Of a stretch of 64,000 nt of DNA, positions 1 through 64,000 are shown in pieces (within the stretch, counting starts at the first letter, position 1; the number at the start of each line of letters is the position of its first letter). The position numbers and the translations under genes were made by a program. Location of the stretch: contig DASTFB010000070.1 in NCBI GenBank assembly GCA_035709005.1, positions 5,223 through 69,222 on the forward strand, written 5' to 3'. The DNA is from Candidatus Methylomirabilota bacterium (GTDB lineage: Bacteria > Methylomirabilota > Methylomirabilia > Rokubacteriales > CSP1-6). The notes below the pieces were generated by a model. That model was given only the letters and a program-made list of their open reading frames with translations, had not been told where the DNA came from and made no database searches.

Positions 1-347
1 ACGCGAAACGCGAACGCCCCGCTCACCACGTGGCCGTCCGCGGACATCACCACCCACTCCACTCGCCAGGAGCCCGGTCCCAGGGCCGGCGCGGACACCT
101 GCAGGCGGTCGGACGGCCCGCCGGGGCTGATCGCCAGCGTCCGGGCCGCTCCCCGCCCGTCGACCAGGCGCACACGACAGAGCCGCTTTTCCACGCGGTT
201 GTTGAACACCAGCTCGATCACCGACGGGGGATTCGCCGTCTGCGCACCGGCCGGCGGCGAGGACTCCAGCAACAGCGAATGGCCGGCGGCAGCGGCGGGC
301 AGGACGAGCCACAGCGCGCCGGCGAGCAGCGCGGCGGCCGGCGTCAC
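1..347 (-). CDS. CopC-domain copper-resistance-like periplasmic protein, 3' partial (runs off window start)
   Basis: Minus frame is open from a GTG at 345-347 to position 1. Translation ...LLAGALWLVLPAAAAGHSLLLESSPPAGAQTANPPSVIELVFNNRVE... has a signal-like N-terminus followed by a CopC-like HxL...SP..G motif. Overlaps the GNAT gene stop by 4 nt. Confidence 0.4.
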   Translation of the reverse strand, partial: MTPAAALLAGALWLVLPAAAAGHSLLLESSPPAGAQTANPPSVIELVFNNRVEKRLCRVRLVDGRGAARTLAISPGGPSDRLQVSAPALGPGSWRVEWVVMSADGHVVSGAFAFR

Positions 348-1375
348 CGCCAGTCGTCGAGCACCAGGTGTGTGGGGTCCTCGTAATCCTCCTGGCGGCC
401 CCGCTGCATGCGCACCATCGTGAAGTCGACCTGGTACCCCGCCCGGAGCAGCGCGCTGTACGCGGTGGTGTAGCGCGTGTAGACGGGCAGGATGACGCGC
501 TGGAGCCCCAGCTCGTGCCCCTGCTCCTCGAGGGCGGAGATGAACTGCTCGAGGAGCTCGACGCGCCTCTGCTGGGGATCGATGGCCAGATACTTGACGT
601 AGAGCGCGCCCATGGGGGCCTCGCTCACGCCCGGGGTGTGGTAGATCGCGAAGCCGAGCACATCCCGCCCGCGCTCGAGCAGCAGGGTGTCGCCCAGGGC
701 CAGGCCGTCGACGATCTCCACTTCCTTGGCCACGTCCAGACCCCGACAGATCGCGGTGGTGATACGGTGCAGCCGGGGCAGCACCGCCTTCTTCTTGGCC
801 TCCTCGAGCGTGGAGAAGCGCCGGACCGACAGCGGGAGCTTCACCGCCCGGAGCAACGGGGGCCGCCCGTTGTGCTGGTCGAGGGCCCGGCTGGTCACCG
901 CGGCCAGAGCCTTGGGCCGGAACCCCAGCTTGTGGTAGAGCGCGAGGTGCTTGGGGCTCGTGGGGTAGGTCACACAGCCCTGCAGCGCCGTCTTGTTCTC
1001 GTCGAAGAAGTCGAGCACCGCCTGGATGAGCTGCTGGCCGATCCTCTGGTTCTGGTAGTTGGTCAGGACGGCGACCGGCCCCAGGATCCCCACGCTGCCC
1101 CAGGTAACCCCGAGCGCGGCGCCGACGAGCTTGGTGCGGTCCTCCTCGGCCACGAAGCAGCCCCACGGCTCCATGAGCCAGCGGTGGTGCACGTACTGGG
1201 CGCCGCTGAAGGGTTGGCGCGGCCGCGTGCCGAGCTGCCGCTCCAGGAAGTCGCCGAACGTCTGGTCGATGACGTCGCGGACCCGGGAGAGATCCCCTTT
1301 GCGGACACGCCGGACGTGGACCTTGGTGAACCGCCCCTGAGAATCCGCGCCCAGCCGATCGACGGTGGCCCTCAC
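344..1375 (-). CDS. GNAT family N-acetyltransferase (two tandem acetyltransferase-like halves)
   Basis: 343-aa ORF with ...VLTNYQNQRIGQQLIQAV... and ...QGHELGLQRVILPV... segments typical of GNAT acetyl-CoA binding; start/stop overlap the neighbours. Confidence 0.65.
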   Translation of the reverse strand: MRATVDRLGADSQGRFTKVHVRRVRKGDLSRVRDVIDQTFGDFLERQLGTRPRQPFSGAQYVHHRWLMEPWGCFVAEEDRTKLVGAALGVTWGSVGILGPVAVLTNYQNQRIGQQLIQAVLDFFDENKTALQGCVTYPTSPKHLALYHKLGFRPKALAAVTSRALDQHNGRPPLLRAVKLPLSVRRFSTLEEAKKKAVLPRLHRITTAICRGLDVAKEVEIVDGLALGDTLLLERGRDVLGFAIYHTPGVSEAPMGALYVKYLAIDPQQRRVELLEQFISALEEQGHELGLQRVILPVYTRYTTAYSALLRAGYQVDFTMVRMQRGRQEDYEDPTHLVLDDWR

Positions 1376-2256
1376 GCGGAGACACCCGCGAGATCTTCGA
1401 GCAGGGTGATCACCGCGGAGTGGTCGAGCTGCCCCCGCCCCTTGACCCGGAGCGCGTTGAAAAGCTCCTGGACCACGGCGGTGGCGGGAAGCGGCACACC
1501 CAGCGCGCGCGCCGATTCCATGATGAGCCCGAGATCCTTGTAGTGCAGGTCCACCTTGAATCCCGGCCGGTAGCTGTTCTGGACGTAGTTCGGCGTCTTC
1601 TGGTCCAGGGCCCGCGAGCCCGCCAGACCACCGGCCAGCGCCTTGAGGGTCAGCTCGCGGTCCAGGCCGGCCTTCTTGGCGAGCGTCAGCGCCTCCCCCA
1701 GGGCCGTCAGGTTCATGGCCACGATGATCTGGTTGGCGAGCTTGGTGAAGCCGCCGAAGCCGAGCGGCCCCAGATACGTGATGGTCTTGCCCATCGTCGA
1801 CAAGACGGGCAGCACCTGGTCGAACACGGCCTTGTCGCCGCCCACCATGACGGACAGCACGCCGTCGATGGCGCCCTTCTCGCCCCCGGAGACCGGCGCA
1901 TCCAGCATGCGCACGCCCTTGCTCTCCAGCGTCTTGCCGACGTGCTGGGACACGATGGGCGAGATCGTCGACATGTCGATGAAGATCAGCCCCCGGCGCG
2001 CGCCCTCGGCGATCCCGTCCTTGCCCAGGGCGACCAGCTCCACGTCCGGCGAGTTCGGCAGCATCGTGATGAGCACGTCGACCTGCCCGGCCACTTCCCG
2101 CGGCGAGCCGGCAGCCTTGGCCCCGGCCTCCACCAGCTCATCCACCGGACCCCGGCTCCGGCTGTGGACAACCAGTGGGTAACCAGCTTTGAGAAGATTT
2201 CGGGCCATGGGGCGCCCCATGATACCGAGGCCAATAAATCCAATAACTTGCGGCAT
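1372..2256 (-). CDS. NAD(P)-dependent 3-hydroxyisobutyrate / 2-hydroxy-3-oxopropionate reductase family dehydrogenase
   Basis: Internal start MPQVIGFIGLGIMGRPMARNL has the Rossmann GxGxxG motif, plus HIBADH-family conserved blocks (DAPVSGG, KLANQ); the ORF-track start at 2301 is probably too long. Confidence 0.85.
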   Translation of the reverse strand: MPQVIGFIGLGIMGRPMARNLLKAGYPLVVHSRSRGPVDELVEAGAKAAGSPREVAGQVDVLITMLPNSPDVELVALGKDGIAEGARRGLIFIDMSTISPIVSQHVGKTLESKGVRMLDAPVSGGEKGAIDGVLSVMVGGDKAVFDQVLPVLSTMGKTITYLGPLGFGGFTKLANQIIVAMNLTALGEALTLAKKAGLDRELTLKALAGGLAGSRALDQKTPNYVQNSYRPGFKVDLHYKDLGLIMESARALGVPLPATAVVQELFNALRVKGRGQLDHSAVITLLEDLAGVSA

Positions 2257-2327
2257 GCGACTCCCCAGAGGCAAGGTGGTGGAACGCGCCGTTAGTACCA
2301 CATGGGGATACGGCGAATCAAGGCCTA

Positions 2328-2358
2328 ATCCGGCGCGTAGCGCCGGGGGGGCCCCCGC
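2328..2358 (-). terminator. putative rho-independent terminator after the AOR operon (GC hairpins ccggcgc-tac-gcgccgg and ggggggg/ccccc)
   Basis: Perfect 7-bp stem with 3-nt loop immediately 3' of the AOR stop at 2359, followed by a second G/C hairpin; no U-tract, as expected in a high-GC genome. Confidence 0.35.
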
Positions 2359-4299
2359 TTACCGGCCCTTCGTCCCCCACAGATCCCGGGCCAGCCAGTC
2401 CAGCCCGAGGTCCTTCAGAGTCTGGGGAAGCGGCCTCCCGGTCTTGCGGTCGTAGCCGACCTTGCCGTACCACGTCTCGAGCATCTTCTCCCACTGCTCC
2501 CCGATCGCCTGGCCCTTGGCCGGGCCGTCGTGGGGAGTGGAGCCGTAGCGCACGGACGGGCACTCCTTGTCGACGCCGATGCCGCAGCGCAGGCGGACCG
2601 CTCGGAAGATCGCGGCCGTGCGACGACCGAAGCGCATCGCCTCGTCGGGCGTGTACGGCCAGCCGGTCGCCGCGCTGAGCGCGCGGGCGAGGTTCTCCAG
2701 CCGCGTACGCCCGGTGAAGATACAGATGCCCAGAGAGTCCTCGAAGTGGCGGCGGCCCCGGATGCCGGCGACCTGGGTGGCCACCTCTTCGCCGTTGAAG
2801 GGATTGATGCGCGTAGGCAGGCCCAGCTCGGCCACGTGCACGGGCACGCCGGACTCCAGCGTGCCGGTGGAGCCCGTGCAGGTGTCGAGCATCTCGTCCC
2901 AGCGCCCACGGTGGTCGTGCCCGCGCGGGGAGGCGCCCTGCGCGGTATAGATGGCGGCGTCCCGGGCCGCGCCGCCCAACCGCTCGGACGCCACCTTCAC
3001 GCCCTCGGCCAGCACGTCGCCAAAGCCCTCACGCTTGACCAGCATTTGTAAGAGTTGGTTCGCCCCCTTGATATCGCCCCACTTCAGCTCGAAGCCCAGC
3101 TGATCCCTGGTGATGAGCCCGCGCTCCTGGCACTCCATCACCCAGCCGCACAGCCAGCCGAACTCGTTCACGTCGACGCAGGCCCGGTCGAGCTGGGTGT
3201 TGAGCCAGGAGATGCCCTGCTGATCGGTGGCCCCGATAGTCCAGCCCGCCCCCGACCAGCCCTCGTACTCCGGCTCGTCCACGATGGCGCCCTTGAAGTC
3301 GCCGCTGCGGATGACCTGCATGTGGCAGTGATGCATGCCGCAGGCGTTGCACTGGTGGCCGCGGTGATCGAAGCCCTCGCGCAGCTTGGGCGCCTCCCAC
3401 CGACTCAGGTCGTCATAGGGCACGTTGGTGGTGTAGTTCTTGATCGGCAGCACGCCGAGCTTCCCCAGGTTCACGACGCCGGGCAGCGTCCCGTACTCGT
3501 ACAGCGACTTGGCCGACGGGTCGGTCTTGAGGTCGTGGGCGATGTCGTCGGCGGCCTGCACCACGCCGCGATAGTCGGCGGCCCGCAGGGCCCGCGTGCC
3601 TTTCACGATGGCCACGGCCCGGAGGCGCTTGACGCCCATGACGGCGCCGCAGCCGTTCTTGGAGGCCACGTGGCCGTAGTCGCCGTGGATGGCGGCGAAG
3701 CGCACGAGTTTCTCGCCGGCCACGCCGGAGGTGTACACGGACAGCTGGTGGCCGGTGAGCCCCAGCATGCGGCCCAGCGCGTCCTGGGTCTCCCAGGTGT
3801 CCAGGCCCAGCAGCGGCTTGGCGTCCCGCAGCTCGATCACCTCGTCGTCGATGTAGAGGTAGACCCAGTCCTTGGACTGGCCCTGGATCACGATGGCGTC
3901 GTAACCGCAGTACTTGAGGTTGGTGCCGAAGAAGCCGTTGGCCTGAGTCGAGGTGGGCCCGTTCGTCATGGCTCCGATGGTCACGACGGTGAGGCCGCCC
4001 GTCCCCCACACCGGCAGCCCGGCCAGCGGGCCCGTGGCCAGGACGAGGCGATTGTCGGGATGGTCCCACGACACGTTGCCCTTGCCGCCTCTGGTGCCGG
4101 TTTCCCGGTAGAGGATCAGCGCGCCCAGGCCGGCGCCGCCCAGCCAGTCGCGCATCTCCTGAGGACTCCAGGGCTCGGCCCAGCACTTCTTCTTGGTCAG
4201 ATCGACCCGGAGGAGCTGGCCGGCGTAGGCGCCGGGCAGGCGGGTCGTGGATGCTGCCGTCTTGCTCCGTGGTGCCGCGCTCGTCGTCATCGGGGTCAC
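2359..4299 (-). CDS. aor: tungsten-containing aldehyde:ferredoxin oxidoreductase (AOR family)
   Basis: 646 aa. N-terminus ...AYAGQLLRVDLTKKK... matches the AOR N-terminal domain and the length fits full-length AOR; start overlaps the upstream FAD-oxidoreductase stop (ATGA). Confidence 0.9.
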   Translation of the reverse strand: MTPMTTSAAPRSKTAASTTRLPGAYAGQLLRVDLTKKKCWAEPWSPQEMRDWLGGAGLGALILYRETGTRGGKGNVSWDHPDNRLVLATGPLAGLPVWGTGGLTVVTIGAMTNGPTSTQANGFFGTNLKYCGYDAIVIQGQSKDWVYLYIDDEVIELRDAKPLLGLDTWETQDALGRMLGLTGHQLSVYTSGVAGEKLVRFAAIHGDYGHVASKNGCGAVMGVKRLRAVAIVKGTRALRAADYRGVVQAADDIAHDLKTDPSAKSLYEYGTLPGVVNLGKLGVLPIKNYTTNVPYDDLSRWEAPKLREGFDHRGHQCNACGMHHCHMQVIRSGDFKGAIVDEPEYEGWSGAGWTIGATDQQGISWLNTQLDRACVDVNEFGWLCGWVMECQERGLITRDQLGFELKWGDIKGANQLLQMLVKREGFGDVLAEGVKVASERLGGAARDAAIYTAQGASPRGHDHRGRWDEMLDTCTGSTGTLESGVPVHVAELGLPTRINPFNGEEVATQVAGIRGRRHFEDSLGICIFTGRTRLENLARALSAATGWPYTPDEAMRFGRRTAAIFRAVRLRCGIGVDKECPSVRYGSTPHDGPAKGQAIGEQWEKMLETWYGKVGYDRKTGRPLPQTLKDLGLDWLARDLWGTKGR

Positions 4300-5621
4300 A
4301 CCGCCACCGGGGTGGTGCCGGGCGCCCTGGACGGGCGTCCAAGCACGGTTTCGTCGAGCAGCCGTCGCGTCGTCCCGGACGCGATGTAGGCCGACTTGAT
4401 GTCGAAGGGGTTACGCCGGAGCGCGTCCTTGAAGTGGCCGAGCGCCGTCTGAGTCTGCACCAGGCCCTTGAGCATGCCCACGTCGTTCGTGGTCCAGATG
4501 TCGCGGGACGGCCCCAGGATGATGGCGCCCACGAGGTGATCGCCACGCCACAGCAGCTTGCGGTAGGCCGGCCGGTCCGGCCTGAGCCCGACCATCGCCT
4601 CGGCGCCCTCGTCGTCCCAGGCACCGAAGGACGCGATGTCGAGGTGGCAGACCTCGACGATGTTCATGAGCAGGCTGCCCGGGTAGCGGACGTCCTTGCC
4701 CGCCATGTTGGCGCCGGCCACGCGCCCGTGCTCCTGCGCCGTCGGCTCGATGGCGTGCAGCGCCGGCGCCCCGGACACGCGATCGGGTCCCTCGGCCACG
4801 TCGCCGGCGGCGTAGACATTGGGCACGCTGGCCCGGAGATGGTCATCGACCAGGATGCCCTGCTCGATCTTGATGCCGGAATCCTTGAGCCAGTCGAGGT
4901 TCGTCCGGATCCCCGTGGCCATGATCACGACGTCGGCCTGGATGTCGGGGCCCCTGGCGAAGCGCAGCCGCTTGCGGCCCTTCGCCTCCTCGATCCGCGT
5001 CAACGTGGCGCCGGCGCGGACGGTGACGCCGTGCCGGCGCAGCCAGCCCTCCACGAGCTCGGCGCCCTTGGCGTCGACCATGCGAGGCAGGATGCGCGGG
5101 GCGATCTCCACGATCGTCAGTGTGGCGCCCAGGGCCAGGATGGAGTTGAGGATGGTGAAGGCGATGAATCCGGCTCCCACCATGACCACGTGGCTGCCCG
5201 GCCGGATGTCGGCGATCAGGGCCCGGCACTGGTCCAGCGTCCAGAACGAGTGGACGCCGGGCAGGTCGGCGCCCGGCACCGGGGCCTTCACCGGCGACGA
5301 GCCCGTGGCGATCAGGCAGTCGTCATACTCCACGCTGGTGCCGTCGTCCAGGGTGCACGCGTTGGCCGCCGTGCCGAGCTTGACGGCGCGCCGGCCCAGG
5401 TGCGTCTTCACGCCCCACTGGGCCAGCACGGCCGCGGCCGCCGTGAAGACATGGGACTCGGCGATGGAGCGGTCCAGATAGTACGGGAGCACCATGCGGG
5501 AGTAGGGCTTCTCGACGCTGACCAGCGTGATCTCCGAGCGCTCGCGTTCTTCCTCGCGGATCGTTCGCATCGCGTTCATGCCGGCCGTGCCGCCGCCGAT
5601 GATCAGATGACGCGCCGGCAT
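4296..5621 (-). CDS. FAD-dependent pyridine nucleotide-disulfide oxidoreductase (AOR electron-transfer subunit, AorC-like)
   Basis: Start MPARHLIIGGGTAGMNA is a dinucleotide-binding motif; a second Rossmann block VVMVGAGFIAF follows and AAGDVAEG lies near the C-terminus. Its ATG overlaps the ferredoxin stop at 5621. Confidence 0.85.
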   Translation of the reverse strand: MPARHLIIGGGTAGMNAMRTIREEERERSEITLVSVEKPYSRMVLPYYLDRSIAESHVFTAAAAVLAQWGVKTHLGRRAVKLGTAANACTLDDGTSVEYDDCLIATGSSPVKAPVPGADLPGVHSFWTLDQCRALIADIRPGSHVVMVGAGFIAFTILNSILALGATLTIVEIAPRILPRMVDAKGAELVEGWLRRHGVTVRAGATLTRIEEAKGRKRLRFARGPDIQADVVIMATGIRTNLDWLKDSGIKIEQGILVDDHLRASVPNVYAAGDVAEGPDRVSGAPALHAIEPTAQEHGRVAGANMAGKDVRYPGSLLMNIVEVCHLDIASFGAWDDEGAEAMVGLRPDRPAYRKLLWRGDHLVGAIILGPSRDIWTTNDVGMLKGLVQTQTALGHFKDALRRNPFDIKSAYIASGTTRRLLDETVLGRPSRAPGTTPVAV

Positions 5622-6091
5622 CAGCGCGCCTCCGCCAGGACGCGGCCCATCCGCTCGGCGGCGAAGTCGCCGAGCCAGTCGGCCGTGGGCACGTCCTCGT
5701 AGAGGATGGCCGCGGTGGGGCAGGCGTGGACGCAGGCGGGGTCGCCGCCGCAGAGGTTGCACTTGAAGGCTTTCCGGGTGCCGGGGTCGTAGAACATGGT
5801 GCCGTAGGGGCAGGCGATCGTGCACAGCTTGCATCCAACGCAGAGGTCGTCCACGACGTCCTTCGCCCCGGCGGCGTTGATCGTGATGGCGCCGACCGGA
5901 CACGCCGTCATGCACCAGCCCTCGGCGCACTGCGTGCAAGTGTACGGCGCGTAGGAGGTGTGGCGTTCGAACGGGGACACGCGGATGACCGACTTGGCCG
6001 GCTGGTACGTCCCGGTTTGCATGTACGAGCACGCCAGTTCGCAGCGGAGGCAGCCGGTGCAGCGCTCCGGGATGATTCGAAGGACGCTCAT
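5621..6091 (-). CDS. polyferredoxin with four [4Fe-4S] cluster motifs (AorA-like)
   Basis: 156 aa with four CxxCxxC...CP cysteine blocks (CTGCLRCELAC, CTQCAEGWCMTACP, CVGCKLCTIACP, CNLCGGDPACVHACP). Confidence 0.85.
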   Translation of the reverse strand: MSVLRIIPERCTGCLRCELACSYMQTGTYQPAKSVIRVSPFERHTSYAPYTCTQCAEGWCMTACPVGAITINAAGAKDVVDDLCVGCKLCTIACPYGTMFYDPGTRKAFKCNLCGGDPACVHACPTAAILYEDVPTADWLGDFAAERMGRVLAEAR

Positions 6092-6405
6092 CGCTTCTTT
6101 CGGGCCTTCCCCTTGCCGCCGCCCTCCAGCCGCTCGATGAACTCGTCGAGGGGGATGGCGGCCATCGTCATGCCGGCGGCCCCGCCCCGCGCGCCCACTT
6201 CGACGGACACACGCGAGATGGTGGCGTTGTCCGCCGCCTCGATGACGGTGACGAAATCGTAGGGGCCGAGGACGGCGTACTGGGCCAGCACCCGCGCGCC
6301 CATACGCTCGACGTCGGCGTTGACCTTGCGAATCCAGCCGGGACGCTCCCGCACGACCTTGCGGCCCGACTCCGAGAGCGTGCTCAGCATGATGTAGAGG
6401 CTCAC
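6088..6405 (-). CDS. GYD domain protein
   Basis: VSLYIMLSTLSESGRKVV... is the GYD-family N-terminus; GTG start at 6405 with AAGGAG 7 nt upstream; stop overlaps the ferredoxin start. Confidence 0.65.
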   Translation of the reverse strand: MSLYIMLSTLSESGRKVVRERPGWIRKVNADVERMGARVLAQYAVLGPYDFVTVIEAADNATISRVSVEVGARGGAAGMTMAAIPLDEFIERLEGGGKGKARKKR

Positions 6406-6455
6406 GGCTGGATCTCCTTTCGCAGCGGCCGGTAGTATAACACCGTCCCCTCCGA

Positions 6456-7358
6456 TCACACGGGCGCGTCTTGGCTCGAGGCGCGCAGGAAGTCGTAGAC
6501 CGACGAAAAGTCCTTGCGCCCGTAGCCGTGGGAGGAGGCCAGCCGCAGCAGCAGCTGGGCGGCCGGCGCCACGGCCACCGGCACCCGCAGCTCGCGGGCG
6601 GCGTTGACGGCCAGGCCCAGGTCCTTGGCCATGAGATCCGTCATGAATCCCGGAGCGTAATCGCGGTTGGCCGCCGCCTGCTCCACCATGCCTGGCACGG
6701 GATGGCCGTGCTCCATCACCCAGGTGTTCCCCGACGACCTGGCGATGACCTGGGTCAGGATGCGCGGATCGACGCCGAACCCTTCCGCGATGCGGAACGC
6801 CTCGCTCACCGCCACCATGGCCACGCCGGCGATGAGATTGTTGCAGAGCTTGGCCACCTCGCCGGAGCCCACCGCGCCGACGTGGATGATCGTGCTGCCC
6901 ATGGCGGCCAGGGCCGGGCGGGCCTCCTCGAGATCCATGGGATCGCCACCGACCATGATGGTCAGCGTGCCGGCCACCGCCCGCGGGACCGCGCCCGAGA
7001 CCGGCGCATCGAGGAACCGCACGCCGGCCGAGCGCAGCCGGACGGCCACCCGGCGGGACACCGCGGGATCGATCGTCGACATGTCCACGCAGAGCCGGCC
7101 GCGCGCCACGCCCTCGAGCACGCCGGCGGGACCCAGGTAGGCCGCCTCCACGTGCGAGGACGACGGCAGCATCGTCACGACGAGCTGTCCCTGCTTGGCC
7201 GCTTCGGCCGCCGAGCCCGCCGCGGTGGCGCCCAGCGCGACGGCGGCTTGCAGCGCCGCGGGCGCCACGTCGTAGGCGGTGACCGAGAAGCCGCGGGCCA
7301 GCAGGTTCTTGACCATCGGCTGCCCCATGGTGCCGGTCCCGATGAAGCCGATCTTCAT
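6456..7358 (-). CDS. NAD(P)-dependent oxidoreductase, HIBADH family (second paralogue)
   Basis: MKIGFIGTGTMGQPMVKNL, DAPVSGAVP, GSGEVAKLCNN; AGGAGG Shine-Dalgarno (SD) site upstream of the ATG. Confidence 0.85.
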   Translation of the reverse strand: MKIGFIGTGTMGQPMVKNLLARGFSVTAYDVAPAALQAAVALGATAAGSAAEAAKQGQLVVTMLPSSSHVEAAYLGPAGVLEGVARGRLCVDMSTIDPAVSRRVAVRLRSAGVRFLDAPVSGAVPRAVAGTLTIMVGGDPMDLEEARPALAAMGSTIIHVGAVGSGEVAKLCNNLIAGVAMVAVSEAFRIAEGFGVDPRILTQVIARSSGNTWVMEHGHPVPGMVEQAAANRDYAPGFMTDLMAKDLGLAVNAARELRVPVAVAPAAQLLLRLASSHGYGRKDFSSVYDFLRASSQDAPV

Positions 7359-7474
7359 GACGGCCTCCTTTTGTAGCGGGGTCCGCGAGCCCGGTTCGAC
7401 GCGTGGGTGGCCTGCCCGAGGTGCGTGTGGCTCCGTCTCGTCGTGTCAGCCGTTCGCGTCACTCTGCCCCCCTG

Positions 7475-7879
7475 TTATGGCTTCAGGACCATCTGGGTCT
7501 GGATCGTGATTGACAGCAAGCGCCCGGCTCCGTCCGTGACGCGCGTCTGCCACACCATCGTGGTGCGGCCCCGGTGCAGCGGCGTGCTCTCCGCCCGCAC
7601 CACGCCGTGTTGCCCGGCGGCGAAGAAGTTGGTCTTGGACTCCAGGGTCGCCGTCGACGCCCCCGGCGGCAGATTGAGCATGGTGGCGGTGGCCCCCGCG
7701 ACATCGGCGAGGGTCATCAGGGTGCCCCCGTGCAGCCGCCCGCCCACCGTGCGCAGCTCGTCGCGGATGGCGAGCTCGGCCACCACCCGGTCGGGCAGCG
7801 CTTCCACGAAGCGGATTCCGAGCAGCTCGCTCAGCGTGCCCCGGTGCCGTTCGTCGAGCGCCGTCGGATCGATCGTCAC
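7475..7879 (-). CDS. PaaI-family (hotdog fold) acyl-CoA thioesterase
   Basis: ...LSELLGIRFVEALPDRVVAELAIRDEL...GGRLHGGTLMTLADVAGA... is the 4HBT/PaaI signature; GTG start at 7879 preceded by GAGGAGGG. Confidence 0.75.
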   Translation of the reverse strand: MTIDPTALDERHRGTLSELLGIRFVEALPDRVVAELAIRDELRTVGGRLHGGTLMTLADVAGATATMLNLPPGASTATLESKTNFFAAGQHGVVRAESTPLHRGRTTMVWQTRVTDGAGRLLSITIQTQMVLKP

Positions 7880-8037
7880 GGTTCCCTCCTCACCGGAACC
7901 CCGGCCTGTAATGCTCCGGTGCTCGCCGGCGTCGTGCCGAGCCACTGCTCATCGGCGTCGCCCGTATGGTCATCGTCGGCGCGCTGCTCCTGCTCGCCGC
8001 CCGCACCTTGAATTGGACGAGTTGGACTCGCCCGTGT

Positions 8038-8140
8038 CACACCTCGCGCGAAATGGGGGGGTCTGGAGGGGGCGCGTCTCGTGCCTCCTCCAGGCTAAGA
8101 ATCAGGTCTGAAGGGGGCCTCTGCCCCCTCTGGCTCGATC
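8038..8140. repeat. family-A GC-rich palindromic repeat element (two GGAGGGGGC-N-GCCCCCTCC-like hairpins plus cacctcgcgcgaaatgg arm)
   Basis: Near-identical element recurs at 17553-17660 and, inverted, at 33650-33720. Here it overlaps and supplies the last ~15 codons and stop of the 8095-9153 gene. Confidence 0.8.
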
Positions 8141-9153
8141 GGTCGCGAGACGGCCCGGCTGAAGCAGCAGTTGGGGACCACGCTGGAGTGCTTGCCCGGC
8201 CCGCCGGCGACCACCACCAGCACGTCCTCCGGCCCGGGGACACGCGGCGGCCGGACATCGTCGTCGCGGAGAGCCATCATCCACGGGGGCCAGTCCTGGG
8301 CCCCCCACATGCCCCCGAGCTTCAGCGTCTTGAGTGGCAGCCGCGCGTGCTCGTACACGAAACGCTGGACGTCGGCTCGTCCCAGGCCCTCGGCGGCGAT
8401 GGTCTGCGCGTGCTCGGGACCCAGGACGACGAGCAGCTGGCTCTGGGCCAGGTACCAGCCCACGTTGGAACCCAGCGTGACGGCGGTGTGGGCGACGGTG
8501 GCCAGGATGCCCGCCGCCGTCGTCGACACGTGGTCGTTGATGTTGTGGGGAGCCTCACCACCATACACCGTGACGACGTCGCCGGCGGCCAACGGTTCCC
8601 ACGGCGAGGCAGCCTCGTTCTCGGCGATGCAGTAACTGAACTTGGCGGGACTGCCCTGGGTCGCCATGTCGTGACGACCCGGCCAGGCGCCACCGACGTT
8701 CATGAGGATCAGGCGGATGGCCCGTCCGATCGTCGCGTTGGCCCGAAAGCCCGGCCCGAAGCAACCGCTGCCGGCGTGCAGGCCGATCTCGCGCGCGTAG
8801 GGTCCGTTGACCACGAGCAGGGGCGCCACCGGATGCGTGGTGGCCTGCACGCCGTAGAGATTGAAGGCCGGATCCAGCATGGCCTCCACGGCGGCCACGA
8901 TGACGGGCAGGTGCTCGGGCCGGCACCCGGCCATCACCGCGTTGACGGCGAGCGCCTGCAGGGTGGCTTCATGCCAGAGCGGCGGCATGGGACCCAATGA
9001 GCGGTCGGCGGGAGCGCCGCCCAGCATGGCCCGCACGCGGTCCTCGGTGGGAGGCACGATAGGCAGCCCATCGCACCAGCCCCGCTCGACGAACGCCTCC
9101 AGCAGCGCCTCGGGCGTGTCGTCGACGTCGAGCGTGGCCGCCGACGGCGCCAT
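8095..9153 (-). CDS. conserved partner protein of the UGSC selenoprotein (uncharacterised; homologous to the C-terminal 450 aa of the fused gene at 53337-55007)
   Basis: 352 aa. Blocks ERGWCDGLPIVPPTEDRVRAMLGG / VNAVMAGCRPEHLPVIVAAV / GSPAKFSYCIAENEAASPWEP align with SRGWSDGFPLVAPTERAVAAMLGG / VNSVMAGCAPEHLPLLIAAV / GSPLKYSLCCAENERESPWEP in the second locus; its ATG overlaps the selenoprotein stop. Confidence 0.7.
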   Translation of the reverse strand: MAPSAATLDVDDTPEALLEAFVERGWCDGLPIVPPTEDRVRAMLGGAPADRSLGPMPPLWHEATLQALAVNAVMAGCRPEHLPVIVAAVEAMLDPAFNLYGVQATTHPVAPLLVVNGPYAREIGLHAGSGCFGPGFRANATIGRAIRLILMNVGGAWPGRHDMATQGSPAKFSYCIAENEAASPWEPLAAGDVVTVYGGEAPHNINDHVSTTAAGILATVAHTAVTLGSNVGWYLAQSQLLVVLGPEHAQTIAAEGLGRADVQRFVYEHARLPLKTLKLGGMWGAQDWPPWMMALRDDDVRPPRVPGPEDVLVVVAGGPGKHSSVVPNCCFSRAVSRPIEPEGAEAPFRPDS

Positions 9154-9683
9154 CAGCGCTCACCGAGCAGGCTGAGCAGCTGCTCCACGGCCTGCTGAGC
9201 GCGGCGGACGATGGCCTCGGGCCGTTCGCCGCCCAGCGGGTGCTCCACGACCAGCAGGGGCAGGCCGGCCACGCCCCGGGCGGCGAGCTGGCGGACGGCG
9301 ACCTCCTGAAACGCGGTGGTGGCGATCAGCGCGGACGCGGTTCCGGCCCTGGCCAGCTCGAGGGCGTCGTGGAGACTCCACGACGTGCAGGACCCTCAGT
9401 CCGCGGAGCCGGCGAAGACGACATCGCAGGCTTTGGCCAGCTCGACCACCAGCTCCGCGGGCGCCGGCGACGAGCAGTTCGCCTTGCGCCGGTGGACGAC
9501 GGCCTTGACGCCGTGCCGCTCGCGCAGGAGGCGACCGAGCTCCGTGACCAGGCGGTCGAAGTTCGGCTTGGTGTTGTCGAGAAAGCCCACGGTGAGGTTG
9601 CCGAAGTCGCCGGGCAGCGGAGGCACGCTCACCCGTTCGCTCGCTTCGACCCCCACTGGACTCAACACCCGGATGCGTGGCAT
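9153..9683 (-). CDS. UGSC-motif selenoprotein (in-frame UGA at 9396-9398 read as selenocysteine; ~176 aa)
   Basis: The ORF-track ORF 9396-9713 stops at a UGA. Reading through gives ...VVFAGSAD-U-GSCTSWSLHDALELARAG...LLGER*, with no further stop for 80 codons until a TGA at 9153-9155 that overlaps the next ATG. AGGAGG SD before the ATG at 9683. Same architecture as the fused paralogue. Confidence 0.7.
9365..9385 (-). promoter_or_regulatory. SECIS-like stem-loop ~10 nt 3' of the UGA (RNA CGUCGUGG-AGUCU-CCACGACG)
   Basis: Perfect 8-bp stem (extendable to 10). Position and size match bacterial SECIS elements; the stem is identical at the second locus while the loop differs. Confidence 0.55.
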
Positions 9684-9717
9684 GGGCACCTCCTGGCGTC
9701 CTGATGAGCGCAACGCG

Positions 9718-9939
9718 TCATTGTACTCCGCGGCGAGGCAGCCCGGTGGAGCGCGCCAGCAGCCGTCCCAGCGTGACGTGCAGCTCCGTGAGGATGGAGC
9801 GCTTGACCCGGACAGTGACGGCTTCCACCGGCTCGGCGCTGCCCACGCGATGGATCACCAGGGTCCCCGTGAACTCGTCGGCCCGCTCGTCCACCGCGGC
9901 CAGGCCCCGCAGCGTGAGGACTTCCCACGTCTCGCTCAT
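9718..9939 (-). CDS. hypothetical small protein (73 aa) immediately upstream of the selenoprotein gene
   Basis: ORF MSETWEVLTLRGLAAVDERADEFTGTLVIHRV... ends 35 nt before the selenoprotein start. Weak SD and no recognisable family; may be non-coding. Confidence 0.2.
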   Translation of the reverse strand: MSETWEVLTLRGLAAVDERADEFTGTLVIHRVGSAEPVEAVTVRVKRSILTELHVTLGRLLARSTGLPRRGVQ

Positions 9940-9978
9940 GAGCGGTATGGTACCCCACGTGACGTCAGGCGGATCGCG

Positions 9979-11427
9979 ATGACGGTCGTCGCTCTCGACG
10001 TCGGCACCTCGTCCGTGCGCGCCAGCGTGTACGACGAGACGGGACAGGTGGTGGGCGGGCGCGTGCATCGGGTCACGCTGGCGCCGACGCTGACGCCCGA
10101 CGGCGGGGTCGAGCACGATCCCCGGCGCCTGCTGAGCGCGGTCATCGCCTGTCTGGACGCGGTGGTGGCGGGGCCGCGGGCGCCCGACGTCGCCGCCGTC
10201 GGGATCGCCACCTTCTGGCACGGCCTCCTCGGCTTCGACGCGACCGGCCGTCCGCTCACTCCCATCTACATGTGGGCCGACACCCGCAGCGCCCCCGACG
10301 CGTCGCTCCTGCGCCAGGCCCTGGACGAGACGGCGCTCCACGCGCGGACGGGGTGCCACCTGCATGCCTCCTACTGGCCGGCCAAGCTGCGCTGGCTGAC
10401 CCGCGAGCGCGCCGCCGAAGTCCTGCGCGTCGTCCGCTGGGGATCGTTCGGCGAGTACCTCGACCTGAGCCTCTTCGGCGCGGCCGCCACCAGCATCTCG
10501 ATGGCCTCGGGCACCGGGCTGTTCGATCTGGAGGGATTGCGCTGGGACGTCGAGGCCCTGGCGGCGGCCGGCCTGGAGCCGGACCGGCTGTTCCCGCTCT
10601 GCGATCGCCGGGACGGCCGCCGGGGGCTGCTCCCCGAGTGGTCACGTCGCTGGCCGGGCCTGCGGGGCGCCGCCTGGTTCCCGGCGGTGGGCGACGGCGC
10701 CGCCAGCAATATCGGCTCAGGCTGCGTCGAGCCCAGCCGCATGACCCTCAACCTCGGCACCTCGGCCGCGCTCCGGGTGACCACGAGGGCGACGGCGACG
10801 GCACCCCCGGGCCTCTGGCGCTATCGCCTGGACCGGCGCCTGGGCATGGTGGGGGGCGCCCTGTCGGAGGGCGGCAACGTGTACGAGTGGTGCCGCGAGG
10901 TGCTCCGGCTGCCGGACGACGCCGAGACCGAGCGCGCCCTCGCCGCCGGCCAGCCCGATCGCCACGGCCTCACCGTGTTGCCGCTGCTCGCCGGCGAGCG
11001 CGCACCAGGGTGGCGCGACGATCGGCGCGCGACCGTGGCCGGGCTCGGGCGCGAAACGACCGCGTTGCAGATCCTGCGCGCGTGGCTGGAGGCCGTGGCG
11101 CTGCGGCTGTCGCTCGTATACGGGCTGCTGCGCCCGCACGCCGCCGAACCGCATGTGATCGTCGCCTCGGGCGGGGCGCTGGCGCGCTCGCCCGCGTGGA
11201 CCCAGATCATCGCCGATGCTCTGGGCCACCCCGTCCTGGTCGCCCGCGATCACGAGATGACGAGCCGGGGCGCCGCCCTCCTCGCGCTGGAGGCCCTGGG
11301 CCGCCTGTCCGATTTGGACGGTCTGGCCGTCCCGCCGGGCGAGACGTTCCACCCGGACGCGGCCCGCCACGCCCGCCTGCGCCGGGCGCTCGAGCGCCAG
11401 CGCCGGCTCGACGCCACGCTGGGCTGA
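9979..11427 (+). CDS. FGGY-family carbohydrate kinase (gluconokinase-like)
   Basis: MTVVALDVGTSSVRASVYD... N-terminal FGGY motif; GTSAALRV and GGAL(S)EGG blocks. The ORF-track ORF from 9316 is a spurious 5' extension. Confidence 0.8.
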   Translation: MTVVALDVGTSSVRASVYDETGQVVGGRVHRVTLAPTLTPDGGVEHDPRRLLSAVIACLDAVVAGPRAPDVAAVGIATFWHGLLGFDATGRPLTPIYMWADTRSAPDASLLRQALDETALHARTGCHLHASYWPAKLRWLTRERAAEVLRVVRWGSFGEYLDLSLFGAAATSISMASGTGLFDLEGLRWDVEALAAAGLEPDRLFPLCDRRDGRRGLLPEWSRRWPGLRGAAWFPAVGDGAASNIGSGCVEPSRMTLNLGTSAALRVTTRATATAPPGLWRYRLDRRLGMVGGALSEGGNVYEWCREVLRLPDDAETERALAAGQPDRHGLTVLPLLAGERAPGWRDDRRATVAGLGRETTALQILRAWLEAVALRLSLVYGLLRPHAAEPHVIVASGGALARSPAWTQIIADALGHPVLVARDHEMTSRGAALLALEALGRLSDLDGLAVPPGETFHPDAARHARLRRALERQRRLDATLG

Positions 11428-11458
11428 TCGCCGGAGAGGCCCGCGGTATCATCGGGGC

Positions 11459-12202
11459 ATGGAAGCCGCCTCCGAGGTCGTGGTGGTCGCCGATGCGGCC
11501 GAGCTCGCCGACCGGGCCGCCCAGAGCATCGTCGACAGCGCCCTCGAGGCCGTGGCCGCCCGCGGCCGCTTCATGCTGGTGCTGGCCGGCGGCGACACCC
11601 CGCGCCGAACCTACGCGCGGCTGGCCGCAGCGCCCCGGCGCGACGCGATGCCCTGGGCCAGCACGTTCGTCTTCTTCGGGGACGAGCGCTGCGTGCCGCT
11701 CGACCACGCCGATTCCAACTACCGGATGGCCCGGGAGACCCTGCTCGATCAGGTGCCGCTGCCCTCGGAGCAGGTCTTCGCCATGCCCGGCGACGCCCCG
11801 GATCCGGACGCCGGGGCCGTGGCGTACGCGCGCACGCTGGCCCGGGTCCTCGGCCTTCGTCGCGGCGAGGTGCCCCGATTCGATCTGGTCCTGCTGGGCA
11901 TGGGGCTGGACGGCCACACCGCCTCGCTGTTTCCCGGGTCGCCCGTGCTCAAAGAGATCTTCCGGCCCGTCGCTGCGGTCCACGCGACGGCCGCCGCCAT
12001 CCCGCAGCGCATCACGCTGACCCTGCCCGTGCTCAACGCGGCTACCAACGTCCTGTTCCTGGTGTCGGGCCCGGAGAAGGCCAAGGCCGTGAGGGCCGTG
12101 CTGGACGAGCGGGCCCTGCTGCCCGCGGGCATGGTCCAGCCCGAGAAGGGCCGCCTGGTGTGGATGCTCGACCACGCCGCCGCCTCCCAGCTCCGGCGCT
12201 AG
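11459..12202 (+). CDS. pgl: 6-phosphogluconolactonase
   Basis: RFMLVLAGGDTPRRTY, FFGDERCVP, LLGMGLDGHTASLFPG are Pgl/DevB signatures. Confidence 0.85.
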   Translation: MEAASEVVVVADAAELADRAAQSIVDSALEAVAARGRFMLVLAGGDTPRRTYARLAAAPRRDAMPWASTFVFFGDERCVPLDHADSNYRMARETLLDQVPLPSEQVFAMPGDAPDPDAGAVAYARTLARVLGLRRGEVPRFDLVLLGMGLDGHTASLFPGSPVLKEIFRPVAAVHATAAAIPQRITLTLPVLNAATNVLFLVSGPEKAKAVRAVLDERALLPAGMVQPEKGRLVWMLDHAAASQLRR

Positions 12203-12206
12203 AGCC

Positions 12207-12698
12207 GTGCGGATCGCCATCGGCGGTGACCATCGCGGGTTCGTCTACAAGAACCAGGTCAAGGCTGCGCTGGCCGCGGACGGCCACGCGGTGATCGATT
12301 GCGGCACCGACTCCACCGCCCCGGCCGACTATCCCGACTTCGCCCGCGCCGTCGGCAGCGCGGTCCGTGACGGGAACGCCGACCTGGGCGTGCTGATCTG
12401 CGGCAGCGGCGCCGGCGTCTCCGTCGCGGCCAACAAGATCCGCGGCGTGCGGGCCGCGCTGTGCCACGACCTCTTCACGGCCAGGCAGTCCCGGGAGGAC
12501 GACGACGCCAACGTCATCTGCATGGGCGCCCGGGTGGTGAGCGAGGAGCAGGCCGTGGAGCTCACGCGCACGTTCGTCAGCGCTCGTTTCTCGGGGGCGG
12601 AGCGTCACGTGCGGCGCCTGGCCAAAGTCCTGGCGCTGGAGGCCGCGATGGCGGGCTCCACGGCGTCCCCCCCGAGACCTGGCCCACGGGCTCCGTGA
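12207..12698 (+). CDS. rpiB: ribose-5-phosphate isomerase B
   Basis: MRIAIGGDHRGFVYK...GVLICGSGAGVSVAANK...ANVICMGARV is the RpiB/LacAB signature. Confidence 0.85.
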   Translation: MRIAIGGDHRGFVYKNQVKAALAADGHAVIDCGTDSTAPADYPDFARAVGSAVRDGNADLGVLICGSGAGVSVAANKIRGVRAALCHDLFTARQSREDDDANVICMGARVVSEEQAVELTRTFVSARFSGAERHVRRLAKVLALEAAMAGSTASPPRPGPRAP

Positions 12699-14005
12699 TG
12701 ACCACCGCCCTGGACGAGCTGGAGCGGCGCGCCGTCGGGCCCCGGATCTGGAAGAAGGAGGCGGCGCTCTGGAGCGACGTGGCCCCCGTGCAGGCAGCGA
12801 TCGCCCAGCGTCTGGGCTGGCTCGACGCTCCGGCAGCCACGCGGGGCCACGTCGGCGAGCTCAGCCGGTTCGCCGCCGGGCTGCGCGCCGAGGGCTACAC
12901 GGACGCCGTCCTGCTCGGCATGGGCGGCTCGAGCCTGGCCGCCGAGGTCCTGGCCGCGACGTTTCCGCCGGCGGGGGCCGGGCTGGCCCTCACCATGCTC
13001 GACACGACGGATCCCGGGGCCATCCGGGCCGCCCGCGACGGCCTGGACCTCGCCCGTACCATCTTCGTGGTGTCCTCCAAATCGGGCACGACGGCCGAGA
13101 TGCTCGCCCTCTATCGGTTCTTCCGCGCCGAGCTCGACGCGCAGGTGCCGAACCCGGGCGCGCACTGCATCGCGATCACCGATCCCGGCACGCCGCTCGA
13201 GCGTCTGGCTGCGGACGATCGCTTCCGTCGCACGTTCCTCAATGCGCCGGACATCGGCGGGCGATTCTCGGCCCTGTCCCTGTTCGGCCTGGTGCCGGCC
13301 GCGCTGATCGGCGTGGAGATCGGGCGCCTGCTGGATCGCGCCGCCACCATGGCCGCCGCCTGCGGCCCCGGGATCGCGGCCGCCGACAATCCCGCCCTGC
13401 GGCTGGGCGCCGCGCTGGGCGGAAATGCCCGCGCGGGACGCGACAAGGTCACCCTCGTGCTGTCGCCACCGATCCGCGCGTTGGGCGCCTGGCTGGAGCA
13501 GCTCCTGACCGAGTCGACCGGCAAGCAGGGCCGCGGGCTCATCGTCGTGAACGAGGAGCCCCTCGGGACCCCGGAGGTCTATGGCGGCGACCGGCTGTTC
13601 GTGGCGCTGAGCCTCGGCCCCGATCCCGACCTGGCGGGCCGACTGGCAGCGTTGCAGGCGGCGGGACACCCCGTCGTTCACCTTCCCCTGACCGACCGCG
13701 TGGACGTGGGGGGCGAATTCTTTCGTTGGGAGCTCGCCACGGCCGTGGCCGGCGTGCTGCTGCGCTCGTGGCTCCTGGAGCTCACCGCCGACGTGCTGGC
13801 CACCGATCCCGAGCTGAGCGCCTGGGTGGAGGACTCCGGGGAGGGGCGCTGGACCGTCCAGGACGCGGTGGAAAAGGCCGTGCCGGCGCCCGCCATCACC
13901 GCCGCCCTCTTCGCGCGCTTCCGCTCGCGCCGTGAGAACTCCTTCGCCGACCGCCTGCTCGCCGCGCTGCGCCGCGCCTTCGGGGGCCATGCCGTCCGCC
14001 GATGA
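12698..14005 (+). CDS. pgi: glucose-6-phosphate isomerase-like SIS-domain protein
   Basis: Internal ATG MTTALDEL...; LLGMGGSSLAAEV and FVVSSKSGTTAE are the PGI/SIS motifs. ~435 aa, shorter than classical PGI. Confidence 0.75.
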   Translation: MTTALDELERRAVGPRIWKKEAALWSDVAPVQAAIAQRLGWLDAPAATRGHVGELSRFAAGLRAEGYTDAVLLGMGGSSLAAEVLAATFPPAGAGLALTMLDTTDPGAIRAARDGLDLARTIFVVSSKSGTTAEMLALYRFFRAELDAQVPNPGAHCIAITDPGTPLERLAADDRFRRTFLNAPDIGGRFSALSLFGLVPAALIGVEIGRLLDRAATMAAACGPGIAAADNPALRLGAALGGNARAGRDKVTLVLSPPIRALGAWLEQLLTESTGKQGRGLIVVNEEPLGTPEVYGGDRLFVALSLGPDPDLAGRLAALQAAGHPVVHLPLTDRVDVGGEFFRWELATAVAGVLLRSWLLELTADVLATDPELSAWVEDSGEGRWTVQDAVEKAVPAPAITAALFARFRSRRENSFADRLLAALRRAFGGHAVRR

Positions 14006-15467
14006 TCCCTTCACCCTGATCATCTTCGGCGCGTCGGGTGACCTGACGCGGCGGAAGCTGATCCCCGCGCTGTTCGCGCTCTACGCCTCGCGCACGCTCC
14101 CCGAGCCCTTCGCCATCGTCGCCATCGCCCGCACGGAGATGGCCGACGACGACTTCCGGCGCCGGATGCGGGAGGCCGTGGCCGAGTTCGGTCGCGTCCA
14201 GCCGCCCTCGGAGGCGGTGTGGGACCGGTTCGCCCGCGCGCTCACCTACCTGACGGGCGATCCCAAGAACCCGGCGCTCTATCCGCGGCTCGGAGCCCTG
14301 CTGGCCGAGATCGAACGCGGACGCGGTCCCGAGAACCGGCTCTTCTACTGCGCCACGCCGCCCAGCCTCTACGATCCGATCGTCGAGCACCTGGGCACGA
14401 GCGGTCTCTCGCGCGACGCCGGCGGATGGACCCGGATCATCGTGGAAAAGCCCTTCGGGCGGGACCTGGCCTCCGCGCGCACCCTCAACCGGCAGCTCGG
14501 CCGTTTCTTCCGCGAGGAGCAGGTGTATCGGATCGACCACTACCTGGGCAAGGAGACCGTCCAGAACCTCCTCGTCTTCCGGTTCGCCAACGAGCTGTTC
14601 GAGCCGGTGTGGACGCGGGACCACGTGGCCCACGTCCAGATCACCGTGGCCGAGACCCTCGGCGTCGAGGATCGCGGCGCCTACTACGAGGAGGCCGGCG
14701 CGCTGAGGGACATGGTGCAGAATCACCTGCTCCAGCTCCTGTGCCTGATCGCCATGGAGCCGCCGGTCACCTTCGACGCCGCGCCCGTCCGCGATGAAAA
14801 GAACAAGGTGCTGCAGGCGATCCGTCCGATCGATCCGGCCAGCGTGGACGCGGTCGCCGTCCGCGGCCAGTACACAGGCGGCTTCGTGCAGGGGCGCGCC
14901 GTGAAAGGCTACCGGGACGAGAAGGGCGTGAGCCCGAACTCCCGGACGGAGACCTTCGCGGCGCTCCGCTTGCTGATCGACAACTGGCGATGGGCCGGGG
15001 TCCCCATGTTTCTGCGCACGGGCAAGCGCCTGCCCAAGCAGGTCAGCGAGATCGCCATCTGGTTCCGCCGGACGCCCCACCTGATCTTTCGCCGCCATCC
15101 CGCCGGCGTGGCGCCCAACGCGCTGGTGATCCGGATTCAGCCCGACGAGGGCATCGCGCTCACCGTGAACGCCAAGATCCCGGGCCAGGATCTCAGGCTA
15201 GGGCCGGTGACGCTGGACTTCCGGTACGGCGAGGTATTCGGCGGCCAGCCCCCCGAAGCGTACGAGCGCCTCCTCCTGGACGCCATCCACGGTGACGCCA
15301 CGCTCTACGCGCGAGGAGACTGGGTCGAGCAGGCGTGGGCGATTCTGGATCCCGTGCTCACAGGCTGGCGCGCCGGGGCCCCGGCCTCCTACCCCGCGGG
15401 CTCGTGGGGCCCGCCGGAGGCAGACAGCCTCATCGGCCGCGACGGCGGCGCCTGGCGCAACCCGTAA
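13989..15467 (+). CDS. zwf: glucose-6-phosphate 1-dehydrogenase
   Basis: FTLIIFGASGDLTRRKL, RIDHYLGKE, ...QNHLLQLL... motifs; overlaps the pgi end by 17 nt. Confidence 0.9.
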   Translation: MPSADDPFTLIIFGASGDLTRRKLIPALFALYASRTLPEPFAIVAIARTEMADDDFRRRMREAVAEFGRVQPPSEAVWDRFARALTYLTGDPKNPALYPRLGALLAEIERGRGPENRLFYCATPPSLYDPIVEHLGTSGLSRDAGGWTRIIVEKPFGRDLASARTLNRQLGRFFREEQVYRIDHYLGKETVQNLLVFRFANELFEPVWTRDHVAHVQITVAETLGVEDRGAYYEEAGALRDMVQNHLLQLLCLIAMEPPVTFDAAPVRDEKNKVLQAIRPIDPASVDAVAVRGQYTGGFVQGRAVKGYRDEKGVSPNSRTETFAALRLLIDNWRWAGVPMFLRTGKRLPKQVSEIAIWFRRTPHLIFRRHPAGVAPNALVIRIQPDEGIALTVNAKIPGQDLRLGPVTLDFRYGEVFGGQPPEAYERLLLDAIHGDATLYARGDWVEQAWAILDPVLTGWRAGAPASYPAGSWGPPEADSLIGRDGGAWRNP

Positions 15468-15475
15468 GCGAACGG

Positions 15476-15877
15476 CTACTTCGCGGTCTGGAGCGCGCGA
15501 CTCGCCGTGAGCTCCACGTAGGTGAACCACCAGCCCTCCCACAGGCGCACCTGCAGGGAGTTGGCATTCTTCTCGAACACCTGCGTGATGCCGTGCGAGC
15601 CGTTCGTGGTGTTGCTGACGCTCCGCCAGCCGTTCGCCTCGAGCGTCGTCCGCATGGCCACGCCCAGGCTATTGAGCTCGATCCGGCCCCGATAGTACAG
15701 GCGCGCCGCTTTCACGGACGGCGACTCGATGACCGTGGCCCGGTCCTCCACGAAGGTGAGGCCCCGGGGGACCGGGATGTCCTCGAACTCGCTCCGCGAA
15801 ACCTTGGACTGGCCGGTGGCGCACGCTGCAGCGAGTGAGCCGACGAGCAGGACTGCGAGAACGTTGGTGGCTTTCAC
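15476..15877 (-). CDS. hypothetical lipoprotein
   Basis: Signal peptide plus lipobox MKATNVLAVLLVGSLAAAC. Confidence 0.5.
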   Translation of the reverse strand: MKATNVLAVLLVGSLAAACATGQSKVSRSEFEDIPVPRGLTFVEDRATVIESPSVKAARLYYRGRIELNSLGVAMRTTLEANGWRSVSNTTNGSHGITQVFEKNANSLQVRLWEGWWFTYVELTASRALQTAK

Positions 15878-15928
15878 GGCGTCAGCCTAACAAGTGGGCC
15901 CGCCGGCCACCAAAGAAATAAGACGCGG

Positions 15929-17512
15929 TCAGCTCAGACGGATAAACCGGGCGAAGTCGGCCTCAATGGCCCGGGCCACCTCGGTCACCTGGCCCGGGGT
16001 CAGGTCCTCGTCGAGGATGAGCACGACGATGGCGCGCCCCCGCTTCGTCTTCCGCCCCACGTGCATGGACGCGATGTTGACCCCCAGGCTGCCCAGCGTC
16101 GTACCGATGCGGCCCACCATGCCGGGGCGGTCCTCGTAGGACAGCACGAGGATGTAGCCCTCCGGCGTGAACTCGATATAGAGGTCGCGGAGGCGGACGA
16201 TGCGGGGCTGGCCGTCGAACACCGTTCCCGCGATGATCTTGCGTCCTTCCGACGTGTGCGTGGTGACGGTCAGCAGGCTGTTGTAGCCGTGGGTCTCCGC
16301 TTCCCGGCTCAGCTTCACCTCGACGCCCCGTTCGCGCGCCACCAGATGGGCGTTGACCAGGTTCACCGGCGTCGCCATCACGGGAGCCAGCAAGCCCGCC
16401 AGCACGGCCCGGGCCACCAGCTCGGTGTCGGCCTGGGCCAACTGCCCGGCCACCGTCACCTCCACCCGGGCCAGGTGCTCGGGATCCAGCTGCACGCAGA
16501 AGCGCCCCAGGCGCTCGGCCAGCCCGATGAACGGGCGCAGCTCGGCCAGGGCCGCGGGTGAACCGACCGGGATGTTGACGGCGTGCTCGACCAGCTCGCC
16601 GTCCCGGAAGGCAACGATCTGGCGGGCGACGTCGACCGCCACGTTGACCTGGGCCTCGGCCGAGTTCGCGCCCAGGTGCGGCGTCACGACGACGCGCGGG
16701 TGCCCGATGAGGCGGCGCAGCTCTTCGGACCGGGGCGGCTCCTCGCTCCAGACGTCGATGGCGGCGCCGGCCACCTGGCCGGACTCCAGGGCGGCCAGCA
16801 GGTCCCCCTCGTGGATCACCCCACCCCGCGCGCAGTTGACGATCCACACCCCCCGCTTCATCCGGGACAGCTCGCCGGCCGCGATCATGTGCTCCGTCTC
16901 TTCGGTCAGGGGCACGTGGACGGTGACGATGTCGGCCGCACGCACCAGGGTGTCGAGGTCCACCAGCCGCGCCCCCACCTCGCGGGCGCGGGCCTCGCCG
17001 ATGTAGGGGTCATAGACCAGCAGGTCCGTTTCGAAGGCGCGCAGGCGCGCGGCCACCCGCGAGCCCACCTTCCCCAGACCCACGATCCCCACGGTCTTGC
17101 GGTACAGCTCGCGGCCGTAGATGGACCGGTCCCAGGTACGCGCCTTGAGGCCCGCGTGGGCCTCGGGGACACGACGCAGACAGGCCAGCACCATGGCGAC
17201 GGTGTGCTCGGCCGCGGAGACCACGTTCCCGTAGGGGGCGTTGACGACCACGATCCCCCGCCGGGAGCAGGCCTCCACGTCGATGTTGTCGACGCCGACG
17301 CCCGCCCGGCCGACGATTCTCAGGCGCGGCGCGTGCGCGAGGAGCGCGGGCGTGACGGCGGTCCCCGACCGGGTGACCAGCGCGTCGGCCTCGGCCAGAC
17401 GGGCGTGTAACGTTTCGACCGGCGGGCGATGGAGCTGCTCGACTGTGCACCCCTGCTCCTTCAGGTACGCCAACCCCTCCGAAGCCACCGCATCGACGAC
17501 CAGCACATGCAT
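15929..17512 (-). CDS. serA: D-3-phosphoglycerate dehydrogenase with C-terminal ACT domain
   Basis: 527 aa 2-hydroxyacid dehydrogenase (GIVGLGKVGSRVA...) with an ACT domain at the C-terminus. Confidence 0.9.
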   Translation of the reverse strand: MHVLVVDAVASEGLAYLKEQGCTVEQLHRPPVETLHARLAEADALVTRSGTAVTPALLAHAPRLRIVGRAGVGVDNIDVEACSRRGIVVVNAPYGNVVSAAEHTVAMVLACLRRVPEAHAGLKARTWDRSIYGRELYRKTVGIVGLGKVGSRVAARLRAFETDLLVYDPYIGEARAREVGARLVDLDTLVRAADIVTVHVPLTEETEHMIAAGELSRMKRGVWIVNCARGGVIHEGDLLAALESGQVAGAAIDVWSEEPPRSEELRRLIGHPRVVVTPHLGANSAEAQVNVAVDVARQIVAFRDGELVEHAVNIPVGSPAALAELRPFIGLAERLGRFCVQLDPEHLARVEVTVAGQLAQADTELVARAVLAGLLAPVMATPVNLVNAHLVARERGVEVKLSREAETHGYNSLLTVTTHTSEGRKIIAGTVFDGQPRIVRLRDLYIEFTPEGYILVLSYEDRPGMVGRIGTTLGSLGVNIASMHVGRKTKRGRAIVVLILDEDLTPGQVTEVARAIEADFARFIRLS

Positions 17513-17552
17513 CCCGCGCCTATTGTACTGGGTTGAGACTCGCCCGTAGTCT

Positions 17553-17660
17553 CACCTCGCGTGAAATGGGGAGGTCTGGAGGGGGCACCCTGCCCCCTCC
17601 AGGCTAAAGAGTGAGGTTTGGAGGGGGGCGCGCCTCGTGCCCCCCTCCAGGCTAACAATC
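17553..17660. repeat. family-A palindromic repeat element (copy 2)
   Basis: tcacctcgcgtgaaatgggg...ctggagggggcaccctgccccctccaggctaa...ttggaggggggcgcgcctcgtgcccccctccaggctaa, near-identical to 8038-8140; lies between the serA start and the SDR stop. Confidence 0.8.
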
Positions 17661-18447
17661 ATCCCTGAATAGAATATCCGCCATCCACCGGGATCGCCGC
17701 CCCCGTGATGAAGTCGGAAGCCGGGCTGGCCAGGAACACGGCCACGCCGGCGAGATCGTCGATGACCCCCCAGCGTCCGGCCGGCGTGCGTCGCAGCACG
17801 TTGTCGTTCAGCCCGGGCACCTCCTGACGCGCCCGGCGCGTGAGGTCGGTATCGATCCAGCCCGGCAGTACCGCGTTGACCTGGATGTTGTCCCGCGCCC
17901 ACGCCGCCGCCAGCGACTTGGTGAGCTGCACCATCCCGCCCTTGCTGGCGCCGTAGGCGGGCGCGAACGAGGCGCCGAAGATCGACATCATGGAACCGAC
18001 GTTGATGATCTTGCCGCCGCCGGTCTTCATCACGGGGTAGACGGCCCGGGCGAGCAGGAAGGCCGACGTGAGGTTGGTATCGAGCACCTGATGCCACTCG
18101 GCCAGGCTCAGCTCGTGCGCCGGCTTGCGGATGTTCGTGCCGGCATTGTTGACCAGGATGTCGATCCGCCCGCACTGCTCGCGGCCGGCGCGCACCAGCG
18201 CCGTCACCGACGCCTCGTCGCTGACGTCCACCGGGATCGCCAGCGCCGCTGGGCCCAGGCGGCTCAGTTCGGCCACTGCGACCCGCGACTTGTCCTGATC
18301 CCGCGCCGCCACGACGACGCGCGCGCCGGCTGCGGCCAGACCGCGCGCCATGCCCAGGCCGATTCCGCCGTTGCCCCCGGTGACCACCGCGACTCTGCCC
18401 TTGAGATCGAACACCTCCCGTCCTCCTCCAGTGAAGCCGAGTGCCAT
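17659..18447 (-). CDS. SDR-family oxidoreductase (2-deoxy-D-gluconate 3-dehydrogenase-like)
   Basis: VAVVTGGNGGIGLGMA, NNAG, YGASKGG motifs; start placed at MALGFTGG... (ORF-track start at 18489 possible). Confidence 0.8.
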   Translation of the reverse strand: MALGFTGGGREVFDLKGRVAVVTGGNGGIGLGMARGLAAAGARVVVAARDQDKSRVAVAELSRLGPAALAIPVDVSDEASVTALVRAGREQCGRIDILVNNAGTNIRKPAHELSLAEWHQVLDTNLTSAFLLARAVYPVMKTGGGKIINVGSMMSIFGASFAPAYGASKGGMVQLTKSLAAAWARDNIQVNAVLPGWIDTDLTRRARQEVPGLNDNVLRRTPAGRWGVIDDLAGVAVFLASPASDFITGAAIPVDGGYSIQG

Positions 18448-18573
18448 GTAACATCTACAGGATTCGCCGTCGATTTGCAGGTTTTCCAATGCCGCGCCGC
18501 CGACACCGAGCGCGGTTTCGTGGGTTTAGCGAGCATGGGCGCGTGGCACGCTCTCTGCAAAACGACGCCCGGC

Positions 18574-19455
18574 ATGAATATGATTCAGCACCGCCCTGTC
18601 GACACTCATGCGGCTCGCCACCTCTGGGGTGTTGTCCTCGGCGGCGGCATGGAAGCGCGACACCGAAGCGATGGCTCGTGGAGCCGTGCGGCCTCGTGTC
18701 CGACCCTGCTGATGCGCACGCTCGAGCGTGCCGCGCGGTTGATTCCCGCCGAGCGACTCGTGACCGTTCTCACTCGCGGACAGACCGTATCCTACAGCAC
18801 CGCGCCCGGCGAGCTGTCCGAGATCAACCGTGTCGTGCAGCCTGCGTGGCGCGGCACAGCCGCCGAGGCCTACTTGCCGGTGCTGAAGATCGCCGCTACG
18901 GATCCAGAGGCGGTGGTCGCGCTGTTTCCGGGCAGTTACACCACGGACGGCGAGGGGCGCCTGATGAGCCACGTGAGTAAGGCCGTGGCCGCGGTGGCGA
19001 TCCGCCCCGACTTGCCGATCGTGCTGGGGGCCTCTCCGCCCGGCCCTGACCCGGCGTCGGCCTGGATCGAGCCTGGCCCCCCCATCGACGACCTGGAGCG
19101 TTATGCCGTCCGCGCCGTGCGGCGCTTCCTGCCCCGGCCCTCCGCGGCGGAGCTCGTGGCCCTCTGGGAGGGCGACGGCCTGGTGAACACCCGCGTCGTG
19201 ATCGCCAAGGCCCGAACCCTGATCAGGCTGGGCCACCGTTACCTGCCCGACGTCCTGGAGACGTTCGAGCCGCTGGAGACGACCTTCAGCACGCCCGAGG
19301 AAGGGCTACTCTGCGAGGCCGTGTACGAGCAGATGCCGTATGCCTCTATCACGCACGCGCTGTTCGCCCGCACGGACGACGTGGCGGTGCTCCCGGCGAC
19401 TCAGGTCAGGATGTGGCTCGACCAGCCGGCGGCCGTTCCTGCACTGGCCTCCTAG
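18574..19455 (+). CDS. sugar-phosphate nucleotidyltransferase-like protein (degenerate mannose-1-phosphate guanylyltransferase N-terminal motif)
   Basis: HLWGVVLGGGMEARHRSDGSWSRAA resembles the LxxVILAGGxGTRLWPLSR NTP-transferase motif but with substitutions at the catalytic positions; the 5' part of the ORF-track ORF is a spurious extension. Confidence 0.45.
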   Translation: MNMIQHRPVDTHAARHLWGVVLGGGMEARHRSDGSWSRAASCPTLLMRTLERAARLIPAERLVTVLTRGQTVSYSTAPGELSEINRVVQPAWRGTAAEAYLPVLKIAATDPEAVVALFPGSYTTDGEGRLMSHVSKAVAAVAIRPDLPIVLGASPPGPDPASAWIEPGPPIDDLERYAVRAVRRFLPRPSAAELVALWEGDGLVNTRVVIAKARTLIRLGHRYLPDVLETFEPLETTFSTPEEGLLCEAVYEQMPYASITHALFARTDDVAVLPATQVRMWLDQPAAVPALAS

Positions 19456-20099
19456 CCAGCCGCGGGCAGTAGAAGCGAAACCTCGGCGCCGCCTTCGGAA
19501 GGGTTGCCGAACACGAGGGCGCCGCCGTGAAGCCGCGCGACCCGCTCCGCCGTGACCAGCCCCAGCGTTGGCCGGCCGCTGCTCGCCGACACGGCGAGCC
19601 GGATCAGGGCGCGCGGGTTGGTCGTCCGTAAGCCGACGCCCCAGTCCCGCACGACGAGCGCCACCCGCCCCTCACCGACGGGCCGGAAGCTCACCTCCGG
19701 TGGCCGCCGGCCGGGGCCGGCCGCCTCCGTGGCAGCCAGGGCATTGCGGATGAGATGACTGACGGCCGAAGCCAGGAGCAACTCGTCGCCGAGGACCGTG
19801 GGCCAGGTTCCTTCGACGACGCTCACCCGCCCGGGGTGCCCCGCGTCCACCACCCGCCGGACCAGCCCGCCCAGGTCCAGGCGCGCCGGTGGCCGGAGCT
19901 CCAGCGCCATGACCGAAAAAGCGGCCGGCAGCAGCGTGGCCAGGCGGCTGGCCTCCTGGTGGATCGCTTCCAGGCTCTGCAGGGCCCCGGCGTCGCCGCG
20001 GCTCAGACGCTTGAGGACCTCCAGGTGCATCGTCAGCGCGTTGAGGGGCCCACGGAGATCGTGCAGCAGGCGATCCAGATCGTCGGGAAGCGAGCCCAT
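19452..20099 (-). CDS. sensor histidine kinase core (HisKA + HATPase_c, no sensor/TM domain)
   Basis: ...LLHDLRGPLNAL... H-box and an N/G-box region ...LIRNALAAT...DWGVGL...; start overlaps the NtrC-family regulator stop. Confidence 0.7.
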   Translation of the reverse strand: MGSLPDDLDRLLHDLRGPLNALTMHLEVLKRLSRGDAGALQSLEAIHQEASRLATLLPAAFSVMALELRPPARLDLGGLVRRVVDAGHPGRVSVVEGTWPTVLGDELLLASAVSHLIRNALAATEAAGPGRRPPEVSFRPVGEGRVALVVRDWGVGLRTTNPRALIRLAVSASSGRPTLGLVTAERVARLHGGALVFGNPSEGGAEVSLLLPAAG

Positions 20100-21511
20100 C
20101 AGGTGATGCGCGCCGACTTCACCGCCTGGATGCCGTATTTGGCCAGCTTGTTGTACAGCGTCTTGAGGCTGATGCCGAGCAGGGCCGCGGCCCGGCGCTT
20201 GTCCTGATTGGTTTCCTGCAGTGCCCGCAGGATGAGCTCCCGCTCCATCTCGCGAATGGGGACGATTGATCCGCTCGAGGGCGGCCGGGGCGGCTCCGTG
20301 CTCCGGAGCACATTGTCGGGCAGATGCTCGGTGCCGATGAGGCCGCTGCCGCCCAGGACCACGGCCCGCTGGATGACGTTGCGGAGCTCACGGACGTTGC
20401 CCGGCCAGCTGTAGCGATCCAGCACCTTCTCGGCCTCGGGGGTCAGCCCCCGCACCTGTCGGTTGTCCTGCCGATTGAACTCGTCGATGAAGGTGCGCAC
20501 CAGCAGCGGGATGTCTTCCTTGCGCTCCCGCAGCGCCGGCAAGCGGATCTGGAAGACGTTGAGGCGATAGAAGAGATCCTCCCGCAGCTGGCCCTGCGCC
20601 ATGGCCTCCGTAGGCACCCGGTTCGTCGCCGCGATCACCCGGACGTCGACCTGGATCTCCGTCTTCCCGCCCACCCGCCGGAAGTTGCCCTCCTGGAGGA
20701 CCCGGAGCAGCTTGGCCTGGGTGGAGTTGTCCATCTCGGCGATCTCGTCGAGGAACAGGCTGCCCGTGTCGGCCAGCTCGAAGCACCCCAGGCGCCGCTC
20801 GCTGGCGCCCGTGAAGGCACCCCGCTCGTGACCGAACAGCTCGCTCTCGATCAACGTCTCCGGGATGGCCGCGCAGTTGATCGCCACGAAGGGCTTGTTG
20901 CGGCGACTGGACAGGTCGTGGATGGTTCGGGCCACCAGCTCCTTGCCGGTACCGCTGTCGCCGAAGACCAGCACCGGCGCCGTGCTGGTGGCGGCCAGCT
21001 CGATCCAGCGGTAGACCTCCTGCATGCCCTTGGACTGCCCGACCAGCTGCCCGAAGCTGCCCTTCTGGCGGAGCTGATGGCGCAGGAAGTTCACCTCCCG
21101 CGACAGCGACTCCTGCTCGATGGACTTCTCGAGCAGCACCTGCAGCCGGGTGGCGTCGACCGGCTTCGTCAGGTAGTCGAACGCCCCGTGGCGCATCGCT
21201 TCCACCGCGCTCTCCACGGTGCCGTGCCCCGTGACCAGCAACACGATCGGCGGCCGCCCGGTCTCCTTGAGCTTCTGGAGCAGGGTGAGCCCATCCATCT
21301 CGGGCAGGACGAGGTCGGTCAGGACGACCGCCGGATGCTGGGTCTCGACCAGGTTCAGCGCCTCTTCCCCGGAGGACGCCGTCTCGACCTCGTACCCCCA
21401 TTGGCCGACGAGGCGGGCCAGACCCTCACGCTCGGCTGGCTCGTCGTCGACGACCAGAACCTTGCCGCTTCTGGTCTGCTCACGTCGCGTCGGGCTCACT
21501 GTCTCCCCCAC
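20099..21511 (-). CDS. sigma-54-dependent response regulator (NtrC family: REC + AAA+ + Fis-type HTH)
   Basis: KVLVVDDEP...DLVLPEMDG (REC), ...VLVFGDSGTGKELVA...GAFTGA... (sigma-54 interaction), C-terminal HTH. Start placed at the GTG at 21511 because the 5' extension to 21727 is Arg-rich low-complexity and overlaps the BON gene. Confidence 0.8.
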   Translation of the reverse strand: MGETVSPTRREQTRSGKVLVVDDEPAEREGLARLVGQWGYEVETASSGEEALNLVETQHPAVVLTDLVLPEMDGLTLLQKLKETGRPPIVLLVTGHGTVESAVEAMRHGAFDYLTKPVDATRLQVLLEKSIEQESLSREVNFLRHQLRQKGSFGQLVGQSKGMQEVYRWIELAATSTAPVLVFGDSGTGKELVARTIHDLSSRRNKPFVAINCAAIPETLIESELFGHERGAFTGASERRLGCFELADTGSLFLDEIAEMDNSTQAKLLRVLQEGNFRRVGGKTEIQVDVRVIAATNRVPTEAMAQGQLREDLFYRLNVFQIRLPALRERKEDIPLLVRTFIDEFNRQDNRQVRGLTPEAEKVLDRYSWPGNVRELRNVIQRAVVLGGSGLIGTEHLPDNVLRSTEPPRPPSSGSIVPIREMERELILRALQETNQDKRRAAALLGISLKTLYNKLAKYGIQAVKSARIT

Positions 21512-21531
21512 GAGCGGCTGCTGAAAGAGCC

Positions 21532-21568
21532 GTCGCGGCGCGGGGCCAACGAGACCCCGCGCCGCGAC
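21532..21568 (-). terminator. strong GC hairpin terminator (14-bp stem gtcgcggcgcgggg / ccccgcgccgcgac)
   Basis: Perfect 14-bp inverted repeat 20 nt 3' of the BON-lipoprotein stop. Confidence 0.5.
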
Positions 21569-21590
21569 CAACGAGAGCTTCCCCCCGGGC

Positions 21591-21902
21591 TTATTTGCGT
21601 TGGACCTGCAGGTTGTTGACGACGGCCTTGACGCCGCCCGCCTGCCACGCGAGCTGTTCGGCCCGGGTCTTCTGCTCCGGCGTCTCGACAGTACCGTTAA
21701 GGTAAACAGTGCCGTTGTTGGTGTCAACGTCGACGCGGGTGAGATTCGCGGCCTTGTCCGCGACCAGCTTGGACTTCACCGACGCCGTGATGCTGGCGTC
21801 GTCTATGGTCTGACCCGTCGTCTTCCCGGTCATGGCGCGGCATCCGCTGAGCAGCGACAGGATGACGGCGACCACTGCGAGAGTCTTGAACGCACGTCCC
21901 AT
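21591..21902 (-). CDS. BON-domain (OsmY-like) lipoprotein
   Basis: Lipobox ...LSLLSGC followed by a BON-like ...VKSKLVAD...LTRVDVDTNNGTVYLNGTVE... segment. Confidence 0.7.
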   Translation of the reverse strand: MGRAFKTLAVVAVILSLLSGCRAMTGKTTGQTIDDASITASVKSKLVADKAANLTRVDVDTNNGTVYLNGTVETPEQKTRAEQLAWQAGGVKAVVNNLQVQRK

Positions 21903-21948
21903 TGCGATCTCCTACTCTGAGTGAATGTTCACACACATAGCGCGACGA

Positions 21949-22299
21949 TCAGGCCGCCCGCCGGGTGCCTTCCCGGTTGGCCTGGCAGCCCACGCAGCGA
22001 ATCGCGAACGGCATCACACGCAGCCGGGCCGGAGCGATGGTCTCGCCACAGTCCCGGCAGATGCCATAGCGGCCGGACTCGATGTCTTCCAGCGCGGAGT
22101 TGACTTCCTGCAGCTCACGGGCACGCCGGTCGACGACCGCCGCCGTGACCTCGCCGTCGTGGGTCAGCCAGGCGCTTCCGTAAGGATCCTTCAGGACCTC
22201 ACGGCTGTTGTCGCTATCGCGCGCCGAGCCCATGCTGGACTGGATCGCGTTATTCAACGCCTGCCGTTTCCGCTCCAGGTCACGTTTCACCGTTCGCAT
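21949..22299 (-). CDS. DksA/TraR-family C4-type zinc-finger protein
   Basis: C-terminal CRDCGETI...CVGC four-cysteine zinc finger with a coiled-coil N-terminus. Confidence 0.75.
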   Translation of the reverse strand: MRTVKRDLERKRQALNNAIQSSMGSARDSDNSREVLKDPYGSAWLTHDGEVTAAVVDRRARELQEVNSALEDIESGRYGICRDCGETIAPARLRVMPFAIRCVGCQANREGTRRAA

Positions 22300-22571
22300 C
22301 GGTCCGTCCTCCTCCGTCTCCGTGCCACTCTACACAGGCAGGTGCCGTGCCAACCGTACGCGCCCCTGCGTTGTTGCGGATTTTTGGAACACAACGCGGC
22401 GCCCCGCCGCTGGCCGCACCCTCGGCCCGTGAAAGTCCTACCATCAAATTAAGGAATAATTTTCAATCGGTCCCCTATCGGCCGCCCATAAGTTCAATCG
22501 GCGATGCGCGCGCTGGCATGCCCGCTGCACCGGCAGATCCCCGAGCGATCACGTATCGAGGGAGATCACGG

Positions 22572-22757
22572 ATGAATCACGCCATGGTCATAGATGCCAG
22601 GACAGGCTTCCCGGTTGCAGCGCGATGGCTGTTCAAGCGCGACCATCCCCGAGCCATCGACCGATACATCGACTACTTCGGGGGCATCGCCGAGGGCAGA
22701 ACCGTCGATCCCGGCGGCGAAGCCCTTCTCGAGAGCCTCGAGGAGGTGGGGTCATGA
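22572..22757 (+). CDS. hypothetical small protein (61 aa)
   Basis: GGGAG SD 6 nt upstream of ATG; stop overlaps the start of the M48 peptidase (ATGA). No family assignment. Confidence 0.3.
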   Translation: MNHAMVIDARTGFPVAARWLFKRDHPRAIDRYIDYFGGIAEGRTVDPGGEALLESLEEVGS

Positions 22758-23428
22758 GGATCCCCCGCCTGAGCGCGGTTGCCCTGGCGGCGTGCCTGAC
22801 CGCGGCATGCGCGGGAGCAACCAGCGCCCCCCAGCCGGCGCCCAGCCCCCGGCCCCAGAGCTCGACCACGAGCCGGCCCCTCGATCAGGCCCAGGCCCAA
22901 CGGCTGCAGCGTGTGATGGTGCCGCTCATCCGCGCCATGGACAACAAGCGGTCCCTCGACCAGGTCCGAGTGGGCATCGTTGACAATGGCCAGATCAACG
23001 CCGCGAACGCGGGCGGGGGTGAGTTCTACGTGACGACCGGTCTGCTGCAGAAGGCCAACGAGGAGCAGCTTCAGGCCATCCTGGCCCACGAGGTGGCCCA
23101 TGACGACCTGGGTCACGTGGCCAAGGCCCAGGTCCTGGGCACCGGCCTCAACATCGGCGTCATGATCCTCGACCAGCTCTTTCCGGGCAGCGCCGCCATC
23201 ACGCCGATCGCCGGCCAGCTCATCGCCCGCGGATACAGCCGGAACGAGGAGTACGCCGCCGATCGCCACGGGGTAGAGCTCCTGCGGCGGATCGGCAAGC
23301 CCAAGGAGCAGATGATCGAGACCCTGACCTGGCTCCAGGAGACTGCAGGCGCCAGCGGCGAGGGCGGGTTCTTCGCGACTCACCCGGCCACGGGCGACCG
23401 GATCGAGGCGTTGCGGCAGATCAACTGA
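22754..23428 (+). CDS. M48-family zinc metallopeptidase lipoprotein
   Basis: MRIPRLSAVALAACLTAAC lipoprotein signal; HEVAHDDLGH matches the HExxH motif. Confidence 0.75.
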   Translation: MRIPRLSAVALAACLTAACAGATSAPQPAPSPRPQSSTTSRPLDQAQAQRLQRVMVPLIRAMDNKRSLDQVRVGIVDNGQINAANAGGGEFYVTTGLLQKANEEQLQAILAHEVAHDDLGHVAKAQVLGTGLNIGVMILDQLFPGSAAITPIAGQLIARGYSRNEEYAADRHGVELLRRIGKPKEQMIETLTWLQETAGASGEGGFFATHPATGDRIEALRQIN

Positions 23429-23440
23429 CGCCGCGGCTGG

Positions 23441-24370
23441 CTAGCCGCGGCGTCGCTCCTGGGCGCGCCGCACCCGGGCGCTTCCCAGCAGGGCACCCAG
23501 CGATTGCCGGGCGGCGAGGAACCCGGCCAGCGGATCCCCCTGGGCGAGCAGGCGCTGGCGAGCGTTGCGCAGATGGAAATCCTCAGGATAGATGCCCTGC
23601 TCGAGCTCCCGCCACTCCAGGGGCGCAGAGATGGCGGCGCCCGCATACTCCCGGACCGAGTACGGGCTCACCAGGGTGGCTCCCCGCCGGTTGCGCAGCA
23701 CGTCGATCAGGATCTTGCCGCGGCGGCGGGCCCGCCGCATGTCGAAGGTGAAGAGCGAGGGCTCCCGCTGGCGGGCCATGCGGGTGATCACCGAGGCCGC
23801 AGTCAGCACCTGATCGTAACTGTACACGGGCTCCAGGGGCACCATGACGTGCAGGCCGCGCCCGCCGGAGGTCTTGACCCAGCTGCGGATCTTGAAGCCG
23901 GCCAGAAGGCTCCGCACCAGCATGGCGGCGTTGCGGACCTCGCGAAAGGCGATCTCCGTGGGATCGATGTCGAACAGCATCACGTCGGGACGATCGATGG
24001 CCTGCACCGCCGACGCCCAGGGATGAAAGGAGATGTAGCCCAGGTTGACGAGGTAGGCCAGGGCGGCCCGCTCCCGGCCGATGAGATAGTCGGCGTAGCC
24101 CTGGGCGGTCTGGTCGCTGCGGATCCGCCGGGTAGTGATCCACGATGGCAGGCCGGGAGGCGCCGCCCGCTGGTAGACGTACTCACCGCTGTCCAGAGCC
24201 CGGAGCAGGCTGAATGGCCGGTCGACCAGGAATGGCATGAGGTGGTCGGCCATGTCCAGGTAGTAGCCGAGCAGATCCTCCTTGGTGACTCTGTCTTCCG
24301 GCCACAGGAGCGCCTCGGGGTTTGTGAACAGGATCCGACGGCCGTCGATCTCTTCGACACGCGTGCTCAT
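23441..24370 (-). CDS. non-homologous end-joining DNA polymerase domain protein (LigD PolDom / primase-polymerase)
   Basis: ...ILFTNPEALLWPEDRVTKEDLLGYY... and ...FDIDP... are LigD polymerase-domain signatures; stand-alone ~310 aa. Confidence 0.8.
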   Translation of the reverse strand: MSTRVEEIDGRRILFTNPEALLWPEDRVTKEDLLGYYLDMADHLMPFLVDRPFSLLRALDSGEYVYQRAAPPGLPSWITTRRIRSDQTAQGYADYLIGRERAALAYLVNLGYISFHPWASAVQAIDRPDVMLFDIDPTEIAFREVRNAAMLVRSLLAGFKIRSWVKTSGGRGLHVMVPLEPVYSYDQVLTAASVITRMARQREPSLFTFDMRRARRRGKILIDVLRNRRGATLVSPYSVREYAGAAISAPLEWRELEQGIYPEDFHLRNARQRLLAQGDPLAGFLAARQSLGALLGSARVRRAQERRRG

Positions 24371-24544
24371 CGCCCCCCCTGCCGCCACCCCTCGCCTGCT
24401 CCGGGGACGCCCGAGGAGGGTTCGGCGAGGAATAGGAGCCGACGTGCCTGCATCTGTTGCGTGAAGCAAGCAATTCAATTGCCACGTCTGGCGGGGGGGT
24501 GGGAAAACGAGTTCTCAGTGTTACCGGTCGGATCGAGCGCCGGG

Positions 24545-27500
24545 TCAGCCGAAGTCGTGCGACGGCACGGCGCCGCCGGGTCCCTGCAGGGGCCGGACCC
24601 GCCGCGCGCGGACGGAAACGACGCCGTCCTGGGTCTGGAGGATCCCGTCCACGAGAAGGTAGGGCGCGGCGACGAGCACGAGGCGGTGTCGCTCGAACAG
24701 TTGCGGGGTCACGATCACGTTGGCGATGCCCGTCTCGTCCTCCAGGGAAAGAAAGACGAATCCCTTGGCGGTGCCCGGGCGTTGCCGCACGATCACGCTG
24801 CCGGCCACCCGCACAACACGTCCATGGGCGACCCGGGCCAGGTCGCCGGCCCGGACGATTCCCTGGCGCGCCAGCGTCGAGCGCAGCAGGGCCAGGGGAT
24901 GGGGCCCGAGGGTCACGCCGGTGCCCGCGTAATCAGCGTCCAGACGCTCGGCCACGCTCATCTCCGGGAGCGGGCTCGGCTCGGTGGACGGCTCGGCGGC
25001 TTGCAGCAGCCCCGGAAGCACCGGGCGGGCGGCCTGCCAGAGCGCCGCCCGCCGCGTGCCGTTCAGGGCGTCGAGCGCCCCCGTGGCGGCCAGCGCGGTC
25101 AGCTCGTCGCGCTCGAGACCGGCCCGCCGGGCGAGGTCGGCGAGTGAAGCGAATGGGCGCTCGCCGCGCGCCCGGGCGATGGCCCGCCCGGCGCTCTCGC
25201 GCAATCCCTTCACGTAGCGGAGGCCTAGTCTGATTTTGAACAGGGCACGGGCACCCGGCCGGGGGAGTCCCGAGGGGGGCGTAGCCCCCTTCGGTTGAAA
25301 GTCGCCACGCCCGTGCCCCGCCGCAATCTCACCCGGCGCTGGTTTTCCTGCCCGATCAGAGTCCCGATCATCGGTCTCGGTCTCGATCGCACACAACCAG
25401 TCGGAGCGGGTGATGTCGATCGGGTGGATCGTCAGGCCGTGACGCTGGGCGTCTTTGATGATCGTGGCGGCGTGATAGAAGCCCATCGGCTGGTTGTTGA
25501 GCAGCGCGGCGTAGAATGCGGCCGGATGGTGAGCCTTGAGATAGGCGCTAGCGTAGGCCAGCAGGGCGAAGCTGGACGCGTGCGAGTTGTGGACCACGAG
25601 GTCGTTGGCGAGAAAGTTGTGGTCGCCCTCGATCTCGAGATCATAGGTGGCTCGGACGCCGACCGGCGCGATGGCGACGATCCGATCCCAGCCGAGCGAC
25701 CCGATCCGCTGATGGCGCGGCCGGCCTGTACCTCCGACCGACGGTAATGTCCGCGCGGCGGCGATATGCTCGCCGATGCCGAGGGTGGCCAGCGGGCGCC
25801 ATCCGGTCGCGGTGAGCAAAGGATGCTCGGCCGTGGCCATGATCTCTCGGCCCTGCGCGGTACGGAGCCGGTAGACCATCCGGGGCCCGCTCGACCTGGC
25901 CTCGAGCACGCGCCGACGGCTCAGACGCAGGCCCGGGGCACAGGCGAGCGTGCTGGCCAGCCGGACTTTGCCGTTCGCGACATCCTCGATCGTGATCCAC
26001 CGCCCGGTGTCGGCGTCCATCACGCGTGTCCCGCCCGCGACACATTCGGGGAAGCCGTACAGCGCGAACGCCGTGATGGCGTGCGCGATCTGGTCGGCAG
26101 CGACGCCGGTGATGCCCCGGGTGGCCATTCCCGCCCGGAGCTTCTGCTCCACCTCGGCCATCCGCCGCTCGCTGCGCTTGAAGCCGAAGGCCCGGCGGAG
26201 CTCCTCGGCTTCGGTGCCGGTGAAGCCGGCGGCCACCATGGCCATCCGGAGCAATTGCTCCTGGAAGAGGGGCACGCCCAGCGTGCGCTCGAGGATGGGC
26301 TCCAGGCTCGGGTGCGGATAACTGACGGGCTCGCGTCCGCGCCGCCGGCGGATGTAGGGATGCACCATGTCGCCCACGATGGGGCCGGGACGGATGATGG
26401 CGACCTGGACGACGAGGTCGTAGAACCGCTCGGGGCTGATGCGGGGAAGCGTGGCCATCTGGGCCCGGCTCTCCACCTGAAAGACGCCGATCGTGTCGGC
26501 CCGCTGCAGCATCGCGTAAACGGTGCGATCGTCCGGCGGCAGGTGCCCCAGATCGATGTCGGCGCCGGTTTCCCGCACGATCGCGATCGCCTCCTGGAGC
26601 ACGGACATCATCCGCAGGCCGAGCAGATCGATCTTGATGATGCCCAGCGCCGCGCAGTCATCCTTGTCCCACTGGATCACGACGCGCCCCGGCATGGTGG
26701 CCGGCTCGAGGGGCACCACGTCGTCGAGCCGGCCGGCGGCGATGACCATCCCGCCCGAATGCTGGCCGAGGTGACGGGGCAGATCTTGCAGCCGTGTCCA
26801 CAGCGCGGCGAAGGCGCGGATCCGCGGATGGCGCGGGTCGCACCCCGCTTCGGCCAGGTGCCGGGTGAGCAGATCGTTGGGGTCCTGATAGCCCCAGTTG
26901 GGGGCCAGCCGGGCCAGGCGATCCTGGAACTCGGCCGGCAGCCCCAGGGCCTTGGCCACCTCCCGGGCCGCGCTGCGGCCCCGATAGGTGATCACGTTGG
27001 CGGTCATGCCGGCGCCCAGCCGGCCGTAGCGGCGGTACACGTACTGGATCACCGCCTCCCGGCGCTCGACACTGGGCAGATCCATGTCGATGTCGGGCCA
27101 CTCGCCGCGCGCCTCCGAGAGGAAGCGCTCGAACAGGAGGTCCATGCCGACGGGATCGACGGCGGTGATGCCGAGCGCGTAGCACACGGCGCTGTTGGCC
27201 GCCGAGCCCCGCCCCTGCACCAGGATGTCGTGGGTGCGGCAGTACTCGATGATGTCCCAGACGATCAGGAAGTAGCCGGCGAGGTCGAGCCGGCCGATGA
27301 TGTCGAGCTCGTGATCGACCTGCCGGCGGGCCCGCGCGGCCAGCCGACCGCGGCCGTAGCGCTGCCGGACGCCGGCGTCCACGAGCCGGCGCAAGTGCGC
27401 CGGGGCGGTCTCACCGGGCGGCAGCGGAAAGTCGGGGAACCGGTAGCCGAGGTCCTTCAGCGTGAAGCCCAGGCGCAGGGCCAGCTCGCCGCTCTGGTGG

Positions 27501-28240
27501 ACCGCGTCGGGCAGATCCCTGAACACCCGGGTCATCGTGGGCCCATCACGCAGCTCCCGCTCGGCATTGGGGCCCAGGCGCGTGCCGGCGCGGTCGAGAT
27601 CGACCTTCTCGCGAATACAGGTGAACACGTCAGCGACCGCCCGACCGCCCGGCCGCGCGTAGAGCGGCTGGTTGGCGGCGACGAGGGCCACCCGCGCGCG
27701 CCGGGCCAGCGTGACCAGCGCCTCCAGCACGCGCTCCTGGTCCCGATCGAAGTGACGCTGCACCTCCACGAAGCAGTTGGAGCGTCCGAAGATCCCCACG
27801 AGCCGGTCGAGCCAGGCCCGCGCCTCCTCCGGGCCACCCGCGGCCAGACGGCGCGCCAGTGGGCCCCGTGCGCCACCGGTGAGACAGACCAGCCCGTCGA
27901 CGTGGCCGGTCAGGTCGTCCAGCGTGGCCACGGCCTTGCCCTTGGGAGCGCCGAGCTTCGTCCGGGTGATGAGTCGGCAAAGGTTGCGGTAGCCCTCCCG
28001 ATCCTCCACGAGCAGGGGCAGCCGCGAGCCGTCGTCGAGGGTGAGCTCGCTTCCCACCAGCGGCTTCACGCCCGCTCGCACCGCGGCCTGGTGGAACCGC
28101 GCGGCGCCGTAGAGCCCGTCGCGATCCACCAGCGCCAGCGCCGGCATCCCCCGGCGCGCCGCCTCGGCCACGAAGACATCCGGCTGCTCGGCACCCTCGA
28201 GAAACGTGAACGCGGACTGCGCGTGCAGTTCGATGAACAT
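24545..28240 (-). CDS. dnaE2: error-prone DNA polymerase DnaE2 (ImuC), interrupted by a mini-intein and a repeat-encoded insertion
   Basis: MFIELHAQSAFTFLEGA... PHP N-terminus; polymerase III alpha core; last gene of the imuA-imuB-dnaE2 cassette. Confidence 0.9.
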   Translation of the reverse strand: MFIELHAQSAFTFLEGAEQPDVFVAEAARRGMPALALVDRDGLYGAARFHQAAVRAGVKPLVGSELTLDDGSRLPLLVEDREGYRNLCRLITRTKLGAPKGKAVATLDDLTGHVDGLVCLTGGARGPLARRLAAGGPEEARAWLDRLVGIFGRSNCFVEVQRHFDRDQERVLEALVTLARRARVALVAANQPLYARPGGRAVADVFTCIREKVDLDRAGTRLGPNAERELRDGPTMTRVFRDLPDAVHQSGELALRLGFTLKDLGYRFPDFPLPPGETAPAHLRRLVDAGVRQRYGRGRLAARARRQVDHELDIIGRLDLAGYFLIVWDIIEYCRTHDILVQGRGSAANSAVCYALGITAVDPVGMDLLFERFLSEARGEWPDIDMDLPSVERREAVIQYVYRRYGRLGAGMTANVITYRGRSAAREVAKALGLPAEFQDRLARLAPNWGYQDPNDLLTRHLAEAGCDPRHPRIRAFAALWTRLQDLPRHLGQHSGGMVIAAGRLDDVVPLEPATMPGRVVIQWDKDDCAALGIIKIDLLGLRMMSVLQEAIAIVRETGADIDLGHLPPDDRTVYAMLQRADTIGVFQVESRAQMATLPRISPERFYDLVVQVAIIRPGPIVGDMVHPYIRRRRGREPVSYPHPSLEPILERTLGVPLFQEQLLRMAMVAAGFTGTEAEELRRAFGFKRSERRMAEVEQKLRAGMATRGITGVAADQIAHAITAFALYGFPECVAGGTRVMDADTGRWITIEDVANGKVRLASTLACAPGLRLSRRRVLEARSSGPRMVYRLRTAQGREIMATAEHPLLTATGWRPLATLGIGEHIAAARTLPSVGGTGRPRHQRIGSLGWDRIVAIAPVGVRATYDLEIEGDHNFLANDLVVHNSHASSFALLAYASAYLKAHHPAAFYAALLNNQPMGFYHAATIIKDAQRHGLTIHPIDITRSDWLCAIETETDDRDSDRAGKPAPGEIAAGHGRGDFQPKGATPPSGLPRPGARALFKIRLGLRYVKGLRESAGRAIARARGERPFASLADLARRAGLERDELTALAATGALDALNGTRRAALWQAARPVLPGLLQAAEPSTEPSPLPEMSVAERLDADYAGTGVTLGPHPLALLRSTLARQGIVRAGDLARVAHGRVVRVAGSVIVRQRPGTAKGFVFLSLEDETGIANVIVTPQLFERHRLVLVAAPYLLVDGILQTQDGVVSVRARRVRPLQGPGGAVPSHDFG
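25237..25345. repeat. family-B repeat element (GGGCACGGGCACCCGG...CGCCACGCCCGTGCCCCGCCGC) with nested family-A hairpin, in-frame inside dnaE2
   Basis: Same core as the tandem copies at 28244-28408 and the inverted copy at 37140-37185; encodes the ~45-aa insertion ...TETDDRDSDRAGKPAPGEIAAGHGRGDFQPKGATPPSGLPRPGARA... between conserved DnaE2 blocks. Confidence 0.5.
25586..26044 (-). other. mini-intein (153 aa, no homing-endonuclease domain) inside dnaE2
   Basis: Host junction ...ALYGFPE|CVAGGTRVMDADTG...DLVVHN|SHASSFAL... First residue Cys, terminal HN, +1 Ser; flanks reconstitute the conserved YGFPESHA(A/S)SFA motif. Confidence 0.8.
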
Positions 28241-28243
28241 TTA

Positions 28244-28408
28244 TAGGGTGCGGGCACCCGGGCTTCGCCACGCCCGTGCCCCGCCGCGATCACCCGCGGT
28301 GGTGATTCGGTTGCGCTGCGTGCGTCGCGACATCACAGGGTGCGGGCACCCGGGCTTCGCCACGCCCGCACCCCGCCGCGATCACCCGCCACGGTTGCTC
28401 GGTTGCGG
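28244..28408. repeat. family-B repeat, two tandem ~72-bp copies in the imuB-dnaE2 intergenic region
   Basis: agggtgcgggcacccgggcttcgccacgcccgtgccccgccgcgatcacccgc... occurs twice (28244-28315, 28337-28408) with a 21-nt spacer. Confidence 0.7.
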
Positions 28409-28450
28409 GGCGTGCGGCCCGACTTCGGGCGCCACGCCCGTGGCGCGCCG

Positions 28451-29953
28451 TCAGTCGTAGATGCCATCCAGGACCCAGTGGTTGGCCATGCGATCGAGGG
28501 CGAGCCGGCACAGCGTGCCGTCGTCGAGGAGGAGGTCCCACTCGTCGCGAGCCCAGGCGCGGCCGTCCCACCACTCTCCCGAGACTCGCCAGGGCCCGGC
28601 GCACGCGACGACACGCCGGCCCACGCCGGCCCACTGCACGGACGCCGGGTGGTCGGCCGCCGCCACCACCTGCACCCTCACTGGTGGACGGATCCGCCGG
28701 AGGACCACGCTCGATACCGGCGCGGCGCCGGCGCGATCGCCCTCCTCGGTGGGAACGAAAGGCACCAGCGTGACCGGGTCCGGGTGATGGGAATCGACGA
28801 GCCGCGGCGACCCGAAGTTGTCGGGCCCCACCAGCTCGGTCAGATGAGCAACCAGGGCAGCCAGATCGCGCTGGCGCGGCGCCGGGGGCTGTCCTAGCTG
28901 TCCTTGCCCGGGCGCGACCGGCACGACGCGGGCGCTCACCGCCACCGCGGTCACCGCCGCCGCGGGTGGCCGCGCGGCGAGCTCGCAGCGGATGAGCGGG
29001 ACGAGGACCGCGCGCTCACACGCCGGCTGGGCCAGGGCGATCGCGCGCTCGTGCCGCTCGCCTGTGGTGAGCCGGAGGCGGAGATCCAGCCGGTCGGCCC
29101 ACACGTGGGCGGCGCCCAGGCGAGCGGTGAGCCGTTCGAGCACACGATCCAGCACGACGGCCAGCATCTGGAGATCCTCGATTTCCCAGTCGAGGTCCTG
29201 AGCCTCCTCCCAGAACGGTGGGGGGACGTACGGCCGGAACGGATCACGATCGTGCCCGCAAGCGAGATCGTGGAGGCGCAAGCCTTCCTGGCCCAGCCGC
29301 TCCGCCAGCCCCGCGCGCGGCAGCGCCGCCAGCTCTCCCAGCGTCCGCACCCCCCAACGCCCCAGGGTCGCCGCGGTGGTCGCCGGCAGGTCGAGGACCG
29401 CGAGCGGCGCGGTCGCGAGCACCGCCCGTTCACCGCCGGGCGGCACCACGGCGACCCGGCGGCTCGTGGCCCGCACGGCGACTCCGGCGACCGTTCGGCT
29501 GCTCGCGACACCAGCGCGGGCGGCGAGGCCCACCATTCGGGCCTGGCGCACCAGGCGCTCTGCCACGGCGCCGTCGTCACCGAACAGCCGTTGTAGGCCG
29601 GCGACATCGGCATGGACGAGCCCGGGAGCGGTGTCTTCCACACGGGGGGACACGGCGAGCGCGGCTTCGACGAGCGCATGCTGCGCCGACACCAGGGTCT
29701 CCTCGCCGAGCGCTCGGCAGACGAGGTCGGGGCAGCGTGCACGGGCCTCGCTCTCGGTCATCCTCGGCCGCACGCCGGCCTCGCGGGCGATGGCGTTGGC
29801 CTCGACCACCCGCGTCACCGGCGGCGCTCCCCGGACGATCGCCAGGGCGCGCTCGGCCAGCACCGGCTCGCCGCGCTCGGCGGCCGCCGCTGCGAAGAAC
29901 GGCACCCACACGCAGGCGACGCGGCCGCCCGGCGAGCTCACGCCGTCCACCAC
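28451..29953 (-). CDS. imuB: ImuB (Y-family polymerase-like protein of the mutagenesis cassette)
   Basis: 500 aa, ...VACVWVPFFAAAAAER... N-terminus typical of ImuB/DinB-like proteins; sits between imuA and dnaE2. Confidence 0.7.
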   Translation of the reverse strand: MVDGVSSPGGRVACVWVPFFAAAAAERGEPVLAERALAIVRGAPPVTRVVEANAIAREAGVRPRMTESEARARCPDLVCRALGEETLVSAQHALVEAALAVSPRVEDTAPGLVHADVAGLQRLFGDDGAVAERLVRQARMVGLAARAGVASSRTVAGVAVRATSRRVAVVPPGGERAVLATAPLAVLDLPATTAATLGRWGVRTLGELAALPRAGLAERLGQEGLRLHDLACGHDRDPFRPYVPPPFWEEAQDLDWEIEDLQMLAVVLDRVLERLTARLGAAHVWADRLDLRLRLTTGERHERAIALAQPACERAVLVPLIRCELAARPPAAAVTAVAVSARVVPVAPGQGQLGQPPAPRQRDLAALVAHLTELVGPDNFGSPRLVDSHHPDPVTLVPFVPTEEGDRAGAAPVSSVVLRRIRPPVRVQVVAAADHPASVQWAGVGRRVVACAGPWRVSGEWWDGRAWARDEWDLLLDDGTLCRLALDRMANHWVLDGIYD

Positions 29954-30498
29954 CGGGTGACGTCAGAGGGGACGACGCCGCCCAGGGAGCCGCGCCCGCG
30001 GAGCAGGCGCACGGCCGTGCCCACGCGGGCCAGGCGCGTCGGCGCGCCGCGCGGACCGCTCCACTCCAGCGACCGCCGGACGGCCTGGACGGCCAGCGCC
30101 GCGCCGGGACCGGCGATGCGCCGACTCGCCAGGATGAGCAAGGCCGCGCCCGACCGGCGAACGGCCAGCCGCAGTCGGAATGCGAGCGTGAGAGGCAGGC
30201 GCGGCGGACGCTCGCCGACGTCGAGCGCGACGACCGTGAACCCGGGGCACCGCACGAGACGATCAGCCACGCGCAGCGCGACATCGTGACGTCCGCCGCA
30301 ACGCACCCACAGCAGGCGCCGGAGATTCACCCCGGCGCGCGCGGCGGTCGAGGGATCGAAGGCGTGGTCGGTGTCTACCAGCGCGGCCACCGCCCCGCGC
30401 TGCGTGACTTCGCGCAAGCAATCGACGAGCAGGCTCGTGCGTCCGGACGACGGCGCACCGACGATCTCCGTGATCTCGCCCGGCACGATCATGCCCAT
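29938..30498 (-). CDS. imuA: ImuA (RecA-fold SOS cell-division-inhibitor-like protein)
   Basis: ...EITEIVGAPSSGRTSLLV... Walker-A-like ImuA motif; overlaps imuB by 16 nt. Confidence 0.65.
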   Translation of the reverse strand: MGMIVPGEITEIVGAPSSGRTSLLVDCLREVTQRGAVAALVDTDHAFDPSTAARAGVNLRRLLWVRCGGRHDVALRVADRLVRCPGFTVVALDVGERPPRLPLTLAFRLRLAVRRSGAALLILASRRIAGPGAALAVQAVRRSLEWSGPRGAPTRLARVGTAVRLLRGRGSLGGVVPSDVTRWWTA

Positions 30499-30690
30499 TA
30501 CTTATCACGTGTTGAGCCTATGACAAGGAGCCAGATATTGGTGCTCTGGCGGCGGTCACCACCAGATAAAGTGGGATCGCGGCGCACGATCCGGTTGCGA
30601 TCGAAACTGGCACAGAATCCACCGATGTGGCCCCGCGCTTGCACCTTGCCTGGCACAGAAAGCGACAGCGAGGAAACTCGAGAAGCGAAA

Positions 30691-31770
30691 ATGGCCAGGC
30701 AAATCGGGTATGCGGTGGTCGGGCTCGGCAACACCGCGCGTACAGCGATCTTGCCTGCATTCGCGCGCAGCACCGAGCATTCTCGCCTCGCCGCGGTGAT
30801 CTCCGGCGATCGCGCCAAGGCCCAGCTGGTGGCCCAGCAGTATCATGCTGCCGCCTACCATTACGAGGAGCTGCGCCAGTGCCTGCAGCGCGAGGATGTG
30901 AACGTCCTGTACATAGCCCTGCCGAACTCGATGCACTCCGACTACGCGGTGGAGGCGGCCCGCGCCGGCGTCCACGTCCTCTGCGAGCCCCCCATGGCGG
31001 TGACCGCCGACGAGTGCCGCCGCATGATCCGCACCTGCCAGACGAACCGCGTCAAACTGATGATCGCCTACCGGTTGCGGTTCCGGCCTTCCGTCCTCGA
31101 GGCCCTGGCCCTGGTGCGGGGCGGGCACATCGGGTTACCCAAGACCTTGAGCTCGGACCTGACCACGCGCGTGGAGGCCCCGGATAGCATCCGCCTGCAG
31201 CGGCGGCTGGGCGGTGGCACCGTCTACCACCTGGGAGTAGAGTGCATCCACGCCGCGCGCAGCGTGTTCGGCGCCGATCCCGCGCAGGTCATGGCCATGA
31301 CGGCCAGGACGAGCCGTCGTTACGGCGGCGACGTCGACGAGAGCGCGGTGGCGCTGATCCGGTTCCCCGACGAGCGCCTGACCCACTTCCACGCGAGCTT
31401 CGGAGAGGAGCCGTCGTCCGGCTTCACCATCTTCGGAGAAGACGGCTGGATCCACGTGGCCAACGCCTACGAGCCGCAGGCCTCCGGCCACCTCATCTTG
31501 CTGCAGCGGGAGCAGCGGCAGGAGACCTCCTTCGAGCCGACGGACGAGTACGCGGCAGTGCTCAGCCACTTCTCCACGGCCGTGCGGGAAGAGCGCGTGC
31601 CCGAGCCCACCGGTGTCGAGGGGCTTCAAGACGTCCGCGTCATCGAGGCGATCTACCGCTCGGCGCGGGACGGCCGGCCGGTGACCCTGCCGCGGCTGGC
31701 CCGCATGGCGGCGCCGGGAGCGGAGCAGGAGGCCGTCCGGTCCCCCGGCCAGCGCCAACAGGCGAGCTGA
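30691..31770 (+). CDS. Gfo/Idh/MocA-family NAD(P)-dependent oxidoreductase
   Basis: MARQIGYAVVGLGNTARTAILPAFA...; the ORF-track ORF from 29218 is a spurious extension. Confidence 0.85.
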   Translation: MARQIGYAVVGLGNTARTAILPAFARSTEHSRLAAVISGDRAKAQLVAQQYHAAAYHYEELRQCLQREDVNVLYIALPNSMHSDYAVEAARAGVHVLCEPPMAVTADECRRMIRTCQTNRVKLMIAYRLRFRPSVLEALALVRGGHIGLPKTLSSDLTTRVEAPDSIRLQRRLGGGTVYHLGVECIHAARSVFGADPAQVMAMTARTSRRYGGDVDESAVALIRFPDERLTHFHASFGEEPSSGFTIFGEDGWIHVANAYEPQASGHLILLQREQRQETSFEPTDEYAAVLSHFSTAVREERVPEPTGVEGLQDVRVIEAIYRSARDGRPVTLPRLARMAAPGAEQEAVRSPGQRQQAS

Positions 31771-31852
31771 ACTGCCTGGCACGTCCGTTGCGTTCTCTAC
31801 ATACCGGAAGTCCGCGAAGGACATGACAGGCACGAGAAGAAGGAGGTCACAC

Positions 31853-32284
31853 ATGGACAGGTGGAGTGTACTGGCGCTCGCCCTAGCGGTCGCCATGCTC
31901 ACTGGTCCCGCGCTCGCGCAGACCACGGGCGGCGGGACGTCCCAGACGCCGATGGCACCCAGCACGTCGGGTGGCGAGGCCGCCAAGCCGGACGCCATGA
32001 AGTCGGATCCCTCCAAGGCCGGCCGGGCCGCACGCACCGGCAACCGCGAGCAGGTGAAGGCTGCACAGGAGGCGCTCAAGCAGAAGGGCTTCGACCCCGG
32101 CGCGGCCGACGGGATGATGGGCCCCAAGACCCAGGCGGCCCTGAAAGAGTTCCAAAAGTCCGAACAGCTGAACGAAACGGGCCGTCTCGACGCCGAGACG
32201 ATGGCCAAGCTGGGCGTGCAGGCCAAGGCCGACGGCGCGAGCCCGTCCGCGTCGCCGACCACCAGCCCGACCAAGGGCCGGTAG
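31853..32284 (+). CDS. secreted peptidoglycan-binding-domain protein
   Basis: AGGAGG SD; signal peptide MDRWSVLALALAVAMLTGPALAQ; C-terminal ...VKAAQEALKQKGFDPGAADGMMGPKTQAALKEFQ... PG_binding_1 motif. Confidence 0.65.
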   Translation: MDRWSVLALALAVAMLTGPALAQTTGGGTSQTPMAPSTSGGEAAKPDAMKSDPSKAGRAARTGNREQVKAAQEALKQKGFDPGAADGMMGPKTQAALKEFQKSEQLNETGRLDAETMAKLGVQAKADGASPSASPTTSPTKGR

Positions 32285-32360
32285 TTCTCGCCGCTTCAGG
32301 GCGCCGGGCGGCGGCCCGGCCGGGCTGTCCGGTCAACCGCCGCCCCGCGCTCCTGGCACA

Positions 32361-33623
32361 ATGATCATCGTGCGCAGCCTCCGATTGCTCTACCTCCTGC
32401 CCCTGCTCATCCTCCTGGCGGCGGGATGCGCGACGCGCGTCCATCCCCACGTGGTGCTGCCGCCGCTGCAGCTTGGTGAGCCGTCGTTCTTCCCGACGCT
32501 CGAGGCCTACTCCGCCGCGCCCATCGTGAGCGGCAACGCCGTCGACGTGCTCCTGAACGGGGACGACATCTTCTCGGCGATGTTCGAGGCGATCGGCTCG
32601 GCCCGGCAAACGATCACGTACGCCCAGTACTACTACGAGGACGGCGAGATCGCGCGAGCCCTGGCCGAAGTCCTGGCCGAGCGGGCCCGGGCCGGCGTGG
32701 GCGTCAATGTCCTGCTCGATGCGTTCGGCGCGGCGGGCATGCCCGGCGAATACGTCGACCTGATGAAGCGATCCGGATGCCACGTCGCCTACTTTCGGCT
32801 GCCCAAGCCCTGGCAGATCTGGCGCGCCAACAACCGGAACCACCGGCGGGTGCTGGTCGTCGACGGCAAGGTCGGCTTCACCGGCGGCTCGGGTGTCAGC
32901 GACAAGTGGCTCGGCGACGGAAAGCTGGCCAGCTTCTGGCGGGAGACCGACGTCCGCGTGCGGGGTCCCGTCGTCGAGTTCCTGCAGGGGGCATTCGCCG
33001 AGAACTGGCTGGAGGCCACCGGCATCGTGCTAGGAGGGGAAGCTTACTTCCCCCGCCCGGTGCAGCCGGTGGGCAACGTGTACGCTCAGATCGTGCGCAG
33101 CTCGCCGGCCGCCGGCACCTACGCCATCTATACGACGCTCCTGCTGGCCATCTCGGCGGCCCGCCGCTCGATCTTCATCACCAACCCATACTTCGTCCCC
33201 GACGACGCCATGGAGGAGGCCCTGGCGGCCGCGGTGAAGCGCGGCGTCCGTGTGGTGGTGCTCGTGCCGGGGCGCATCGATCACAACCTGGTCCGCCAGG
33301 CCAGTCGGAGCGGATACGGTCGGATGCTCAAGGCCGGCGTGGAGATTTACGAGTACCGGGCGGCGCTCCTGCACGCAAAGACCATGGTCGTGGACGGCGT
33401 GTTCGCCACGATCGGCAGCACGAACCTGGACAACCGCTCGTTCGCGCTCAACGACGAGCTGAACGTCGTCACCTACAGCCGTGCGGTGGGCCGCCGGATG
33501 GAGGAGATCTTCGAAGAAGACCTCACCCACGCCAGGAAGGTCGAGTACAGCACCTGGAGTCGCCGGGGGTTCATGGACCGTGTGCTGGAGAAGCTGACGA
33601 TCCCGATTCGCCACCAGCTGTAG
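32361..33623 (+). CDS. cls: cardiolipin synthase / phospholipase D-family lipoprotein
   Basis: Lipobox LLAAGC; two HKD motifs (NHRRVLVVDG and LHAKTMVVDG). Confidence 0.85.
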   Translation: MIIVRSLRLLYLLPLLILLAAGCATRVHPHVVLPPLQLGEPSFFPTLEAYSAAPIVSGNAVDVLLNGDDIFSAMFEAIGSARQTITYAQYYYEDGEIARALAEVLAERARAGVGVNVLLDAFGAAGMPGEYVDLMKRSGCHVAYFRLPKPWQIWRANNRNHRRVLVVDGKVGFTGGSGVSDKWLGDGKLASFWRETDVRVRGPVVEFLQGAFAENWLEATGIVLGGEAYFPRPVQPVGNVYAQIVRSSPAAGTYAIYTTLLLAISAARRSIFITNPYFVPDDAMEEALAAAVKRGVRVVVLVPGRIDHNLVRQASRSGYGRMLKAGVEIYEYRAALLHAKTMVVDGVFATIGSTNLDNRSFALNDELNVVTYSRAVGRRMEEIFEEDLTHARKVEYSTWSRRGFMDRVLEKLTIPIRHQL

Positions 33624-33649
33624 CTGGGTCACCCGGCGGTCGCCGCGAC

Positions 33650-33720
33650 ATCTCTTCTTTAGCCTGGAGGGGGCAGCGACTGCCCCCTCCAGCCCCCCCA
33701 TTCGCGCGAGGCGTCACCCC
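33650..33720. repeat. family-A palindromic repeat element (copy 3, inverted orientation)
   Basis: ttagcctggagggggcagcgactgccccctccag...ccattcgcgcgaggcg is the reverse complement of the 8038/17553 elements. Confidence 0.75.
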
Positions 33721-33752
33721 CGGGCGCTGTGACCGAACGGTGTCGTCCGCGC

Positions 33753-34007
33753 TTATGCGCGGCGGCTGGAGAACGCGAGGCGGTAGAGCGCCAGCACGAT
33801 GACGGCGCCGATCACGGCCATGATGAACCCGGCCGTCTCGCCCTCCCGGTACAGCCCCATCACCCGACCCACCCACCCGCCGAGCAGGGCGCCGACGATC
33901 CCGAGGACGATCGTGATGATGATCCCGCCGGGATCGCGCCCCGGCATGATGAACTTGGCGACGATGCCGACGACGAGGCCGAACAGAATCCACAGGATGA
34001 TGTCCAT
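33753..34007 (-). CDS. GlsB/YeaQ/YmgE-family stress-response membrane protein
   Basis: 84 aa MDIILWILFGLVVGIVAKFIMPGRDPGGIIITIVLGIVGALLGGW... is the transglycosylase-associated protein signature. Confidence 0.8.
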   Translation of the reverse strand: MDIILWILFGLVVGIVAKFIMPGRDPGGIIITIVLGIVGALLGGWVGRVMGLYREGETAGFIMAVIGAVIVLALYRLAFSSRRA

Positions 34008-34087
34008 CGCGAACTCCTTCCCGGGTGGAAATTACACCGACGGACATCGGCGTGCACAGCGGATGCCACCGTGCATTGTTGTAAAAC

Positions 34088-34276
34088 TTACTCGTCTCGT
34101 CGTTGCCAGGCGGCTACGATCCCCCGTGCGCTGAAGGCGGTCAGGCCGATCAGAGGGATGGAGAGGACGGCCGGCAAGACGGCGTCCTCGAAGGGCAGCG
34201 TCATGGCGGCCCGGAAGACTTCCACCCCGAGAACATTGCAGACGAGAAAGAACGCAGCCCACAGTCCGATACGCAT
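34088..34276 (-). CDS. hypothetical small two-TM membrane protein
   Basis: MRIGLWAAFFLVCNVLGV...LPAVLSIPLIGLTAF; no homology evidence. Confidence 0.25.
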   Translation of the reverse strand: MRIGLWAAFFLVCNVLGVEVFRAAMTLPFEDAVLPAVLSIPLIGLTAFSARGIVAAWQRRDE

Positions 34277-34403
34277 CAGGGCGTGACCTCCACCGTTGAC
34301 GACGTCGGGTTCGAGACCGCCCCGCATCCTACGCCGCATAACGGGAGACGTGTAGGAAAATTCTTGGGTGACGGTTGGCACGGCCTTCGCTAGAGCCAGG
34401 GGC

Positions 34404-34601
34404 ATGAGCTACTGCGCCGCGTGTGGGCTGCAACTGACCGGAGAGACGTCGCTCTGTCCGCATCATCACTGCGTCTACGGCGATGACTGGGCCGCGGCCA
34501 ACCGGATCATGTGCGATTTCTTCCACCGAGGGAAGATCCCGCCGCGCCTGACCCGGCCCCAGCGCGAGGACGACTTCTGGCACGCCGCCGAAGCGGCCTG
34601 A
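34404..34601 (+). CDS. hypothetical zinc-ribbon small protein
   Basis: MSYCAACGLQLTGETSLCPHHHCVYGDDW... has a CxxC...CPHHHC metal-binding arrangement. Confidence 0.35.
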   Translation: MSYCAACGLQLTGETSLCPHHHCVYGDDWAAANRIMCDFFHRGKIPPRLTRPQREDDFWHAAEAA

Positions 34602-34605
34602 GGCG

Positions 34606-36198
34606 CTAGCCGGCGACCGCCATTCGGCCCGGCGGCGACACCGGGGCGTAGAACGAAGGCTCACGGGCGCCGTCCAGGCATTGCCGGGTGAAGGCGATCA
34701 GGTGGTGGCTGACGACGGCGGTCTGGATGACCTGCTCGATGTCGCCACGACGGAGCAGCGGCGCGGCGAAGCGCCAGAATGTTCTTCGGTAGTCGCCGCG
34801 GACGCCGACCCGCCAGATCACCCGCCCCAGCACTCCGAGGCCCATGACCAGGTTGCGCCAGGAGCCACGGTGCGGGCTGGGCGGAAAGGCGATCCGGTTC
34901 GGGAAGGTATGGGCGACGTTGTGGGCGAACCGCGCATACACGGCGTCGGGCTCGTACACCGTCTGGATGCAGCGTAGCCAGGTGCCGAGCACGGTATCGT
35001 AGGGCAGCTTGAAGACGACGTTCGACTCCCGATCGCCGTCGGCGAGCAGCCGCCCCTCGGCCTGTAGCCGCCCCCACAGCGGGGTCTTGGGCAGGGCGTA
35101 TAGCAAATTGATGGTGAGCACGGGGATGTGGGAGGCGCGCACGAACTCGATGAGGTGATCGGCCGTCTGGGGGGTGTCCGTGTCCAGGCCGATGATGATC
35201 CCCGACACGACCTCCAGGCCGTACCCGTTGAGCTTGGCCACCGCCTCCAGGATGGGCATGCGAAGGTTCTGATCCTTGGACATGAAGCGCAGCGCCGCCA
35301 CCTCCGGCGTCTCGATGCCGCAAAAGACCGTGATGAACCCCGCCTCCCGCATGAGCGCCAGCACCCGATCGTTCTTGGCGATGTTCAGCGTCGCCTCGCA
35401 CGCGAAGCGCACCGGGTAACGGTTGCGCTGCTGCCAGGCCACCAGGTGCGGCAAGAGCTCCTGGGTGGCCCGCTGGTTGGCGATGAAGTTGTCGTCGACG
35501 AAATAGACGGCGGTGGCGCCGCCGGCCACGAGCTGGTCCAGTTCGGCCAGGACCTGCTCGGGCTTCTTCAGTCGGGGGTTCCGTCCGTACAGGGCGGGGA
35601 TATCACAGAACTCGCACGTGTAGGGACAGCCGCTGGAGAACTGGATGCTGGCGATGAAGTACCGCTGCACGGCGATACGGTCGTAGGCCGGGATCGGGAA
35701 GTCGGCGAGGGGCAGCCGCTCGCCGGTCTCGAAGCGCAGCTGGTGCTCGGGGCGGCCCCGGCTGCGGTCGATCCACTCGATCACCCGGTCGGTGGCGTCC
35801 CCGAGCTCTCCCAGATGCACGAGGTCGGCGTCGGGGTAGAACTCGGGACAGCTCGAGACCGACGGGCCACCCAGCACCACCGGCCGTCCCATCGCGTGGG
35901 CGCGAACGATGATGTCCTCGATGGCCCTGCGCTGGACGTGCATGCCGGACACCAGCACGGCGTCGGCCCAGCGGAAATCACGCGCGGCCGCCGGGGCCGC
36001 GTTCTCGTCGATGAAGCGGACCTCCCACGTGGCCGGCAGGTAGCTGGCCACCACCAGCAAGCCCTGGGGCGGCATGAACGCCCGGACCCGACGCCCGAAA
36101 AAGGGATAGGAGTGATGAAACGTTCCGAAGGACGGAGCGTAGCGCGGGGAAACACAGAGGAGGCGCCGGCGCGTGAGCGGGACGTAGCGCGTCCGCAT
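34606..36198 (-). CDS. B12-binding radical SAM protein (class B, DUF4070-type C-terminus)
   Basis: N-terminal cobalamin-binding region followed by CPYTCEFC (CxxxCxxC) radical SAM cluster motif. Confidence 0.85.
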
Positions 36199-36299
36199 AT
36201 GGGCCTGGCAAGCATAACCCATTCACCGCCCCGACGCTCAGCACCGCGCGCGTGGGAAAATGGCTGGACGATCGGCTAGAATTCGGCGCGGAGGACGGC

Positions 36300-37067
36300 A
36301 TGGATCTGCGCTCGGTGAAGGCGGTGGTGACCGGAGGCGCCTCCGGGCTCGGACGGGCGACCGCGGCCCGCCTGACCGCCGCCGGCGGCGGCGTGGGCCT
36401 GCTGGATCTGCCGACGTCGTCCGGAGCCGCCGTGGCCGGCGCGCTGGGAGCGCGAACGCTGTTCGCGCCGGCCGACGTCACCCGGGCCGAGCAGGTCGAG
36501 GCGGCTCTGGAGACGGCGCGGGCGCGCTTCGGCGGCCTCAACGCCCTCGTCAACTGCGCAGGCATCGGGACGGCCATGAAGACGCTGGGCAAGTCGGGAC
36601 CGGCCAACCTCGAGGCCTTCACGCGCGTCATCCAGGTCAACCTGATCGGCACCTTCAACTGCATCCGGCTCGCCGCCGCGGTCATGGCGCGCAACGAGCC
36701 GTCGCCGGACGGTGAGCGCGGTGTGATCGTGAACACCGCGTCGGTCGCCGCCTTCGACGGGCAGATCGGGCAGGCGGCCTATTCGGCCTCCAAGGGCGGC
36801 ATCGTCGGCATGACGCTGCCCATCGCGCGCGACCTGGCCGAGGCGGGGATCCGGGTCGTCACCATCGCGCCCGGCATCTTCGACACCCCCCTGCTGGGCA
36901 CGCTGCCCGAGCCGGTGAGAGCCTCACTGGCCCGTCAGGTTCCCTTTCCGCAGCGCCTGGGCCAGCCGGATGAGTACGCCGCTCTCGTCGGGCACATCAT
37001 CGAGAACGTGATGCTCAACGGCGAGACGATCCGGCTCGACGGCGCCATCCGCATGGCTCCCCGGTAG
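36300..37067 (+). CDS. SDR-family oxidoreductase (3-hydroxyacyl-CoA dehydrogenase type 2-like)
   Basis: [25 protein letters not shown] motifs. Confidence 0.85.
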
Positions 37068-37139
37068 TAGAGCACGAGACTCCGCGCGCGAATGATCGCG
37101 ACGCAGATCGCGTGACCGAGCGACCGCGCGCGCGGTTCC

Positions 37140-37185
37140 GGCGGGGCACGGGCGTGGCGACAGCCCGGGTGCCCGTGCCCTGTTG
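37140..37185. repeat. family-B repeat core, inverted copy
   Basis: ggggcacgggcgtggcgacagcccgggtgcccgtgccc is the reverse complement of the 28244/25237 core. Confidence 0.6.
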
Positions 37186-37857
37186 ATGAAACATTCCCGG
37201 ACGGTCGCCGAGGTCCGTTCGCCGCTCTCGGGGCGGATCCGCGTCGTCGAGGACCGGGCCGAGCGGCGGCTGATCGTGGCCGGGGACACGCTGTCCGTCT
37301 ACCCGCTGAACGGCGACTGGTCCCGCCTGGACCGCGAGTACTGGGCGCGAGCGGTGGCGGGCGTCCCGCGACGCCGGCAGTCCACCGCGCTGCTGGTCGG
37401 CCTGGGGGGAGGCACGCAGGTGCATCTGCTGGCCGAACGTATCCGGCCGCGGCTCATCAGCGTGATCGAGCGAGACCCCACGATCATCCGGCTGGCCACC
37501 CGCTGGTTCGGGCTCGATGCGCGAGAGGGTCTGGAGTTCCTGTGCGGCGAAGCCGAACGCGTCGTCCCCTGGCTGGCCTCCACGCGGCGGCGCTTCCACT
37601 TCATCATGGAGGATGCCGCCTACGCCGGCGACGTCGCCGAGGCCCTGCCGCTGGCCCTCGGCCTGGCCGGTCTGGTCGCTCCCGATGGGCTGCTGGTGAT
37701 CAACCGGCACCGGCGCCGCGGGGTGGACCGGCTGGCCGCGGCCCTGCGGCCGCTGTTCGCCGCGGTCACTCTCCGGCGCGTGCGTAGCGAGGGCGAGAAC
37801 GTCCTCGTGTCTTGCGCGCGCCCGCGACGGCGTCAGCCGGCGGGCAGGCGCTTGTGA
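37186..37857 (+). CDS. class I SAM-dependent methyltransferase / spermidine-synthase-like protein
   Basis: [11 protein letters not shown] glycine-rich SAM motif and a downstream acidic FHFIMEDA block. Confidence 0.55.
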
Positions 37858-39512
37858 CGCAGCCGATGCGGCCGCTCTGCTTCTGCGCCGAGCCGGCGGC
37901 GTCGGTCGGCTTCGTAGTCCGAGTAGTTGCCCTCCACCCACACGACCCGGCCTTCGTCTTCGAACGCCAGGATGTGGGTGGCGATGCGATCGAGGAACCA
38001 GCGGTCATGGCTGATCATGACGGCGCAGCCGGCGAACTCCAGGAGCGCCTCTTCCAGCGCGCGCAACGTGTCGACGTCGAGGTCGTTGGTGGGCTCGTCG
38101 AGGAGCAGGACGTTGGCACCGCTCTTGAGCACCGTGGCCAGGTGCAAGCGGTTGCGCTCGCCGCCCGAGAGATCCCCGACCCGTTTCTGCTGGTCGGGGC
38201 CCTTGAAGTTGAAGGAGGCGACGTAGGCGCGGGACGCCACACGGCGCCCGCCGAACGCGAGTTGCTCCTCGCCGCCCGAGATCTGCTCCCACACGGTCTT
38301 GGCGGGATCCAGCGCCTCCCGGCTCTGGTCGACGTAGGCCAGCTGCACCGACTCCCCCACCCGCAGCGTGCCGGCGTCCGGTTTCTCCTGGCCGACGATG
38401 AGGCGGAACAGCGTGGTCTTGCCCGCGCCATTGGGACCGATCACGCCGACGATGCCGCCCCGCGGCAGGCTGAACGACAGGTCGTCGATGAGCACGCGCT
38501 CGCCGTAGGCCTTGCTGACGTGCTGGGCCTCGATCACCAGGTCGCCCAGCCGGGGGCCTGACGGGATGGCGATCTGCAGCGCTTCGGTCCGGCGCTCCAG
38601 AGGCTCGTTCAGCATCGCCTCGTAGGCCTGCAGCCGCGCCCGGGACTTGGCCTGGCGCGCGCGCGGCGCCATCCGCACCCATTCCAGCTCCCGCTCGAGG
38701 GTGCGCTGCCGGGCGAGGTCCGCCTTCTCTTCTTGCTCGAGGCGCTGGCGCTTCTGCTCCAGCCACGACGAGTAGTTGCCCTCCCAGGGGATGCCGGCCC
38801 CTCGGTCCAGCTCCAGGATCCAGCCGGCCACATTGTCGAGGAAGTACCGGTCGTGGGTGACCGCCACGATGGTGCCGGCGTAGTCCTTGAGATAGCGCTC
38901 CAGCCAGGCCACCGATTCGGCGTCCAGATGGTTGGTGGGCTCGTCCAGCAGGAGCATGTCCGGGCGGGAGAGGAGCAGCCGGCACAGCGCGACGCGGCGG
39001 CGCTCGCCTCCCGAGATCGTGCTGACGTCCAAGTCTGGCGCTGGCGCGCGGAGCGCGTCCATGGCGAGCTCCACCGTGTGGTCCAGGTCCCAGGCATTGG
39101 CCGCGTCGATCCGATCCTGGAGCCGGGCCTGCTCCTCCAGGAGCTTCTCCATCGCCTCGCCGTCCAGCGGCTCGGCCAGGCGGGCGCTGACGTCCTCGAA
39201 GCGGTCGAGCAGCGCGCGAATCTCGGCCACCCCTTCCTCGACGTTGCCGCGGACGTCCTTGCTGGCGTCGAGCTGGGGCTCCTGGGGAAGATAGCCGATA
39301 CGCAGACCTTTGGCCGGGAAGGCCTCGCCCAGGAAATCGCGGTCGACGCCGGCCATGATGCGGAGCAACGTCGACTTGCCGCTGCCGTTGGCGCCGATCA
39401 CGCCGATCTTGGCGCCGTGGAAGAAGCTGAGCCAGATGCCGCGCAGGATCTCGCGCTTGGGCGGGACGACCTTGCGCAGATCCTTCATGACGAACGCGTA
39501 CTCGCCGGCCAC
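37833..39512 (-). CDS. ettA: energy-dependent translational throttle protein EttA (ABC-F ATPase)
   Basis: [55 protein letters not shown]; two ABC domains, 559 aa. Confidence 0.9.
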
Positions 39513-39960
39513 CTAGCCTCCCGCCACGAGGCGCCGATGCTCGGGCATCATACAGCGGTCCTGCACGACGCGAATGCCCGCGCGGGCCAGAAGCTCGGCG
39601 GCGCGGTCGTTGCGGATCCCGAGCTGGAACCACACCACCCGGGGCCGCCAGGGCAAGGCCAGGATCTCGCGGGCGTGCGCGGGCAAATGCTCGGACCGCC
39701 GGAAGACCTCGATGAGATCCACCGGTTGCTCGAGATCGCCCAGCGTCGGCACGACGGGACGGCCGAACAGCGCCCGTCCGGCGAGGGTCGGATTCACGGG
39801 GACGATGCGATAGCCCCGAGCGGCAAGGTACGCCGGCACATAGTGAGCGGGCTCGTCCGCCTGGGCCTTGGCGCCCAGCACAGCGACGGTCTTCACCTCG
39901 CCCAAGATGGCGCGCAACCCCTCATCCGTCGTCACCACGTTCCCCGTCCAGTCCGCCACG
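39513..39960 (-). CDS. CoA-binding domain protein (YccU-like)
   Basis: ...VAVLGAK.....AHYVPAYLAARGYRIVPVNP... CoA-binding fold; start uncertain (GTG). Confidence 0.55.
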
Positions 39961-40067
39961 CCACCGATTCTAGCCCCACGCCGGGCCGAGCGCGCGTTCA
40001 GCCTCTGCTCGCGCCGTGCGACGACCCAACAATTCATGAACACCCACGCAGGCCCGGGCGGGCGGCG

Positions 40068-41199
40068 CTACACGATCGCGCGGAGGATCTGCGCGCCGAG
40101 CGCCTCGACGCGCCAGCGACGGACGCCCGGAACGCGCGCCAGGGCGTCGCCGCTGCGCGGTCCGGCCTCGGCGATGGGACGGATCAGACGATTGGGCAGC
40201 AGAACGCCCGGGTCGAGACCGAGCTGAGGGGCCGCCGTCACGCGCCAGGCCCGAAGCGCTTCGATCCGGCGCCGTACGCCGGCGGGAACCCCCGGCAGCC
40301 GAGGCGGGGGGGTCGTCGAGGGCAGCGCGCTCTCGGGCAGGGCCAGGGCAGCGGCGACCGCATCGACGATCGCCTGCCCCCAGCGATTCACCACGCGCTC
40401 CGTGCAGCCGGGCACGCTCGCCAGCGCCGACAGGGTCATGGGGGAGGCCTGGGCGATGGCGACCAGACTCGCCTCGGGCAGGATCTTAAACGGCGGCCGA
40501 TCGGCGGCCAGGGACAGGCGCTCACGCAGCTCGTACAGCGCCCGGAGGACGGCCTGGCCCCGCGGGCTGAGGTCGCGGGCCCCCTTGAGGCGCAGGAAGG
40601 CCTGGGGATCGGGCACCCGCTCGGGGGCGGGCTCGGCAGCCAGCGCCGCGCATTCTTCTTCCACCCAGGCCAGCCGTCCCACTCGCCGCAGCTCCTCGGT
40701 CAGGCGGTCTTTGAGCGCCAGGAGATGCTCGACGTCGGCGACGGCGTAGCGCTCCTGCGCCTCGCTGAGCGGCCGGACCGACCAGTCGTCCTTCTGTCGC
40801 GATGGCGGCAGCTCGACGCCCAGATACTGCCCTAACAGGACGTCGAGCCCGAGCGCTCGGACCCCCAGGAACCTGGCGGCCAGCGAGGTGTCGAAGACGG
40901 CGGCGAAAGAAAATCCGAAGCGGCTCTTGAGGTGAACCAGGTCGTTGTCCCCGGCATGGAGCACGACCAGCGGGCGCGGAGCGGCGAACACGGGGGCCAG
41001 CGGCGCGAGATCGGTGAGGGCCAGGGGATCGACCAGCCAGGCTGCCCCGGTGCGGTCGGCGACCTGGATCAGCGCCAGGCGCTCGGGATAGTGGTAGAGG
41101 CTGTCGGCTTCGGTGTCGACGGAGATCTCCCCGACCTCACCCAGGCGGTCAGCCAGCTGGATGAGGTCGGGCTCGGTACGGACCCAGCGGAGAACGGCT
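40068..41199 (-). CDS. rnd: ribonuclease D
   Basis: ...ISVDTEADSLYHYPERLALIQVA... DEDDy exonuclease motif plus C-terminal HRDC region. Frame open upstream of the ORF-track start to an ATA at 41197-41199 preceded by GGGGAGG (no ATG/GTG/TTG available). Confidence 0.7.
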
Positions 41200-41266
41200 A
41201 TGCGCGACCTCCCCGGTGATTGTGCCCGCCCCGTGGGACGCGGTCAACGCCGGGCCTGTGGCGAGA

Positions 41267-41656
41267 TCAGCTCAGCGGCGGCGGCCGGTCCAGGAGCGGT
41301 CGGACCACCGAGACCAGGTGAGCCTCTTCCACGGGCTTGCGCAGGAATGCCATGACGCCCGCCGCCTCGGCGACAAGCAGAGCCTCGGGCCCGTCGACGC
41401 CGGGGACGAGCGCGACGATGGGCACCGTGGCGCCGGCGGCGAGCGTGCGCAGACGCCGGGTGAATCCGAGCGCCCCGCTGCCCCGGAGCGCCAGGTCGAC
41501 GAGCACCACGCTGGGCCACGTACGGCGGGCCAGCTCGATCCCGGTCTCGGCGGACTCGGTCATGAGAACCCGCGCCTCGGGAAAGAGATCGGCGAGCTGA
41601 TCGCCCAGCGTCCGCCGCACCTCGGGATCGGCCTCCACCAGCAGGATCGACCGCAT
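41267..41656 (-). CDS. single-domain response regulator (REC)
   Basis: MRSILLVEADPEVRRTLGDQL...VVLVDLAL...LRKP receiver-domain pattern. Confidence 0.7.
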   Translation of the reverse strand: MRSILLVEADPEVRRTLGDQLADLFPEARVLMTESAETGIELARRTWPSVVLVDLALRGSGALGFTRRLRTLAAGATVPIVALVPGVDGPEALLVAEAAGVMAFLRKPVEEAHLVSVVRPLLDRPPPLS

Positions 41657-41695
41657 GCCCGGAGTGTACCTCCGGCCGGAAGGCCGGCCGGGGCC

Positions 41696-42654
41696 TCAGG
41701 CGCCCGGTGCCAGCTCCGTCTCGGCGAGCCAGTCGGGAAGGCGGCCGGTGCGGCGCAAGCAGTCCAGCACTCTGGCCGGGCTTCCCAGCTCGCCCCACCC
41801 GGTGCCGGCGACCGGCAAGGTCAGGAGCCGGCCCGGAAGGCGAGCCAGGACCTGCTCGGAGAAGCCCAGGGCGGGAGCGTTCGCGTAGACGGCCTCGCTC
41901 ACCAGGGACTCTCGTGGTCCGCCCAGGGCACGGGCGAGGGTGGTGAAGCGTCGGGTCAGCCCCGGGATCGCCGACCCCAACAGCGCCAGGAACCCCGGCA
42001 CCGAGCCGACCATGACGAAGCTGTTCCACAGGCATCCACGTCGAAACAGCCTCCGGGCCAGTCCGGCGCCCGGCTTCTCCCAGAAGCGATGGATACGATG
42101 GACAGCCGTCCCGTTGACGGGAAGCGGCTTCGGCGCCGGCTGGATCCAGCCGTACTCGGGCTCGGCCCGGGACGGCTGGATGCCCAACACGACGACGTGT
42201 TCCGGAAACAACCGGGCCGCCTCGATCGCGTGCTGAACGTGGCGCATGAACGCTCGATCGTCGCTGACCTCGTGATCGGTAGGGAACACGGCCACGGGCA
42301 CGTCGCCCGCAAGATTGCGCACGGTGAGCACGGCGTAGAGAATCGCGGCGGCGGTCCCGCGGTTGGCCGGCTGCACGACCAGGCGGCCGGGAAGCACGGT
42401 AGGACGAGATCGCCGAAGTAATCGGCGTGGTGCCGGGTGACGACCACGACCTGCCGATCGGGCCGGACCGCCAGGGTGACCCGGCGGCGCGTGCGTTCCA
42501 GCAGCGTGTCGCCTCCCAGGATGGCGCAAAACTGCTTGGGCCGGCCGTCCCCCGCGATGCGCTCGGTCAGCGGACGCAGCCGCTGTCCGTCGCCGCCGGC
42601 GAGCAAGATGGCCCAGGGATCGTGACCATGAGCGAGCACCGCGTCGCAGAGCAC
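41696..42654 (-). pseudogene. mannose-1-phosphate guanylyltransferase-like gene disrupted by a 1-nt frameshift in a poly-C tract (pseudogene or sequencing error)
   Basis: N-terminal half (...AILLAGGDGQRLRPLT...VVVTRHHADYFGDLVLPCF) and C-terminal half (GRLVVQPANRGTAAAILYAV...) lie in different frames, joined at ttccc|ggccgcc near 42390. Confidence 0.55.
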
Positions 42655-42796
42655 GCAACTCCGATGCCGCGCGAATCGCGTGGGTCAGCCGATGCTCCGA
42701 CCGCCCGTGGGAAACGAACTGCCCAGGCTGGGGAGAAACATCGTCGCGTCGGGCCCCCACGCGCGTGGTAGGATGCAGCCCGCCGCGGAGGCGATC

Positions 42797-43279
42797 ATGA
42801 CGAGGCGTCTGGAAATCGTGCACCACGCCGATCGGCGGACCGACGTGGCGATGCCGTATGCGCCCGGGCTGGTGGTTCGCCGCGGGCGGCTCCTCTTCCT
42901 GTCCGGCGTGACCGCGGCGCCGGTCTATCACAGCCACCCGCACCGCGACGAGGAGTTCGACCTGCCCGCCACGATGCACGAGCAGGCCGTCCTCACCATG
43001 GAGAACGTCCGCAAGACGCTGGAGGCCGCGGGGGCAGGCCTGAGCGACATCGTCTCGGCGACGCGGTACCTCATCGACGTGAGCGAGCAGGACGACCTCA
43101 ACCGGGTCTGGGCCAAATACCTGGGCGACCATCTGCCCGCGACCACCACCGTCGAGGTGTCCCGGCTGGCCACTCACGCCCGCTGCAAGGTCGAGATCAG
43201 CGTGATCGCCGTCGTCGACGATCGCCCGGCCCGTCGGCGGCGCGGCGGCCGGCGGCGCGCCCCCTCCGGCCGGCGCTGA
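42797..43279 (+). CDS. ridA: RidA/YjgF-family reactive-intermediate deaminase
   Basis: ...PAPVYHSHPH...TRY... with C-terminal ...KVEIS... YjgF pattern; GGAGG SD. Confidence 0.75.
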   Translation: MTRRLEIVHHADRRTDVAMPYAPGLVVRRGRLLFLSGVTAAPVYHSHPHRDEEFDLPATMHEQAVLTMENVRKTLEAAGAGLSDIVSATRYLIDVSEQDDLNRVWAKYLGDHLPATTTVEVSRLATHARCKVEISVIAVVDDRPARRRRGGRRRAPSGRR

Positions 43280-43280
43280 C

Positions 43281-44189
43281 ATGGCCGTCCTGGGCTTCGT
43301 CGGGCTGGGCGCGATGGGCAGCCGCATGGCCCAGCGCCTGCTGGCCGCCAAGCACGAGGTGGTGGGCTACAACCGCACCCCGGACAAGGCCCGCAGCCTC
43401 GTCGCGGCGGGGCTCCAGCTCGTGCCCACCCCGCGTGCCGCCGCCGAGGCGGCCGAGGTCGTGTTCAGCATGGTCACCGACAACACCGCCCTGCGGGCCG
43501 TGGCGCTGGGCGAGCGCGGCATCGTGGCCGGGCTCAAGCCCGATGCCGTGTACGTCGAGATGAGCACGGTGAGTCCGGCCGTCACCCGCGAGATCGGGGA
43601 GGCGGTCGCCGCCCGCGGCGCGGTGATGCTGGACGCCCCGGTCTCCGGCAGCACCATCACGCTGGAACGGGGCCAGGCCTCGTTCATGGTCGGCGGCGAC
43701 CCCAAGGCGCTGGACCGCGTGCGGCCGTACCTGCTCGACATCGGTACCGCTGTCACCCACGTCGGCCCCCTCGGGCTGGCCAAGACCATGAAGGTGGCGA
43801 CCAATCTCGGGCTCGCCGTCCAGATGCTGGCCTTCAGCGAGGCGGTGTTGCTGGCCGAGAAGTCGGGAATCCCTCGGGACGTCGCGGTGGAGGTGCTGTT
43901 CAAGTCGGTGGTCGCCTCGCCGATGGTGAAGTACCGGGGCCCGTTCGTGGTGGGTCAGATGCCGCGGGAGGCGTGGTTTCCTGTCCCCATGATCCAGAAG
44001 GACGTGCAACTGGCGCTCGATCAGGGCCGCGCCGTCGGCGTGCCCCTGCCCACGACGGCCCTGACCCAGGAATGGCTCACCATGGCGCGTGGCCTGGGGC
44101 TCGGCGACTACGACTTCGGCGTCCTGTTCGACGTGCTGGCCGACCTCAGCGGCCTTCCCCGCAGCGCCAAGCCCTCCGAGCTACCCTAG
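43281..44189 (+). CDS. NAD(P)-dependent oxidoreductase, HIBADH family (third paralogue)
   Basis: MAVLGFVGLGAMGSRMAQRLL, DAPVSGS, GLAKTMKVATN. Confidence 0.85.
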   Translation: MAVLGFVGLGAMGSRMAQRLLAAKHEVVGYNRTPDKARSLVAAGLQLVPTPRAAAEAAEVVFSMVTDNTALRAVALGERGIVAGLKPDAVYVEMSTVSPAVTREIGEAVAARGAVMLDAPVSGSTITLERGQASFMVGGDPKALDRVRPYLLDIGTAVTHVGPLGLAKTMKVATNLGLAVQMLAFSEAVLLAEKSGIPRDVAVEVLFKSVVASPMVKYRGPFVVGQMPREAWFPVPMIQKDVQLALDQGRAVGVPLPTTALTQEWLTMARGLGLGDYDFGVLFDVLADLSGLPRSAKPSELP

Positions 44190-45236
44190 CTTCTCCCGCA
44201 GCCAGTCCGCCACGAGCGGACGGTACTTGTACGGGATGTTGTTGCAGACGTGGTTGCCGTCCGGGTACATGACGAGCTCCGCCTTCGGGGCCTCGGCGGC
44301 CAGGCGCTCGGCGTGCTGATAGGGAATCAGCCGGTCCAGCTTGCCGAAGACCACCAGCAGGGGCTGCCTCACCCGGCCGGCGACACCCTCGAGATCCAGG
44401 CGCGCGGCCCGGGCCCGCGCGTCGGTCTGGTCGCGGGCGCCCGAGTGATAGGTGAAGGTCTCCCGCGTGATGGGCGGCAGATCGTCCCACAGCGGCGCGA
44501 AGCCGTACGGGCCGCCCAGGGCGGCGACCGCCCGCAAGCGGTCCTCGAACGCCGCTGCCCGCGGGGCATAGTACCCGCCCAGGCTCACGCCGGCGGCGCC
44601 GATACGCTCGAGGTCCAGGTCGCGACGGCCCTTGACCGCGTCCAGCATGGCGCTGACCGCGACCTCGTAGTCGTGACGGATGTGCGTGCGGTAGCCCGTC
44701 TCACCCTGGCCCGGGCCCTCCATCGTGAGCGTGGCCATGCCGCGGGCGAGGAACACGTTCTCCCAGTTGAAGAACTCCTCCTTGGCCGAGTCCAGCCCGG
44801 GGATCAGCAGCACGAGAGGGGGCCGCGCGGCAGCGGGCGGGCGGCGAAGGTTGCCGACCATGACGGCGCCGTCGAAGCCGACCTCCAGGCGCTCGGCGCC
44901 GGGGTCCAGGTGGCGGTGGGCCGCGTAGAGGCTCGAGACGGCGCGGTCGGCAGCCGCGCGGTGTCGCGCAGGATCGACCATCCACACGAACTTGGCGAAG
45001 TGATAGCAGAGCGCAGCCCGGACCCAGGCCTCGCCGGCCGTCCGCGTCCGCCCTCTGACCTCGGCCTCCCGCGCCAGGCCGGCGTGCATGTCCCCGATCT
45101 GGCACCACGCCGGCAGCCACTGGTCCCAGCGCTCGAGCCCGGCGGTCGTCGCGACGAAGTCGTTGTAGTCGACGCCCTGGGTGACGAAGCGCGGGGCCCA
45201 GTGCTGCAGCGCCGCCTGGATGCGCGCGTCAGGCAT
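44181..45236 (-). CDS. alpha/beta-hydrolase (FrsA-like esterase family)
   Basis: GVSLGGY nucleophile elbow, GNHVCNN near the C-terminus; 60-70% identical by eye to 46526-47581. Confidence 0.75.
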   Translation of the reverse strand: MPDARIQAALQHWAPRFVTQGVDYNDFVATTAGLERWDQWLPAWCQIGDMHAGLAREAEVRGRTRTAGEAWVRAALCYHFAKFVWMVDPARHRAAADRAVSSLYAAHRHLDPGAERLEVGFDGAVMVGNLRRPPAAARPPLVLLIPGLDSAKEEFFNWENVFLARGMATLTMEGPGQGETGYRTHIRHDYEVAVSAMLDAVKGRRDLDLERIGAAGVSLGGYYAPRAAAFEDRLRAVAALGGPYGFAPLWDDLPPITRETFTYHSGARDQTDARARAARLDLEGVAGRVRQPLLVVFGKLDRLIPYQHAERLAAEAPKAELVMYPDGNHVCNNIPYKYRPLVADWLREKLG

Positions 45237-46533
45237 CGGCCTCTCCCTGGGCCGCCCGCCAGGGACGGCCGAAGCGGTCTTGATAGACGAAGTCGTCCAG
45301 CGGCCGGGGATTCCGGGGCGGGCGTTCCGCGGGCACGCCGAAGGGCATGACGCCGATCAGATCCCACGCTCGGGGACAATCGATGAGCGTCTTCACCTGT
45401 TCCTCGACCCAGTGTGTGACCAGAGTCGTCCCCAGGCCCAGTCCGTGGGCCATCACCGCCATGTTCTGAGCGGCCAGGCCGCCGGCGTGCATGTGAGTGG
45501 CCTCGCCGTGGATGTGGGGTCCGCCTCTGGTAGGGTCGCTGATGAGCGCGATCGCCAGCGGGACTGCTCGCCAGTCGGGATGCTCGCCGGCGCTGCCGCG
45601 GTAGGCCGGCACCCAGTGCGCCGAGATCTCCACGGACTCGCGGGCCAGGTCGCCCAGGCGGGCCAGCCGGGCGCGGTCGCGCAGCAGGACGTAGCGCACC
45701 GGCTGGAAGTTGCCCGCCGAGGGCGCCCACTGGCCCGCCCGCAAGATCTCGACGACGCTGGACATCGGCACCGGCTCGTCGCGGAACCGGGTGACCCACC
45801 GAACGCCGGTGACCGTCTCCAGCAACTCGGGCACCCGGCCGTCGCTCCCACCGTCGGCGGCCAGCGCGGCCGGGGCGGGGGCGCGGTACCGCTCCTCGGC
45901 CACGAGCTCGGCGAGCGGCAGCCGCGTGAGCGAGGCGGCCAGCACTTTGGGGTTGGTGCGGCGCAGATCGGGCCAGCCCACGCCCATCACGCCGATGGTG
46001 TCCCAGGAAAAGGGCACGTCGAGCAGCCGCTTGAGCTTCTCCTGAGAGAAGTGGCTGTACATCACCAGCGCCATTCCGTAGGCGCGGGCGGCCAGCGCCA
46101 GGTTCTCCGCCGCCGCCGCGGCGGCGAGATGATGATTCCAGTTGTTGTGGATGTGGGTGGGCCCCGCGCCAGGATCCGCGCAGACGGCGATGCAGAAGGG
46201 CGTCGCCGTCCAGTGCTGAACGTAGCCGCGCAGACCGGCCGGGCGGAAGAGACCTTCCCAGTGATTGGAGATGGCCTTCGACTCCCGGGTGAGGGCGAAC
46301 AGCCGGCGCTTGAGGTCGGGATCGTCCAGGACGATGAGGCGCACCGGATCGCTGTCCGCGGCCGTCCAGCCCCAGCGGGCGGCGTCCAGCACGCCGGCCC
46401 GCGTGGGGCCGGCGACGGGGCGCCGCAGGAACGTCCGGAAGGTGCGCCGGGTGAGCAGCCCGGCCCGCACGTCGGGCCGGGGGTCCAGCCCGACGTGGGG
46501 CGAGGCCAGCAGGAGCGAGGGATCCTCAGGCAA
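45229..46533 (-). CDS. tandem-nitroreductase-domain protein
   Basis: Two nitroreductase-like halves (...LLASPHVGL... / ...SAGNFQPVRYVLL...), 434 aa. Confidence 0.7.
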   Translation of the reverse strand: MPEDPSLLLASPHVGLDPRPDVRAGLLTRRTFRTFLRRPVAGPTRAGVLDAARWGWTAADSDPVRLIVLDDPDLKRRLFALTRESKAISNHWEGLFRPAGLRGYVQHWTATPFCIAVCADPGAGPTHIHNNWNHHLAAAAAAENLALAARAYGMALVMYSHFSQEKLKRLLDVPFSWDTIGVMGVGWPDLRRTNPKVLAASLTRLPLAELVAEERYRAPAPAALAADGGSDGRVPELLETVTGVRWVTRFRDEPVPMSSVVEILRAGQWAPSAGNFQPVRYVLLRDRARLARLGDLARESVEISAHWVPAYRGSAGEHPDWRAVPLAIALISDPTRGGPHIHGEATHMHAGGLAAQNMAVMAHGLGLGTTLVTHWVEEQVKTLIDCPRAWDLIGVMPFGVPAERPPRNPRPLDDFVYQDRFGRPWRAAQGEADA

Positions 46534-47581
46534 GGTGCTCGGCCATGAAATCCGCGACCAGCGGCCGGTACTTGTAAATGATGTTGTTGCAGACGTGGTT
46601 GCCCTCGGGGTAGCACACCCACTGCTTGGGACCCTGGGCGGCCTCGTACGTGCGATACGCCTCGGCGGGCGGGATCAGATTGTCCAGCTCGCCGTGGACG
46701 ACCAGCAGCGGCGCCGTGATGTTCTTGGCGACGTCGCGGAGCGTGGCCCCCTTCGACTTGAGCCGCACGTCGGCCTCGTCCTTGGCCCCCCAGATGTGAC
46801 ACCACCGCTGCAGATGGAACTCGCTGGCCAGCCGGCGATCCTCCAGGCTGTGCAGGCCGCCGCACGAGGCCGCCGCGCGCAGGCGATGCTCGAAGGCGGC
46901 GCAGCGCGGGGCCAGGTAACCGCCCAGGCTCACCCCGCAGATGCCGACGCGGGTGCCGTCGACGTCGGCGCGGGTGAGCAGCCAGTCGATGGCCGCGGTG
47001 GCCGTCACCTCGAAGTCCACCCGCATCTTCATGGCAAACCACGTCTCGCCCTGCCCGGGACCGTCGAGCGTCAGGGTCGCCAGGCCTCGGCTCAGGAAGA
47101 AGCGCTCGAACGTGGCGTGCTCCTCCTTCGCCGAGTCCAGGCCGGAGAGGAACAGCACGACCGGGGGCCGGGCCACGCCGCGCGGCCGGCGCAGGTAGGC
47201 GGGCATGGTGATCCCCTCGAGCGGAACCTGCACGCGCTCGCCGGGGGGATCGAGGGCCGCCAGCGCCCGCCCGTAGCACTCCACGCGCTTGCGGTGGCCG
47301 GCCGTGTATTCGTCCAGGTCGTGCACCCAGCAGAAGACGGCGAAGTGATAGGCGATGGCCGCCCGATAGTAGGCCTCGCCCGCGGTGACGGTCCGGCCTC
47401 GGCCCGCCGCCTCCAGGGCCAGTTCTTCGTGCTTGCGGCCCAGGCCCATCCACGCGTCGTACCACTGCGCCCACCGCTCCAGCCCCTCGACCGTCCACTG
47501 GTAGTCGTTCATGTCGACGCCGTTGTTGACGATGCGGGGCTTCCAGCTCGTGATCACCTGCGTGACGACTGCGTCGGGCAT
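46526..47581 (-). CDS. alpha/beta-hydrolase (FrsA-like), paralogue of 44181-45236
   Basis: GVSLGGY, GNHVCNNIIYKYRPLVADFMAEHL (cf. GNHVCNNIPYKYRPLVADWLREKL). Confidence 0.75.
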   Translation of the reverse strand: MPDAVVTQVITSWKPRIVNNGVDMNDYQWTVEGLERWAQWYDAWMGLGRKHEELALEAAGRGRTVTAGEAYYRAAIAYHFAVFCWVHDLDEYTAGHRKRVECYGRALAALDPPGERVQVPLEGITMPAYLRRPRGVARPPVVLFLSGLDSAKEEHATFERFFLSRGLATLTLDGPGQGETWFAMKMRVDFEVTATAAIDWLLTRADVDGTRVGICGVSLGGYLAPRCAAFEHRLRAAASCGGLHSLEDRRLASEFHLQRWCHIWGAKDEADVRLKSKGATLRDVAKNITAPLLVVHGELDNLIPPAEAYRTYEAAQGPKQWVCYPEGNHVCNNIIYKYRPLVADFMAEHLA

Positions 47582-47620
47582 CGCTAGGCTCCTTCGGTCA
47601 GAAGTTCGGGACGTCCTGCG

Positions 47621-48550
47621 TCATTGGCTCCGGCGCAGGCGGGGATCGTAGGCGTCGCGCACGCCGTCGCCGAGCAGGTTCACCCCCAGCACCGTGATGA
47701 AGATGGCCAGCCCGGGGAAGACCGACGTCCACCACGACGGCGTCATGTACGGCCGCGCCTCGTTGAGCATCAGCCCCCAGGTCGGGACACTGGGCGGCAC
47801 CCCGAGGCCGAGGAACGAGAGGGAGGCCTCGATGAGGATGATGGTGGCCAGCGAGAACGTGCTCACCACGCTGAGCGAGGCCACCGTGTTGGGCAGGATG
47901 TGTCGCACCAGGATGCGTCCGTGGGAGACGCCCAGGGCCCGGGCCCCCGTCACGAAGTCCCGCTCGCGCAGGGAGAGCACCTCGTTGCGGATCACCCGGC
48001 AGTAGTGGATCCACCGGTTCAGGCAGATGACCAGGATCAGGATGATGAGGTTCTGACCGAACAGGGCCATGACGACCAGGGCCAGCAACACGAACGGGAT
48101 GGTGAGGAAGACCTCCACCATCTTCATGATGACCAGGTCGACTCGCGCCCCGTAGAAGCCGGACAGCAGGCCCAGCGCCGTCCCCACCAGCCCGGAGATG
48201 ATGAGCGCGATGACACCCACCAGCACCGAGATCCGGGCGCCGTACAACACCCGGCTCAGGATGTCGCGCCCGAGGTGGTCGGTGCCCAGCAGATTGGCCG
48301 CGCTGCCCCCGGTCAGCCACGCCGGCGGCGTGAGCCGCCGGGCCAGGTCCTGGGCGGCCGGTGGCGTCGGCGCCACCAGCGGCGCCAGCACGGCGGCGAT
48401 CAGGACCGCGCCGATCAGGACGCCGCCCACCGCGCAGCGCAGGAGGCCCGGGCGCAGATACCAGGCGGGACGATGACGGACGACGACGTCCTCGGCCCGC
48501 CAGGTGGCGACGCCGGCCGTGGTGGTGACGGCGGCGTCGGCGTCAGTCAT
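47621..48550 (-). CDS. ABC transporter permease (DppC/OppC-like)
   Basis: C-terminal ...LGVNLLGDGVRDAYDPRL...; internal ATG at 48550 chosen (MTDAD...) because the 5' part of the ORF-track ORF overlaps the upstream permease. Confidence 0.8.
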   Translation of the reverse strand: MTDADAAVTTTAGVATWRAEDVVVRHRPAWYLRPGLLRCAVGGVLIGAVLIAAVLAPLVAPTPPAAQDLARRLTPPAWLTGGSAANLLGTDHLGRDILSRVLYGARISVLVGVIALIISGLVGTALGLLSGFYGARVDLVIMKMVEVFLTIPFVLLALVVMALFGQNLIILILVICLNRWIHYCRVIRNEVLSLRERDFVTGARALGVSHGRILVRHILPNTVASLSVVSTFSLATIILIEASLSFLGLGVPPSVPTWGLMLNEARPYMTPSWWTSVFPGLAIFITVLGVNLLGDGVRDAYDPRLRRSQ

Positions 48551-49547
48551 AGCGCACCCGCGGGTCGATCCAGGCCGCCAGGATGTCCACGGCCGTGTTG
48601 ACCACGACGACGAGCACGATGAACACCAGGACGATGCCCTGCACGAGCGGGTAGTCGCGGTTGGCCACGGCCTGCACGGCCAGCCGCCCGATCCCCGGCC
48701 AGGCGAAGATCGTCTCGATGATGACGGAGCCCGAGAGCAGGAACACGAACAGCAGGCTCCAGGCCCCCAGCATCGGCATGAGGGCGTTCCACACGGCATG
48801 CCGGGTGATCACCGCCACCTCGCGCAGACCCTTGGCCCGCGCCGTGCGCACGTAGTCCTCCTGCATGACCTCCAGGAGGTTGGAGCGCATGAGGCGGCTC
48901 TGAAAGGCGATGCCCGGCCCCGACAGGGCCGCCGCGGGCAGGATCAGATGTCGGACCGCGTCCCAGAAGGCGGCGCCGTTCAGCGTAAGGGCGCTGTCGA
49001 GCAGGTGCAAGCCGGTGATCGGCGTGAGCGACACCGTCTCCGACAGGCGGCCGGCCACGGGCAGCAGCTGCAAGCCACCGCCGATCAGGAGGATCAGGAG
49101 CAGCGCGAACCAGAACGCCGGCATGGCGACACCGCAGACCGCCACCGCCATCAGCGCCTGGTCGAGCAGGCTGTGGGCGCGGGCCCCCGCCACGATACCG
49201 AGCAGCAACGAGATCACGATGACGAAGAGCAAGGCCAGCCCACCCAGCTCCAGGGTGGCCGGGGCCCGGGCCGCGATGAGGCCAGCCACTGGCTCGTCGA
49301 AGTAGAGGGAGCGCCCCAGGTCCCCCCGGACCAGGTTGCCGACGTAAGCCAGGAACTGCACGGTCACCGGCCGGTCCAGCCCCCACTGCCGGCGCGCCTC
49401 GGCGCGCTCCGCGTCGGTGGCATCGGGCGGTACCAGCTGGTCCGACGGGTCTCCCGGGGCCAGATGCAACAGGGCGAAGATGAGCACCGTGATGAGGACC
49501 ACGTTGACCAGGCTGGCCCAGAGCCGGGTGGCGAGGAAGCTCGACAT
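48543..49547 (-). CDS. ABC transporter permease (DppB/OppB-like)
   Basis: ...QFLAYVGNLVRGDLGRSLYF...IIETIFAWPGIG... binding-protein-dependent transport signature. Confidence 0.85.
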   Translation of the reverse strand: MSSFLATRLWASLVNVVLITVLIFALLHLAPGDPSDQLVPPDATDAERAEARRQWGLDRPVTVQFLAYVGNLVRGDLGRSLYFDEPVAGLIAARAPATLELGGLALLFVIVISLLLGIVAGARAHSLLDQALMAVAVCGVAMPAFWFALLLILLIGGGLQLLPVAGRLSETVSLTPITGLHLLDSALTLNGAAFWDAVRHLILPAAALSGPGIAFQSRLMRSNLLEVMQEDYVRTARAKGLREVAVITRHAVWNALMPMLGAWSLLFVFLLSGSVIIETIFAWPGIGRLAVQAVANRDYPLVQGIVLVFIVLVVVVNTAVDILAAWIDPRVRYD

Positions 49548-49550
49548 TAT

Positions 49551-49707
49551 TCATCGGAGGGGGCGAGACGCCCCCTCCGATACCTCCCCGATTCGCGCCA
49601 GGCGCGACAGCGCGCGTGTCTCACCCGCACCTGTTCTCATCGGAGGGGGCGAGACGCCCCCTCCAATGCCTCCCCGGTTCGCGCGAGCTGCGACCGCGCG
49701 CGTGTCT
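49551..49707. repeat. family-A repeat variant, two tandem ~78-bp units in the SBP-permease intergenic region
   Basis: tcatcggagggggcgagacgccccctccgatacctccccgattcgcgccaggcgcgacagcgcgcgtgtctcacc repeated twice; contains the GGAGGGGGC-gagac-GCCCCCTCC hairpin. Confidence 0.8.
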
Positions 49708-49728
49708 CACCGGCGGATCCGGACCCGC

Positions 49729-51270
49729 TTACGCGAGGTCCATCTTGCCGAACCAGACGTACTCACCGGCGTTCGGGATCCCGGCCGGGATCACCACGTG
49801 CTTGCGCGCCGCTACCGTGTACTGCGGGTTGTAGAGCGGTACCGCCGGGCTTTCCTCCTGGAGCAGCCGCATGAGCTGCCGATTCAGGGTCTGGCGCTTC
49901 TTGGCGTCGCCCTCCACTTCCTGCTGGTCGAACAGCGCGTCCGCGGCCGGGATGCTGTGCTTGGAGCGCCGGTCGCGACCCGTCCGGAAGTAGGTCTGGA
50001 TGAACGCCGAGGCGTCCTCGGCCACGTTGCCGTAGGAGATGAAGTACATCGGCATCTCGCTGGCGAACCACATGCGCCGGAACACGCCGGCCTCCACCGA
50101 CTTGATGTTCAGGCGCACGCCGATCTTCGCCAGCTGCTCGCCCATGGCCTGGGCCATGGGCCGGTATTCGTTGTAGGAGCCGAAGTCGTAGAAGTCGATG
50201 TCGACGCCGTTGGGATAGCCGCCAGCCGCCAGCAGTTTCCTGGCCCGCGCCGGGTCGTAGGGCACCGGCTTGAGGTCCGGGTCGTACGTCATCACCTGGG
50301 TCGGCCCCACCATCTGGCTGAGCCGGTAACCGCGTCCCTCAAGCACGGTCTTGAGGATCGTGTCCATGTCGACGCCGGCGTGGATGGCCTGGCGCACTTC
50401 TTTCTTCTGGAGCGGCGGCACGATGGGGTTCATGAACAGCATGTGGATGCGGGCGGCCCGCACGGCGTGGAGCCGGATGTCCGGGCTGTTTTCCAGCTTG
50501 CCCACGTCGAAGGCGGGCACCTGGGCCACGGCGTCCACCTGGCCGGCCCGCAGGGCGGTGATGCGCGCAGTGGAGTCCTGGATCGGGCGGTAGATGATGC
50601 GGTCGATCTTGGCCTTGGGCCCCCAGTAGTCGGGGTTCTTCTCCATCACCAGGCGCTCGTCGCGCGCATACTCCGCGAACCTGTAAGGGCCGGTACCCAG
50701 CATCTTCTTGTGCGCCTCGTCGAAGCCGACCTTCTCGCCCAGCGCCCGGCTCATGATGGGTGGCCGGGACTGGAGGTAGGAGAGCAGCCCGGGCACCGGA
50801 TCGCCGCAATCGCAGACCACCGTGAGCTTGTCGCGAACGGTGATCTTGTCGATCATCACCACGTTGGCTTTCTGGCGGAAGGCGCTCTTCTCCTTGGCCA
50901 CCGCCTCGAGGGAGTACTTCACGTCCTCGGCGGTCAGCGGCGAGCCGTCGTGGAAGCGCACGCCGTCGCGGACCGTGAAGATCCAGCGGCGGGCCTTGTC
51001 CTCCACGGTCCAGGACTCGGCCAGGACCGGCTCGAACACGCGCTTGGCGTAGTCGAAGCGGATGAGCGGCTCCTGGATGTGGTTGTCGAGCGTCTCGAAG
51101 ACGGCGTGGTTCACGAAGTAAGGATTGAGCTGGCCGATGTCCTCGTTCTTGCCGTACACGAGCTGCTTGCGGCCGGTCTGCGCATGGACCGGGTGCCGCA
51201 CGGCGAGCACGAGGGCGGCGGCGCCGGCGCCGCGCTCGAGGAACTGGCGCCTGGAGATCCTGGTCGTCAT
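49729..51270 (-). CDS. ABC transporter substrate-binding protein, family 5 (peptide/nickel), Tat signal
   Basis: MTTRISRRQFLERGAGAAALVLAV twin-arginine signal; 513 aa. Confidence 0.85.
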   Translation of the reverse strand: MTTRISRRQFLERGAGAAALVLAVRHPVHAQTGRKQLVYGKNEDIGQLNPYFVNHAVFETLDNHIQEPLIRFDYAKRVFEPVLAESWTVEDKARRWIFTVRDGVRFHDGSPLTAEDVKYSLEAVAKEKSAFRQKANVVMIDKITVRDKLTVVCDCGDPVPGLLSYLQSRPPIMSRALGEKVGFDEAHKKMLGTGPYRFAEYARDERLVMEKNPDYWGPKAKIDRIIYRPIQDSTARITALRAGQVDAVAQVPAFDVGKLENSPDIRLHAVRAARIHMLFMNPIVPPLQKKEVRQAIHAGVDMDTILKTVLEGRGYRLSQMVGPTQVMTYDPDLKPVPYDPARARKLLAAGGYPNGVDIDFYDFGSYNEYRPMAQAMGEQLAKIGVRLNIKSVEAGVFRRMWFASEMPMYFISYGNVAEDASAFIQTYFRTGRDRRSKHSIPAADALFDQQEVEGDAKKRQTLNRQLMRLLQEESPAVPLYNPQYTVAARKHVVIPAGIPNAGEYVWFGKMDLA

Positions 51271-51359
51271 GGCGGTCTCCTCACGCGGTCGACCTTGGTG
51301 GGCGACCTGCGAATGGCCCCACTATCACCCGGCGGCGATCTTCGTCAAGTGCGCCCGCT

Positions 51360-51977
51360 TCAGCGAGGCACCAGCGTGGCCTGCCCGCGGGCGGCATCGA
51401 CGGTCAGGGTGAACCGGTCGAGGACGTCGCGGCCCAGCAACCCGTCCACTCCGTCGACACCTACGTCGAGCACGATCACGGGGAGCGGTCCCACCCGCGT
51501 TCCCGCCAGCTCCAGGCGCTCGACCACTGCCTCGCCGGCAGTCGCGCTGCCGGCCACGCCGAGCACGCGGACGGCCCGCCCCTGCACCGCGGTCAGCCCG
51601 GCCCGGGCCAGCGCGTCGGGCGAGATCACCGTGCGGTCGGCGCCGGTGTCGACCATCAGCACCAGCGTGGCCCCGTTGAGCGAGACGGCGACGTTGATGG
51701 GGCCGCCCGCCGTGAAGGGAACCGGGGCGCTCTCGACGGGGGGCCCGGACGCGGCCGCCGGTCGCGGCGCCGGGCTGCCGATGTCGGTGGCGGCGTGCCG
51801 GTCGGCCGGCGGGATCGTCGCCGGATCGTTCGTGTAGCGCACGACGCCCTGGGCGTCCGTCCACCGATAGAGCTGGGCCGCTGCCGGCCCGGCCCTGGCG
51901 GCCAGCAGGATCAGCAGAACTCCGACCAGCAACCGCACGACGCGGGGGCCAGACAGGAACTCAAAGGCCGCACGCAC
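51360..51977 (-). CDS. retropepsin-like (clan AA) aspartic protease with DUF4124-like N-terminus
   Basis: LYRWTDAQGVVRYTNDP N-terminal motif; LMVDTGADRTVIS active-site D-T-G-A. Confidence 0.6.
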   Translation of the reverse strand: MRAAFEFLSGPRVVRLLVGVLLILLAARAGPAAAQLYRWTDAQGVVRYTNDPATIPPADRHAATDIGSPAPRPAAASGPPVESAPVPFTAGGPINVAVSLNGATLVLMVDTGADRTVISPDALARAGLTAVQGRAVRVLGVAGSATAGEAVVERLELAGTRVGPLPVIVLDVGVDGVDGLLGRDVLDRFTLTVDAARGQATLVPR

Positions 51978-52040
51978 GCTCAGATTGTAATCCCGAACCA
52001 GGCGGGTAGCTTCGCGGCTCGCGTCAGCGGACCACGGCGG

Positions 52041-52472
52041 TCAAGAGGCGGATGGCAGCCCGCTACCGCCCAGCGCCTTCCGAATCGCGCCGATCAGGGA
52101 CTCCTCATCGAACGGCTTTCGGAGGTACCCGACGGCTCCCGCCCGGCGGGCCCGCTCGCGCGTGGGCGCATCATCGTGGGCGGTGATGAAGACGACAGGG
52201 ATCTGTGCTCCCGCGGCGACGAGCTGATCGTTCAACTCGAACCCGCTGAGCCCTCCGAGGTGGACATCGAGCACGAGGCAATCGGCGGCGCCGGGGTGCT
52301 CGGATTCCAGGAAGTCTTCCGCCGAGGAGAACACCCCCACGGTGAACCCGCTGGCCAGGAGCAGGCGTTGCAGCGCGCGCAGGAGTGAGGCGTCGTCGTC
52401 GATCACGTACACCAGGGCTGATCGCCCGGGATCGGACGACGACGCGCGACCGGAGCGGATGTTGGTGGCCAC
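52041..52472 (-). CDS. response-regulator receiver domain protein (possibly the C-terminal remnant of a hybrid kinase)
   Basis: ...LVYVIDDDASLLRAL...LVLDVHLGGLSGFEL...LRKPF... Confidence 0.55.
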   Translation of the reverse strand: MATNIRSGRASSSDPGRSALVYVIDDDASLLRALQRLLLASGFTVGVFSSAEDFLESEHPGAADCLVLDVHLGGLSGFELNDQLVAAGAQIPVVFITAHDDAPTRERARRAGAVGYLRKPFDEESLIGAIRKALGGSGLPSAS

Positions 52473-53316
52473 CGGCGGTCTTTCCTTACTCTCGGGTATC
52501 CCGAGCCTCGGTACAACCCAACTGTAGGCCTCGCGGTGATCGCCTGGCTATGGGGCTTTCGTCCCATGCGCCCGGGGCAACTCCAGGCGCTGGGCAGCAG
52601 GCGGGCCGCCTGAGCGTTGGCGAGGACGGCCGCCAGCGGCTGGTTGATCTCGTGCGTCAGTGACGCCGCCAGCTCGCCGAGCGTGGTGACGCGTAGGGCG
52701 TGGCTCAGCGCCTCGCGCTGCCGCCCGGCTTCCTCCTCGCTCTCCAGCACAGCCGTCTCGGCGCGCCGGCGGGGGCCAGGGCGTTCCCGAAGACCTCGGC
52801 CTGGAGCTGGAGCCGGTGAACGAGCTCGTCGGGCCACTGGCGCTCGGCGCGGACCGTGCTGAATGCGAGGACGCCCACGGCGGCCGCGCCGACGCGCAAG
52901 GGCATCGCCGCGAGGGATCGGGTACCGAGCTCGGCGAACCTGCGGCGGTCACTGTGCGCCTCGACGGGGAGGTCCTCCCGACGCGAGAAGCGGATCACGT
53001 CCCCCTGGAGCAGCCTCGACAGCATCCAGGGAAATTCGCTCAACTTGACCGACGTCGGGATCGGCGCGATGTCGGGGGCGGTCGCCGAGTGCATGACCAG
53101 GGCGACGTCTCGCTGGACGCCCAGCTCGGCCAGGGCCGCCCGATCGAGTCCGAGATGCGCCACGATACGGGCCAACCCCGCTTCTTCCAGGATGCCTTCA
53201 ACGAGTTCGGCGTGCGGATCACGGCTCCCGCCTTCGAATCGCAGCCGGATCAGGCGGTCGTCGTCCCCACGTTCAGATGGTTCGCGGCCCCGGCCACGCC
53301 CCCCCGGGACGGCCAC
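52403..53316 (-). pseudogene. GAF-HisKA sensor histidine kinase gene fragments in two frames, no HATPase_c domain (frameshifted / degraded)
   Basis: GAF-like segment (GTG 53316, SD GGAGGAAG; ...IRFSRREDLPVEA...AAMPLRVGAAAVGVLAF...) ends in a poly-C tract (ggcccccgcc near 52775); HisKA ...LAASLTHEINQPLAAVLANAQAA... continues in the +1 frame and stops without an ATP-binding domain. Confidence 0.5.
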
Positions 53317-53336
53317 GAGAGTTCTTCCTCCGGCCC

Positions 53337-55007
53337 TTACTCGTCCACGGACATCGTCACCGGCTCGCCGCCGCCGTAGAAATACGCGCCGCGTCCAGCG
53401 GCGCCGCCGACCACGGCGATGTCGTAACAGGCCGGATCCTCCACGACCGGCAGCGGCAGGGCCGGATGCTCGCGCAGCCAGCCGAGCTCGGGATGGGACA
53501 CCGCCATCGCCTTGGGCTCCTTGGTGAGCATCAGCGTCCGGAACGGCAGCCGCGCCGCCCGGTAGAGGGCCTCCTGGATCTGGCGACGGCCCCAGCCGGC
53601 TTTGGCGAAGACGTGGGCGTGCTCGGGACAGATGAAGAGCGTGTTGTGCTCTTTCTCCTCGGTCTTGTAGCGCGGATCGGCGCGCCGGCCGATGAGCCAG
53701 AGGCCGGTGCCGACCTGAGCCACGTTCGCGGCGGCGGTGGCGAAGACCTCGATGAGGGCCTCGGGCGTCGTGGATTGAAAGTCGTGGAGCTCGCACATCC
53801 CGTAGACGAAATGCACCGTCACCGTGCTCGCCTCGGTCGGGAAGCCGCGCGCCACGTGGTACGGCTCCCACGGGCTCTCACGCTCGTTCTCGGCGCAGCA
53901 GAGGCTGTACTTGAGGGGTGAGCCGATGGTGTCCATGTCGCTCACGCCGACATAGGTGTGGCCCACGTTCATCATGACGAGCCGCACGGCGCGGCCCAGC
54001 ACGGTGTTGGCGGCCGAGGGCGCGCCGGGGCCCAGGGCGCACATGCCCGCGTTGAGGCCGGCCCGCCGCCCCTGGGGACCGTTGACGAGCACGAGCGGGG
54101 CGTGGGGCCCCGTCGACATCGCCTTGTTGCGGATGTACATCTTCGGCTCGGCCAGGCACCGCACGGCCGCGATCAACAACGGCAGGTGCTCGGGCGCGCA
54201 GCCGGCCATGACTGAATTGACGGCCAGCTTCTCGACGGTGGCGATCCCGAACCCCGGCTCGAGGACGGCGACCTGGTCGCCGGGGGCGCGCCGGGTGCCC
54301 CCGAGCATGGCCGCCACCGCGCGCTCGGTGGGAGCGACCAGCGGGAACCCGTCGGACCAGCCTCGGGACAAGAAATCCCGGTTCATGGCCTCCCACGCGG
54401 CCAGGGCGTCCTCGCCTTCGTAGGCTAACCGGGTTTCGGCGGGCTTCCGCTCGACCGCGGCGGGCTCGGCGACGGGCGTGGTGAGGCCGCGCAGCACCTG
54501 CTCGAAGGCCGCGTCCACCATCCGGTGGACGGCTTCAGGCGTCTGGTTGGTGAAGGGCAGCGGCACCACGGCCAGCGGCAGCCCGGGCAGCCCCAGCGTC
54601 GCCGCCGTGCCGTGGGCGTCGTGGACGAAGTGCTGGGCCGTGAAGATGACGGTCGGGATCCCCCGCCGCTCCAGCTCGATCATGTCGTGGACACCCCACG
54701 ACGTGCAGGACCCTCAGTCGTTGGTGGTGCCCACCACGGCGTTGACCTCGGCGGCGATGCGGTCGGCGTCCTCGGCGGTGCAGTGGCGCATGAGCCAGCC
54801 CACCGAGCCCGTGTAGCGCTTGAACTTCACCCCGGGGAACTTCTCGCCCAGCAGCTGCTCGGTCCGGTCCAGGGCGAAGTCGCCGCCGGCCTTCATGTTC
54901 CAGTAGAGCCCGACGGTCACCCCCGTGAAGTCGCGCAACCGCGGCGCCGGCTTCACGGAGAACTCCACCGCCTTCGCCAGGGGACTGAGTATTTCGAGTC
55001 GTGCCAT
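53337..55007 (-). CDS. fused UGSC-motif selenoprotein (N-terminal ~97-aa domain + Sec + ~458-aa partner domain; UGA at 54714-54716 read as Sec; 556 aa)
   Basis: ORF 54714-55007 ends ...AVVGTTND at a UGA. The next codons GSCTSWGVHD run in-frame into the M of ORF 53337-54683 (MIELERRGIPTV...). Co-linear with the two separate genes at 8095-9713. AAGGAGGG SD before the ATG at 55007. Confidence 0.75.
54683..54703 (-). promoter_or_regulatory. SECIS-like stem-loop 3' of the UGA (RNA CGUCGUGG-GGUGU-CCACGACG)
   Basis: Same 8-bp stem as at 9365-9385, different loop, same spacing from the UGA. Confidence 0.55.
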
Positions 55008-55043
55008 GGAGTGCCTCCCTCCTTGGAGCCGACCGGCGCTAAA

Positions 55044-56243
55044 TTAGATAATTACCTTCTTGGCGCGCAGCGCGGCGATCTCGTCCTTCGAGTAGCCGTG
55101 CTCGCCCAGCACCTGGTCGGTGTGCTCGCCCTGCAGCGGGGCCGGGCTGCGCACGCCGACGCGCATGCCGGAGAACGTGAGCGGCGTGCTGACTACCGGG
55201 ATGTCGCCCAGCTTGGGGTGGGCGACGCGGGCGATCAGGCCCGCTGCCGCCGTCTGGGGATCGTCCATGACCTGGTCCACCGTGTTGACCGGCGTGGCCG
55301 GCACGCCGGCCGTCTCCAGGAGCTTGAGCAGCGGCTCCCGGTCTTGCCGGGCGATCGCCTCCTCCAGGGCGGACTCCAGCTCGCGCCGATGCTTGACCCG
55401 TTCGATGTTGGTCGCGAAGCGGGGGTCCGTCGCCATCGATTCGAGCCCCAGGGCCAGGGCCAGTCGCTGCCAGAAGCGGTCGTTGGCCCCGGCGATGAAG
55501 ATCCACTGCCCGTCGCGGCACCGGAAGTTGCGATAGGGCGACAGTGAGGGATGCGAGGAGCCCAGCGGTCTGGGCACTGCGCCCGTGAGCAGATAGCCTT
55601 CCGCGTGGTAGTTGAGCAGATTCACGGCCGTGGCCAGCAGCGAGCCGTCGACGCGCTGGCCGAGCCCCGTGCGCTCGCGGTGCAGGAGCGCGTTCACGAT
55701 GCCGTAGGCGCAGAAGATGCCGGTGGTCAGGTCCAGGAAGGACACGCCGCAGCGCACGGGCGAGCCGTCCGGCTCCCCCGTGATCGACATGATGCCGCTG
55801 AAGGCTTGCATGAGGGCCTCGTAGCCCGCCCCCTCGGCTCGCGGCCCCGTGCGGCCAAAGGCGGAGATCGAGCAATACACCAGCCGTGGGTTGAGCGCGG
55901 CCAGGGTGTCGTAGCCGACGCCGAACGACTCCATGGCGCCGGTCCGGAAATTCTCGATCAGCACGTCGGCCCGTCCAACCAGGCGCTTGAGCACCTCGAC
56001 ACCCTCGGGCGTCTTCAAGTCGAGCGTCATGTCGCGCTTGTTGCGGTTGATGACGAGATAGGCCGCCGACTCCCCCTCCTTGTGCGGTGGCCACGTGCGC
56101 GACTCGTCCCCGCTCGCGGTGTCCTCGACCTTGACGACGTCGGCGCCGAGGTCGGCGAGCAGCATGGCGCAGAAGGGACCGGCCAGCACGCGCGAGAGAT
56201 CGAGCACCCGGACGCCGGTGAGGGACAGGGGGGGAGCGGTCAT
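55044..56243 (-). CDS. family III CoA-transferase (CaiB/BaiF-like)
   Basis: MTAPPLSLTGVRVLDLSRVLAGPFCAMLLADLGADVVKVE is the CaiB/BaiF N-terminal signature; ends 36 nt before the selenoprotein start. Confidence 0.85.
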   Translation of the reverse strand: MTAPPLSLTGVRVLDLSRVLAGPFCAMLLADLGADVVKVEDTASGDESRTWPPHKEGESAAYLVINRNKRDMTLDLKTPEGVEVLKRLVGRADVLIENFRTGAMESFGVGYDTLAALNPRLVYCSISAFGRTGPRAEGAGYEALMQAFSGIMSITGEPDGSPVRCGVSFLDLTTGIFCAYGIVNALLHRERTGLGQRVDGSLLATAVNLLNYHAEGYLLTGAVPRPLGSSHPSLSPYRNFRCRDGQWIFIAGANDRFWQRLALALGLESMATDPRFATNIERVKHRRELESALEEAIARQDREPLLKLLETAGVPATPVNTVDQVMDDPQTAAAGLIARVAHPKLGDIPVVSTPLTFSGMRVGVRSPAPLQGEHTDQVLGEHGYSKDEIAALRAKKVII

Positions 56244-56261
56244 GTGCGCTACTATAACTCC

Positions 56262-59200
56262 ATGGCCGACCTTCGCGCGGCGCTCGAGCAGCGCATTCTC
56301 GTCCTCGACGGGGCCATGGGCACGATGCTCCAGGGCCGCGGGTTGGGGGCGGCCGACTTCGGCGGCGAAGGCTACGAAGGCTGCAACGAATATCTGAATC
56401 TCACCCGCCCGGACGTCATTCGCGCGATCCACGCCGCCTACCTCGAAGCCGGCGCCGACGTCGTCTCCACCAACACCTTCGGCTGCGCGCCCTGGGTGCT
56501 GGGCGAGTACGGGCTGGCCGAGCGCGTCTGGGACATCACCCGGGCCGGGGCGGTGCTGGCCCGCGAGGCGGCCGGCCGTGGCTTCGTCGTGGGGGCCATG
56601 GGGCCGTCGACCCGGTCCATCTCGGTCACCCGCAACGTCACGCTCGACGAGGTGCGTGAGGCCTACGCCCTGCAGGCCCGCGCCCTCATCGACGGCGGCG
56701 TTGATGCGCTCCTGCTCGAGACCCAGCAGGACACGCTCAACGTCAAGGCCGCCGCCCTCGGGCTGGGCGAGGCCATGCGCGAGGCCGGCGTGGAGCTACC
56801 CGTGCTGGTGAGCGCGACCATCGAGCCGACCGGCACCATGCTGGCGGGCCAGGGCGTGGAGGCGCTCTACGTGGCCCTGCAGCACCTGGGCCTGTTCTGC
56901 ATCGGGCTGAACTGCGCCACGGGGCCCGAGTTCATGACCGACCACCTGCGCACGCTCTCCCAGATGGCCACCTGCTTCGTGAGCGTGTACCCGAACGCCG
57001 GCCTGCCCGACGAGCGCGGACAGTACGGCGAGACGCCGGAGAGCCTGGCCTTCAAGATGCGGCGCTTCGTCGACGAGGGCTGGGTCAACCTGGTGGGCGG
57101 CTGCTGCGGCACGACCCCCGCCCACATCCGGGCGCTGGCCGGGCTCGTCCGCGACCGGCCGCCCCGCGTGCCGGCCGCCCGCGAGGTCCGCGCGGTGAGC
57201 GGCATCGAGGTGCTCTATCCCACCGAGGACAACCGGCCGATCTTCGTGGGGGAGCGGACCAACGTCATCGGCTCCCGGCGCTTCAAGGAGCTCATCGTCG
57301 CCGACCGTGTCGACGAGGCGGCCGAGATCGGCCGGGCCCAGGTGCGCGGTGGCGCCCAGGTGCTCGACGTCTGCCTGGCCAACCCCGACCGCGACGAGGC
57401 GGCCGACATGGACCGCTTCATGGCGGCCCTCACCCGCATGGTGAAGGTCCCGCTGATGATCGACTCCACCGACGCCGCCGTGCTCGAGCTGGCCCTCAAG
57501 CGCTGCCAGGGCAAGGCCATCGTCAACTCCATCAACCTGGAGGACGGCGAGGAGCGCTTCGCGCGGGTCTGTCCCCTGCTGCGGCGCTACGGCGCCGCCG
57601 TCGTGGTGGGCTGCATCGACGAGGACAAGCAGCAGGGTATGGCCGTCACCGCGGCTCGCAAGCTGGCCATCGCGGAGCGCTCCCACGCGTTGCTCTGCCA
57701 GAAGTACGGCCTGGCCGCCCGGGACCTGATCTTCGACCCTCTCGTCTTCCCCGTGGGCACGGGCGACCAGAACTACGTGGGCTCGGCCCAGCAGACCATC
57801 GAGGGCGTGCGTCTCATCCGGGAGCGGTTCCCCGAGTGCGCCACCATTCTGGGGATCTCCAACGTCTCGTTCGGTTTGCCCCCGGCCGGGCGCGAGGTCC
57901 TCAACGCCGTCTTCCTCTACCACTGCACCAAGGCCGGGCTCGACTACGCCATCGTCAACACCGAGCGGCTCGAGCGCTACGCCTCCATCCCCGAGGAGGA
58001 GCGGCGGCTCGCCGAGGACCTGCTGTTCAACCGGGGCGCCGATCCGGTGGCAGCGTTCGCCGCGCACTTCCGGGGACGCCAGAAGGCCGCGCCGGTGAAG
58101 TCCGCGCTGAGCCTGGACGAGCGTCTGGCCCGCTACATCGTCGAGGGCAGCCGGGACGGGCTCATCGAGGACCTCGAGGCCAAGCGCGCGGAGGCCGCGC
58201 CCCTGGACATCATCAACGGCCCCCTGATGCGGGGCATGGACGAGGTCGGCCGCCTCTTCAACGACAACCAGCTCATCGTGGCCGAAGTGCTCCAGTCGGC
58301 CGAGGCCATGAAGGCCGCCGTGGCCTACCTCGAGCGGTTCATGGACAAGGCGGAGACGGCCACCCGGGGCGTGTTCCTGTTGGCCACCGTGAAGGGCGAC
58401 GTGCACGACATCGGCAAGAACCTGGTCGAGATCATCCTGGCCAACAACGGCTATCGGGTGATCAACCTGGGCATCAAGGTGCCGCCCGAGACCTTGATCG
58501 CGGCCTGCCACGAGCACAAGCCCGACGCCATCGGGCTCTCCGGGCTGCTGGTGAAATCAGCGCAGCAGATGGTGGTGACCGCCCAGGATTTCCGGGCCGC
58601 CGGCATCGACATCCCCTTGTTCGTGGGCGGCGCCGCCCTCACCCGGAAGTTCACGGCCACCCGCATCGCGCCCGAGCACTCGGGCCTGACCCTCTACGCG
58701 AAGGACGCGATGGAGGGGCTCGATCTGGCCAACCAGCTCTTCGCCGCCCCGACGCGGGAGGCTCTGATCGCGCGTGTCCGCCGCGAGCAGGCAGCGCTGG
58801 GAGGCGACGGGTCCTCCGATACGACGACCGCGGCCCCGGCCACGGCCGCGCCGGCGCGCTCGGCGGTGGAGCCGGTGGAGCCGCCGGTGCCGCCCGACCT
58901 GGAGCTCCACGTCCTGCGCGACGTGCCGCTCGCTCACATCTTCCCGTACCTGAACCTCCAGATGCTCTACGGCAAGCACCTGGGGCTGCGGGGCCTGGTG
59001 TCGCGGCTGCTGCAGGCCGGGGACGCCAAGGCCCGCGAGATCCACCAGGTGGTGGAGGCGCTCCAGCAGGAAGCCATCCGCGACCGGCTCCTGGTGGCCC
59101 ACGGCCTCTACCGCTGGTTCCGGGCCCGCGCGGCCGGCGACGCGGTCCTGATCTTCGACGAGGCCGGGCGCGAGCTGGCGCGCTTCGACTTTCCCCGCCA

Positions 59201-59663
59201 GCCCGACGGCGAGCGGCTGTGCCTGGCCGACTACGTGCGAGACGACCGCGACGACTACCTGGCCGCCTTCGCCGTCACCTGCGGCAGCGGCGTGCGCGAG
59301 CGGGCCGAGACGCTCAAGAGCCGCGGCGAATACCTCAAGTCGCACGCCCTGCAGGCCCTGGCCATCGAGAGCGCGGAGGCCTTGGCCGAGATGCTCCACG
59401 CCCGCCTGCGCACGTTGTGGGGGTTCCCCGATCCCGCCGACGTGACCGTCGCCGACAAGCTCAAGGGCCAGTACCGCGGCATCCGCGTGTCGTTCGGCTA
59501 CCCCGCGTGTCCCAACCTGGCCGACCAGGCCACGCTGTGGAGCCTGCTCGAGCCCGAGCAGATCGGGATCAGCCTCACCGAGGGCTTCATGATGGACCCC
59601 GAGGCGTCGGTCTCGGCCCTCGTCTTCCACCACCCTCGGGCCCGGTACTTCAAGGCCGGCTGA
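56262..59663 (+). CDS. metH: cobalamin-dependent methionine synthase
   Basis: Homocysteine-binding N-terminus (LVLDGAMGTML), pterin-binding, B12-binding DVHDIGKNLV, AdoMet reactivation domain; 1133 aa. The ORF-track 5' extension from 55551 is spurious. Confidence 0.9.
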   Translation: MADLRAALEQRILVLDGAMGTMLQGRGLGAADFGGEGYEGCNEYLNLTRPDVIRAIHAAYLEAGADVVSTNTFGCAPWVLGEYGLAERVWDITRAGAVLAREAAGRGFVVGAMGPSTRSISVTRNVTLDEVREAYALQARALIDGGVDALLLETQQDTLNVKAAALGLGEAMREAGVELPVLVSATIEPTGTMLAGQGVEALYVALQHLGLFCIGLNCATGPEFMTDHLRTLSQMATCFVSVYPNAGLPDERGQYGETPESLAFKMRRFVDEGWVNLVGGCCGTTPAHIRALAGLVRDRPPRVPAAREVRAVSGIEVLYPTEDNRPIFVGERTNVIGSRRFKELIVADRVDEAAEIGRAQVRGGAQVLDVCLANPDRDEAADMDRFMAALTRMVKVPLMIDSTDAAVLELALKRCQGKAIVNSINLEDGEERFARVCPLLRRYGAAVVVGCIDEDKQQGMAVTAARKLAIAERSHALLCQKYGLAARDLIFDPLVFPVGTGDQNYVGSAQQTIEGVRLIRERFPECATILGISNVSFGLPPAGREVLNAVFLYHCTKAGLDYAIVNTERLERYASIPEEERRLAEDLLFNRGADPVAAFAAHFRGRQKAAPVKSALSLDERLARYIVEGSRDGLIEDLEAKRAEAAPLDIINGPLMRGMDEVGRLFNDNQLIVAEVLQSAEAMKAAVAYLERFMDKAETATRGVFLLATVKGDVHDIGKNLVEIILANNGYRVINLGIKVPPETLIAACHEHKPDAIGLSGLLVKSAQQMVVTAQDFRAAGIDIPLFVGGAALTRKFTATRIAPEHSGLTLYAKDAMEGLDLANQLFAAPTREALIARVRREQAALGGDGSSDTTTAAPATAAPARSAVEPVEPPVPPDLELHVLRDVPLAHIFPYLNLQMLYGKHLGLRGLVSRLLQAGDAKAREIHQVVEALQQEAIRDRLLVAHGLYRWFRARAAGDAVLIFDEAGRELARFDFPRQPDGERLCLADYVRDDRDDYLAAFAVTCGSGVRERAETLKSRGEYLKSHALQALAIESAEALAEMLHARLRTLWGFPDPADVTVADKLKGQYRGIRVSFGYPACPNLADQATLWSLLEPEQIGISLTEGFMMDPEASVSALVFHHPRARYFKAG

Positions 59664-59678
59664 GCCAGCCGCGCCGCC

Positions 59679-61025
59679 TCACGCCGCCCGGCGCCGCGCC
59701 AGGCGCAGGGGCACGCCGCCGGAGGGGCGCAGCGTGATCGTGGGAAACGGCGTGGGAGCGCATTCCGGCGCCAGCTCCAGCCGGAACCGCCGGGCGACCG
59801 TGGCCAGGATCAGCACGGCCTCCATCATGGCGAACCGGTTGCCGATGCAGATCCGCGGGCCGCCGCCGAACGGCAGGTAGGCGAAGCGGGGCAGGCGGTC
59901 GGCGAGGCCGTCCAGCCACCGCTCGGGGGCGAAGCGCTCGGGCTCGTCGTAGAAGCGGGGATCGCGGTGCATGACCCAGGGGCTCATGAAGAGCGTCGTT
60001 CCCGCCGGGACCGGGTAGCCGCCCAGCTCGCAGTCGGCGACGGCCTCGCGCCCGAACGCGTAGGCGGGCGGAAACAGACGCATCGATTCCAGCACCACCG
60101 CTTCGGTGTAGCGCAGCGCCGCCAGGTCGCCGAGCGAGGGCGGGCGGCCGGCCAGCGTCCGCTCGAGCTCGGCCGCCAGCGTGCGGTCGACATCGGGGTG
60201 CCGGGCCAGGAGGTACCACGTCCACGACAGGGCGAGCGCCGTCGTCTCGTGCCCGGCCAGCAGGAGCGTGATCGACTCGTCGCGCAGCTGCCGCTCGCTC
60301 ATCCCGCGGCCGGCCTCGTCGCGGACGCGCATGAGGCCAGCGAGCAGGTCCCCACCGCCGTCGCCGCGAGCGCGATGCTCGGCGATGATCCGGTACACCA
60401 CGGCTTCGAGACGGGCCACGGCGCGCCGGTAACGCCGGTTGCCCGGGGTGGGAATCCAGTCGGGGATGCCGAACGGGCGGCGGAACCGCGCGGCCACCTC
60501 CTGCAGTCCCGTGTCCAGGGCCTCGCCGACCTCGTCCACGTCCGCCGTCACCTCGGCATCGAAGAGCGCCTTGGCCACGATCTCCAGCGTGAGGCGCATC
60601 ATGTCGGGATGCAGGTCGCGGATCTCTCCCTCGCGCCAGCCCCCCAGCATCCGCTCGGCGCGGTCGACCATGACCTGGCCGTAGGCCTGAATGCGCTCGT
60701 GGTGAAAGGCCGGGGCCATCAGCCGGCGCTGGCGGAGCCAGAAGTCGCCTTCGCTCGTCAGCAACCCGCGACCGAAGATGGCCTCCACGTGGCGCCAGAA
60801 GAAGGAGTGCTTGACGAAGTTGCGGTGGTCGGTCACCAGGACCGCCTCGACCAGGGCGGGGCTGCTGATGAGATAGGCCAGGCGCCGGCCGAGCCGCATC
60901 GAGACCACGTCGCCGTACTGCCGGGCGCAGGCGGTGAAGAAGCCCAGCAGGTCGCGGGCGAACTCGGGCAGGCTGCCGACGAGCAGCCGGCCAGGCGGGC
61001 CTGGCGGACGCCGCGTCACCGGCAT
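59679..61025 (-). CDS. cytochrome P450
   Basis: FGGGPRICIGNRFA heme-thiolate loop; ...AGHETT... I-helix; 448 aa. Confidence 0.9.
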   Translation of the reverse strand: MPVTRRPPGPPGRLLVGSLPEFARDLLGFFTACARQYGDVVSMRLGRRLAYLISSPALVEAVLVTDHRNFVKHSFFWRHVEAIFGRGLLTSEGDFWLRQRRLMAPAFHHERIQAYGQVMVDRAERMLGGWREGEIRDLHPDMMRLTLEIVAKALFDAEVTADVDEVGEALDTGLQEVAARFRRPFGIPDWIPTPGNRRYRRAVARLEAVVYRIIAEHRARGDGGGDLLAGLMRVRDEAGRGMSERQLRDESITLLLAGHETTALALSWTWYLLARHPDVDRTLAAELERTLAGRPPSLGDLAALRYTEAVVLESMRLFPPAYAFGREAVADCELGGYPVPAGTTLFMSPWVMHRDPRFYDEPERFAPERWLDGLADRLPRFAYLPFGGGPRICIGNRFAMMEAVLILATVARRFRLELAPECAPTPFPTITLRPSGGVPLRLARRRAA

Positions 61026-61035
61026 GGTGACGCGA

Positions 61036-61950
61036 TCAATGGTGACAGGTGATGCAGTCGAGCGGCGCCCGGGTCCCCCGCGTGGCGTTCTGCTCGCGAT
61101 GGCACTCCACGCACCAGCCCATGCTCAGGGGAGGCGGGGCGAGCTGCAGCCCGACCAGGTTCATGAGGTCGTTGACCAGCGTGGGGCCCGTCCGCGCCCC
61201 CACCTCTCGCATCCGCTCGATCGGCCCGTGACACGTCTGACAGGCCACGCCCGCCGCGACGTGGGGCTTGTGGGAGAAGTACGTGAACTCGGGCAGCGCG
61301 AACACGCGCACCCAGGGGATCGGCTCGCGCCGGTTCCAATAGTCGTGAATCTTCGCGATCTCGGGGTTGTCCTGGGCCCCGATGATCTTGTGGCACCCGA
61401 TACAGCGCTCCACCGACGGCAGCCCGGCCGACTGCGAGCGTCGCGCGTCGGCGTGGCAGTGCTGACAGGCGATCTGAAACGACCCGGCGTGGATGAGGTG
61501 GCTGAAGAAGATCGGCTGGCGCGGGGCCTCGGGCACAGTGACGAGGGGCTGGGCCTGCTCCGGCGAGAACGGCGGCTGGGCCAGCGAGCGCAGGTACGCC
61601 ACGACCTGCCGGACCTGGGCTTCGCTGAGGTGGCCCCGGAAGGGGGGCATCGTCGGCGCCAGCCCTTCCGCGGGGCCACCGTTCAAGATGATGTTCATCA
61701 GGAACTCGTCGGGGAGCGGGTTCATCAGGCGCCCGTCGGTGAGATCAGACGGCTTGGTGGCGAAGCCGGCGGCCGAGGCGCCGTCGCCCCGGCCCCCTTC
61801 CCCGTGGCAGAGCGCGCAGGAGCGCGCATAGATGTCCCGGCCCGCCTCGACGTCCTCGACGGACGGGGCGGCGGCCCCGCCCCGCGCGAGGGCGGCGGCG
61901 GCGACGATGAGGACCAGACCGAGCGCGCCCGGGAACCAGCGACGCACCAC
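61036..61950 (-). CDS. multihaem c-type cytochrome (six CxxCH motifs), signal peptide
   Basis: CALCH, CQHCH, CIGCH, CQTCH, CVECH, CITCH; N-terminal signal MVRRWFPGALGLVLIVAAAALA. Confidence 0.8.
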   Translation of the reverse strand: MVRRWFPGALGLVLIVAAAALARGGAAAPSVEDVEAGRDIYARSCALCHGEGGRGDGASAAGFATKPSDLTDGRLMNPLPDEFLMNIILNGGPAEGLAPTMPPFRGHLSEAQVRQVVAYLRSLAQPPFSPEQAQPLVTVPEAPRQPIFFSHLIHAGSFQIACQHCHADARRSQSAGLPSVERCIGCHKIIGAQDNPEIAKIHDYWNRREPIPWVRVFALPEFTYFSHKPHVAAGVACQTCHGPIERMREVGARTGPTLVNDLMNLVGLQLAPPPLSMGWCVECHREQNATRGTRAPLDCITCHH

Positions 61951-62907
61951 CTACTCCTTGATCAACCGCTCCCGCCGTAGCAGGTAAAAGTGTCGCACGG
62001 AGCTGTAGAGGTCCAGGGTGGTCTCCTCCACGCCCTGGAAAAGGTCATAGTACAGCGCCCGCTCGTTGACCATCTCGCCCACCCGCATCCCGGCCCGCTC
62101 CCAGAAGAAGGGCAGCACGTAGCTGAGCGGGTCCAGAAAGATGTCGACACCGCGGCCGATGCCGTCGCGGACGGTCATGGGCTCGAAGAACGGCAGCACC
62201 AGATAGGGGCCGGGGGTCGCGCCCCAGACCCCCAGCGTCTGGCCGAAATCCTCGCGGCTCGGCTGGATCCCCCAGTAGTCCTTGGCCGGGTCGAAGAGGC
62301 CTCCGATGCCGGCCGTGCTGTTGATGAGGAACCGCGCGAGCTCGCGACCGGCGCCGGCGGCCTTGCCCTGCAGCAGACTGTTCACGAGGCGGGGGACGAC
62401 GCGAATGTTGTCGAAGCCGTTGGCGATGAGAACCTGAAACGGCTCCGGCATCACGTGGCGGTACACGTTGGCCACCGGCTTGAACACGTAGCGGTCGACA
62501 CGCAGGTTGAAGGTGAACACCTTGTCGTTGAACGTCTCCCAGGGATCGTACGGCTCGAACTCGTATTCGTCCTGGGTGCCGGGTCCCTGGGAGATTATGA
62601 ACATTGGGGGGGGCGAGACGCCCCCCCCAATTCCCCCCCGATCCGCGTGGGGCCCGACACCGGGCCCCCCAATTCCCCCCCGGTCCGCGTAAGCCCCGAC
62701 GCCGGGCCCCCCGGTTCCTCTCCGATCTACGTGAGGCCCGACACCGCCTTCCCAGATTCGCCCCGGACCTGCGTCCAGGGAGCTCCGTCCGCCGAGGGGG
62801 GCACCGGTGTCGATGCTGGCGCAGCCGACGAGAGAGAGGACGACGGCGAGGGCAGCGACCACACCACTGCATGCGCGACCGACGTCGCCCAGCGCGCGAC
62901 GCACCAA
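61951..62907 (-). CDS. mlaA: MlaA/VacJ-family lipoprotein with repeat-encoded Gly/Pro-rich linker
   Basis: Lipobox ...LSLVGCAS; MlaA core ...YEFEPYDPWETFNDKVFTFN...; residues ~45-100 are encoded by the 62596-62760 repeat. Confidence 0.8.
   Translation of the reverse strand: MVRRALGDVGRACSGVVAALAVVLSLVGCASIDTGAPLGGRSSLDAGPGRIWEGGVGPHVDRRGTGGPGVGAYADRGGIGGPGVGPHADRGGIGGGVSPPPMFIISQGPGTQDEYEFEPYDPWETFNDKVFTFNLRVDRYVFKPVANVYRHVMPEPFQVLIANGFDNIRVVPRLVNSLLQGKAAGAGRELARFLINSTAGIGGLFDPAKDYWGIQPSREDFGQTLGVWGATPGPYLVLPFFEPMTVRDGIGRGVDIFLDPLSYVLPFFWERAGMRVGEMVNERALYYDLFQGVEETTLDLYSSVRHFYLLRRERLIKE
62596..62760. repeat. family-A-related repeat: GGGGGGGG-cgagac-CCCCCCCC hairpin followed by three ~42-bp direct repeats
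   Basis: (tcccccccgNtccgcgtNNggccccgacNccgggcccccc) x3; translated in-frame within mlaA as GPHVDRRGTGGPGVGAYADRGGIGGPGVGPHADRGGIGGG. Confidence 0.7.
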
Positions 62908-62987
62908 CGATCCTCCCCGACGAGCATAGGCTCGCCCTCCGCCGACGCGGAGAGTATAGCGCGAGGCCCGCGAATCCCCGGATCGGG

Positions 62988-64000
62988 TCAGCGCGCGGCG
63001 GGCGGGCGCAGGATGACGAGCGTGAGCGGATCGAGGTAGGCGCGGGCCACGCGCTGGACGTCGGCCGCGGTCACCGCCTCCACCGCGCGCCGGTAGCGCT
63101 CGGGAAACTCCTGTCCCACGGCCTGCACCTCGTAGAAGCCCATGTACCAGGCCTGCCGGGCGTTGGTGCGCCGGTCCATGGCGTAGTTGCCCAGCAGGTA
63201 ACCCTTGGCCCGCGCCAGCTCGTCGGCGCTCAGGGCCTGCGTCCGCACACGCTCGACCTCGCGCAGCAGCTCGGTCTCGGCCCGCGCGGCGCTCTCGGGC
63301 GCCGTGCCGAGATAGAGGATGAGCAGCCCCGGCTCGCGCACGGCCTCGTAGTAGGCGCTGGCCGCATAGGCCAGGGCCTGGCGGTCCCGGAGCTCGGCGA
63401 AGAGCCGTCCGGCCATACCGCCGCCGAGCGCCGTGGCCAGGACCTTCACGGCGGCATGATCGGGATGATCGAGCGGCGGGGCCAGGCCACCGGCCAGGAT
63501 CTGCGCCTGCTGGGCCGCCTGCTCGACGACGATGCGGCGCGCCGTCGGCACCGGCCGGGGATGCTTCGGCTCGGCGACGGCCCCGCCTCGCGGCAACGAT
63601 CCGAACAGACGGCGCGCCGCGGCCAGCACCTCCTCGGCCGCCACCTGCCCGCTCACGGCCAGCACCATCCGCTCCGGCCGGTAGAAGGCCCGGTAGTGGG
63701 CCACGATCGCCGCGTGGTCGATCCGGGCCAGCGACGCGGCTGTTCCCAGCACGGGAAGCCCGTAGGGGTGGCGGCCGTACACCGTCGCGTAGAATACGTC
63801 GAAGGCGCGCGACGCCGGGCTGTCACGCTGGCGCTGGACCCGTGAGAGCAGCCAGTCGCGCTCCAGCTTCACCTCGGTCGGCTCGAGCCGCGGCTCCAGC
63901 GCCAGCTCCGCGGTGAGCGCCAGCAGCTCGCGCCAGAACCGGGCCAGGGCCGTGGCGCTGATCCCCGAGTAGTCCACGTTGCCGGCGGCGCTGATCTTCC
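62988..64000 (-). CDS. M16-family (pitrilysin/insulinase-like) peptidase domain protein, probably 5'-truncated by the window end
   Basis: C-terminal non-catalytic M16 domain pattern (...FYATVYGRHPYG...YRAFYRPERMVLAVSG...); ORF-track start at 63977 is only 23 nt from the window edge. Confidence 0.65.
   Translation of the reverse strand, partial: KISAAGNVDYSGISATALARFWRELLALTAELALEPRLEPTEVKLERDWLLSRVQRQRDSPASRAFDVFYATVYGRHPYGLPVLGTAASLARIDHAAIVAHYRAFYRPERMVLAVSGQVAAEEVLAAARRLFGSLPRGGAVAEPKHPRPVPTARRIVVEQAAQQAQILAGGLAPPLDHPDHAAVKVLATALGGGMAGRLFAELRDRQALAYAASAYYEAVREPGLLILYLGTAPESAARAETELLREVERVRTQALSADELARAKGYLLGNYAMDRRTNARQAWYMGFYEVQAVGQEFPERYRRAVEAVTAADVQRVARAYLDPLTLVILRPPAAR

Follow-up and report, generated by a model that had tools for sequence, protein, structure and literature searches.

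Within the window (the whole 64,000-nt stretch of DNA that was analysed), five ORFs were confirmed on the minus strand at the positions, and with the domains, that a sequence-only reading had given them. In order of transcription, they encode a HIBADH-family dehydrogenase resembling 3-hydroxyisobutyrate dehydrogenase (6456..7358, 300 aa; NAD_binding_2 and NAD_binding_11), a GYD-domain protein, an AorA-like polyferredoxin (5621..6091, 156 aa; 16 Cys forming four [4Fe-4S] motifs), an AorC-like FAD/NAD(P) oxidoreductase (4296..5621, 441 aa; Pyr_redox_2) and an AOR/WOR-superfamily catalytic subunit (2359..4299, 646 aa; AFOR_N and AFOR_C). All five had been described as translationally coupled. This held for the overlaps between the GYD stop and ferredoxin start (ATGA at 6091/6088), between the ferredoxin and FAD genes (TGATG at 5621, where the ATG overlaps the ferredoxin TGA) and between the FAD gene and AOR (4 nt at 4299/4296, a feature shared by 37 of 60 related loci), but the dehydrogenase/GYD overlap at 6456/6459 is an artefact that comes from choosing the ORF of greatest length. 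A GTG at 6405 has an AAAGGAG Shine-Dalgarno site (6420-6414) 8 nt ahead of it, most database gene calls for GYD orthologues are 104–107 aa, and in the long form beginning at 6459 the PF08734 domain starts at residue 22; we therefore assigned the GYD gene to 6088..6405 (105 aa). With this start it lies 50 nt past the dehydrogenase stop codon without overlapping it, so the coupled genes number four.

The upstream dehydrogenase has its own Shine-Dalgarno site (AAGGAGG) ahead of ATG 7358 and passed the HIBADH equivalog model TIGR01692 (323 bits, cut-off 291.6), and its distance from GYD in related loci varied from ~0 to >4.5 kb. Past AOR, the conserved neighbourhood continues on the same strand with a second HIBADH-family gene, resembling tartronate semialdehyde (2-hydroxy-3-oxopropionate) reductase (1372..2256, 294 aa; 387 bits against TIGR01505, cut-off 340.75), followed by a GNAT acetyltransferase gene (344..1375, 343 aa; Acetyltransf_1/7/10) that overlaps it by 4 nt; the two were always paired in related loci. 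A TIGR01505-type gene lay downstream of AOR in most Rokubacteria loci, sometimes with an Amidohydro_3 gene inserted between. Hairpins had been reported following the stop of AOR; one perfect GC hairpin of 7 bp was present there on the minus strand at 2330..2346 (CCGGCGC-TAC-GCGCCGG), but it lacked a U-tract, the region folded no more stably than its shuffled versions (z = -0.52), and a terminator scan over 10 kb called none. The enzyme had also been proposed to use tungsten; a Pfam scan of 49 ORFs in the window (four gene-like ORFs fell outside the scan) returned no tup, mod or moa gene and no MoaD-like aorD/E gene.

The proposed likeness to the AorABC complex of Aromatoleum was upheld for subunit composition and for the electron-transfer subunits, but not for the catalytic subunit or the gene order, which is A-C-B here rather than A-B-C. 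The top PDB match of the ferredoxin was AorA (8c0z_C; E = 3e-49, 60% identity, 16/16 Cys aligned), followed by 9mqx_E and the WOR5 small subunit, and that of the FAD protein was AorC (8c0z_E; E = 2e-74, 38% identity), aligned over its full length (residues 4-416 versus 2-416). Against the PadH model, the FAD protein scored 249 bits, under the cut-off of 475.

The catalytic subunit showed ~30% identity to Pf AOR and likewise to AorB (~31%), 9MQX WOR and WOR5 (29%), and these four were equalled or outscored by >150 representatives of 50%-identity clusters. In neighbour-joining (NJ) trees built on p-distances only and without archaeal GAPOR, GOR, WOR4 and YdhV reference sequences, its clade was apart from all 33 canonical sequences, AorB among them, in 40/40 bootstraps. 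Compared to the residues expected in true AORs (listed in the review PMC12096430; Pf AOR numbering), it retained T243, E311, Y312, E313 and the cofactor motif D-S-x-G-x-C with Cys494, and EPEYE was found in 118/118 homologues. The second-shell residues Tyr427, Arg444 and His448, which are conserved in AOR, AorB and WOR1, were replaced by His (within PRGHDHR), Thr and Glu, the third Fe-S cysteine was swapped for His (C295), and the pterin-side arginines were changed (R76 to G, R182 to H and R186 to K). Replacement of His448, Arg444 and Cys295 extended to all 118 full-length Rokubacteria homologues, or to all of those sampled. An AorB-type identity was rejected on the basis of the ~30% identity, the His/Thr/Glu substitutions and the NJ separation, as was a BamB-type identity, which the sequence-only reading had named as an alternative, since BamB matched the N-terminal domain only (121 bits). 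By sequence, the subunit is placed in a separate, uncharacterised AOR/WOR clade, here termed 'HDHR'. The His at the Cys295 position might indicate a [3Fe-4S] cluster, as in WOR4, instead of a His-ligated [4Fe-4S] cluster, and, without the catalytic Tyr and His, the subunit could catalyse something other than aldehyde oxidation.

In 60 of the 70 Rokubacteria loci, the GYD, ferredoxin, FAD and AOR genes formed an unbroken run, with mean identities of 82%, 86%, 76% and 77%, respectively, the conservation of GYD matching that of the enzyme subunits. These 60 loci span 70–94% AOR identity, and in them GYD lies directly upstream of ferredoxin on the same strand, its stop codon overlapping the ferredoxin start or lying ~50 nt away at most; GYD was missing from the other 10. 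Rather than being unusual in this operon, as previously supposed, GYD is a conserved yet dispensable accessory of the module. Outside Rokubacteria, the ~20 clade members had no GYD, ferredoxin or FAD gene; 5 of them carried MoaD-like genes with a GG ending and 2 carried HIBADH-type genes. HIBADH-family genes flank the clade member on both sides at one such locus (L084), and at another (L085) the neighbouring HIBADH-family gene passed TIGR01692. Organic-acid contexts elsewhere in the clade included TctABC, TPP decarboxylase-type enzymes, PrpD/PrpF and SdhAB-like proteins. A contrasting locus (L137) had the canonical FD-AOR-FAD order and an NRGxxH motif.

Overall, the locus is probably a Rokubacteria-specific four-gene module (gyd, aorA-like ferredoxin, aorC-like flavoprotein and aor) for a pterin-dependent (W or Mo), semialdehyde-oxidising oxidoreductase. 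It would be a multi-subunit, AorABC-like build that joins electron-transfer subunits of that known type to a different catalytic subunit. The most likely function, as judged from homology and gene context, would be to oxidise carboxylated (semi)aldehydes from the flanking beta-hydroxyacid dehydrogenases with NAD(P)+ as acceptor. Substrate oxidation would take place at the bis-metallopterin site in the 646-aa subunit. From that subunit's proximal Fe-S cluster (ligands probably 3 Cys and 1 His), electrons would run along the polyferredoxin's four [4Fe-4S] clusters to FAD in the AorC-like subunit, which would reduce NAD(P)+. Carboxylated aldehydes appear the likeliest substrates because the module is flanked here by dehydrogenases of the HIBADH and tartronate-semialdehyde-reductase types, and HIBADH-family genes adjoin two independent relatives outside Rokubacteria; a precedent is the glutaric semialdehyde oxidation proposed for FOR (PMC12096430). 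Such acid semialdehydes would be oxidised irreversibly to dicarboxylates. Against this overall reading of the locus, we note that HIBADH association outside Rokubacteria is confined to 2 of ~20 contexts, that the upstream dehydrogenase is >4.5 kb off in some Rokubacteria loci, that 10/70 lack GYD, and that the 49 scanned ORFs of the window included no gene for tungstate or molybdate transport or for the pterin cofactor. The reversible, NAD(P)H-coupled conversion suggested earlier is thermodynamically implausible as far as reduction is concerned: the Aromatoleum AOR is reported to reduce acids only with very low-potential donors (PMC6365974, PMC9295118).

It is improbable that the locus encodes a true AorABC orthologue, that is, a broad-spectrum NAD-linked tungsten aldehyde oxidoreductase for aldehyde detoxification, even though AorA and AorC are the closest solved structures to its ferredoxin and FAD subunits, AFOR_N and AFOR_C are full length with Thr243 and Glu311-Tyr312-Glu313 kept, His also replaces Tyr427 in C. 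formicoaceticum AOR and WOR5, and broad aldehyde oxidation persists in distantly related AOR clades (PMC12096430). The replacement of His448, Arg444 and Cys295 throughout the Rokubacteria homologues sampled, the exclusion of AorB, Pf AOR and WOR1 from the clade in every bootstrap, the different gene order, the absence of aorD/E genes and the contrast with the canonical L137 locus all argue against it. We likewise consider it unlikely that electrons from NAD(P)H pass by way of FAD and the Fe-S chain to the modified pterin site for a reductive or non-aldehyde chemistry on a different substrate such as a hydroxy-acid, oxo-acid or sulfonate, in parallel to the BamB and WOR5/ASOR reactions. Within this enzyme family, second-shell loss or change does track new chemistry, as in BamB and YdhV, which lack these residues, and in ASOR with its Tyr-to-His change (PMC12096430); here three second-shell positions, the pterin-side arginines and the Fe-S ligand are all changed, and amidohydrolase and GNAT genes recur nearby. 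However, Glu311-Tyr312-Glu313 and Thr243, which are central in proposed AOR mechanisms, are invariant, the EPEYE region lacks a BamB/YdhV-type Cys ligand, and similarity to YdhV, like that to BamB, is limited to the N-terminal domain. NADH, at -320 mV, is too weak for AOR-potential reductions without bifurcation, and no bifurcating module of the HydABC or Bfu type is encoded at the locus.

The GYD protein scored 80 bits against PF08734 (Pfam cut-off 31.4; 1e-22), carries a GPYD motif, a linker rich in Gly and, at its C-terminus, a basic tail (RKKR), and had a mean column identity of 87% in an alignment of 31 sequences. Its AF2 model (pLDDT 79.8) has a beta-alpha-beta-beta-alpha-beta fold for which Foldseek gave no specific structural match, returning generic ACT/RAM folds (E ~1e-3, TM ~0.5). 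As this ferredoxin-like fold resembles ACT/RAM domains, GYD may be a small-ligand-binding regulator or assembly factor. That it is functionally separate from the enzyme, through operon inertia or an unrelated regulatory role, is possible but rather doubtful: FD-FAD-AOR persists without it in ten Rokubacteria loci, the clade loci outside Rokubacteria lack it altogether and its structural matches are generic, whereas its close, same-strand placement beside ferredoxin and a mean identity at least equal to that of the catalytic subunit tie it to the module. A full-text search found no described function for PF08734 in the literature and a lone incidental mention, and the tie of GYD to an AOR-type operon appears to be new to the literature.

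Among known systems, FOR (PDB 1B25/1B4N) belongs to the AOR family and has been proposed to act physiologically on a carboxylated aldehyde, glutaric semialdehyde; unlike the enzyme here, it forms a homotetramer with no additional subunits and keeps all four canonical second-shell residues, and it matched our catalytic subunit more weakly (176 bits, partial). The NADH-dependent phenylglyoxylate dehydrogenase components PadH/PadI (NF045765/NF045766) represent the same type of NAD-coupling module, PadH corresponding to the FAD subunit and the N-terminal part of PadI to the ferredoxin, with scores far under the curated cut-offs (475 and 700); their partner is a 2-oxoacid:acceptor oxidoreductase rather than an AOR. 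WOR5/ASOR of Pyrococcus furiosus (6X6U/6X1O) likewise pairs a catalytic subunit with a four-cluster polyferredoxin, and it shares the Tyr427-to-His change, the loss of a conserved pterin-side Arg and a non-Cys proximal-cluster ligand (Asp in WOR5, probably His here), but it is archaeal and ferredoxin-linked, keeps the His448 equivalent and has no FAD subunit. AorABC of Aromatoleum aromaticum EbN1 (PDB 8C0Z; PMC6365974, bioRxiv 10.1101/2023.01.23.525143) and the related three-subunit Moorella thermoacetica AOR have the same architecture of pterin/Fe-S catalytic subunit, tetra-[4Fe-4S] polyferredoxin and FAD/NAD subunit. The predicted electron path from pterin through Fe-S clusters and FAD to NAD+ is alike in AorABC and here, whereas the module described here, from a soil lineage of Rokubacteria, has the A-C-B order without aorD/E, a catalytic subunit from another clade with Tyr427, Arg444, His448 and Cys295 changed, and a GYD gene ahead of the module.

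ORF calling identified five gene-like ORFs with a strong GC3 bias on the minus strand (7358-2359), and Pfam confirmed the domains that the sequence-only reading had assigned to them. Read along that strand, these encoded a HIBADH-family dehydrogenase (7358-6456; 323 bits for TIGR01692 vs a cut-off of 291.6), a 105-aa GYD-domain protein (6405-6088; PF08734), a multi-[4Fe-4S] ferredoxin with 16 Cys (FD; 6091-5621), a pyridine-nucleotide-disulphide-type flavoprotein with a Pyr_redox_2 domain (FAD; 5621-4296) and a full-length 646-aa protein with AFOR_N and AFOR_C domains (AOR; 4299-2359). Downstream on the same strand lay a tartronate-semialdehyde-reductase-like gene (2256-1372; 387 bits for TIGR01505 vs a cut-off of 340.75) and a GNAT gene recognised by Pfam (1375-344). 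Both flanking HIBADH-family genes thus exceeded curated NCBIfam cut-offs, their substrate types being sequence-based assignments. A third gene of this family (43281-44189, plus strand) immediately followed a RidA/L-PSP gene (42680-43279).

The proposed overlaps at 6091/6088, 5621 and 4299/4296 were real, the 4-nt overlap between FAD and AOR recurred in 37 of 60 related loci, and the true start of the flavoprotein was an ATG overlapping the TGA of the ferredoxin gene. A further overlap at 6456/6459 had been claimed, but the GYD gene started at GTG 6405, 50 nt past the dehydrogenase stop codon. This gene was assigned to 6405-6088 because a strong Shine-Dalgarno site (AAAGGAG, 6420-6414) preceded the GTG, gene calls for its orthologues were mostly 104-107 aa long, and the Pfam GYD domain began three residues after this start. 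As for the hairpins noted after the AOR stop, one was present at 2346-2330; it lacked a U-tract, the region was no stabler than shuffled sequence, and a terminator scan called no Rho-independent terminator after the AOR gene.

Close homologues of AOR (74-93% identity in the best 120 of 2127 matches) belonged to Candidatus Rokubacteria/Methylomirabilota, and the 80 genome loci retrieved at 70-94% AOR identity were almost all labelled Rokubacteria or Methylomirabilota. The GYD gene had been regarded as an oddity inside such an operon; among 70 loci reaching far enough upstream, it directly preceded FD, FAD and AOR, in that order, in 60, while the other 10 contained FD-FAD-AOR without GYD. Averaged over the 60 loci, identities to the proteins of the window were comparable (82% for GYD vs 86% for FD, 76% for FAD and 77% for AOR), indicating a constraint on GYD as strong as that on the enzyme subunits. 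The upstream dehydrogenase gene lay at a variable distance across related loci (~0 to >4.5 kb), and the downstream dehydrogenase-GNAT pair was nearly always present. In some Rokubacteria loci an Amidohydro_3 gene was inserted between AOR and this pair (L018, 10171-11943; L027, 10003-11514; L046, 11036-12556; L063, 10909-12507). The nearest relative outside Rokubacteria also had an amidohydrolase in its locus (L084, 1728-2936), and this enzyme may act in the same pathway. In one CSP1-6 Rokubacteria locus (L064), a DMSO-reductase-family molybdopterin oxidoreductase (5940-8069; Molybdop_Fe4S4, Molybdopterin and Molydop_binding domains) directly followed the AOR gene. A 352-aa ORF of coding-like composition (9153-8095, minus strand) was conserved in most Rokubacteria loci (70-90% identity), where it lay upstream of the AOR neighbourhood, and had no match in Pfam, NCBIfam or the PDB; a 32%-identical homologue lay near a canonical AOR in another retrieved locus (L169).

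The catalytic subunit was a member of the AOR/WOR superfamily, with full-length Pfam matches to PF02730 (6.5e-54) and PF01314 (3.4e-73). It kept the EPEYE and D-S-L-G-I-C motifs and three of the four cluster Cys residues, the fourth position being His. In the PDB, it scored as well against AorB (226.6 bits) as against Pf AOR (227.6 bits), with BamB far behind. When 1.84 billion cluster representatives were searched exhaustively, at least 150 scored at or above the Pf AOR/AorB level (the lowest among the matches listed being 229 bits), and the nearest full-length representatives among the matches listed were only 45% identical to AOR. According to a 2025 review, the conserved second-shell residues of aldehyde-oxidising members are Thr243, Glu313, Tyr427 and His448 (Pf AOR numbering), deviations in WOR4, WOR5/ASOR, BamB and YdhV are tied to altered function, and many AOR-family clades are still purely hypothetical (PMC12096430). 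We read these positions from an alignment that combined the query with six Rokubacteria homologues, four PDB sequences (rebuilt from HMMER alignments) and 119 full-length representatives. Pf AOR, AorB and the 9MQX WOR shared Thr243, Cys288/291/295, Glu311-Tyr312-Glu313, Tyr427, Arg444, His448, Tyr452 and Cys494. The query and a group of relatives at 36-45% identity retained Thr243, Glu311-Tyr312-Glu313, Cys288, Cys291 and Cys494, so that of the four second-shell residues Thr and Glu were kept, whereas Tyr427 was replaced by His and His448 by Glu. Arg444 was replaced by Thr, and pterin-side arginines were also exchanged (R76 to G, R182 to H and R186 to K). The PRGHDHR motif around position 427, after which we named the HDHR clade, was present in all 118 Rokubacteria homologues. 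The position of Cys295 was occupied by His (C-N-A-C-G-M-H-H-C in the query); since this His occurred in 20 of 23 non-Rokubacteria members and the Cys following it in only 13 of 23, the His is the conserved residue.

In neighbour-joining (NJ) bootstraps, a 20-sequence clade with His/Thr(Ile,Val)/Glu at these positions excluded all 33 canonical sequences, including AorB, Pf AOR and WOR1, in 40 of 40 replicates. A broader group defined by signature alone had support in just 40 of 60 replicates, and we therefore used the narrower clade. This separate placement, together with the changes at 427, 444 and 448, contradicted the earlier view of the catalytic subunit as AorB-like. The clustering with BamB-type proteins that the sequence-only reading had put forward as counter-evidence was not supported either, as the similarity to BamB (4z3w_A) was N-terminal only (residues 24-246, 121 bits). 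YdhV was likewise matched in the N-terminal part only (NF007354, 150 bits vs a cut-off of 868), and the EPEYE region, judged as a region rather than by the BamB-aligned column, held no Cys that could act as a protein ligand of the BamB/YdhV type. WOR5/ASOR membership, for which we considered clade placement, an Asp-ligated cluster, Tyr199 and His469, was rejected at 29% identity: in the NJ tree, WOR5 grouped outside the query clade, among the non-HDHR sequences, and it keeps the equivalent of His448, which the query has lost. Archaeal GAPOR, bacterial GOR and WOR4 were set apart by their descriptions rather than by reference sequences, and membership of any of these groups appears unlikely. 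The Tyr/His region of GAPOR does not align, whereas that of the query does, and bacterial GOR retains all four second-shell residues (PMC12096430); the sampled clade members were bacterial, with organic-acid gene contexts.

Outside Rokubacteria, we examined the neighbourhoods of ~20 HDHR clade members from metagenomes and MAGs (36-45% identity to the query), and none had an AorA-like, AorC-like or GYD gene nearby. Several had small MoaD/ThiS-like ORFs ending in GG next to AOR (L082, 6697-6912; L084, 5700-6005; L086, 4265-4480, minus strand; L092, 5572-5892; L094, 777-1016, minus strand), and similar ORFs in L087 and L089 ended in GA and DG; these are analogous to aorD/aorE, and the Rokubacteria operon differs in having no such gene. 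Other neighbours were TctABC transporters with a TPP enzyme (L081, L088), an SdhAB-like pair (L085), an OYE/FAD protein (L083), a ModA/TupA-type ABC transporter (L086) and HIBADH-family dehydrogenases, which lay on both sides of AOR in L084 and included one above the TIGR01692 cut-off in L085. Glyoxylate carboligase would have pointed to tartronate semialdehyde, but was not supported, as the TPP enzymes of L081 and L088 were generic acetolactate-synthase-like proteins, all below cut-off. A metagenome scan with the clade alignment, which relied on generic patterns, returned mostly canonical AORs and was useful only as contrast.

The accessory subunits gave a different picture from the catalytic one. 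FD had AorA (8c0z_C) as its best solved-structure match (E = 3e-49, 60% identity, 16 of 16 Cys aligned), the small subunits of 9MQX and WOR5 matching much less well, and its four Cys motifs correspond to the four [4Fe-4S] clusters of AorA. FAD matched AorC (8c0z_E) over its full length (residues 4-416 vs 2-416; E = 2e-74, 38% identity), with the next PDB matches at ~1e-37, and its Pyr_redox_2 domain agrees with the FAD-containing, NAD-reducing role of AorC. Both also resembled, below the NCBIfam cut-offs, PadH and PadI, the related NAD-coupling module of phenylglyoxylate dehydrogenase. A canonical contrast locus (L137) had FD-AOR-FAD, the order expected of AorABC, and an NRGxxH motif. From this locus and the clade members without AorA-like, AorC-like and GYD genes, it follows that the Rokubacteria operon is a hybrid of an HDHR-clade catalytic subunit, an AorA/AorC-type electron-transfer module and GYD.

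The GYD protein matched PF08734 at 80.1 bits (gathering score 31.4) over profile positions 1-89 of 91, had 87% mean column identity over 31 orthologues and carried a GPYD motif, a Gly-rich linker and a basic RKKR tail. Sequence and profile searches for relatives in the PDB gave nothing significant. An AlphaFold2 model (pLDDT 79.8) predicted a beta-alpha-beta-beta-alpha-beta ferredoxin-like fold, and its Foldseek matches were limited to generic domains of the ACT/RAM type (NikR C-terminal domain, Lrp/AsnC RAM domains and PGDH ACT domain; TM ~0.5, E ~1e-3). We rejected GYD as a MoaD substitute, since the predicted fold was ferredoxin-like rather than beta-grasp and its GGG stretch was neither C-terminal nor invariant; regulator, assembly factor and extra subunit are candidate roles. 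A full-text search on the GYD domain returned a single incidental mention, and literature searches linking Rokubacteria to AOR or tungsten gave nothing relevant.

No Moa, Moe, Mob, Tup or Mod gene was found by Pfam in 49 window ORFs spanning 0.3-62 kb, a set that excluded four gene-like ORFs. Other features of the window included two adjacent ORFs (53337-55007, minus strand) matching Pfam UGSC at profile positions 1-87 and 105-171; read-through of the in-frame TGA (54716-54714) gives VGTTND*GSCTSW, the TGA coinciding exactly with the U position of U-G-S-C, and judging from this the pair is probably a single selenocysteine-containing gene. A mutagenesis cassette (24545-30498, minus strand) comprised imuA-like (RecA fragment), imuB-like (IMS family) and dnaE2-like genes (Pol III alpha, 1231 aa, with an Intein_splicing match at residues 776-885). 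On the plus strand, a sugar-phosphate cluster in divergent orientation (9316-15467) encoded an FGGY kinase (its longest ORF being much extended at the N-terminus), 6-phosphogluconolactonase, a PGI-like protein and glucose-6-phosphate dehydrogenase, and a cytochrome P450 gene (448 aa) adjoined a multi-haem c-type cytochrome gene (304 aa) at 59679-61950 (minus strand).

The metal of AOR is predicted to be either W or Mo. Based on the AorABC structural and biochemical work (PMC6365974; bioRxiv 10.1101/2023.01.23.525143), electrons would pass from the pterin site via the proximal cluster and the four ferredoxin clusters to FAD and NAD(P)+. The recurrent neighbour genes suggest that the substrates would be carboxylated aldehydes produced by beta-hydroxyacid dehydrogenases, which might be methylmalonate, malonate or tartronate semialdehyde; FOR with glutaric semialdehyde is a precedent. 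A reversible aldehyde/acid conversion coupled to NAD(P)H had been proposed. However, the acid/aldehyde couple lies at ~-580 mV vs -320 mV for NAD, and given these established potentials and the abstracts of AOR studies, the NAD-linked reaction is effectively a one-way oxidation rather than a reversible acid reduction.

Homology, motif pattern and conserved co-linearity were observed directly. The Rokubacteria module might represent a new NAD(P)-linked metallopterin enzyme class, a reading that we put forward as speculative and rather improbable. In it, a subunit from an unstudied clade would have recruited the AorA/AorC module in largely aerobic soil bacteria, with a His-ligated proximal cluster and a His/Glu-rich active site, GYD would be a fourth subunit or an assembly/ligand-sensing factor, and carboxylated aldehydes would be converted or a different reaction catalysed. 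If true, this would be the first activity assigned to the HDHR clade and the first functional context for the GYD family. W/Mo AOR-family enzymes are among the few catalysts operating at the acid/aldehyde potential and are of biotechnological interest, and Rokubacteria are an abundant uncultured soil phylum, in which the hybrid is widespread and tightly linked to a domain of unknown function. The locus is a concrete candidate for expression and substrate screening, e.g., with methylmalonate, malonate and tartronate semialdehyde. We consider its interest moderate, and to lie mainly in the hybrid architecture, the re-tooled active site with His in place of a Cys cluster ligand, and the GYD domain's first consistent genomic partner.

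AorABC-type enzymes contain tungsten, reduce NAD+ and form an AorAB filament capped by AorC. In the published description, their operon consists of aorA-aorB-aorC followed by the MoaD-like aorD/aorE (PMC6365974), whereas the order here was GYD-A-C-B and nowhere in the window was there a small ORF in a coding-like frame whose product ended in GG. The AorABC-like arrangement claimed by the sequence-only reading thus held for FD and FAD, which match AorA and AorC, and failed for gene order and for the catalytic subunit, which is not AorB-type; what that reading had observed was largely right, and its interpretation was correct for the accessory subunits but wrong for the catalytic subunit. Compared to the Aromatoleum system, the NAD-coupling AorA/AorC module is therefore not tied to AorB, and is paired here with a subunit of a separate clade, whose active site is re-tooled.

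Follow-up and report, generated by a model that had tools for sequence, protein, structure and literature searches.

Two UGSC-family genes with in-frame UGA codons, very probably read as selenocysteine, in a Methylomirabilota (Rokubacteria) genome

The window analyzed here, that is, the entire 64,000-nucleotide stretch of DNA from a Candidatus Methylomirabilota bacterium, contains two minus-strand loci in which a reading frame runs through an in-frame TGA that is closely followed by a hairpin (Table 1). At the first locus (copy 1), the open reading frame upstream of the TGA ends ...KACDVVFAGSAD, and past the TGA, translation in that frame can continue for 80 codons (GSCTSWSLHDALELARAG...EQLLSLLGER) up to TGA 9153-9155, which shares its A with the ATG of the next gene. 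All these features had been pointed out in a sequence-only reading of the window and are present in the sequence. The same reading delimited the upstream open reading frame as 9396-9713; its end at the TGA stands, but the gene starts not at TTG 9713 but at ATG 9683, which is preceded by AGGAGG 6 nt upstream and gives an N-terminus, MPRIRVLSP, that is matched by the homologs. With this start, the read-through product has the 176 aa originally quoted, and the TGA at 9396-9398 is the only one in frame before the terminal stop. The GC content by codon position after the UGA of copy 1 (0.81/0.53/0.93) follows the coding pattern of this genome, and the pattern is wrong in the other two frames.

At the second locus (copy 2), reading through the UGA adds 458 codons and yields a fusion of a UGSC domain with a homolog of the 352-aa protein encoded immediately downstream of copy 1 (hereinafter, the partner); the C-terminal domain of copy 2 is 37-39% identical to the partner at locus 1. 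Thus, the UGA and the hairpin recur at 54714 as originally noticed, but the arrangement is not the identical one it was taken for. Three other in-frame TGA candidates in the window (23426, 41696, and 47621) were rejected as ordinary gene ends, with the next gene following.

Table 1. Coordinates of the genes, in-frame UGA codons, and candidate SECIS hairpins in the window
Feature	Position	Strand	Details
Copy 1, UGSC-family gene, very probably encoding a selenoprotein	9153..9683	-	176 codons + stop; Sec = codon 96
In-frame UGA of copy 1, almost certainly read as Sec	9396..9398	-	U of U-G-S-C; TGA in 85/85 copies
Candidate SECIS hairpin, copy 1	9365..9385	-	8-bp stem CGUCGUGG/CCACGACG, loop AGUCU
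Partner gene	8095..9153	-	352 aa; ATG overlaps UGSC stop (TGATG)
Copy 2, UGSC domain fused to partner-family domain	53337..55007	-	556 aa; Sec = codon 98
In-frame UGA of copy 2, very probably read as Sec	54714..54716	-	TGA at motif column
Candidate SECIS hairpin, copy 2	54684..54702	-	7-bp stem GUCGUGG/CCACGAC, loop GGUGU

The UGSC family is among the most abundant environmental selenoprotein families, and we know of no function on record for it. When the read-through products were scored against profile HMMs, with Cys placed at the Sec position, copy 1 matched Pfam PF24696 ("UGSC family") over its full length with 158.6 bits (cut-off 25) and NCBIfam NF041046 ("UGSC family (seleno)protein") with 125.7 bits (cut-off 125). 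Copy 2, with 122-126 bits, lies far over the Pfam cut-off of 25 and, with 107.6 bits, under the NF041046 equivalog cut-off of 125. The label "UGSC family (seleno)protein", which the sequence-only reading had suggested, is a real one, and both window copies match the corresponding families. A family of UGSC-containing selenoproteins, found mostly in environmental, non-marine settings, was described in 2008 by Zhang and Gladyshev in PLoS Genet (PMC2398784), and the window copies share with it the HMM families, the U-G-S-C column, and the alternation of Sec and Cys, with nothing essential different. The finding is a re-identification of this already described family, not a new kind of protein.

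The alignment used to scan genomes for relatives had X in place of Sec, which allowed both TGA and TGY forms to be picked up. At least 595 relatives were confirmed, and the best 80 loci were analyzed; these contain 83 copies, and two more come from short contigs that match the window exactly, for a set of 85 in which the window copies are counted. TGA occupies the U-G-S-C column in every one of these copies, including those of all the best 80 loci out of the at least 595. Cys, encoded by TGC or TGT, is found at the same column in three homologs (L084-L086), and a further Cys form is part of a fusion protein (P0364). Several Cys homologs (P0020, P0035, P0051, P0059, and P0105) are continuous across the UGA site as D-C-G-S-C-T-S-W, so that the motif aligns as D-[U/C]-G-S-C-T-S-W with both Sec and Cys forms among the homologs. 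Orthologs that all stopped at this position, with unconserved sequence behind it, would have spoken against recoding; instead, the Cys homologs align through the UGA column. One homolog with Gly at this column (P0001), considered as the product of a code-25 gene call, was rejected as such, its codon being GGA.

Selection on the frame past the UGA was assessed by per-codon entropy, which was used in place of compensatory covariation because the stem of the hairpin is invariant. Across 83 sequences, the amino acids encoded by the post-UGA codons are kept while the third positions drift (for instance, G at +18 has H(aa) of 0.09 and H(pos3) of 1.51), except at codons +3 to +10. Protein-level conservation and coding codon bias, the two properties that the sequence-only reading expected of a translated frame, are thus both present. 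At codons +3 to +10, the third-position entropy is ~0 (n=83), whereas conserved residues on either side have ~1-1.5 bits. Within the hairpin, the rare codon AGT is retained in 82 of the 83 Sec genes, with AGC CTG found in a Cys form (L084), and the 21 nt from the UGA on are the same in copies 1 and 2, the proteins of which are just 33% identical.

The hairpin of copy 1, CGUCGUGG-AGUCU-CCACGACG (9385-9378 / 9377-9373 / 9372-9365), begins 10 nt past the UGA and is a perfect 8-bp stem-loop, the one that the sequence-only reading had noticed; RNAfold adds an A-U pair, for 9 bp, a GUC loop, and -13.5 to -14 kcal/mol. The copy 2 hairpin, GUCGUGG-GGUGU-CCACGAC, folds with -11.9 kcal/mol. In both copies, the distance from the UGA to the loop is 18 nt, and the loop follows the pattern N1-G-U-N-N2, with N1 and N2 pairable. 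The position and size initially judged typical of a bacterial SECIS agree with the published bSECIS constraints (PMC13188914), and both hairpins lie within every one of these limits: a loop of 3-9 nt, an upper stem of 4-16 bp, a G within the first two loop positions, a UGA-to-loop distance of 16-37 nt, and a minimum free energy of -7.5 kcal/mol or lower. Similar to the SECIS of the Escherichia coli fdhF type, the window hairpins are located inside the reading frame, directly 3' of the UGA; their apical loop is short, with G-U as its second and third nucleotides, and the spacing falls within 16-37 nt. They differ in sequence, however, and no bulged U is seen. The Rfam scan at the gathering score, the curated covariance-model threshold, returned no SECIS match for the window, and a permissive scan gave only chance matches (E ~3) to unrelated families; this is weak counter-evidence because no model in the library fits the hairpin and the published bSECIS elements are very diverse. 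On its own, the hairpin is only moderately unusual: among the 1364 TGA triplets of the window, a perfect SECIS-like stem follows 1.2% when 7 bp or more are required and 0.37% when the minimum is 8 bp, and the z-scores against shuffled sequences are weak (-1.95 and -0.16). Furthermore, the stem is partly dictated by conserved residues (T-S-W ... H-D), and of the three Cys forms examined, L084 and L086 can still form a similar stem, but L085 cannot. The significance of the hairpin derives from its co-occurrence with TGA in 85/85 copies and from the freezing of synonymous sites exactly over it.

These observations have to be weighed against two other readings of the UGA. If it were a true stop, copy 1 would encode a 95-aa protein, and the 80 codons downstream would form a gene of their own, be left over from a decayed one, or not be translated, in line with the output of gene callers (many ~97-aa fragments, as well as the database record for copy 2, P0241). 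TGA is also the commonest stop codon in the window, ending 22 of the 38 other genes, so that any recoding would be local, with the code itself not changed; and neither selA, selB, and selD nor tRNA-Sec was found within the 64-kb window by a tRNA scan and Pfam scans of the 20 largest ORFs. Nevertheless, termination at this site is extremely improbable, given the protein-level purifying selection on the post-UGA frame in 83 sequences, the continuity of the Cys homologs, a predicted domain that requires both halves of the product, and the retention of TGA in all 85 copies, followed by a hairpin that is frozen at the nucleotide level. Nor does the distal part resemble a separate gene: the 80 post-UGA codons of copy 1 include no ATG, the only alternative starts are three GTG codons (42, 50, and 70), and there is no room for a ribosome-binding site. 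Recoding of the UGA, wholly or partly, to Cys by a SelC*-type tRNA (tRNA-ReC), delivered by SelB to the same SECIS, is very unlikely as well. Vargas-Rodriguez et al. (2018; cited in PMC13582414) described such tRNAs, which insert Cys at a UGA accompanied by a SECIS, and the window gives no sign of which tRNA serves; yet tRNA-ReC is tied mainly to UXXU-type genes and was detected in ~2% of other Sec-type genomes (PMC13582414). Methylomirabilota, for their part, are reported to be rich in selenoproteins, with very large selenoproteomes (PMC13188914), and Sec variants have been reported in their genomes (PMC13582414). Moreover, Cys could be encoded by a plain TGC, sparing the cost of recoding, yet all 85 copies have TGA.

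Taken together, the UGA at 9396-9398 almost certainly encodes Sec in a member of the UGSC family, and we are highly confident that both loci are Sec-containing members of this known family in a Methylomirabilota (Rokubacteria) genome. We know of no experiment that demonstrates selenium in a UGSC-family protein. Under the proposed mechanism, the UGA codons at both loci would be locally recoded to Sec, with the hairpin 10-11 nt downstream functioning as a bacterial SECIS that, by extension of the established bacterial mechanism, would bring SelB, loaded with Sec-tRNA-Sec, to a ribosome that has paused at this codon.

In the AF2 model (pLDDT 89.8), the halves before and after the UGA jointly build one five-stranded domain; the UGSC product is predicted to be a single α/β domain of ~175 aa. 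The model places Sec where strand 3 ends and the resolving Cys of U-G-S-C in the first turn of helix 3, the predicted layout of a redox-active selenol/thiol pair. A thioredoxin-like fold with a general redox role was suggested in 2008 (PMC2398784), a guess at the fold that the predicted model does not bear out: a new detail is that the modeled fold is flavodoxin/Rossmann-like rather than thioredoxin-like. The likeness to thioredoxin proposed from the sequence accordingly applies to the U-x-x-C, located where a strand passes into a helix, but does not extend to the fold. Thioredoxin and the Rdx/SelW-like oxidoreductases likewise carry a redox pair spaced x-x at a strand-to-helix N-cap. The Cys-type UGSC gene of one locus (L085) directly adjoins an Rdx-family gene.

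A search of PDB sequences with the UGSC and partner profiles found nothing significant. Among the 12 UGSC-domain proteins scanned, 9 weakly matched a GrdB, GrdF, or PrdB model (TIGR01917 in 7, TIGR04483 in 2, and NF040794 in 1), all in one register, with UGSC residues ~80-160 aligned to the Sec region of GrdB (331-408) at E of 5e-4 to 0.09; the scores of 12-19 bits are far under the curated cut-offs of 300-800 and do not place UGSC in these families, and Pfam GRDB (PF07355) was absent from the UGSC scan even at E <=10. Similar to UGSC, GrdB (glycine reductase selenoprotein B) and PrdB (D-proline reductase subunit B) carry a U-x-x-C motif in a Sec-bearing subunit, which cooperates with a separate substrate-binding subunit encoded alongside it. 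In contrast to these systems, the 352-aa partner has no similarity to the pyruvoyl proproteins PrdA/GrdE, and the window scans detected no grdA or prdC-like genes and no pyruvoyl-proenzyme subunit. With such low scores and no PrdA/GrdE-like partner, the homology is a lead rather than a result.

The partner matched no Pfam or NCBIfam family, has conserved residues D28, C77, R144, and E178, and belongs to a family of 6374 clusters at 50% identity. A partner homolog lies immediately 3' of UGSC in 79 of the best 80 loci (of at least 595 relatives), and one is also found downstream in Cys-form loci; a contig from Binatia (L082) stops short of the downstream gene. Clustering of gene neighborhoods is a noisy procedure in high-GC DNA, where antisense ORFs cluster together; in it, the partner alone was broadly conserved, a HIBDH-like dehydrogenase occurred at 50 loci, and at 10 loci a CoA-transferase lay upstream. 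The CoA-transferase, thioesterase, and dehydrogenase genes nearby may point to an organic acid or acyl-CoA as the substrate. A Pyr_redox_2 protein is also encoded in the neighborhood, at 4296-6167. UGSC is fused to the partner in either order (P0364; P0367 and P0372), and elsewhere the partner is fused, instead of UGSC, to a TrxR-like flavoprotein (P0402) or an AhpC/TSA domain (P0496). A fusion of UGSC with an uncharacterized domain is described in the 2008 paper ("UGSC/Unknown_1", its Fig. S1A; PMC2398784), and the partner family probably corresponds to the "Unknown_1" domain.

Judging from the gene order, the fusions, and the predicted structure, the UGSC domain probably does not act alone but supplies the redox function in a two-part system, the other part being the protein encoded downstream. 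It would either pass reducing equivalents to the partner or use its selenol to attack a partner-bound substrate; oxidation would form a Se-S bond inside U-x-x-C, to be re-reduced by a thioredoxin-reductase-type flavoprotein. Alternatively, UGSC could be a free-standing general thiol-disulfide oxidoreductase of the thioredoxin/SelW type, as the 2008 suggestion would have it (PMC2398784), with the adjacent gene representing synteny without shared function; indeed, because most of the 80 loci belong to one phylum, some of the gene-order conservation is inherited. We consider this improbable, in that the adjacency is also seen, at 38-43% identity, in loci from Burkholderiales and deltaproteobacteria (L077, L079-L081, and L083) and, furthermore, in the Cys forms, the fusions are independent and in both orders, the partner is also joined to TrxR-like and peroxiredoxin-like domains, and the UGSC stop overlaps the partner start. 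A more specific version of the two-part reading, which we put forward tentatively and regard as possible rather than probable, is that UGSC and the 352-aa partner form a widespread two-component Se-dependent reductase, in which UGSC would be a remote flavodoxin-like relative of the GrdB/PrdB Sec domain, the partner, with its D28, C77, R144, and E178, the substrate-binding catalytic subunit, and a TrxR-like flavoprotein the electron source.

In public records, both window genes are split or truncated. As the sequence-only reading anticipated, gene callers cut UGSC proteins short, and most of the database homologs are ~97-aa fragments ending ...GSAD; GenBank annotates copy 2 only as a 448-aa post-UGA "hypothetical protein" (P0241, 100% identical). 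Owing to such split and stub records, both selenoproteome counts and the statistics of protein families are biased in Methylomirabilota and in comparable bacteria of soil and groundwater. Beyond annotation, the predicted flavodoxin-like fold and the weak but recurrent matches to the GrdB/PrdB Sec region add new details to the description of the family, and the near-obligate pairing of UGSC with its partner, reinforced by the fusions, offers a concrete two-protein system to test.

The two UGSC genes of the window, referred to here as copies 1 and 2, very probably encode selenocysteine (Sec) at an in-frame UGA codon. Inspection of the minus strand and its translation bore out what the sequence-only reading had described for copy 1, namely, the UGA, the 80-codon extension, the TGATG overlap with the next gene, and the stem-loop ten nt past the UGA, which is the dominant local structure predicted by RNAfold (~-14 kcal/mol when folded in isolation). 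The ORF of that reading extends to 9713, but ATG 9683 rather than TTG 9713 is the likelier start, judging from the AGGAGG motif 6 nt 5' of it and an N-terminus that agrees with those of the homologs; the read-through product then measures 176 aa. The arrangement was also held to recur identically at position 54714. The UGA-GGG-UCC-UGC-ACG-UCG-UGG string of copy 1 is indeed found there (UGA at 54714-54716), followed by a hairpin, but the read-through spans 458 codons, to position 53337, and yields a 556-aa protein (53337-55007, minus strand), the C-terminal two-thirds of which are homologous to the separate gene downstream of copy 1 (hereafter, the partner).

Features of the two UGSC loci and their surroundings
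Feature	Position	Strand	Remarks
Copy 1, first ORF, ending ...KACDVVFAGSAD	TGA 9396-9398	-	translation of 9050-9850
Copy 1, same frame past the UGA, GSCTSWSLHDALELARAG...EQLLSLLGER	to TGA 9153-9155	-	80 codons; translation
Copy 1 hairpin, CGUCGUGG-AGUCU-CCACGACG	9365-9385	-	starts ten nt past UGA; loop A-G-U-C-U; N1:N2 A:U; stem 8-9 bp; UGA to loop 18 nt; -13.5 to -14 kcal/mol
Partner gene	8095-9153	-	ATG overlaps UGSC stop (TGATG)
HIBDH-like NAD-binding dehydrogenase	6456-7358	-	similarity by eye and tblastn
Pyr_redox_2 flavoprotein, long N-terminal extension	4296-6167	-	downstream of copy 1
Aldehyde:ferredoxin oxidoreductase	2359-4410	-	downstream of copy 1
HIBDH-like NAD-binding dehydrogenase	1372-2358	-	downstream of copy 1
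Copy 2 hairpin, GUCGUGG-GGUGU-CCACGAC	54684-54702	-	sequence, folding; loop G-G-U-G-U; N1:N2 G:U; stem 7 bp; UGA to loop 18 nt; -11.9 kcal/mol
Family III CoA-transferase	55044-56240	-	ends 36 nt upstream of copy 2

In the consensus published for SECIS elements of bacteria (PMC13188914), the apical loop has 3-9 nt and the upper stem 4-16 bp; the first two loop positions include a G, most often within the pattern N1-G-[G/U]-N-N2, where N1 and N2 can pair; 16-37 nt separate the UGA from the loop, and the minimum free energy is -7.5 kcal/mol or lower. Both hairpins fall within all these limits; no Rfam model matches the hairpin. By analogy with the established bacterial mechanism, SelB with Sec-tRNA-Sec would bind this structure. 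Because 22 of the other 38 genes predicted in the window end ordinarily in TGA, the recoding is local and the genetic code is unchanged. The same combination of UGA and SECIS could be decoded as Cys via tRNA-ReC, a minor alternative to which we assign only a slight probability. No gene for tRNA-Sec, selA, selB, or selD was found in the 64-kb window by a tRNA scan and Pfam scans of its 20 largest ORFs; as indirect support for Sec insertion in the lineage, a Methylomirabilota MAG with 63 predicted selenoprotein genes has been described (PMC13188914), and Methylomirabilota genomes are among the carriers of Sec-type hydrogenases (PMC13582414).

A fortuitous stem-loop behind a genuine stop codon also has to be considered. 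The window has a GC content of 70.5% and contains 1364 TGA triplets, 1.2% of which are followed by a perfect SECIS-like stem of at least 7 bp and 0.37% by one of at least 8 bp; z-scores of the hairpins against shuffled sequences are weak. By itself, the hairpin is not decisive; the comparative evidence, drawn from aligned relatives, is. A scan of the genome collection with a pattern that left out the Sec column (the alignment position of U in U-G-S-C) yielded at least 595 confirmed relatives; the best 80 loci were compared. TGA occupies the Sec column in 85 of 85 copies, 83 from these best 80 loci and two from short contigs identical to the window, and likewise in copies 1 and 2. Per-codon entropy over 83 distinct sequences points to purifying selection on the protein level past the UGA, with third positions free at invariant or nearly invariant residues (1.19 bits at G+1, 1.51 at G+18, and 1.22 at A+33). 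In codons +3 to +10 (TGC ACG TCG TGG AGT CTC CAC GAC), third-position entropy is only 0-0.16 bits, and this stretch coincides exactly with the hairpin. Of the 83 sequences, 82 retain AGT as the loop codon, although it is rare at the genome GC3 of ~0.9; a Cys-type homolog (locus L084) has AGC CTG at this position. Codon-position GC past the UGA (0.81/0.53/0.93) carries the coding signature of the genome, the other two frames being wrong. Thus, the post-UGA frame, for which conservation and coding bias had been set as a test, displays both.

In family searches with Cys as a placeholder for Sec, copy 1 matched Pfam PF24696 'UGSC family' at 158.6 bits and, at 125.7 bits (cut-off 125), NCBIfam NF041046 'UGSC family (seleno)protein', so that the label named in the sequence-only reading is real; copy 2 scored 122-126 bits and 107.6 bits (cut-off 125), respectively. 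Both TGA and Cys forms of this column occur among the homologs: the full-length Cys homologs P0020, P0035, P0051, P0059, and P0105 align across the UGA (D-C-G-S-C-T-S-W), and Cys-containing homologs have TGC or TGT in the DNA. Most of the homologs in databases are ~97-aa fragments from Rokubacteria/Methylomirabilota MAGs that end in GSAD and are therefore cut at the UGA, and of copy 2 the 448-aa post-UGA ORF is deposited in GenBank as a 'hypothetical protein' of a Methylomirabilota MAG (P0241, 100% identity). Annotation pipelines thus truncate such genes, as had been anticipated.

Several relatives stand out. In the metagenomic P0001 gene (L087, 3262-3345), GGA (Gly) replaces TGA at the Sec column with the hairpin fully intact, including the rare AGT; either Sec was lost very recently, or the GGA is a sequencing variant. 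In a deltaproteobacterial MAG (L081, 6277 and 8169), 1.9 kb separates two UGSC genes of the Sec type; TGA and the hairpin are present in both, and a partner gene lies between them. Loci in MAGs labeled Nitrosocosmicus and Nitrosotalea (both archaea), Limnocylindria, and Dormiibacterota (L048, L053, L063, and L076) are Rokubacteria-like, with 61-64% identity and an identical SECIS, and probably represent binning contamination rather than the true distribution.

The AlphaFold2 model of P0001, a full-length relative with 68% identity, is confident (pLDDT 89.8, pTM 0.84) and arranges five beta-alpha units in one domain, in which the Sec column falls between strand 3 (88-94) and helix 3 (97-112), with a Cys three residues further on, in the first helical turn. 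In the model, U-x-x-C is thus placed as is usual for redox-active pairs. The earlier comparison to a thioredoxin-like CxxC motif accordingly holds for the pair but not for the fold, which is predicted to be flavodoxin-like. The sheet requires both halves of the gene, which argues against two separate products. Like UGSC, the selenoproteins GrdB and PrdB carry U-x-x-C, and 9 of the 12 UGSC-domain proteins scanned had at least one sub-threshold match, in the same register, to an NCBIfam selenoprotein-B-type model (TIGR01917 [GrdB] in 7 proteins, TIGR04483 [PrdB] in 2, and NF040794 [GrdF] in 1), with UGSC residues ~80-160 aligning, sub-threshold, with GrdB 331-408. We take this putative remote homology as a lead rather than a demonstration. 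The UGSC domain of P0373, a UGSC-partner fusion, lacks the U/C-x-x-C motif (IAEIGGSLFG), and so the domain may have a structural role too.

The 352-aa partner matched no Pfam or NCBIfam family, and belongs to a very large group of proteins (6374 clusters at 50% identity, E 1e-3 or better). A partner homolog lies immediately 3' of UGSC in 79 of the best 80 loci, among them loci from Burkholderiales and deltaproteobacteria with ~40% identity, and likewise in Cys-form loci. The two are fused in copy 2, P0364 (Cys), L077, and L079 (both Sec), and in the reverse order in P0367 and P0372, both of which end exactly at the Sec codon. In other proteins, the partner is fused to a thioredoxin-reductase-like flavoprotein with a CAVC motif (P0402) or to AhpC/TSA (P0496), and ~715-aa proteins contain two stretches matching the partner profile, which suggests tandem duplication; P0368, P0391, P0405, and P0497 were also among the partner-family representatives examined. 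Across diverse members, D28, G76, G117, G143, R144, E178, and G317 are invariant and C77 (MAGC) nearly so. From the adjacency, the fusion architectures, and these conserved residues, we infer, with less confidence than the Sec assignment, that UGSC and the partner are the two components of a redox system, in which UGSC would provide the partner, or a substrate bound to it, with a selenol/thiol pair. Recycling of this pair would fall to a flavoprotein of the TrxR type.

The four tabulated genes within 1372-7445 (minus strand) lie downstream of copy 1 and the partner on the same strand and may constitute a redox operon. Among related loci, HIBDH-like homologs occur in 50 and Pyr_redox_2 homologs in 16, and a homolog of the CoA-transferase gene next to copy 2 directly precedes UGSC in 10. 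A probable thioesterase gene, assigned by eye from sequence, is also nearby; together with the CoA-transferase and HIBDH-like neighbors, it hints at organic-acid or acyl-CoA chemistry. Most of this context may reflect lineage synteny. At L085 (1652-1915), an Rdx/SelW-family gene (PF10262) and an aldo-keto reductase gene directly precede a Cys-type pair of UGSC and partner. Unrelated to UGSC, a nitroreductase-family gene lies between two paralogous FrsA-like alpha/beta-hydrolase genes (44181-47620, minus strand).

Surveys of selenoproteomes have included the 'UGSC-containing protein' from 2007 or earlier, and current reviews list the family under the model NF041046. In the Global Ocean Sampling study, UGSC is among the most abundant families (255 Sec versus 21 Cys forms, UxxC motif), and a 'UGSC/Unknown_1' fusion is already noted (PMC2398784). 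Because both the family and the selenoprotein richness of the lineage have been described, the finding correctly re-identifies a selenoprotein family that was already known and introduces no new type of element. It adds modestly to this picture, with SECIS evidence at the nucleotide level, the near-obligate association with one partner family and the range of fusions, a predicted flavodoxin-like rather than thioredoxin-like fold, and a possible link to GrdB/PrdB.

Follow-up and report, generated by a model that had tools for sequence, protein, structure and literature searches.

Locus organization

We analyzed a 64,000-nucleotide stretch (hereafter the window) of contig DASTFB010000070.1 from a Candidatus Methylomirabilota bacterium. 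It contains a dnaE2 (imuC) gene with an in-frame insert. An imuB-like and an imuA-like gene lie directly upstream of dnaE2 on the same strand. The genes and features are listed below by their positions in the window.

29938..30498, minus strand: imuA-like gene for a RecA-fold protein, the first gene of the cassette (Pfam RecA 3.7e-13; NF033429 ImuA and NF058630 ImuA' below cut-off)
28451..29953, minus strand: gene for an imuB-like Y-family polymerase homologue (Pfam IMS 8.9e-17; DinB-type NCBIfam matches below cut-off)
24545..28240, minus strand: dnaE2 (imuC) precursor gene including the intein, a single unbroken ORF of 1231 codons plus stop
26045..28240, minus strand: N-extein coding part, amino acids 1-732, ending ...AFALYGFPE (residues 2-734 on positions 6-740 of profile NF004225)
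25586..26044, minus strand: mini-intein of 153 aa, DnaE2 residues 733-885, assigned to class 1 and the HINT fold from intein models and the predicted fold
24545..25585, minus strand: C-extein coding part, amino acids 886-1231 plus stop, starting SHASSFAL, with the Ser+1 nucleophile first
26006..26044, minus strand: intein block A, CVAGGTRVMDADT, with the nucleophile Cys1 (26042..26044); C1, G4 and T6 invariant in 56/56 related mini-inteins
25940..25942, minus strand: Cys35, non-catalytic and near-invariant in DnaE2-site inteins (76/77)
25823..25834, minus strand: block B, T71-A-E-H74 (TxxH), predicted to assist the N-S acyl shift; T71 in 55/56 and H74 in 56/56 related mini-inteins
25700..25750, minus strand: linker and endonuclease-deletion scar, TLPSVGGTGRPRHQRIG, intein residues 99-115 (pLDDT < 50 at 101-113)
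25586..25648, minus strand: blocks F and G, TYDLEIEGDHNFLANDLVVHN, with D135, H152 and N153 (TIGR01443 above cut-off)

The dnaE2 frame was the sole long ORF at its position with coding-type GC3, and it ran through all 1231 codons without a stop or frameshift. Its product matched the NCBIfam profile NF004225, 'error-prone DNA polymerase', at 1240.8 bits (cut-off 939), whereas its score against the replicative DnaE equivalog NF004226 was 661.7 bits, or 686.4 bits in spliced form, under the cut-off of 1002. The Pfam domains found were PHP, DNA_pol3_alpha, DNA_pol3_finger, HHH_6 and an OB-fold. By profile score, the host polymerase is DnaE2/ImuC and not the replicative DnaE. The initial annotation had named the same host, and the imuB-like and imuA-like neighbors agree with it.

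The ImuA-like protein was syntenic in 14 Methylomirabilota/Rokubacteria loci, and the imuB-like gene was also syntenic in related loci. ImuA and ImuB of locus L044, the closest host, were 80% identical to those in the window. Since both proteins score under the NCBIfam equivalog cut-offs, their identity rests on domain content and synteny. The window contained no Cheo-type LexA box (GAAC-N4-GTTC), and we saw no obvious SOS box in the region upstream of imuA.

An intein within the DnaE2 finger motif

Minus-strand translation of 25586..26044 gave CVAGGTRVMDADTG...NDLVVHN, 153 codons (CVAGG...VVHN), in frame within DnaE2, with ...AFALYGFPE before it and SHASSFALLAYASAYL after it. The extein flanks read ...AITAFALYGFPE / SHASSFALLA..., where the slash, here and below, marks the insertion point. 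On the plus strand, the same interval is a nonsense frame with a stop; dnaE2 is read from the minus strand. The 153-aa intein of the initial annotation was thus recovered with its exact peptide, frame and junctions. Its coordinates stood, and its strand was corrected to minus.

Three intein models matched the insert above their cut-offs: Pfam Intein_splicing (E = 2e-14, 54 bits, cut-off 35.8), TIGR01445 for the intein N-terminus (42.8 bits, cut-off 24.5) and TIGR01443 for the C-terminus (28.6 bits, cut-off 15.6). Neither LAGLIDADG, HNH nor any other endonuclease family was found in its 153 aa with Pfam and NCBIfam, and a family HMM run against all six frames detected no second intein in the window. 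The sole 100% identical match was a 904-bp ENA fragment (P0001), and the best intein match in the genome contigs scanned was 62% identical.

The Cys1, the His-Asn end and the Ser+1 claimed in the initial annotation were all present, as were the block B Thr/His pair and the block F Asp, which it had not mentioned. Cys1 corresponds to Cys733 of the DnaE2 precursor. The codon of Asn153 occupies 25586..25588 and that of Ser+1 (Ser886) 25583..25585. D135, H142, N143, F144, H152 and N153 were invariant in 56/56 related mini-inteins, and Ser+1 was found at all C-junctions recovered from related loci. The residue at position -1 of the intein is Glu. We also considered a class 3 intein, a type with no N-terminal nucleophile but an internal block F Cys in a WCT triplet, and ruled it out: Cys1 is present and position 4 of block F is Asp135 rather than Cys.

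An AF2 model of the intein had a pLDDT of 89.3 and a pTM of 0.81. In a Foldseek search, this model matched the Ssp DnaB, Mtu RecA and Npu DnaB inteins with a probability of 1.00 and TM scores of 0.83-0.86. The predicted fold of the insert is HINT.

The initial annotation had further claimed that intein-free proteins have the two flanks joined without a break, and in-silico removal of the insert bore this out. The spliced DnaE2 is 1078 aa long, with the junction peptide YGFPESHASSFALLAYASAYLK (...YGFPESHASSF...), and it aligned to NF004225 in one unbroken stretch (2-1067) instead of two, with a score of 1266.3. The junction was gap-free against the Pol III alpha proteins of Taq ('YGFNKSHAAAY') and E. 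coli ('YGFNKSHSAAY'), and against intein-less DnaE2 proteins that were 74-87% identical across it. YGFPESH was invariant in an eight-way alignment of intein-less DnaE2 fragments, and the empty-site dnaE2 sequence across the insertion point read ...TACGGCTTCCCCGAA/TCGCACGCG....

Selection on the splicing domain was estimated with the Nei-Gojobori method, which gave dN/dS values of 0.18-0.33 for the splicing domain and 0.12-0.25 for the adjacent extein; these values are rough because dS is near saturation (0.6-1.2). At this resolution, purifying selection acts on the splicing domain about as strongly as on the adjacent extein.

Relatives at the same site and loss of the endonuclease

Of 205 species genomes that contained a relative, 80 loci were fetched, and 76/80 had an intein at the identical YGFPE/SH site. 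At least 76 species genomes carry the YGFPE/SH intein, mostly Methylomirabilota/Rokubacteria and Steroidobacteraceae MAGs. Its length varied from mini forms of 137-176 aa, through partly deleted forms of 278-395 aa, to LAGLIDADG forms of 422-438 aa. When compared as pairwise identities between hosts, the intein appears more conserved than the host gene between phyla, which points to horizontal spread. A scan of viral contigs found no allele at the DnaE2 site; the intein relatives it yielded were all distant or partial.

Full-length LAGLIDADG inteins at this site (such as those of loci L044, L050 and L054) occur in Methylomirabilota, Rokubacteria, Steroidobacteraceae and Kofleriaceae MAGs. Their splicing domains are 65-70% identical to that of the window intein in the nearest hosts and share its conserved residues, including Cys35 in all except L054. 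They differ in being 422-438 aa long with two LAGLIDADG motifs (LADLIAEGN and LLARLWEGDG); ~270 of those residues are missing from the window copy. The closest host, L044, has an extein 82% identical to that of the window and still carries a 423-aa form of the intein, in which Pfam LAGLIDADG_3 was detected at 3e-19.

In the window intein, a disordered 13-residue linker occupies the endonuclease position. It aligns to 'ALPSVGRKRWPRHHLI', which lies just before 'VLADLIAEGN' in the L044 allele. The linker has thus kept a lead-in of ~16 residues to the first LAGLIDADG helix, which marks the window intein as a deletion derivative. The term mini-intein used in the initial annotation is therefore apt in that no endonuclease domain is present and a disordered linker stands in its place, but the element is not primordially small. 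Its ancestor was very probably an intein of ~423 aa with a LAGLIDADG homing endonuclease targeting this dnaE2 site, and an in-frame deletion of ~270 endonuclease residues left the disordered scar of 13-17 residues. Having lost its endonuclease, the element can no longer home; it would be inherited vertically, as a passenger whose splicing is needed for a functional DnaE2. Deletion breakpoints differ among the other mini-inteins, which indicates independent endonuclease losses.

Comparison with known inteins

The top sequence match in the PDB was the Ssp DnaB mini-intein of Synechocystis PCC 6803 (1mi8; also 6frg/6frh), which phmmer aligned end to end (2e-23, residues 2-152, small gaps) and which was also named the best fold match, with 32-35% identity and a TM score of 0.80-0.84 to the window intein. 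The two share Cys1/Ser+1, the TxxH motif (TAEH aligns to TANH of Ssp DnaB), the position of the linker that replaces the endonuclease, and blocks F/G of the form '...D-L-x-V-x-G-x-HNF-x-AN-x-x-x-VHN/S'. They differ in that the Ssp DnaB intein resides in the DnaB helicase, has no Cys at position 35 and was made into a mini form in the laboratory, whereas the form in the window is a natural deletion. The splicing domain of the Mtu RecA intein (PDB 2imz, 3ifj, 2in0) matched residues 1-153 at an E-value of about 1e-14, with TM scores of 0.83-0.86 and an rmsd of 1.7-2.9 Å. Like the window intein, it belongs to class 1, has Cys1 and had a LAGLIDADG-type parent; it differs in its host, RecA, and in that the solved form is an engineered mini-intein. 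The native +1 residue of the Mtu RecA intein is Cys.

Novikova et al. 2016 (PMC4760082) describe an intein hot spot in the finger domain of Pol III alpha, with 'sites a-d and g within 75 residues'. At site 'a', the split DnaE intein of cyanobacteria (Ssp/Npu) has the native exteins AEY/CFNK (PMC3759424). Because AEY/CFNK corresponds to ALY/GFPE in the window, the split DnaE site lies 4 residues upstream of the insertion site described here. Both inteins thus lie in the same C-family polymerase superfamily, finger motif and hot spot. However, the split DnaE intein splices in trans, has Cys+1 and resides in the replicative DnaE1, whereas the window intein is contiguous, has Ser+1 and resides in DnaE2; the two are 16-19% identical. 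We therefore ruled out that the window intein is a site-a allele of the split DnaE intein, considering its YGFPE/SH site and contiguous gene. In the literature searched, we found no description of a DnaE2 intein; the only mentions were of inteins removed ahead of an analysis and of the split DnaE of cyanobacteria.

Predicted splicing and alternative readings

We consider it very probable that 25586..26044 on the minus strand encodes a canonical class 1 mini-intein, derived by deletion from a LAGLIDADG intein. Splicing of DnaE2 is predicted from residue conservation, homology and purifying selection on the splicing domain. The likely steps can be read from the conserved residues, with the Ssp DnaB and Mtu RecA inteins as close relatives to compare with. 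After translation of the 1231-aa DnaE2 precursor, Cys1 would carry out an N-S acyl shift at the Glu-Cys bond, aided by Thr71/His74 of block B. The +1 Ser would then attack the thioester to form a branched ester, and cyclization of Asn153, aided by His152, would free the 153-aa intein. Finally, an O-N shift would create a Glu-Ser peptide bond, yielding a 1078-aa DnaE2 with ...YGFPESHASSF... intact.

The insert could instead be a decayed relic that no longer splices, leaving this dnaE2 copy effectively a pseudogene, or its polymerase with the 153 aa inserted for good. Its endonuclease is already gone, which places the element in the declining part of the homing cycle, and a relative at locus L057 has an in-frame stop within its intein. 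DnaE2 is also non-essential, and the pressure to maintain splicing could therefore be low. Yet all catalytic residues are intact in the window copy and (near-)invariant in the family (T71 in 55/56, the others in 56/56), the ORF is unbroken over its whole length, the splicing domain is constrained about as much as the adjacent extein, and the imuA-imuB-dnaE2 cassette has been conserved, in synteny, across related loci. Since the invariant YGFPESH finger motif is interrupted by the insert, a DnaE2 that failed to splice would very probably have no activity. We therefore regard a dead relic as very unlikely. The chance that the segment is a different kind of insertion in DnaE2, whether a lineage-specific HINT-like domain, a bacterial intein-like (BIL) domain or some other domain, is close to nil. 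BIL and Hedgehog HINT domains did appear in the fold search, but far down the list (TM about 0.67-0.75), and the top sequence and fold matches were all true inteins. The His-Asn end, the +1 Ser and the insertion inside an invariant enzyme motif are the signature of an intein; intein-less alleles are exactly collinear, and the homologues inserted at this site include forms with a LAGLIDADG homing endonuclease. BIL domains sit in variable proteins and usually lack ligation by a canonical +1 nucleophile; a BIL domain was ruled out on the conserved polymerase motif that hosts the insert and on the His-Asn/Ser junctions.

A further reading accepts that the intein splices and makes it a conditional, stress-sensing switch, in which Cys1 would be held by Cys35, or by some other feature, for instance in a disulfide formed under oxidative stress. 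Mature DnaE2, and with it induced mutagenesis, would thereby be gated post-translationally. Such a toggle has a precedent in DnaB intein 1 of M. smegmatis, where the catalytic Cys enters a disulfide within the molecule that acts as an oxidative-stress toggle (PMC6195587). In the DnaE2-site family, Cys35 is as strongly conserved as the catalytic residues (76/77), C1 and C35 are the only cysteines of the window intein, and the host is a damage-response polymerase. Against this, Cys35 lies in strand 31-36 of the model, two residues from the hairpin tip, and strand alternation would place it on the same face as L33, L39 and L41, a location fit for a residue packed in the interior. The sole substitutions seen at position 35 are small, Ser in L054 and Gly in P0005, and both of these inteins keep Cys1; many mini-inteins of the family also have extra, non-conserved cysteines. 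We consider the switch very improbable. It is just as doubtful that the DnaE2-site family, which spans at least 76 and perhaps ~200 species genomes in several phyla, was kept as a post-translational gate on induced mutagenesis despite the loss of the endonuclease, with Cys35 pairing with Cys1 or tuning it in another way.

Implications

The insert is an ordinary member of a well-known type of element. Inteins in the finger domain of Pol III alpha are already documented as a class (Novikova et al. 2016). For annotation, the canonical mini-intein reading means that the mature polymerase would have 1078 aa rather than 1231, and that the gene should be labeled as an intein-containing dnaE2. These inteins are compact, occur naturally and are related to the Ssp DnaB intein; with their Cys1/Ser+1 pair, they could be candidate parts for protein engineering. 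If the improbable switch were true, mature DnaE2 would be made only under particular redox or stress conditions. Within the family, a single site shows each stage of intein decay: empty alleles, intact LAGLIDADG inteins of ~423 aa, partly deleted forms of 278-395 aa and, apparently by independent losses, many mini-inteins of 137-176 aa.

Position of the intein and closing of the exteins

The intein lies on the minus strand within a single uninterrupted ORF. The initial annotation had placed it in DnaE2 at YGFPE|SHA with exact coordinates, to which only the strand has to be added. The plus-strand reading of 25586..26044 gave a nonsense frame with a stop and was rejected.

Intein and host ORF; codons of Cys1, Asn153 and Ser+1 as found by codon check
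24545..28240, minus strand: DnaE2 ORF, single and uninterrupted, 1231 codons (intein at residues 733-885)
25583..25585, minus strand: Ser+1 codon, first residue of the C-extein
25586..25588, minus strand: Asn153 codon
25586..26044, minus strand: intein, 153 residues, CVAGGTRVMDADTGRW...HNFLANDLVVHN
25940..25942, minus strand: Cys35 codon, non-catalytic, motif T-L-A-C
26042..26044, minus strand: Cys1 codon

The flanks read ...AITAFALYGFPE on the N side and SHASSFALLAYASAYL on the C side. The check proposed with the annotation was to take out the 459 nt and align the flanks with intein-less DnaE2; they align gap-free and the conserved motif is contiguous. Removal in silico yielded a 1078-aa protein whose match to NF004225, the NCBIfam model for error-prone DNA polymerase, was a single stretch (2-1067 to profile 6-1034) where the unspliced ORF gave two; the score rose from 1240.8 to 1266.3 bits. 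A 146-aa spliced-junction query aligned without a junction gap to Pol III alpha of Taq (...AFANYGFNKSHAAAYSLL...) and of E. coli (...KFAGYGFNKSHSAAYAL...), with the insertion point between E. coli Lys758 and Ser759, as counted from the alignment. A search with the spliced junction matched thousands of DnaE2 fragments; the best 120 spanned the junction (73-87% identity), all of them free of an intein domain. Seven of them, once aligned, showed F-A-L-Y-G-F-P-E-S-H invariant and ungapped.

Evidence for a class-1 mini-intein

The 153 residues matched Pfam Intein_splicing (E = 2e-14, 54.1 bits, cut-off 35.8), TIGR01445 for the intein N-terminus (42.8 bits, cut-off 24.5) and TIGR01443 for the C-terminus (28.6 bits, cut-off 15.6). 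Their top NCBIfam match was the intein portion of an intein-containing DnaB model, at 110 bits. The N-terminal Cys, C-terminal His-Asn and +1 Ser of the initial annotation are all present, and the class-1 positions are complete: Cys1, Thr71 and His74 (block B), Asp135 (block F), His152-Asn153 (block G) and Ser+1. Neither Pfam nor NCBIfam searches found an endonuclease family in the 153 aa, which agrees with the earlier reading of a mini-intein.

By sequence, the closest solved structure is the Ssp DnaB mini-intein 1mi8 (2e-23, residues 2-152 aligned), followed by the Npu DnaB and Mtu RecA mini-inteins. An AlphaFold2 model built from seven family sequences was all-beta (mean pLDDT 89.3, pTM 0.81), with pLDDT below 50 only at residues 101-113. 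The top Foldseek hits in the PDB were inteins only (Ssp DnaB, Mtu RecA and Npu DnaB; TM 0.83-0.86). A Hedgehog or BIL domain was rejected, as such structures ranked far beneath the inteins.

Inteins in Pol III alpha are already documented; their hot spot is in the fingers, where insertion points a-d and g fall within 75 residues and site a holds the cyanobacterial split intein (Novikova et al. 2016, PMC4760082). For the split DnaE intein the native exteins are AEY|CFNK (PMC3759424), equivalent to ALY|GFPE in the window DnaE2, so the window site is four residues downstream of site a. We rejected a split DnaE allele on this offset, the contiguous gene, Ser+1 and the 16-19% identity to DnaE split inteins; this comparison sets the intein apart from site a alone.

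Host gene and neighbourhood

The ORF exceeded the NF004225 cut-off of 939, whereas NF004226, the replicative DnaE equivalog, scored 661.7, under its cut-off of 1002. On these profile scores the host is assigned to DnaE2, as initially proposed. Its Pfam domains are PHP, DNA_pol3_alpha, DNA_pol3_finger, HHH_6, OB-fold and Intein_splicing.

Neighbouring features
20099..21727, minus strand: sigma-54-dependent response regulator
23441..24478, minus strand: LigD primase-polymerase domain gene immediately downstream of dnaE2 (Pfam LigD_Prim-Pol, 3.9e-75)
25238..25381, minus strand: low-complexity insertion of ~46 residues, TETDDRDSDRAGKPAPGEIAAGHGRGDFQPKGATPPSGLPRPGARALF, DnaE2 aa ~954-1001, HHH_6 region, between CAIE and KIRLGLRYV
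28451..29953, minus strand: ImuB-like gene, IMS domain, directly upstream of dnaE2
29938..30498, minus strand: ImuA-like gene, RecA fold, upstream of dnaE2
34606..36222, minus strand: B12-binding radical SAM/DUF4070 protein
55551..59663, plus strand: MetH, B12-dependent methionine synthase, 1370 aa

Together imuA, imuB, dnaE2 and ligD(PrimPol) form a damage-tolerance cluster. The ImuA-like/ImuB-like/dnaE2 order recurs in related loci, and a LigD PrimPol homologue also lies 3' of dnaE2 in four of them (L019, L042, L048 and L049). At 186 aa the ImuA-like ORF is short, and its scores lie under the ImuA cut-offs of NCBIfam. The 64-kb window, including 30499..30760 upstream of this ORF, contained no Cheo-type LexA box (GAAC-N4-GTTC). 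Ordinary neighbours such as MetH fit a bacterial chromosome better than a mobile element.

The low-complexity insertion is missing from most intein-less relatives. Since two relatives, P0007 and P0016, carry unrelated insertions at the same spot, it looks like a variable disordered loop.

Distribution of the family

When one genome per GTDB species was scanned by pattern, 205 species genomes proved to encode a relative; 80 loci were kept for analysis. A complete intein at the identical site, ...YGFP(E/Q)|C...HN|SH(A/S)..., was present in 76; three shared the N-junction and then met a contig end or an internal stop, and one was unresolved. Hosts, assigned from record titles, were Steroidobacteraceae and other Gammaproteobacteria or Pseudomonadota (48/80), Methylomirabilota/'Rokubacteria' (20/80), Myxococcota or 'delta' (6/80), Acidobacteriota (2/80), Armatimonadota (1/80) and others (3/80). 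Viral contigs yielded no close relative. Sizes fell into mini (137-176 aa, 55 loci plus the window), intermediate (278-395 aa, six loci) and full-length (422-438 aa, 15 loci) classes.

In the same-site intein of a Rokubacteria MAG, L057 (CAWIZN010000044.1, 6001..), residue 258 is followed by an in-frame stop within the endonuclease region, explicable by a disrupted allele or by misassembly. L027 (DASRWT010000072.1), titled Candidatus Nitrosocosmicus sp., an archaeon, carries a DnaE2-site intein at the same junction in an extein 53% identical to that of the window; L062, titled 'uncultured Firmicutes', carries a family member whose junction was outside the pattern's reach. Both probably reflect contaminated bins, not true archaeal or Firmicute hosts. 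The sole public sequence identical to the window intein, P0001 (ENA, 904-bp contig), encodes a protein that departs from the window DnaE2 past ...PGARAL, within the low-complexity insertion, likely through a frameshift or assembly difference in this repeat-like stretch.

Our literature search turned up no description of a DnaE2 intein as such, and C-family polymerase surveys say only that inteins were excised before analysis. The window intein belongs to a widespread allele family that we found undescribed in the searchable literature.

Endonuclease loss and probable horizontal transfer

Full-length forms contain two LAGLIDADG motifs, LADLIAEGN and LLARLWEGDG, and match Pfam LAGLIDADG_3 (3e-19). 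The closest host, the Methylomirabilota MAG L044 (extein 82% and ImuA/ImuB 80% identical), still has a 423-aa form. The window linker TLPSVGGTGRPRHQRI, which coincides with the low-pLDDT segment of the model, aligns with ALPSVGRKRWPRHHLI of L044 (9/16 identical), a stretch that runs directly into the first LAGLIDADG helix; past it, the window picks up at GSLGWDRIV, equivalent to GSHLYWDRIT. The window intein is therefore an in-frame deletion derivative of an endonuclease-bearing intein, ~270 residues shorter. Breakpoints differ in other mini-inteins and intermediates have partial deletions, so the endonuclease was lost many times independently.

Within Methylomirabilota the intein is the faster-diverging part (56-70% identity versus 64-82% for the extein), whereas between Methylomirabilota and Steroidobacteraceae the relation is reversed (55-63% versus 42-49%). 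Judged from pairwise identities only, horizontal transfer by homing is the simplest explanation. Base composition is nearly equal in intein and exteins (GC 69.9% versus 71.3%; GC3 84% versus 89%), so the intein has long resided in a high-GC genome and is not a recent import.

Cys35 and function

Cys35 is kept in 76 of 77 DnaE2-site inteins, as strongly as the catalytic residues, and is absent from the aligned Ssp DnaB intein. The only substitutions seen were Ser in one locus (L054) and Gly in a fragment (P0005). In the model it sits close to the tip of the hairpin formed by strands 31-36 and 40-46 and, by strand alternation, on the same face as Leu33, Leu39 and Leu41. Position, shared face and substitutions suggest a small buried residue. 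A redox role is conceivable but unlikely; its precedent is the cysteine toggle of M. smegmatis DnaB intein 1 (PMC6195587).

The catalytic residues are invariant in all 56 mini-inteins, and the host ORF is intact. Crude Nei-Gojobori dN/dS against seven relatives was 0.18-0.33 for the splicing domain and 0.12-0.25 for the adjacent extein, with dS near saturation. Splicing would follow the standard class-1 route: an N-S shift at Cys1, transesterification onto Ser+1, Asn153 cyclisation and an O-N shift. As initially interpreted, the insert is a genuine mini-intein; it is naturally derived and probably active. Since it interrupts an invariant finger-domain motif, DnaE2 activity very probably requires its excision.
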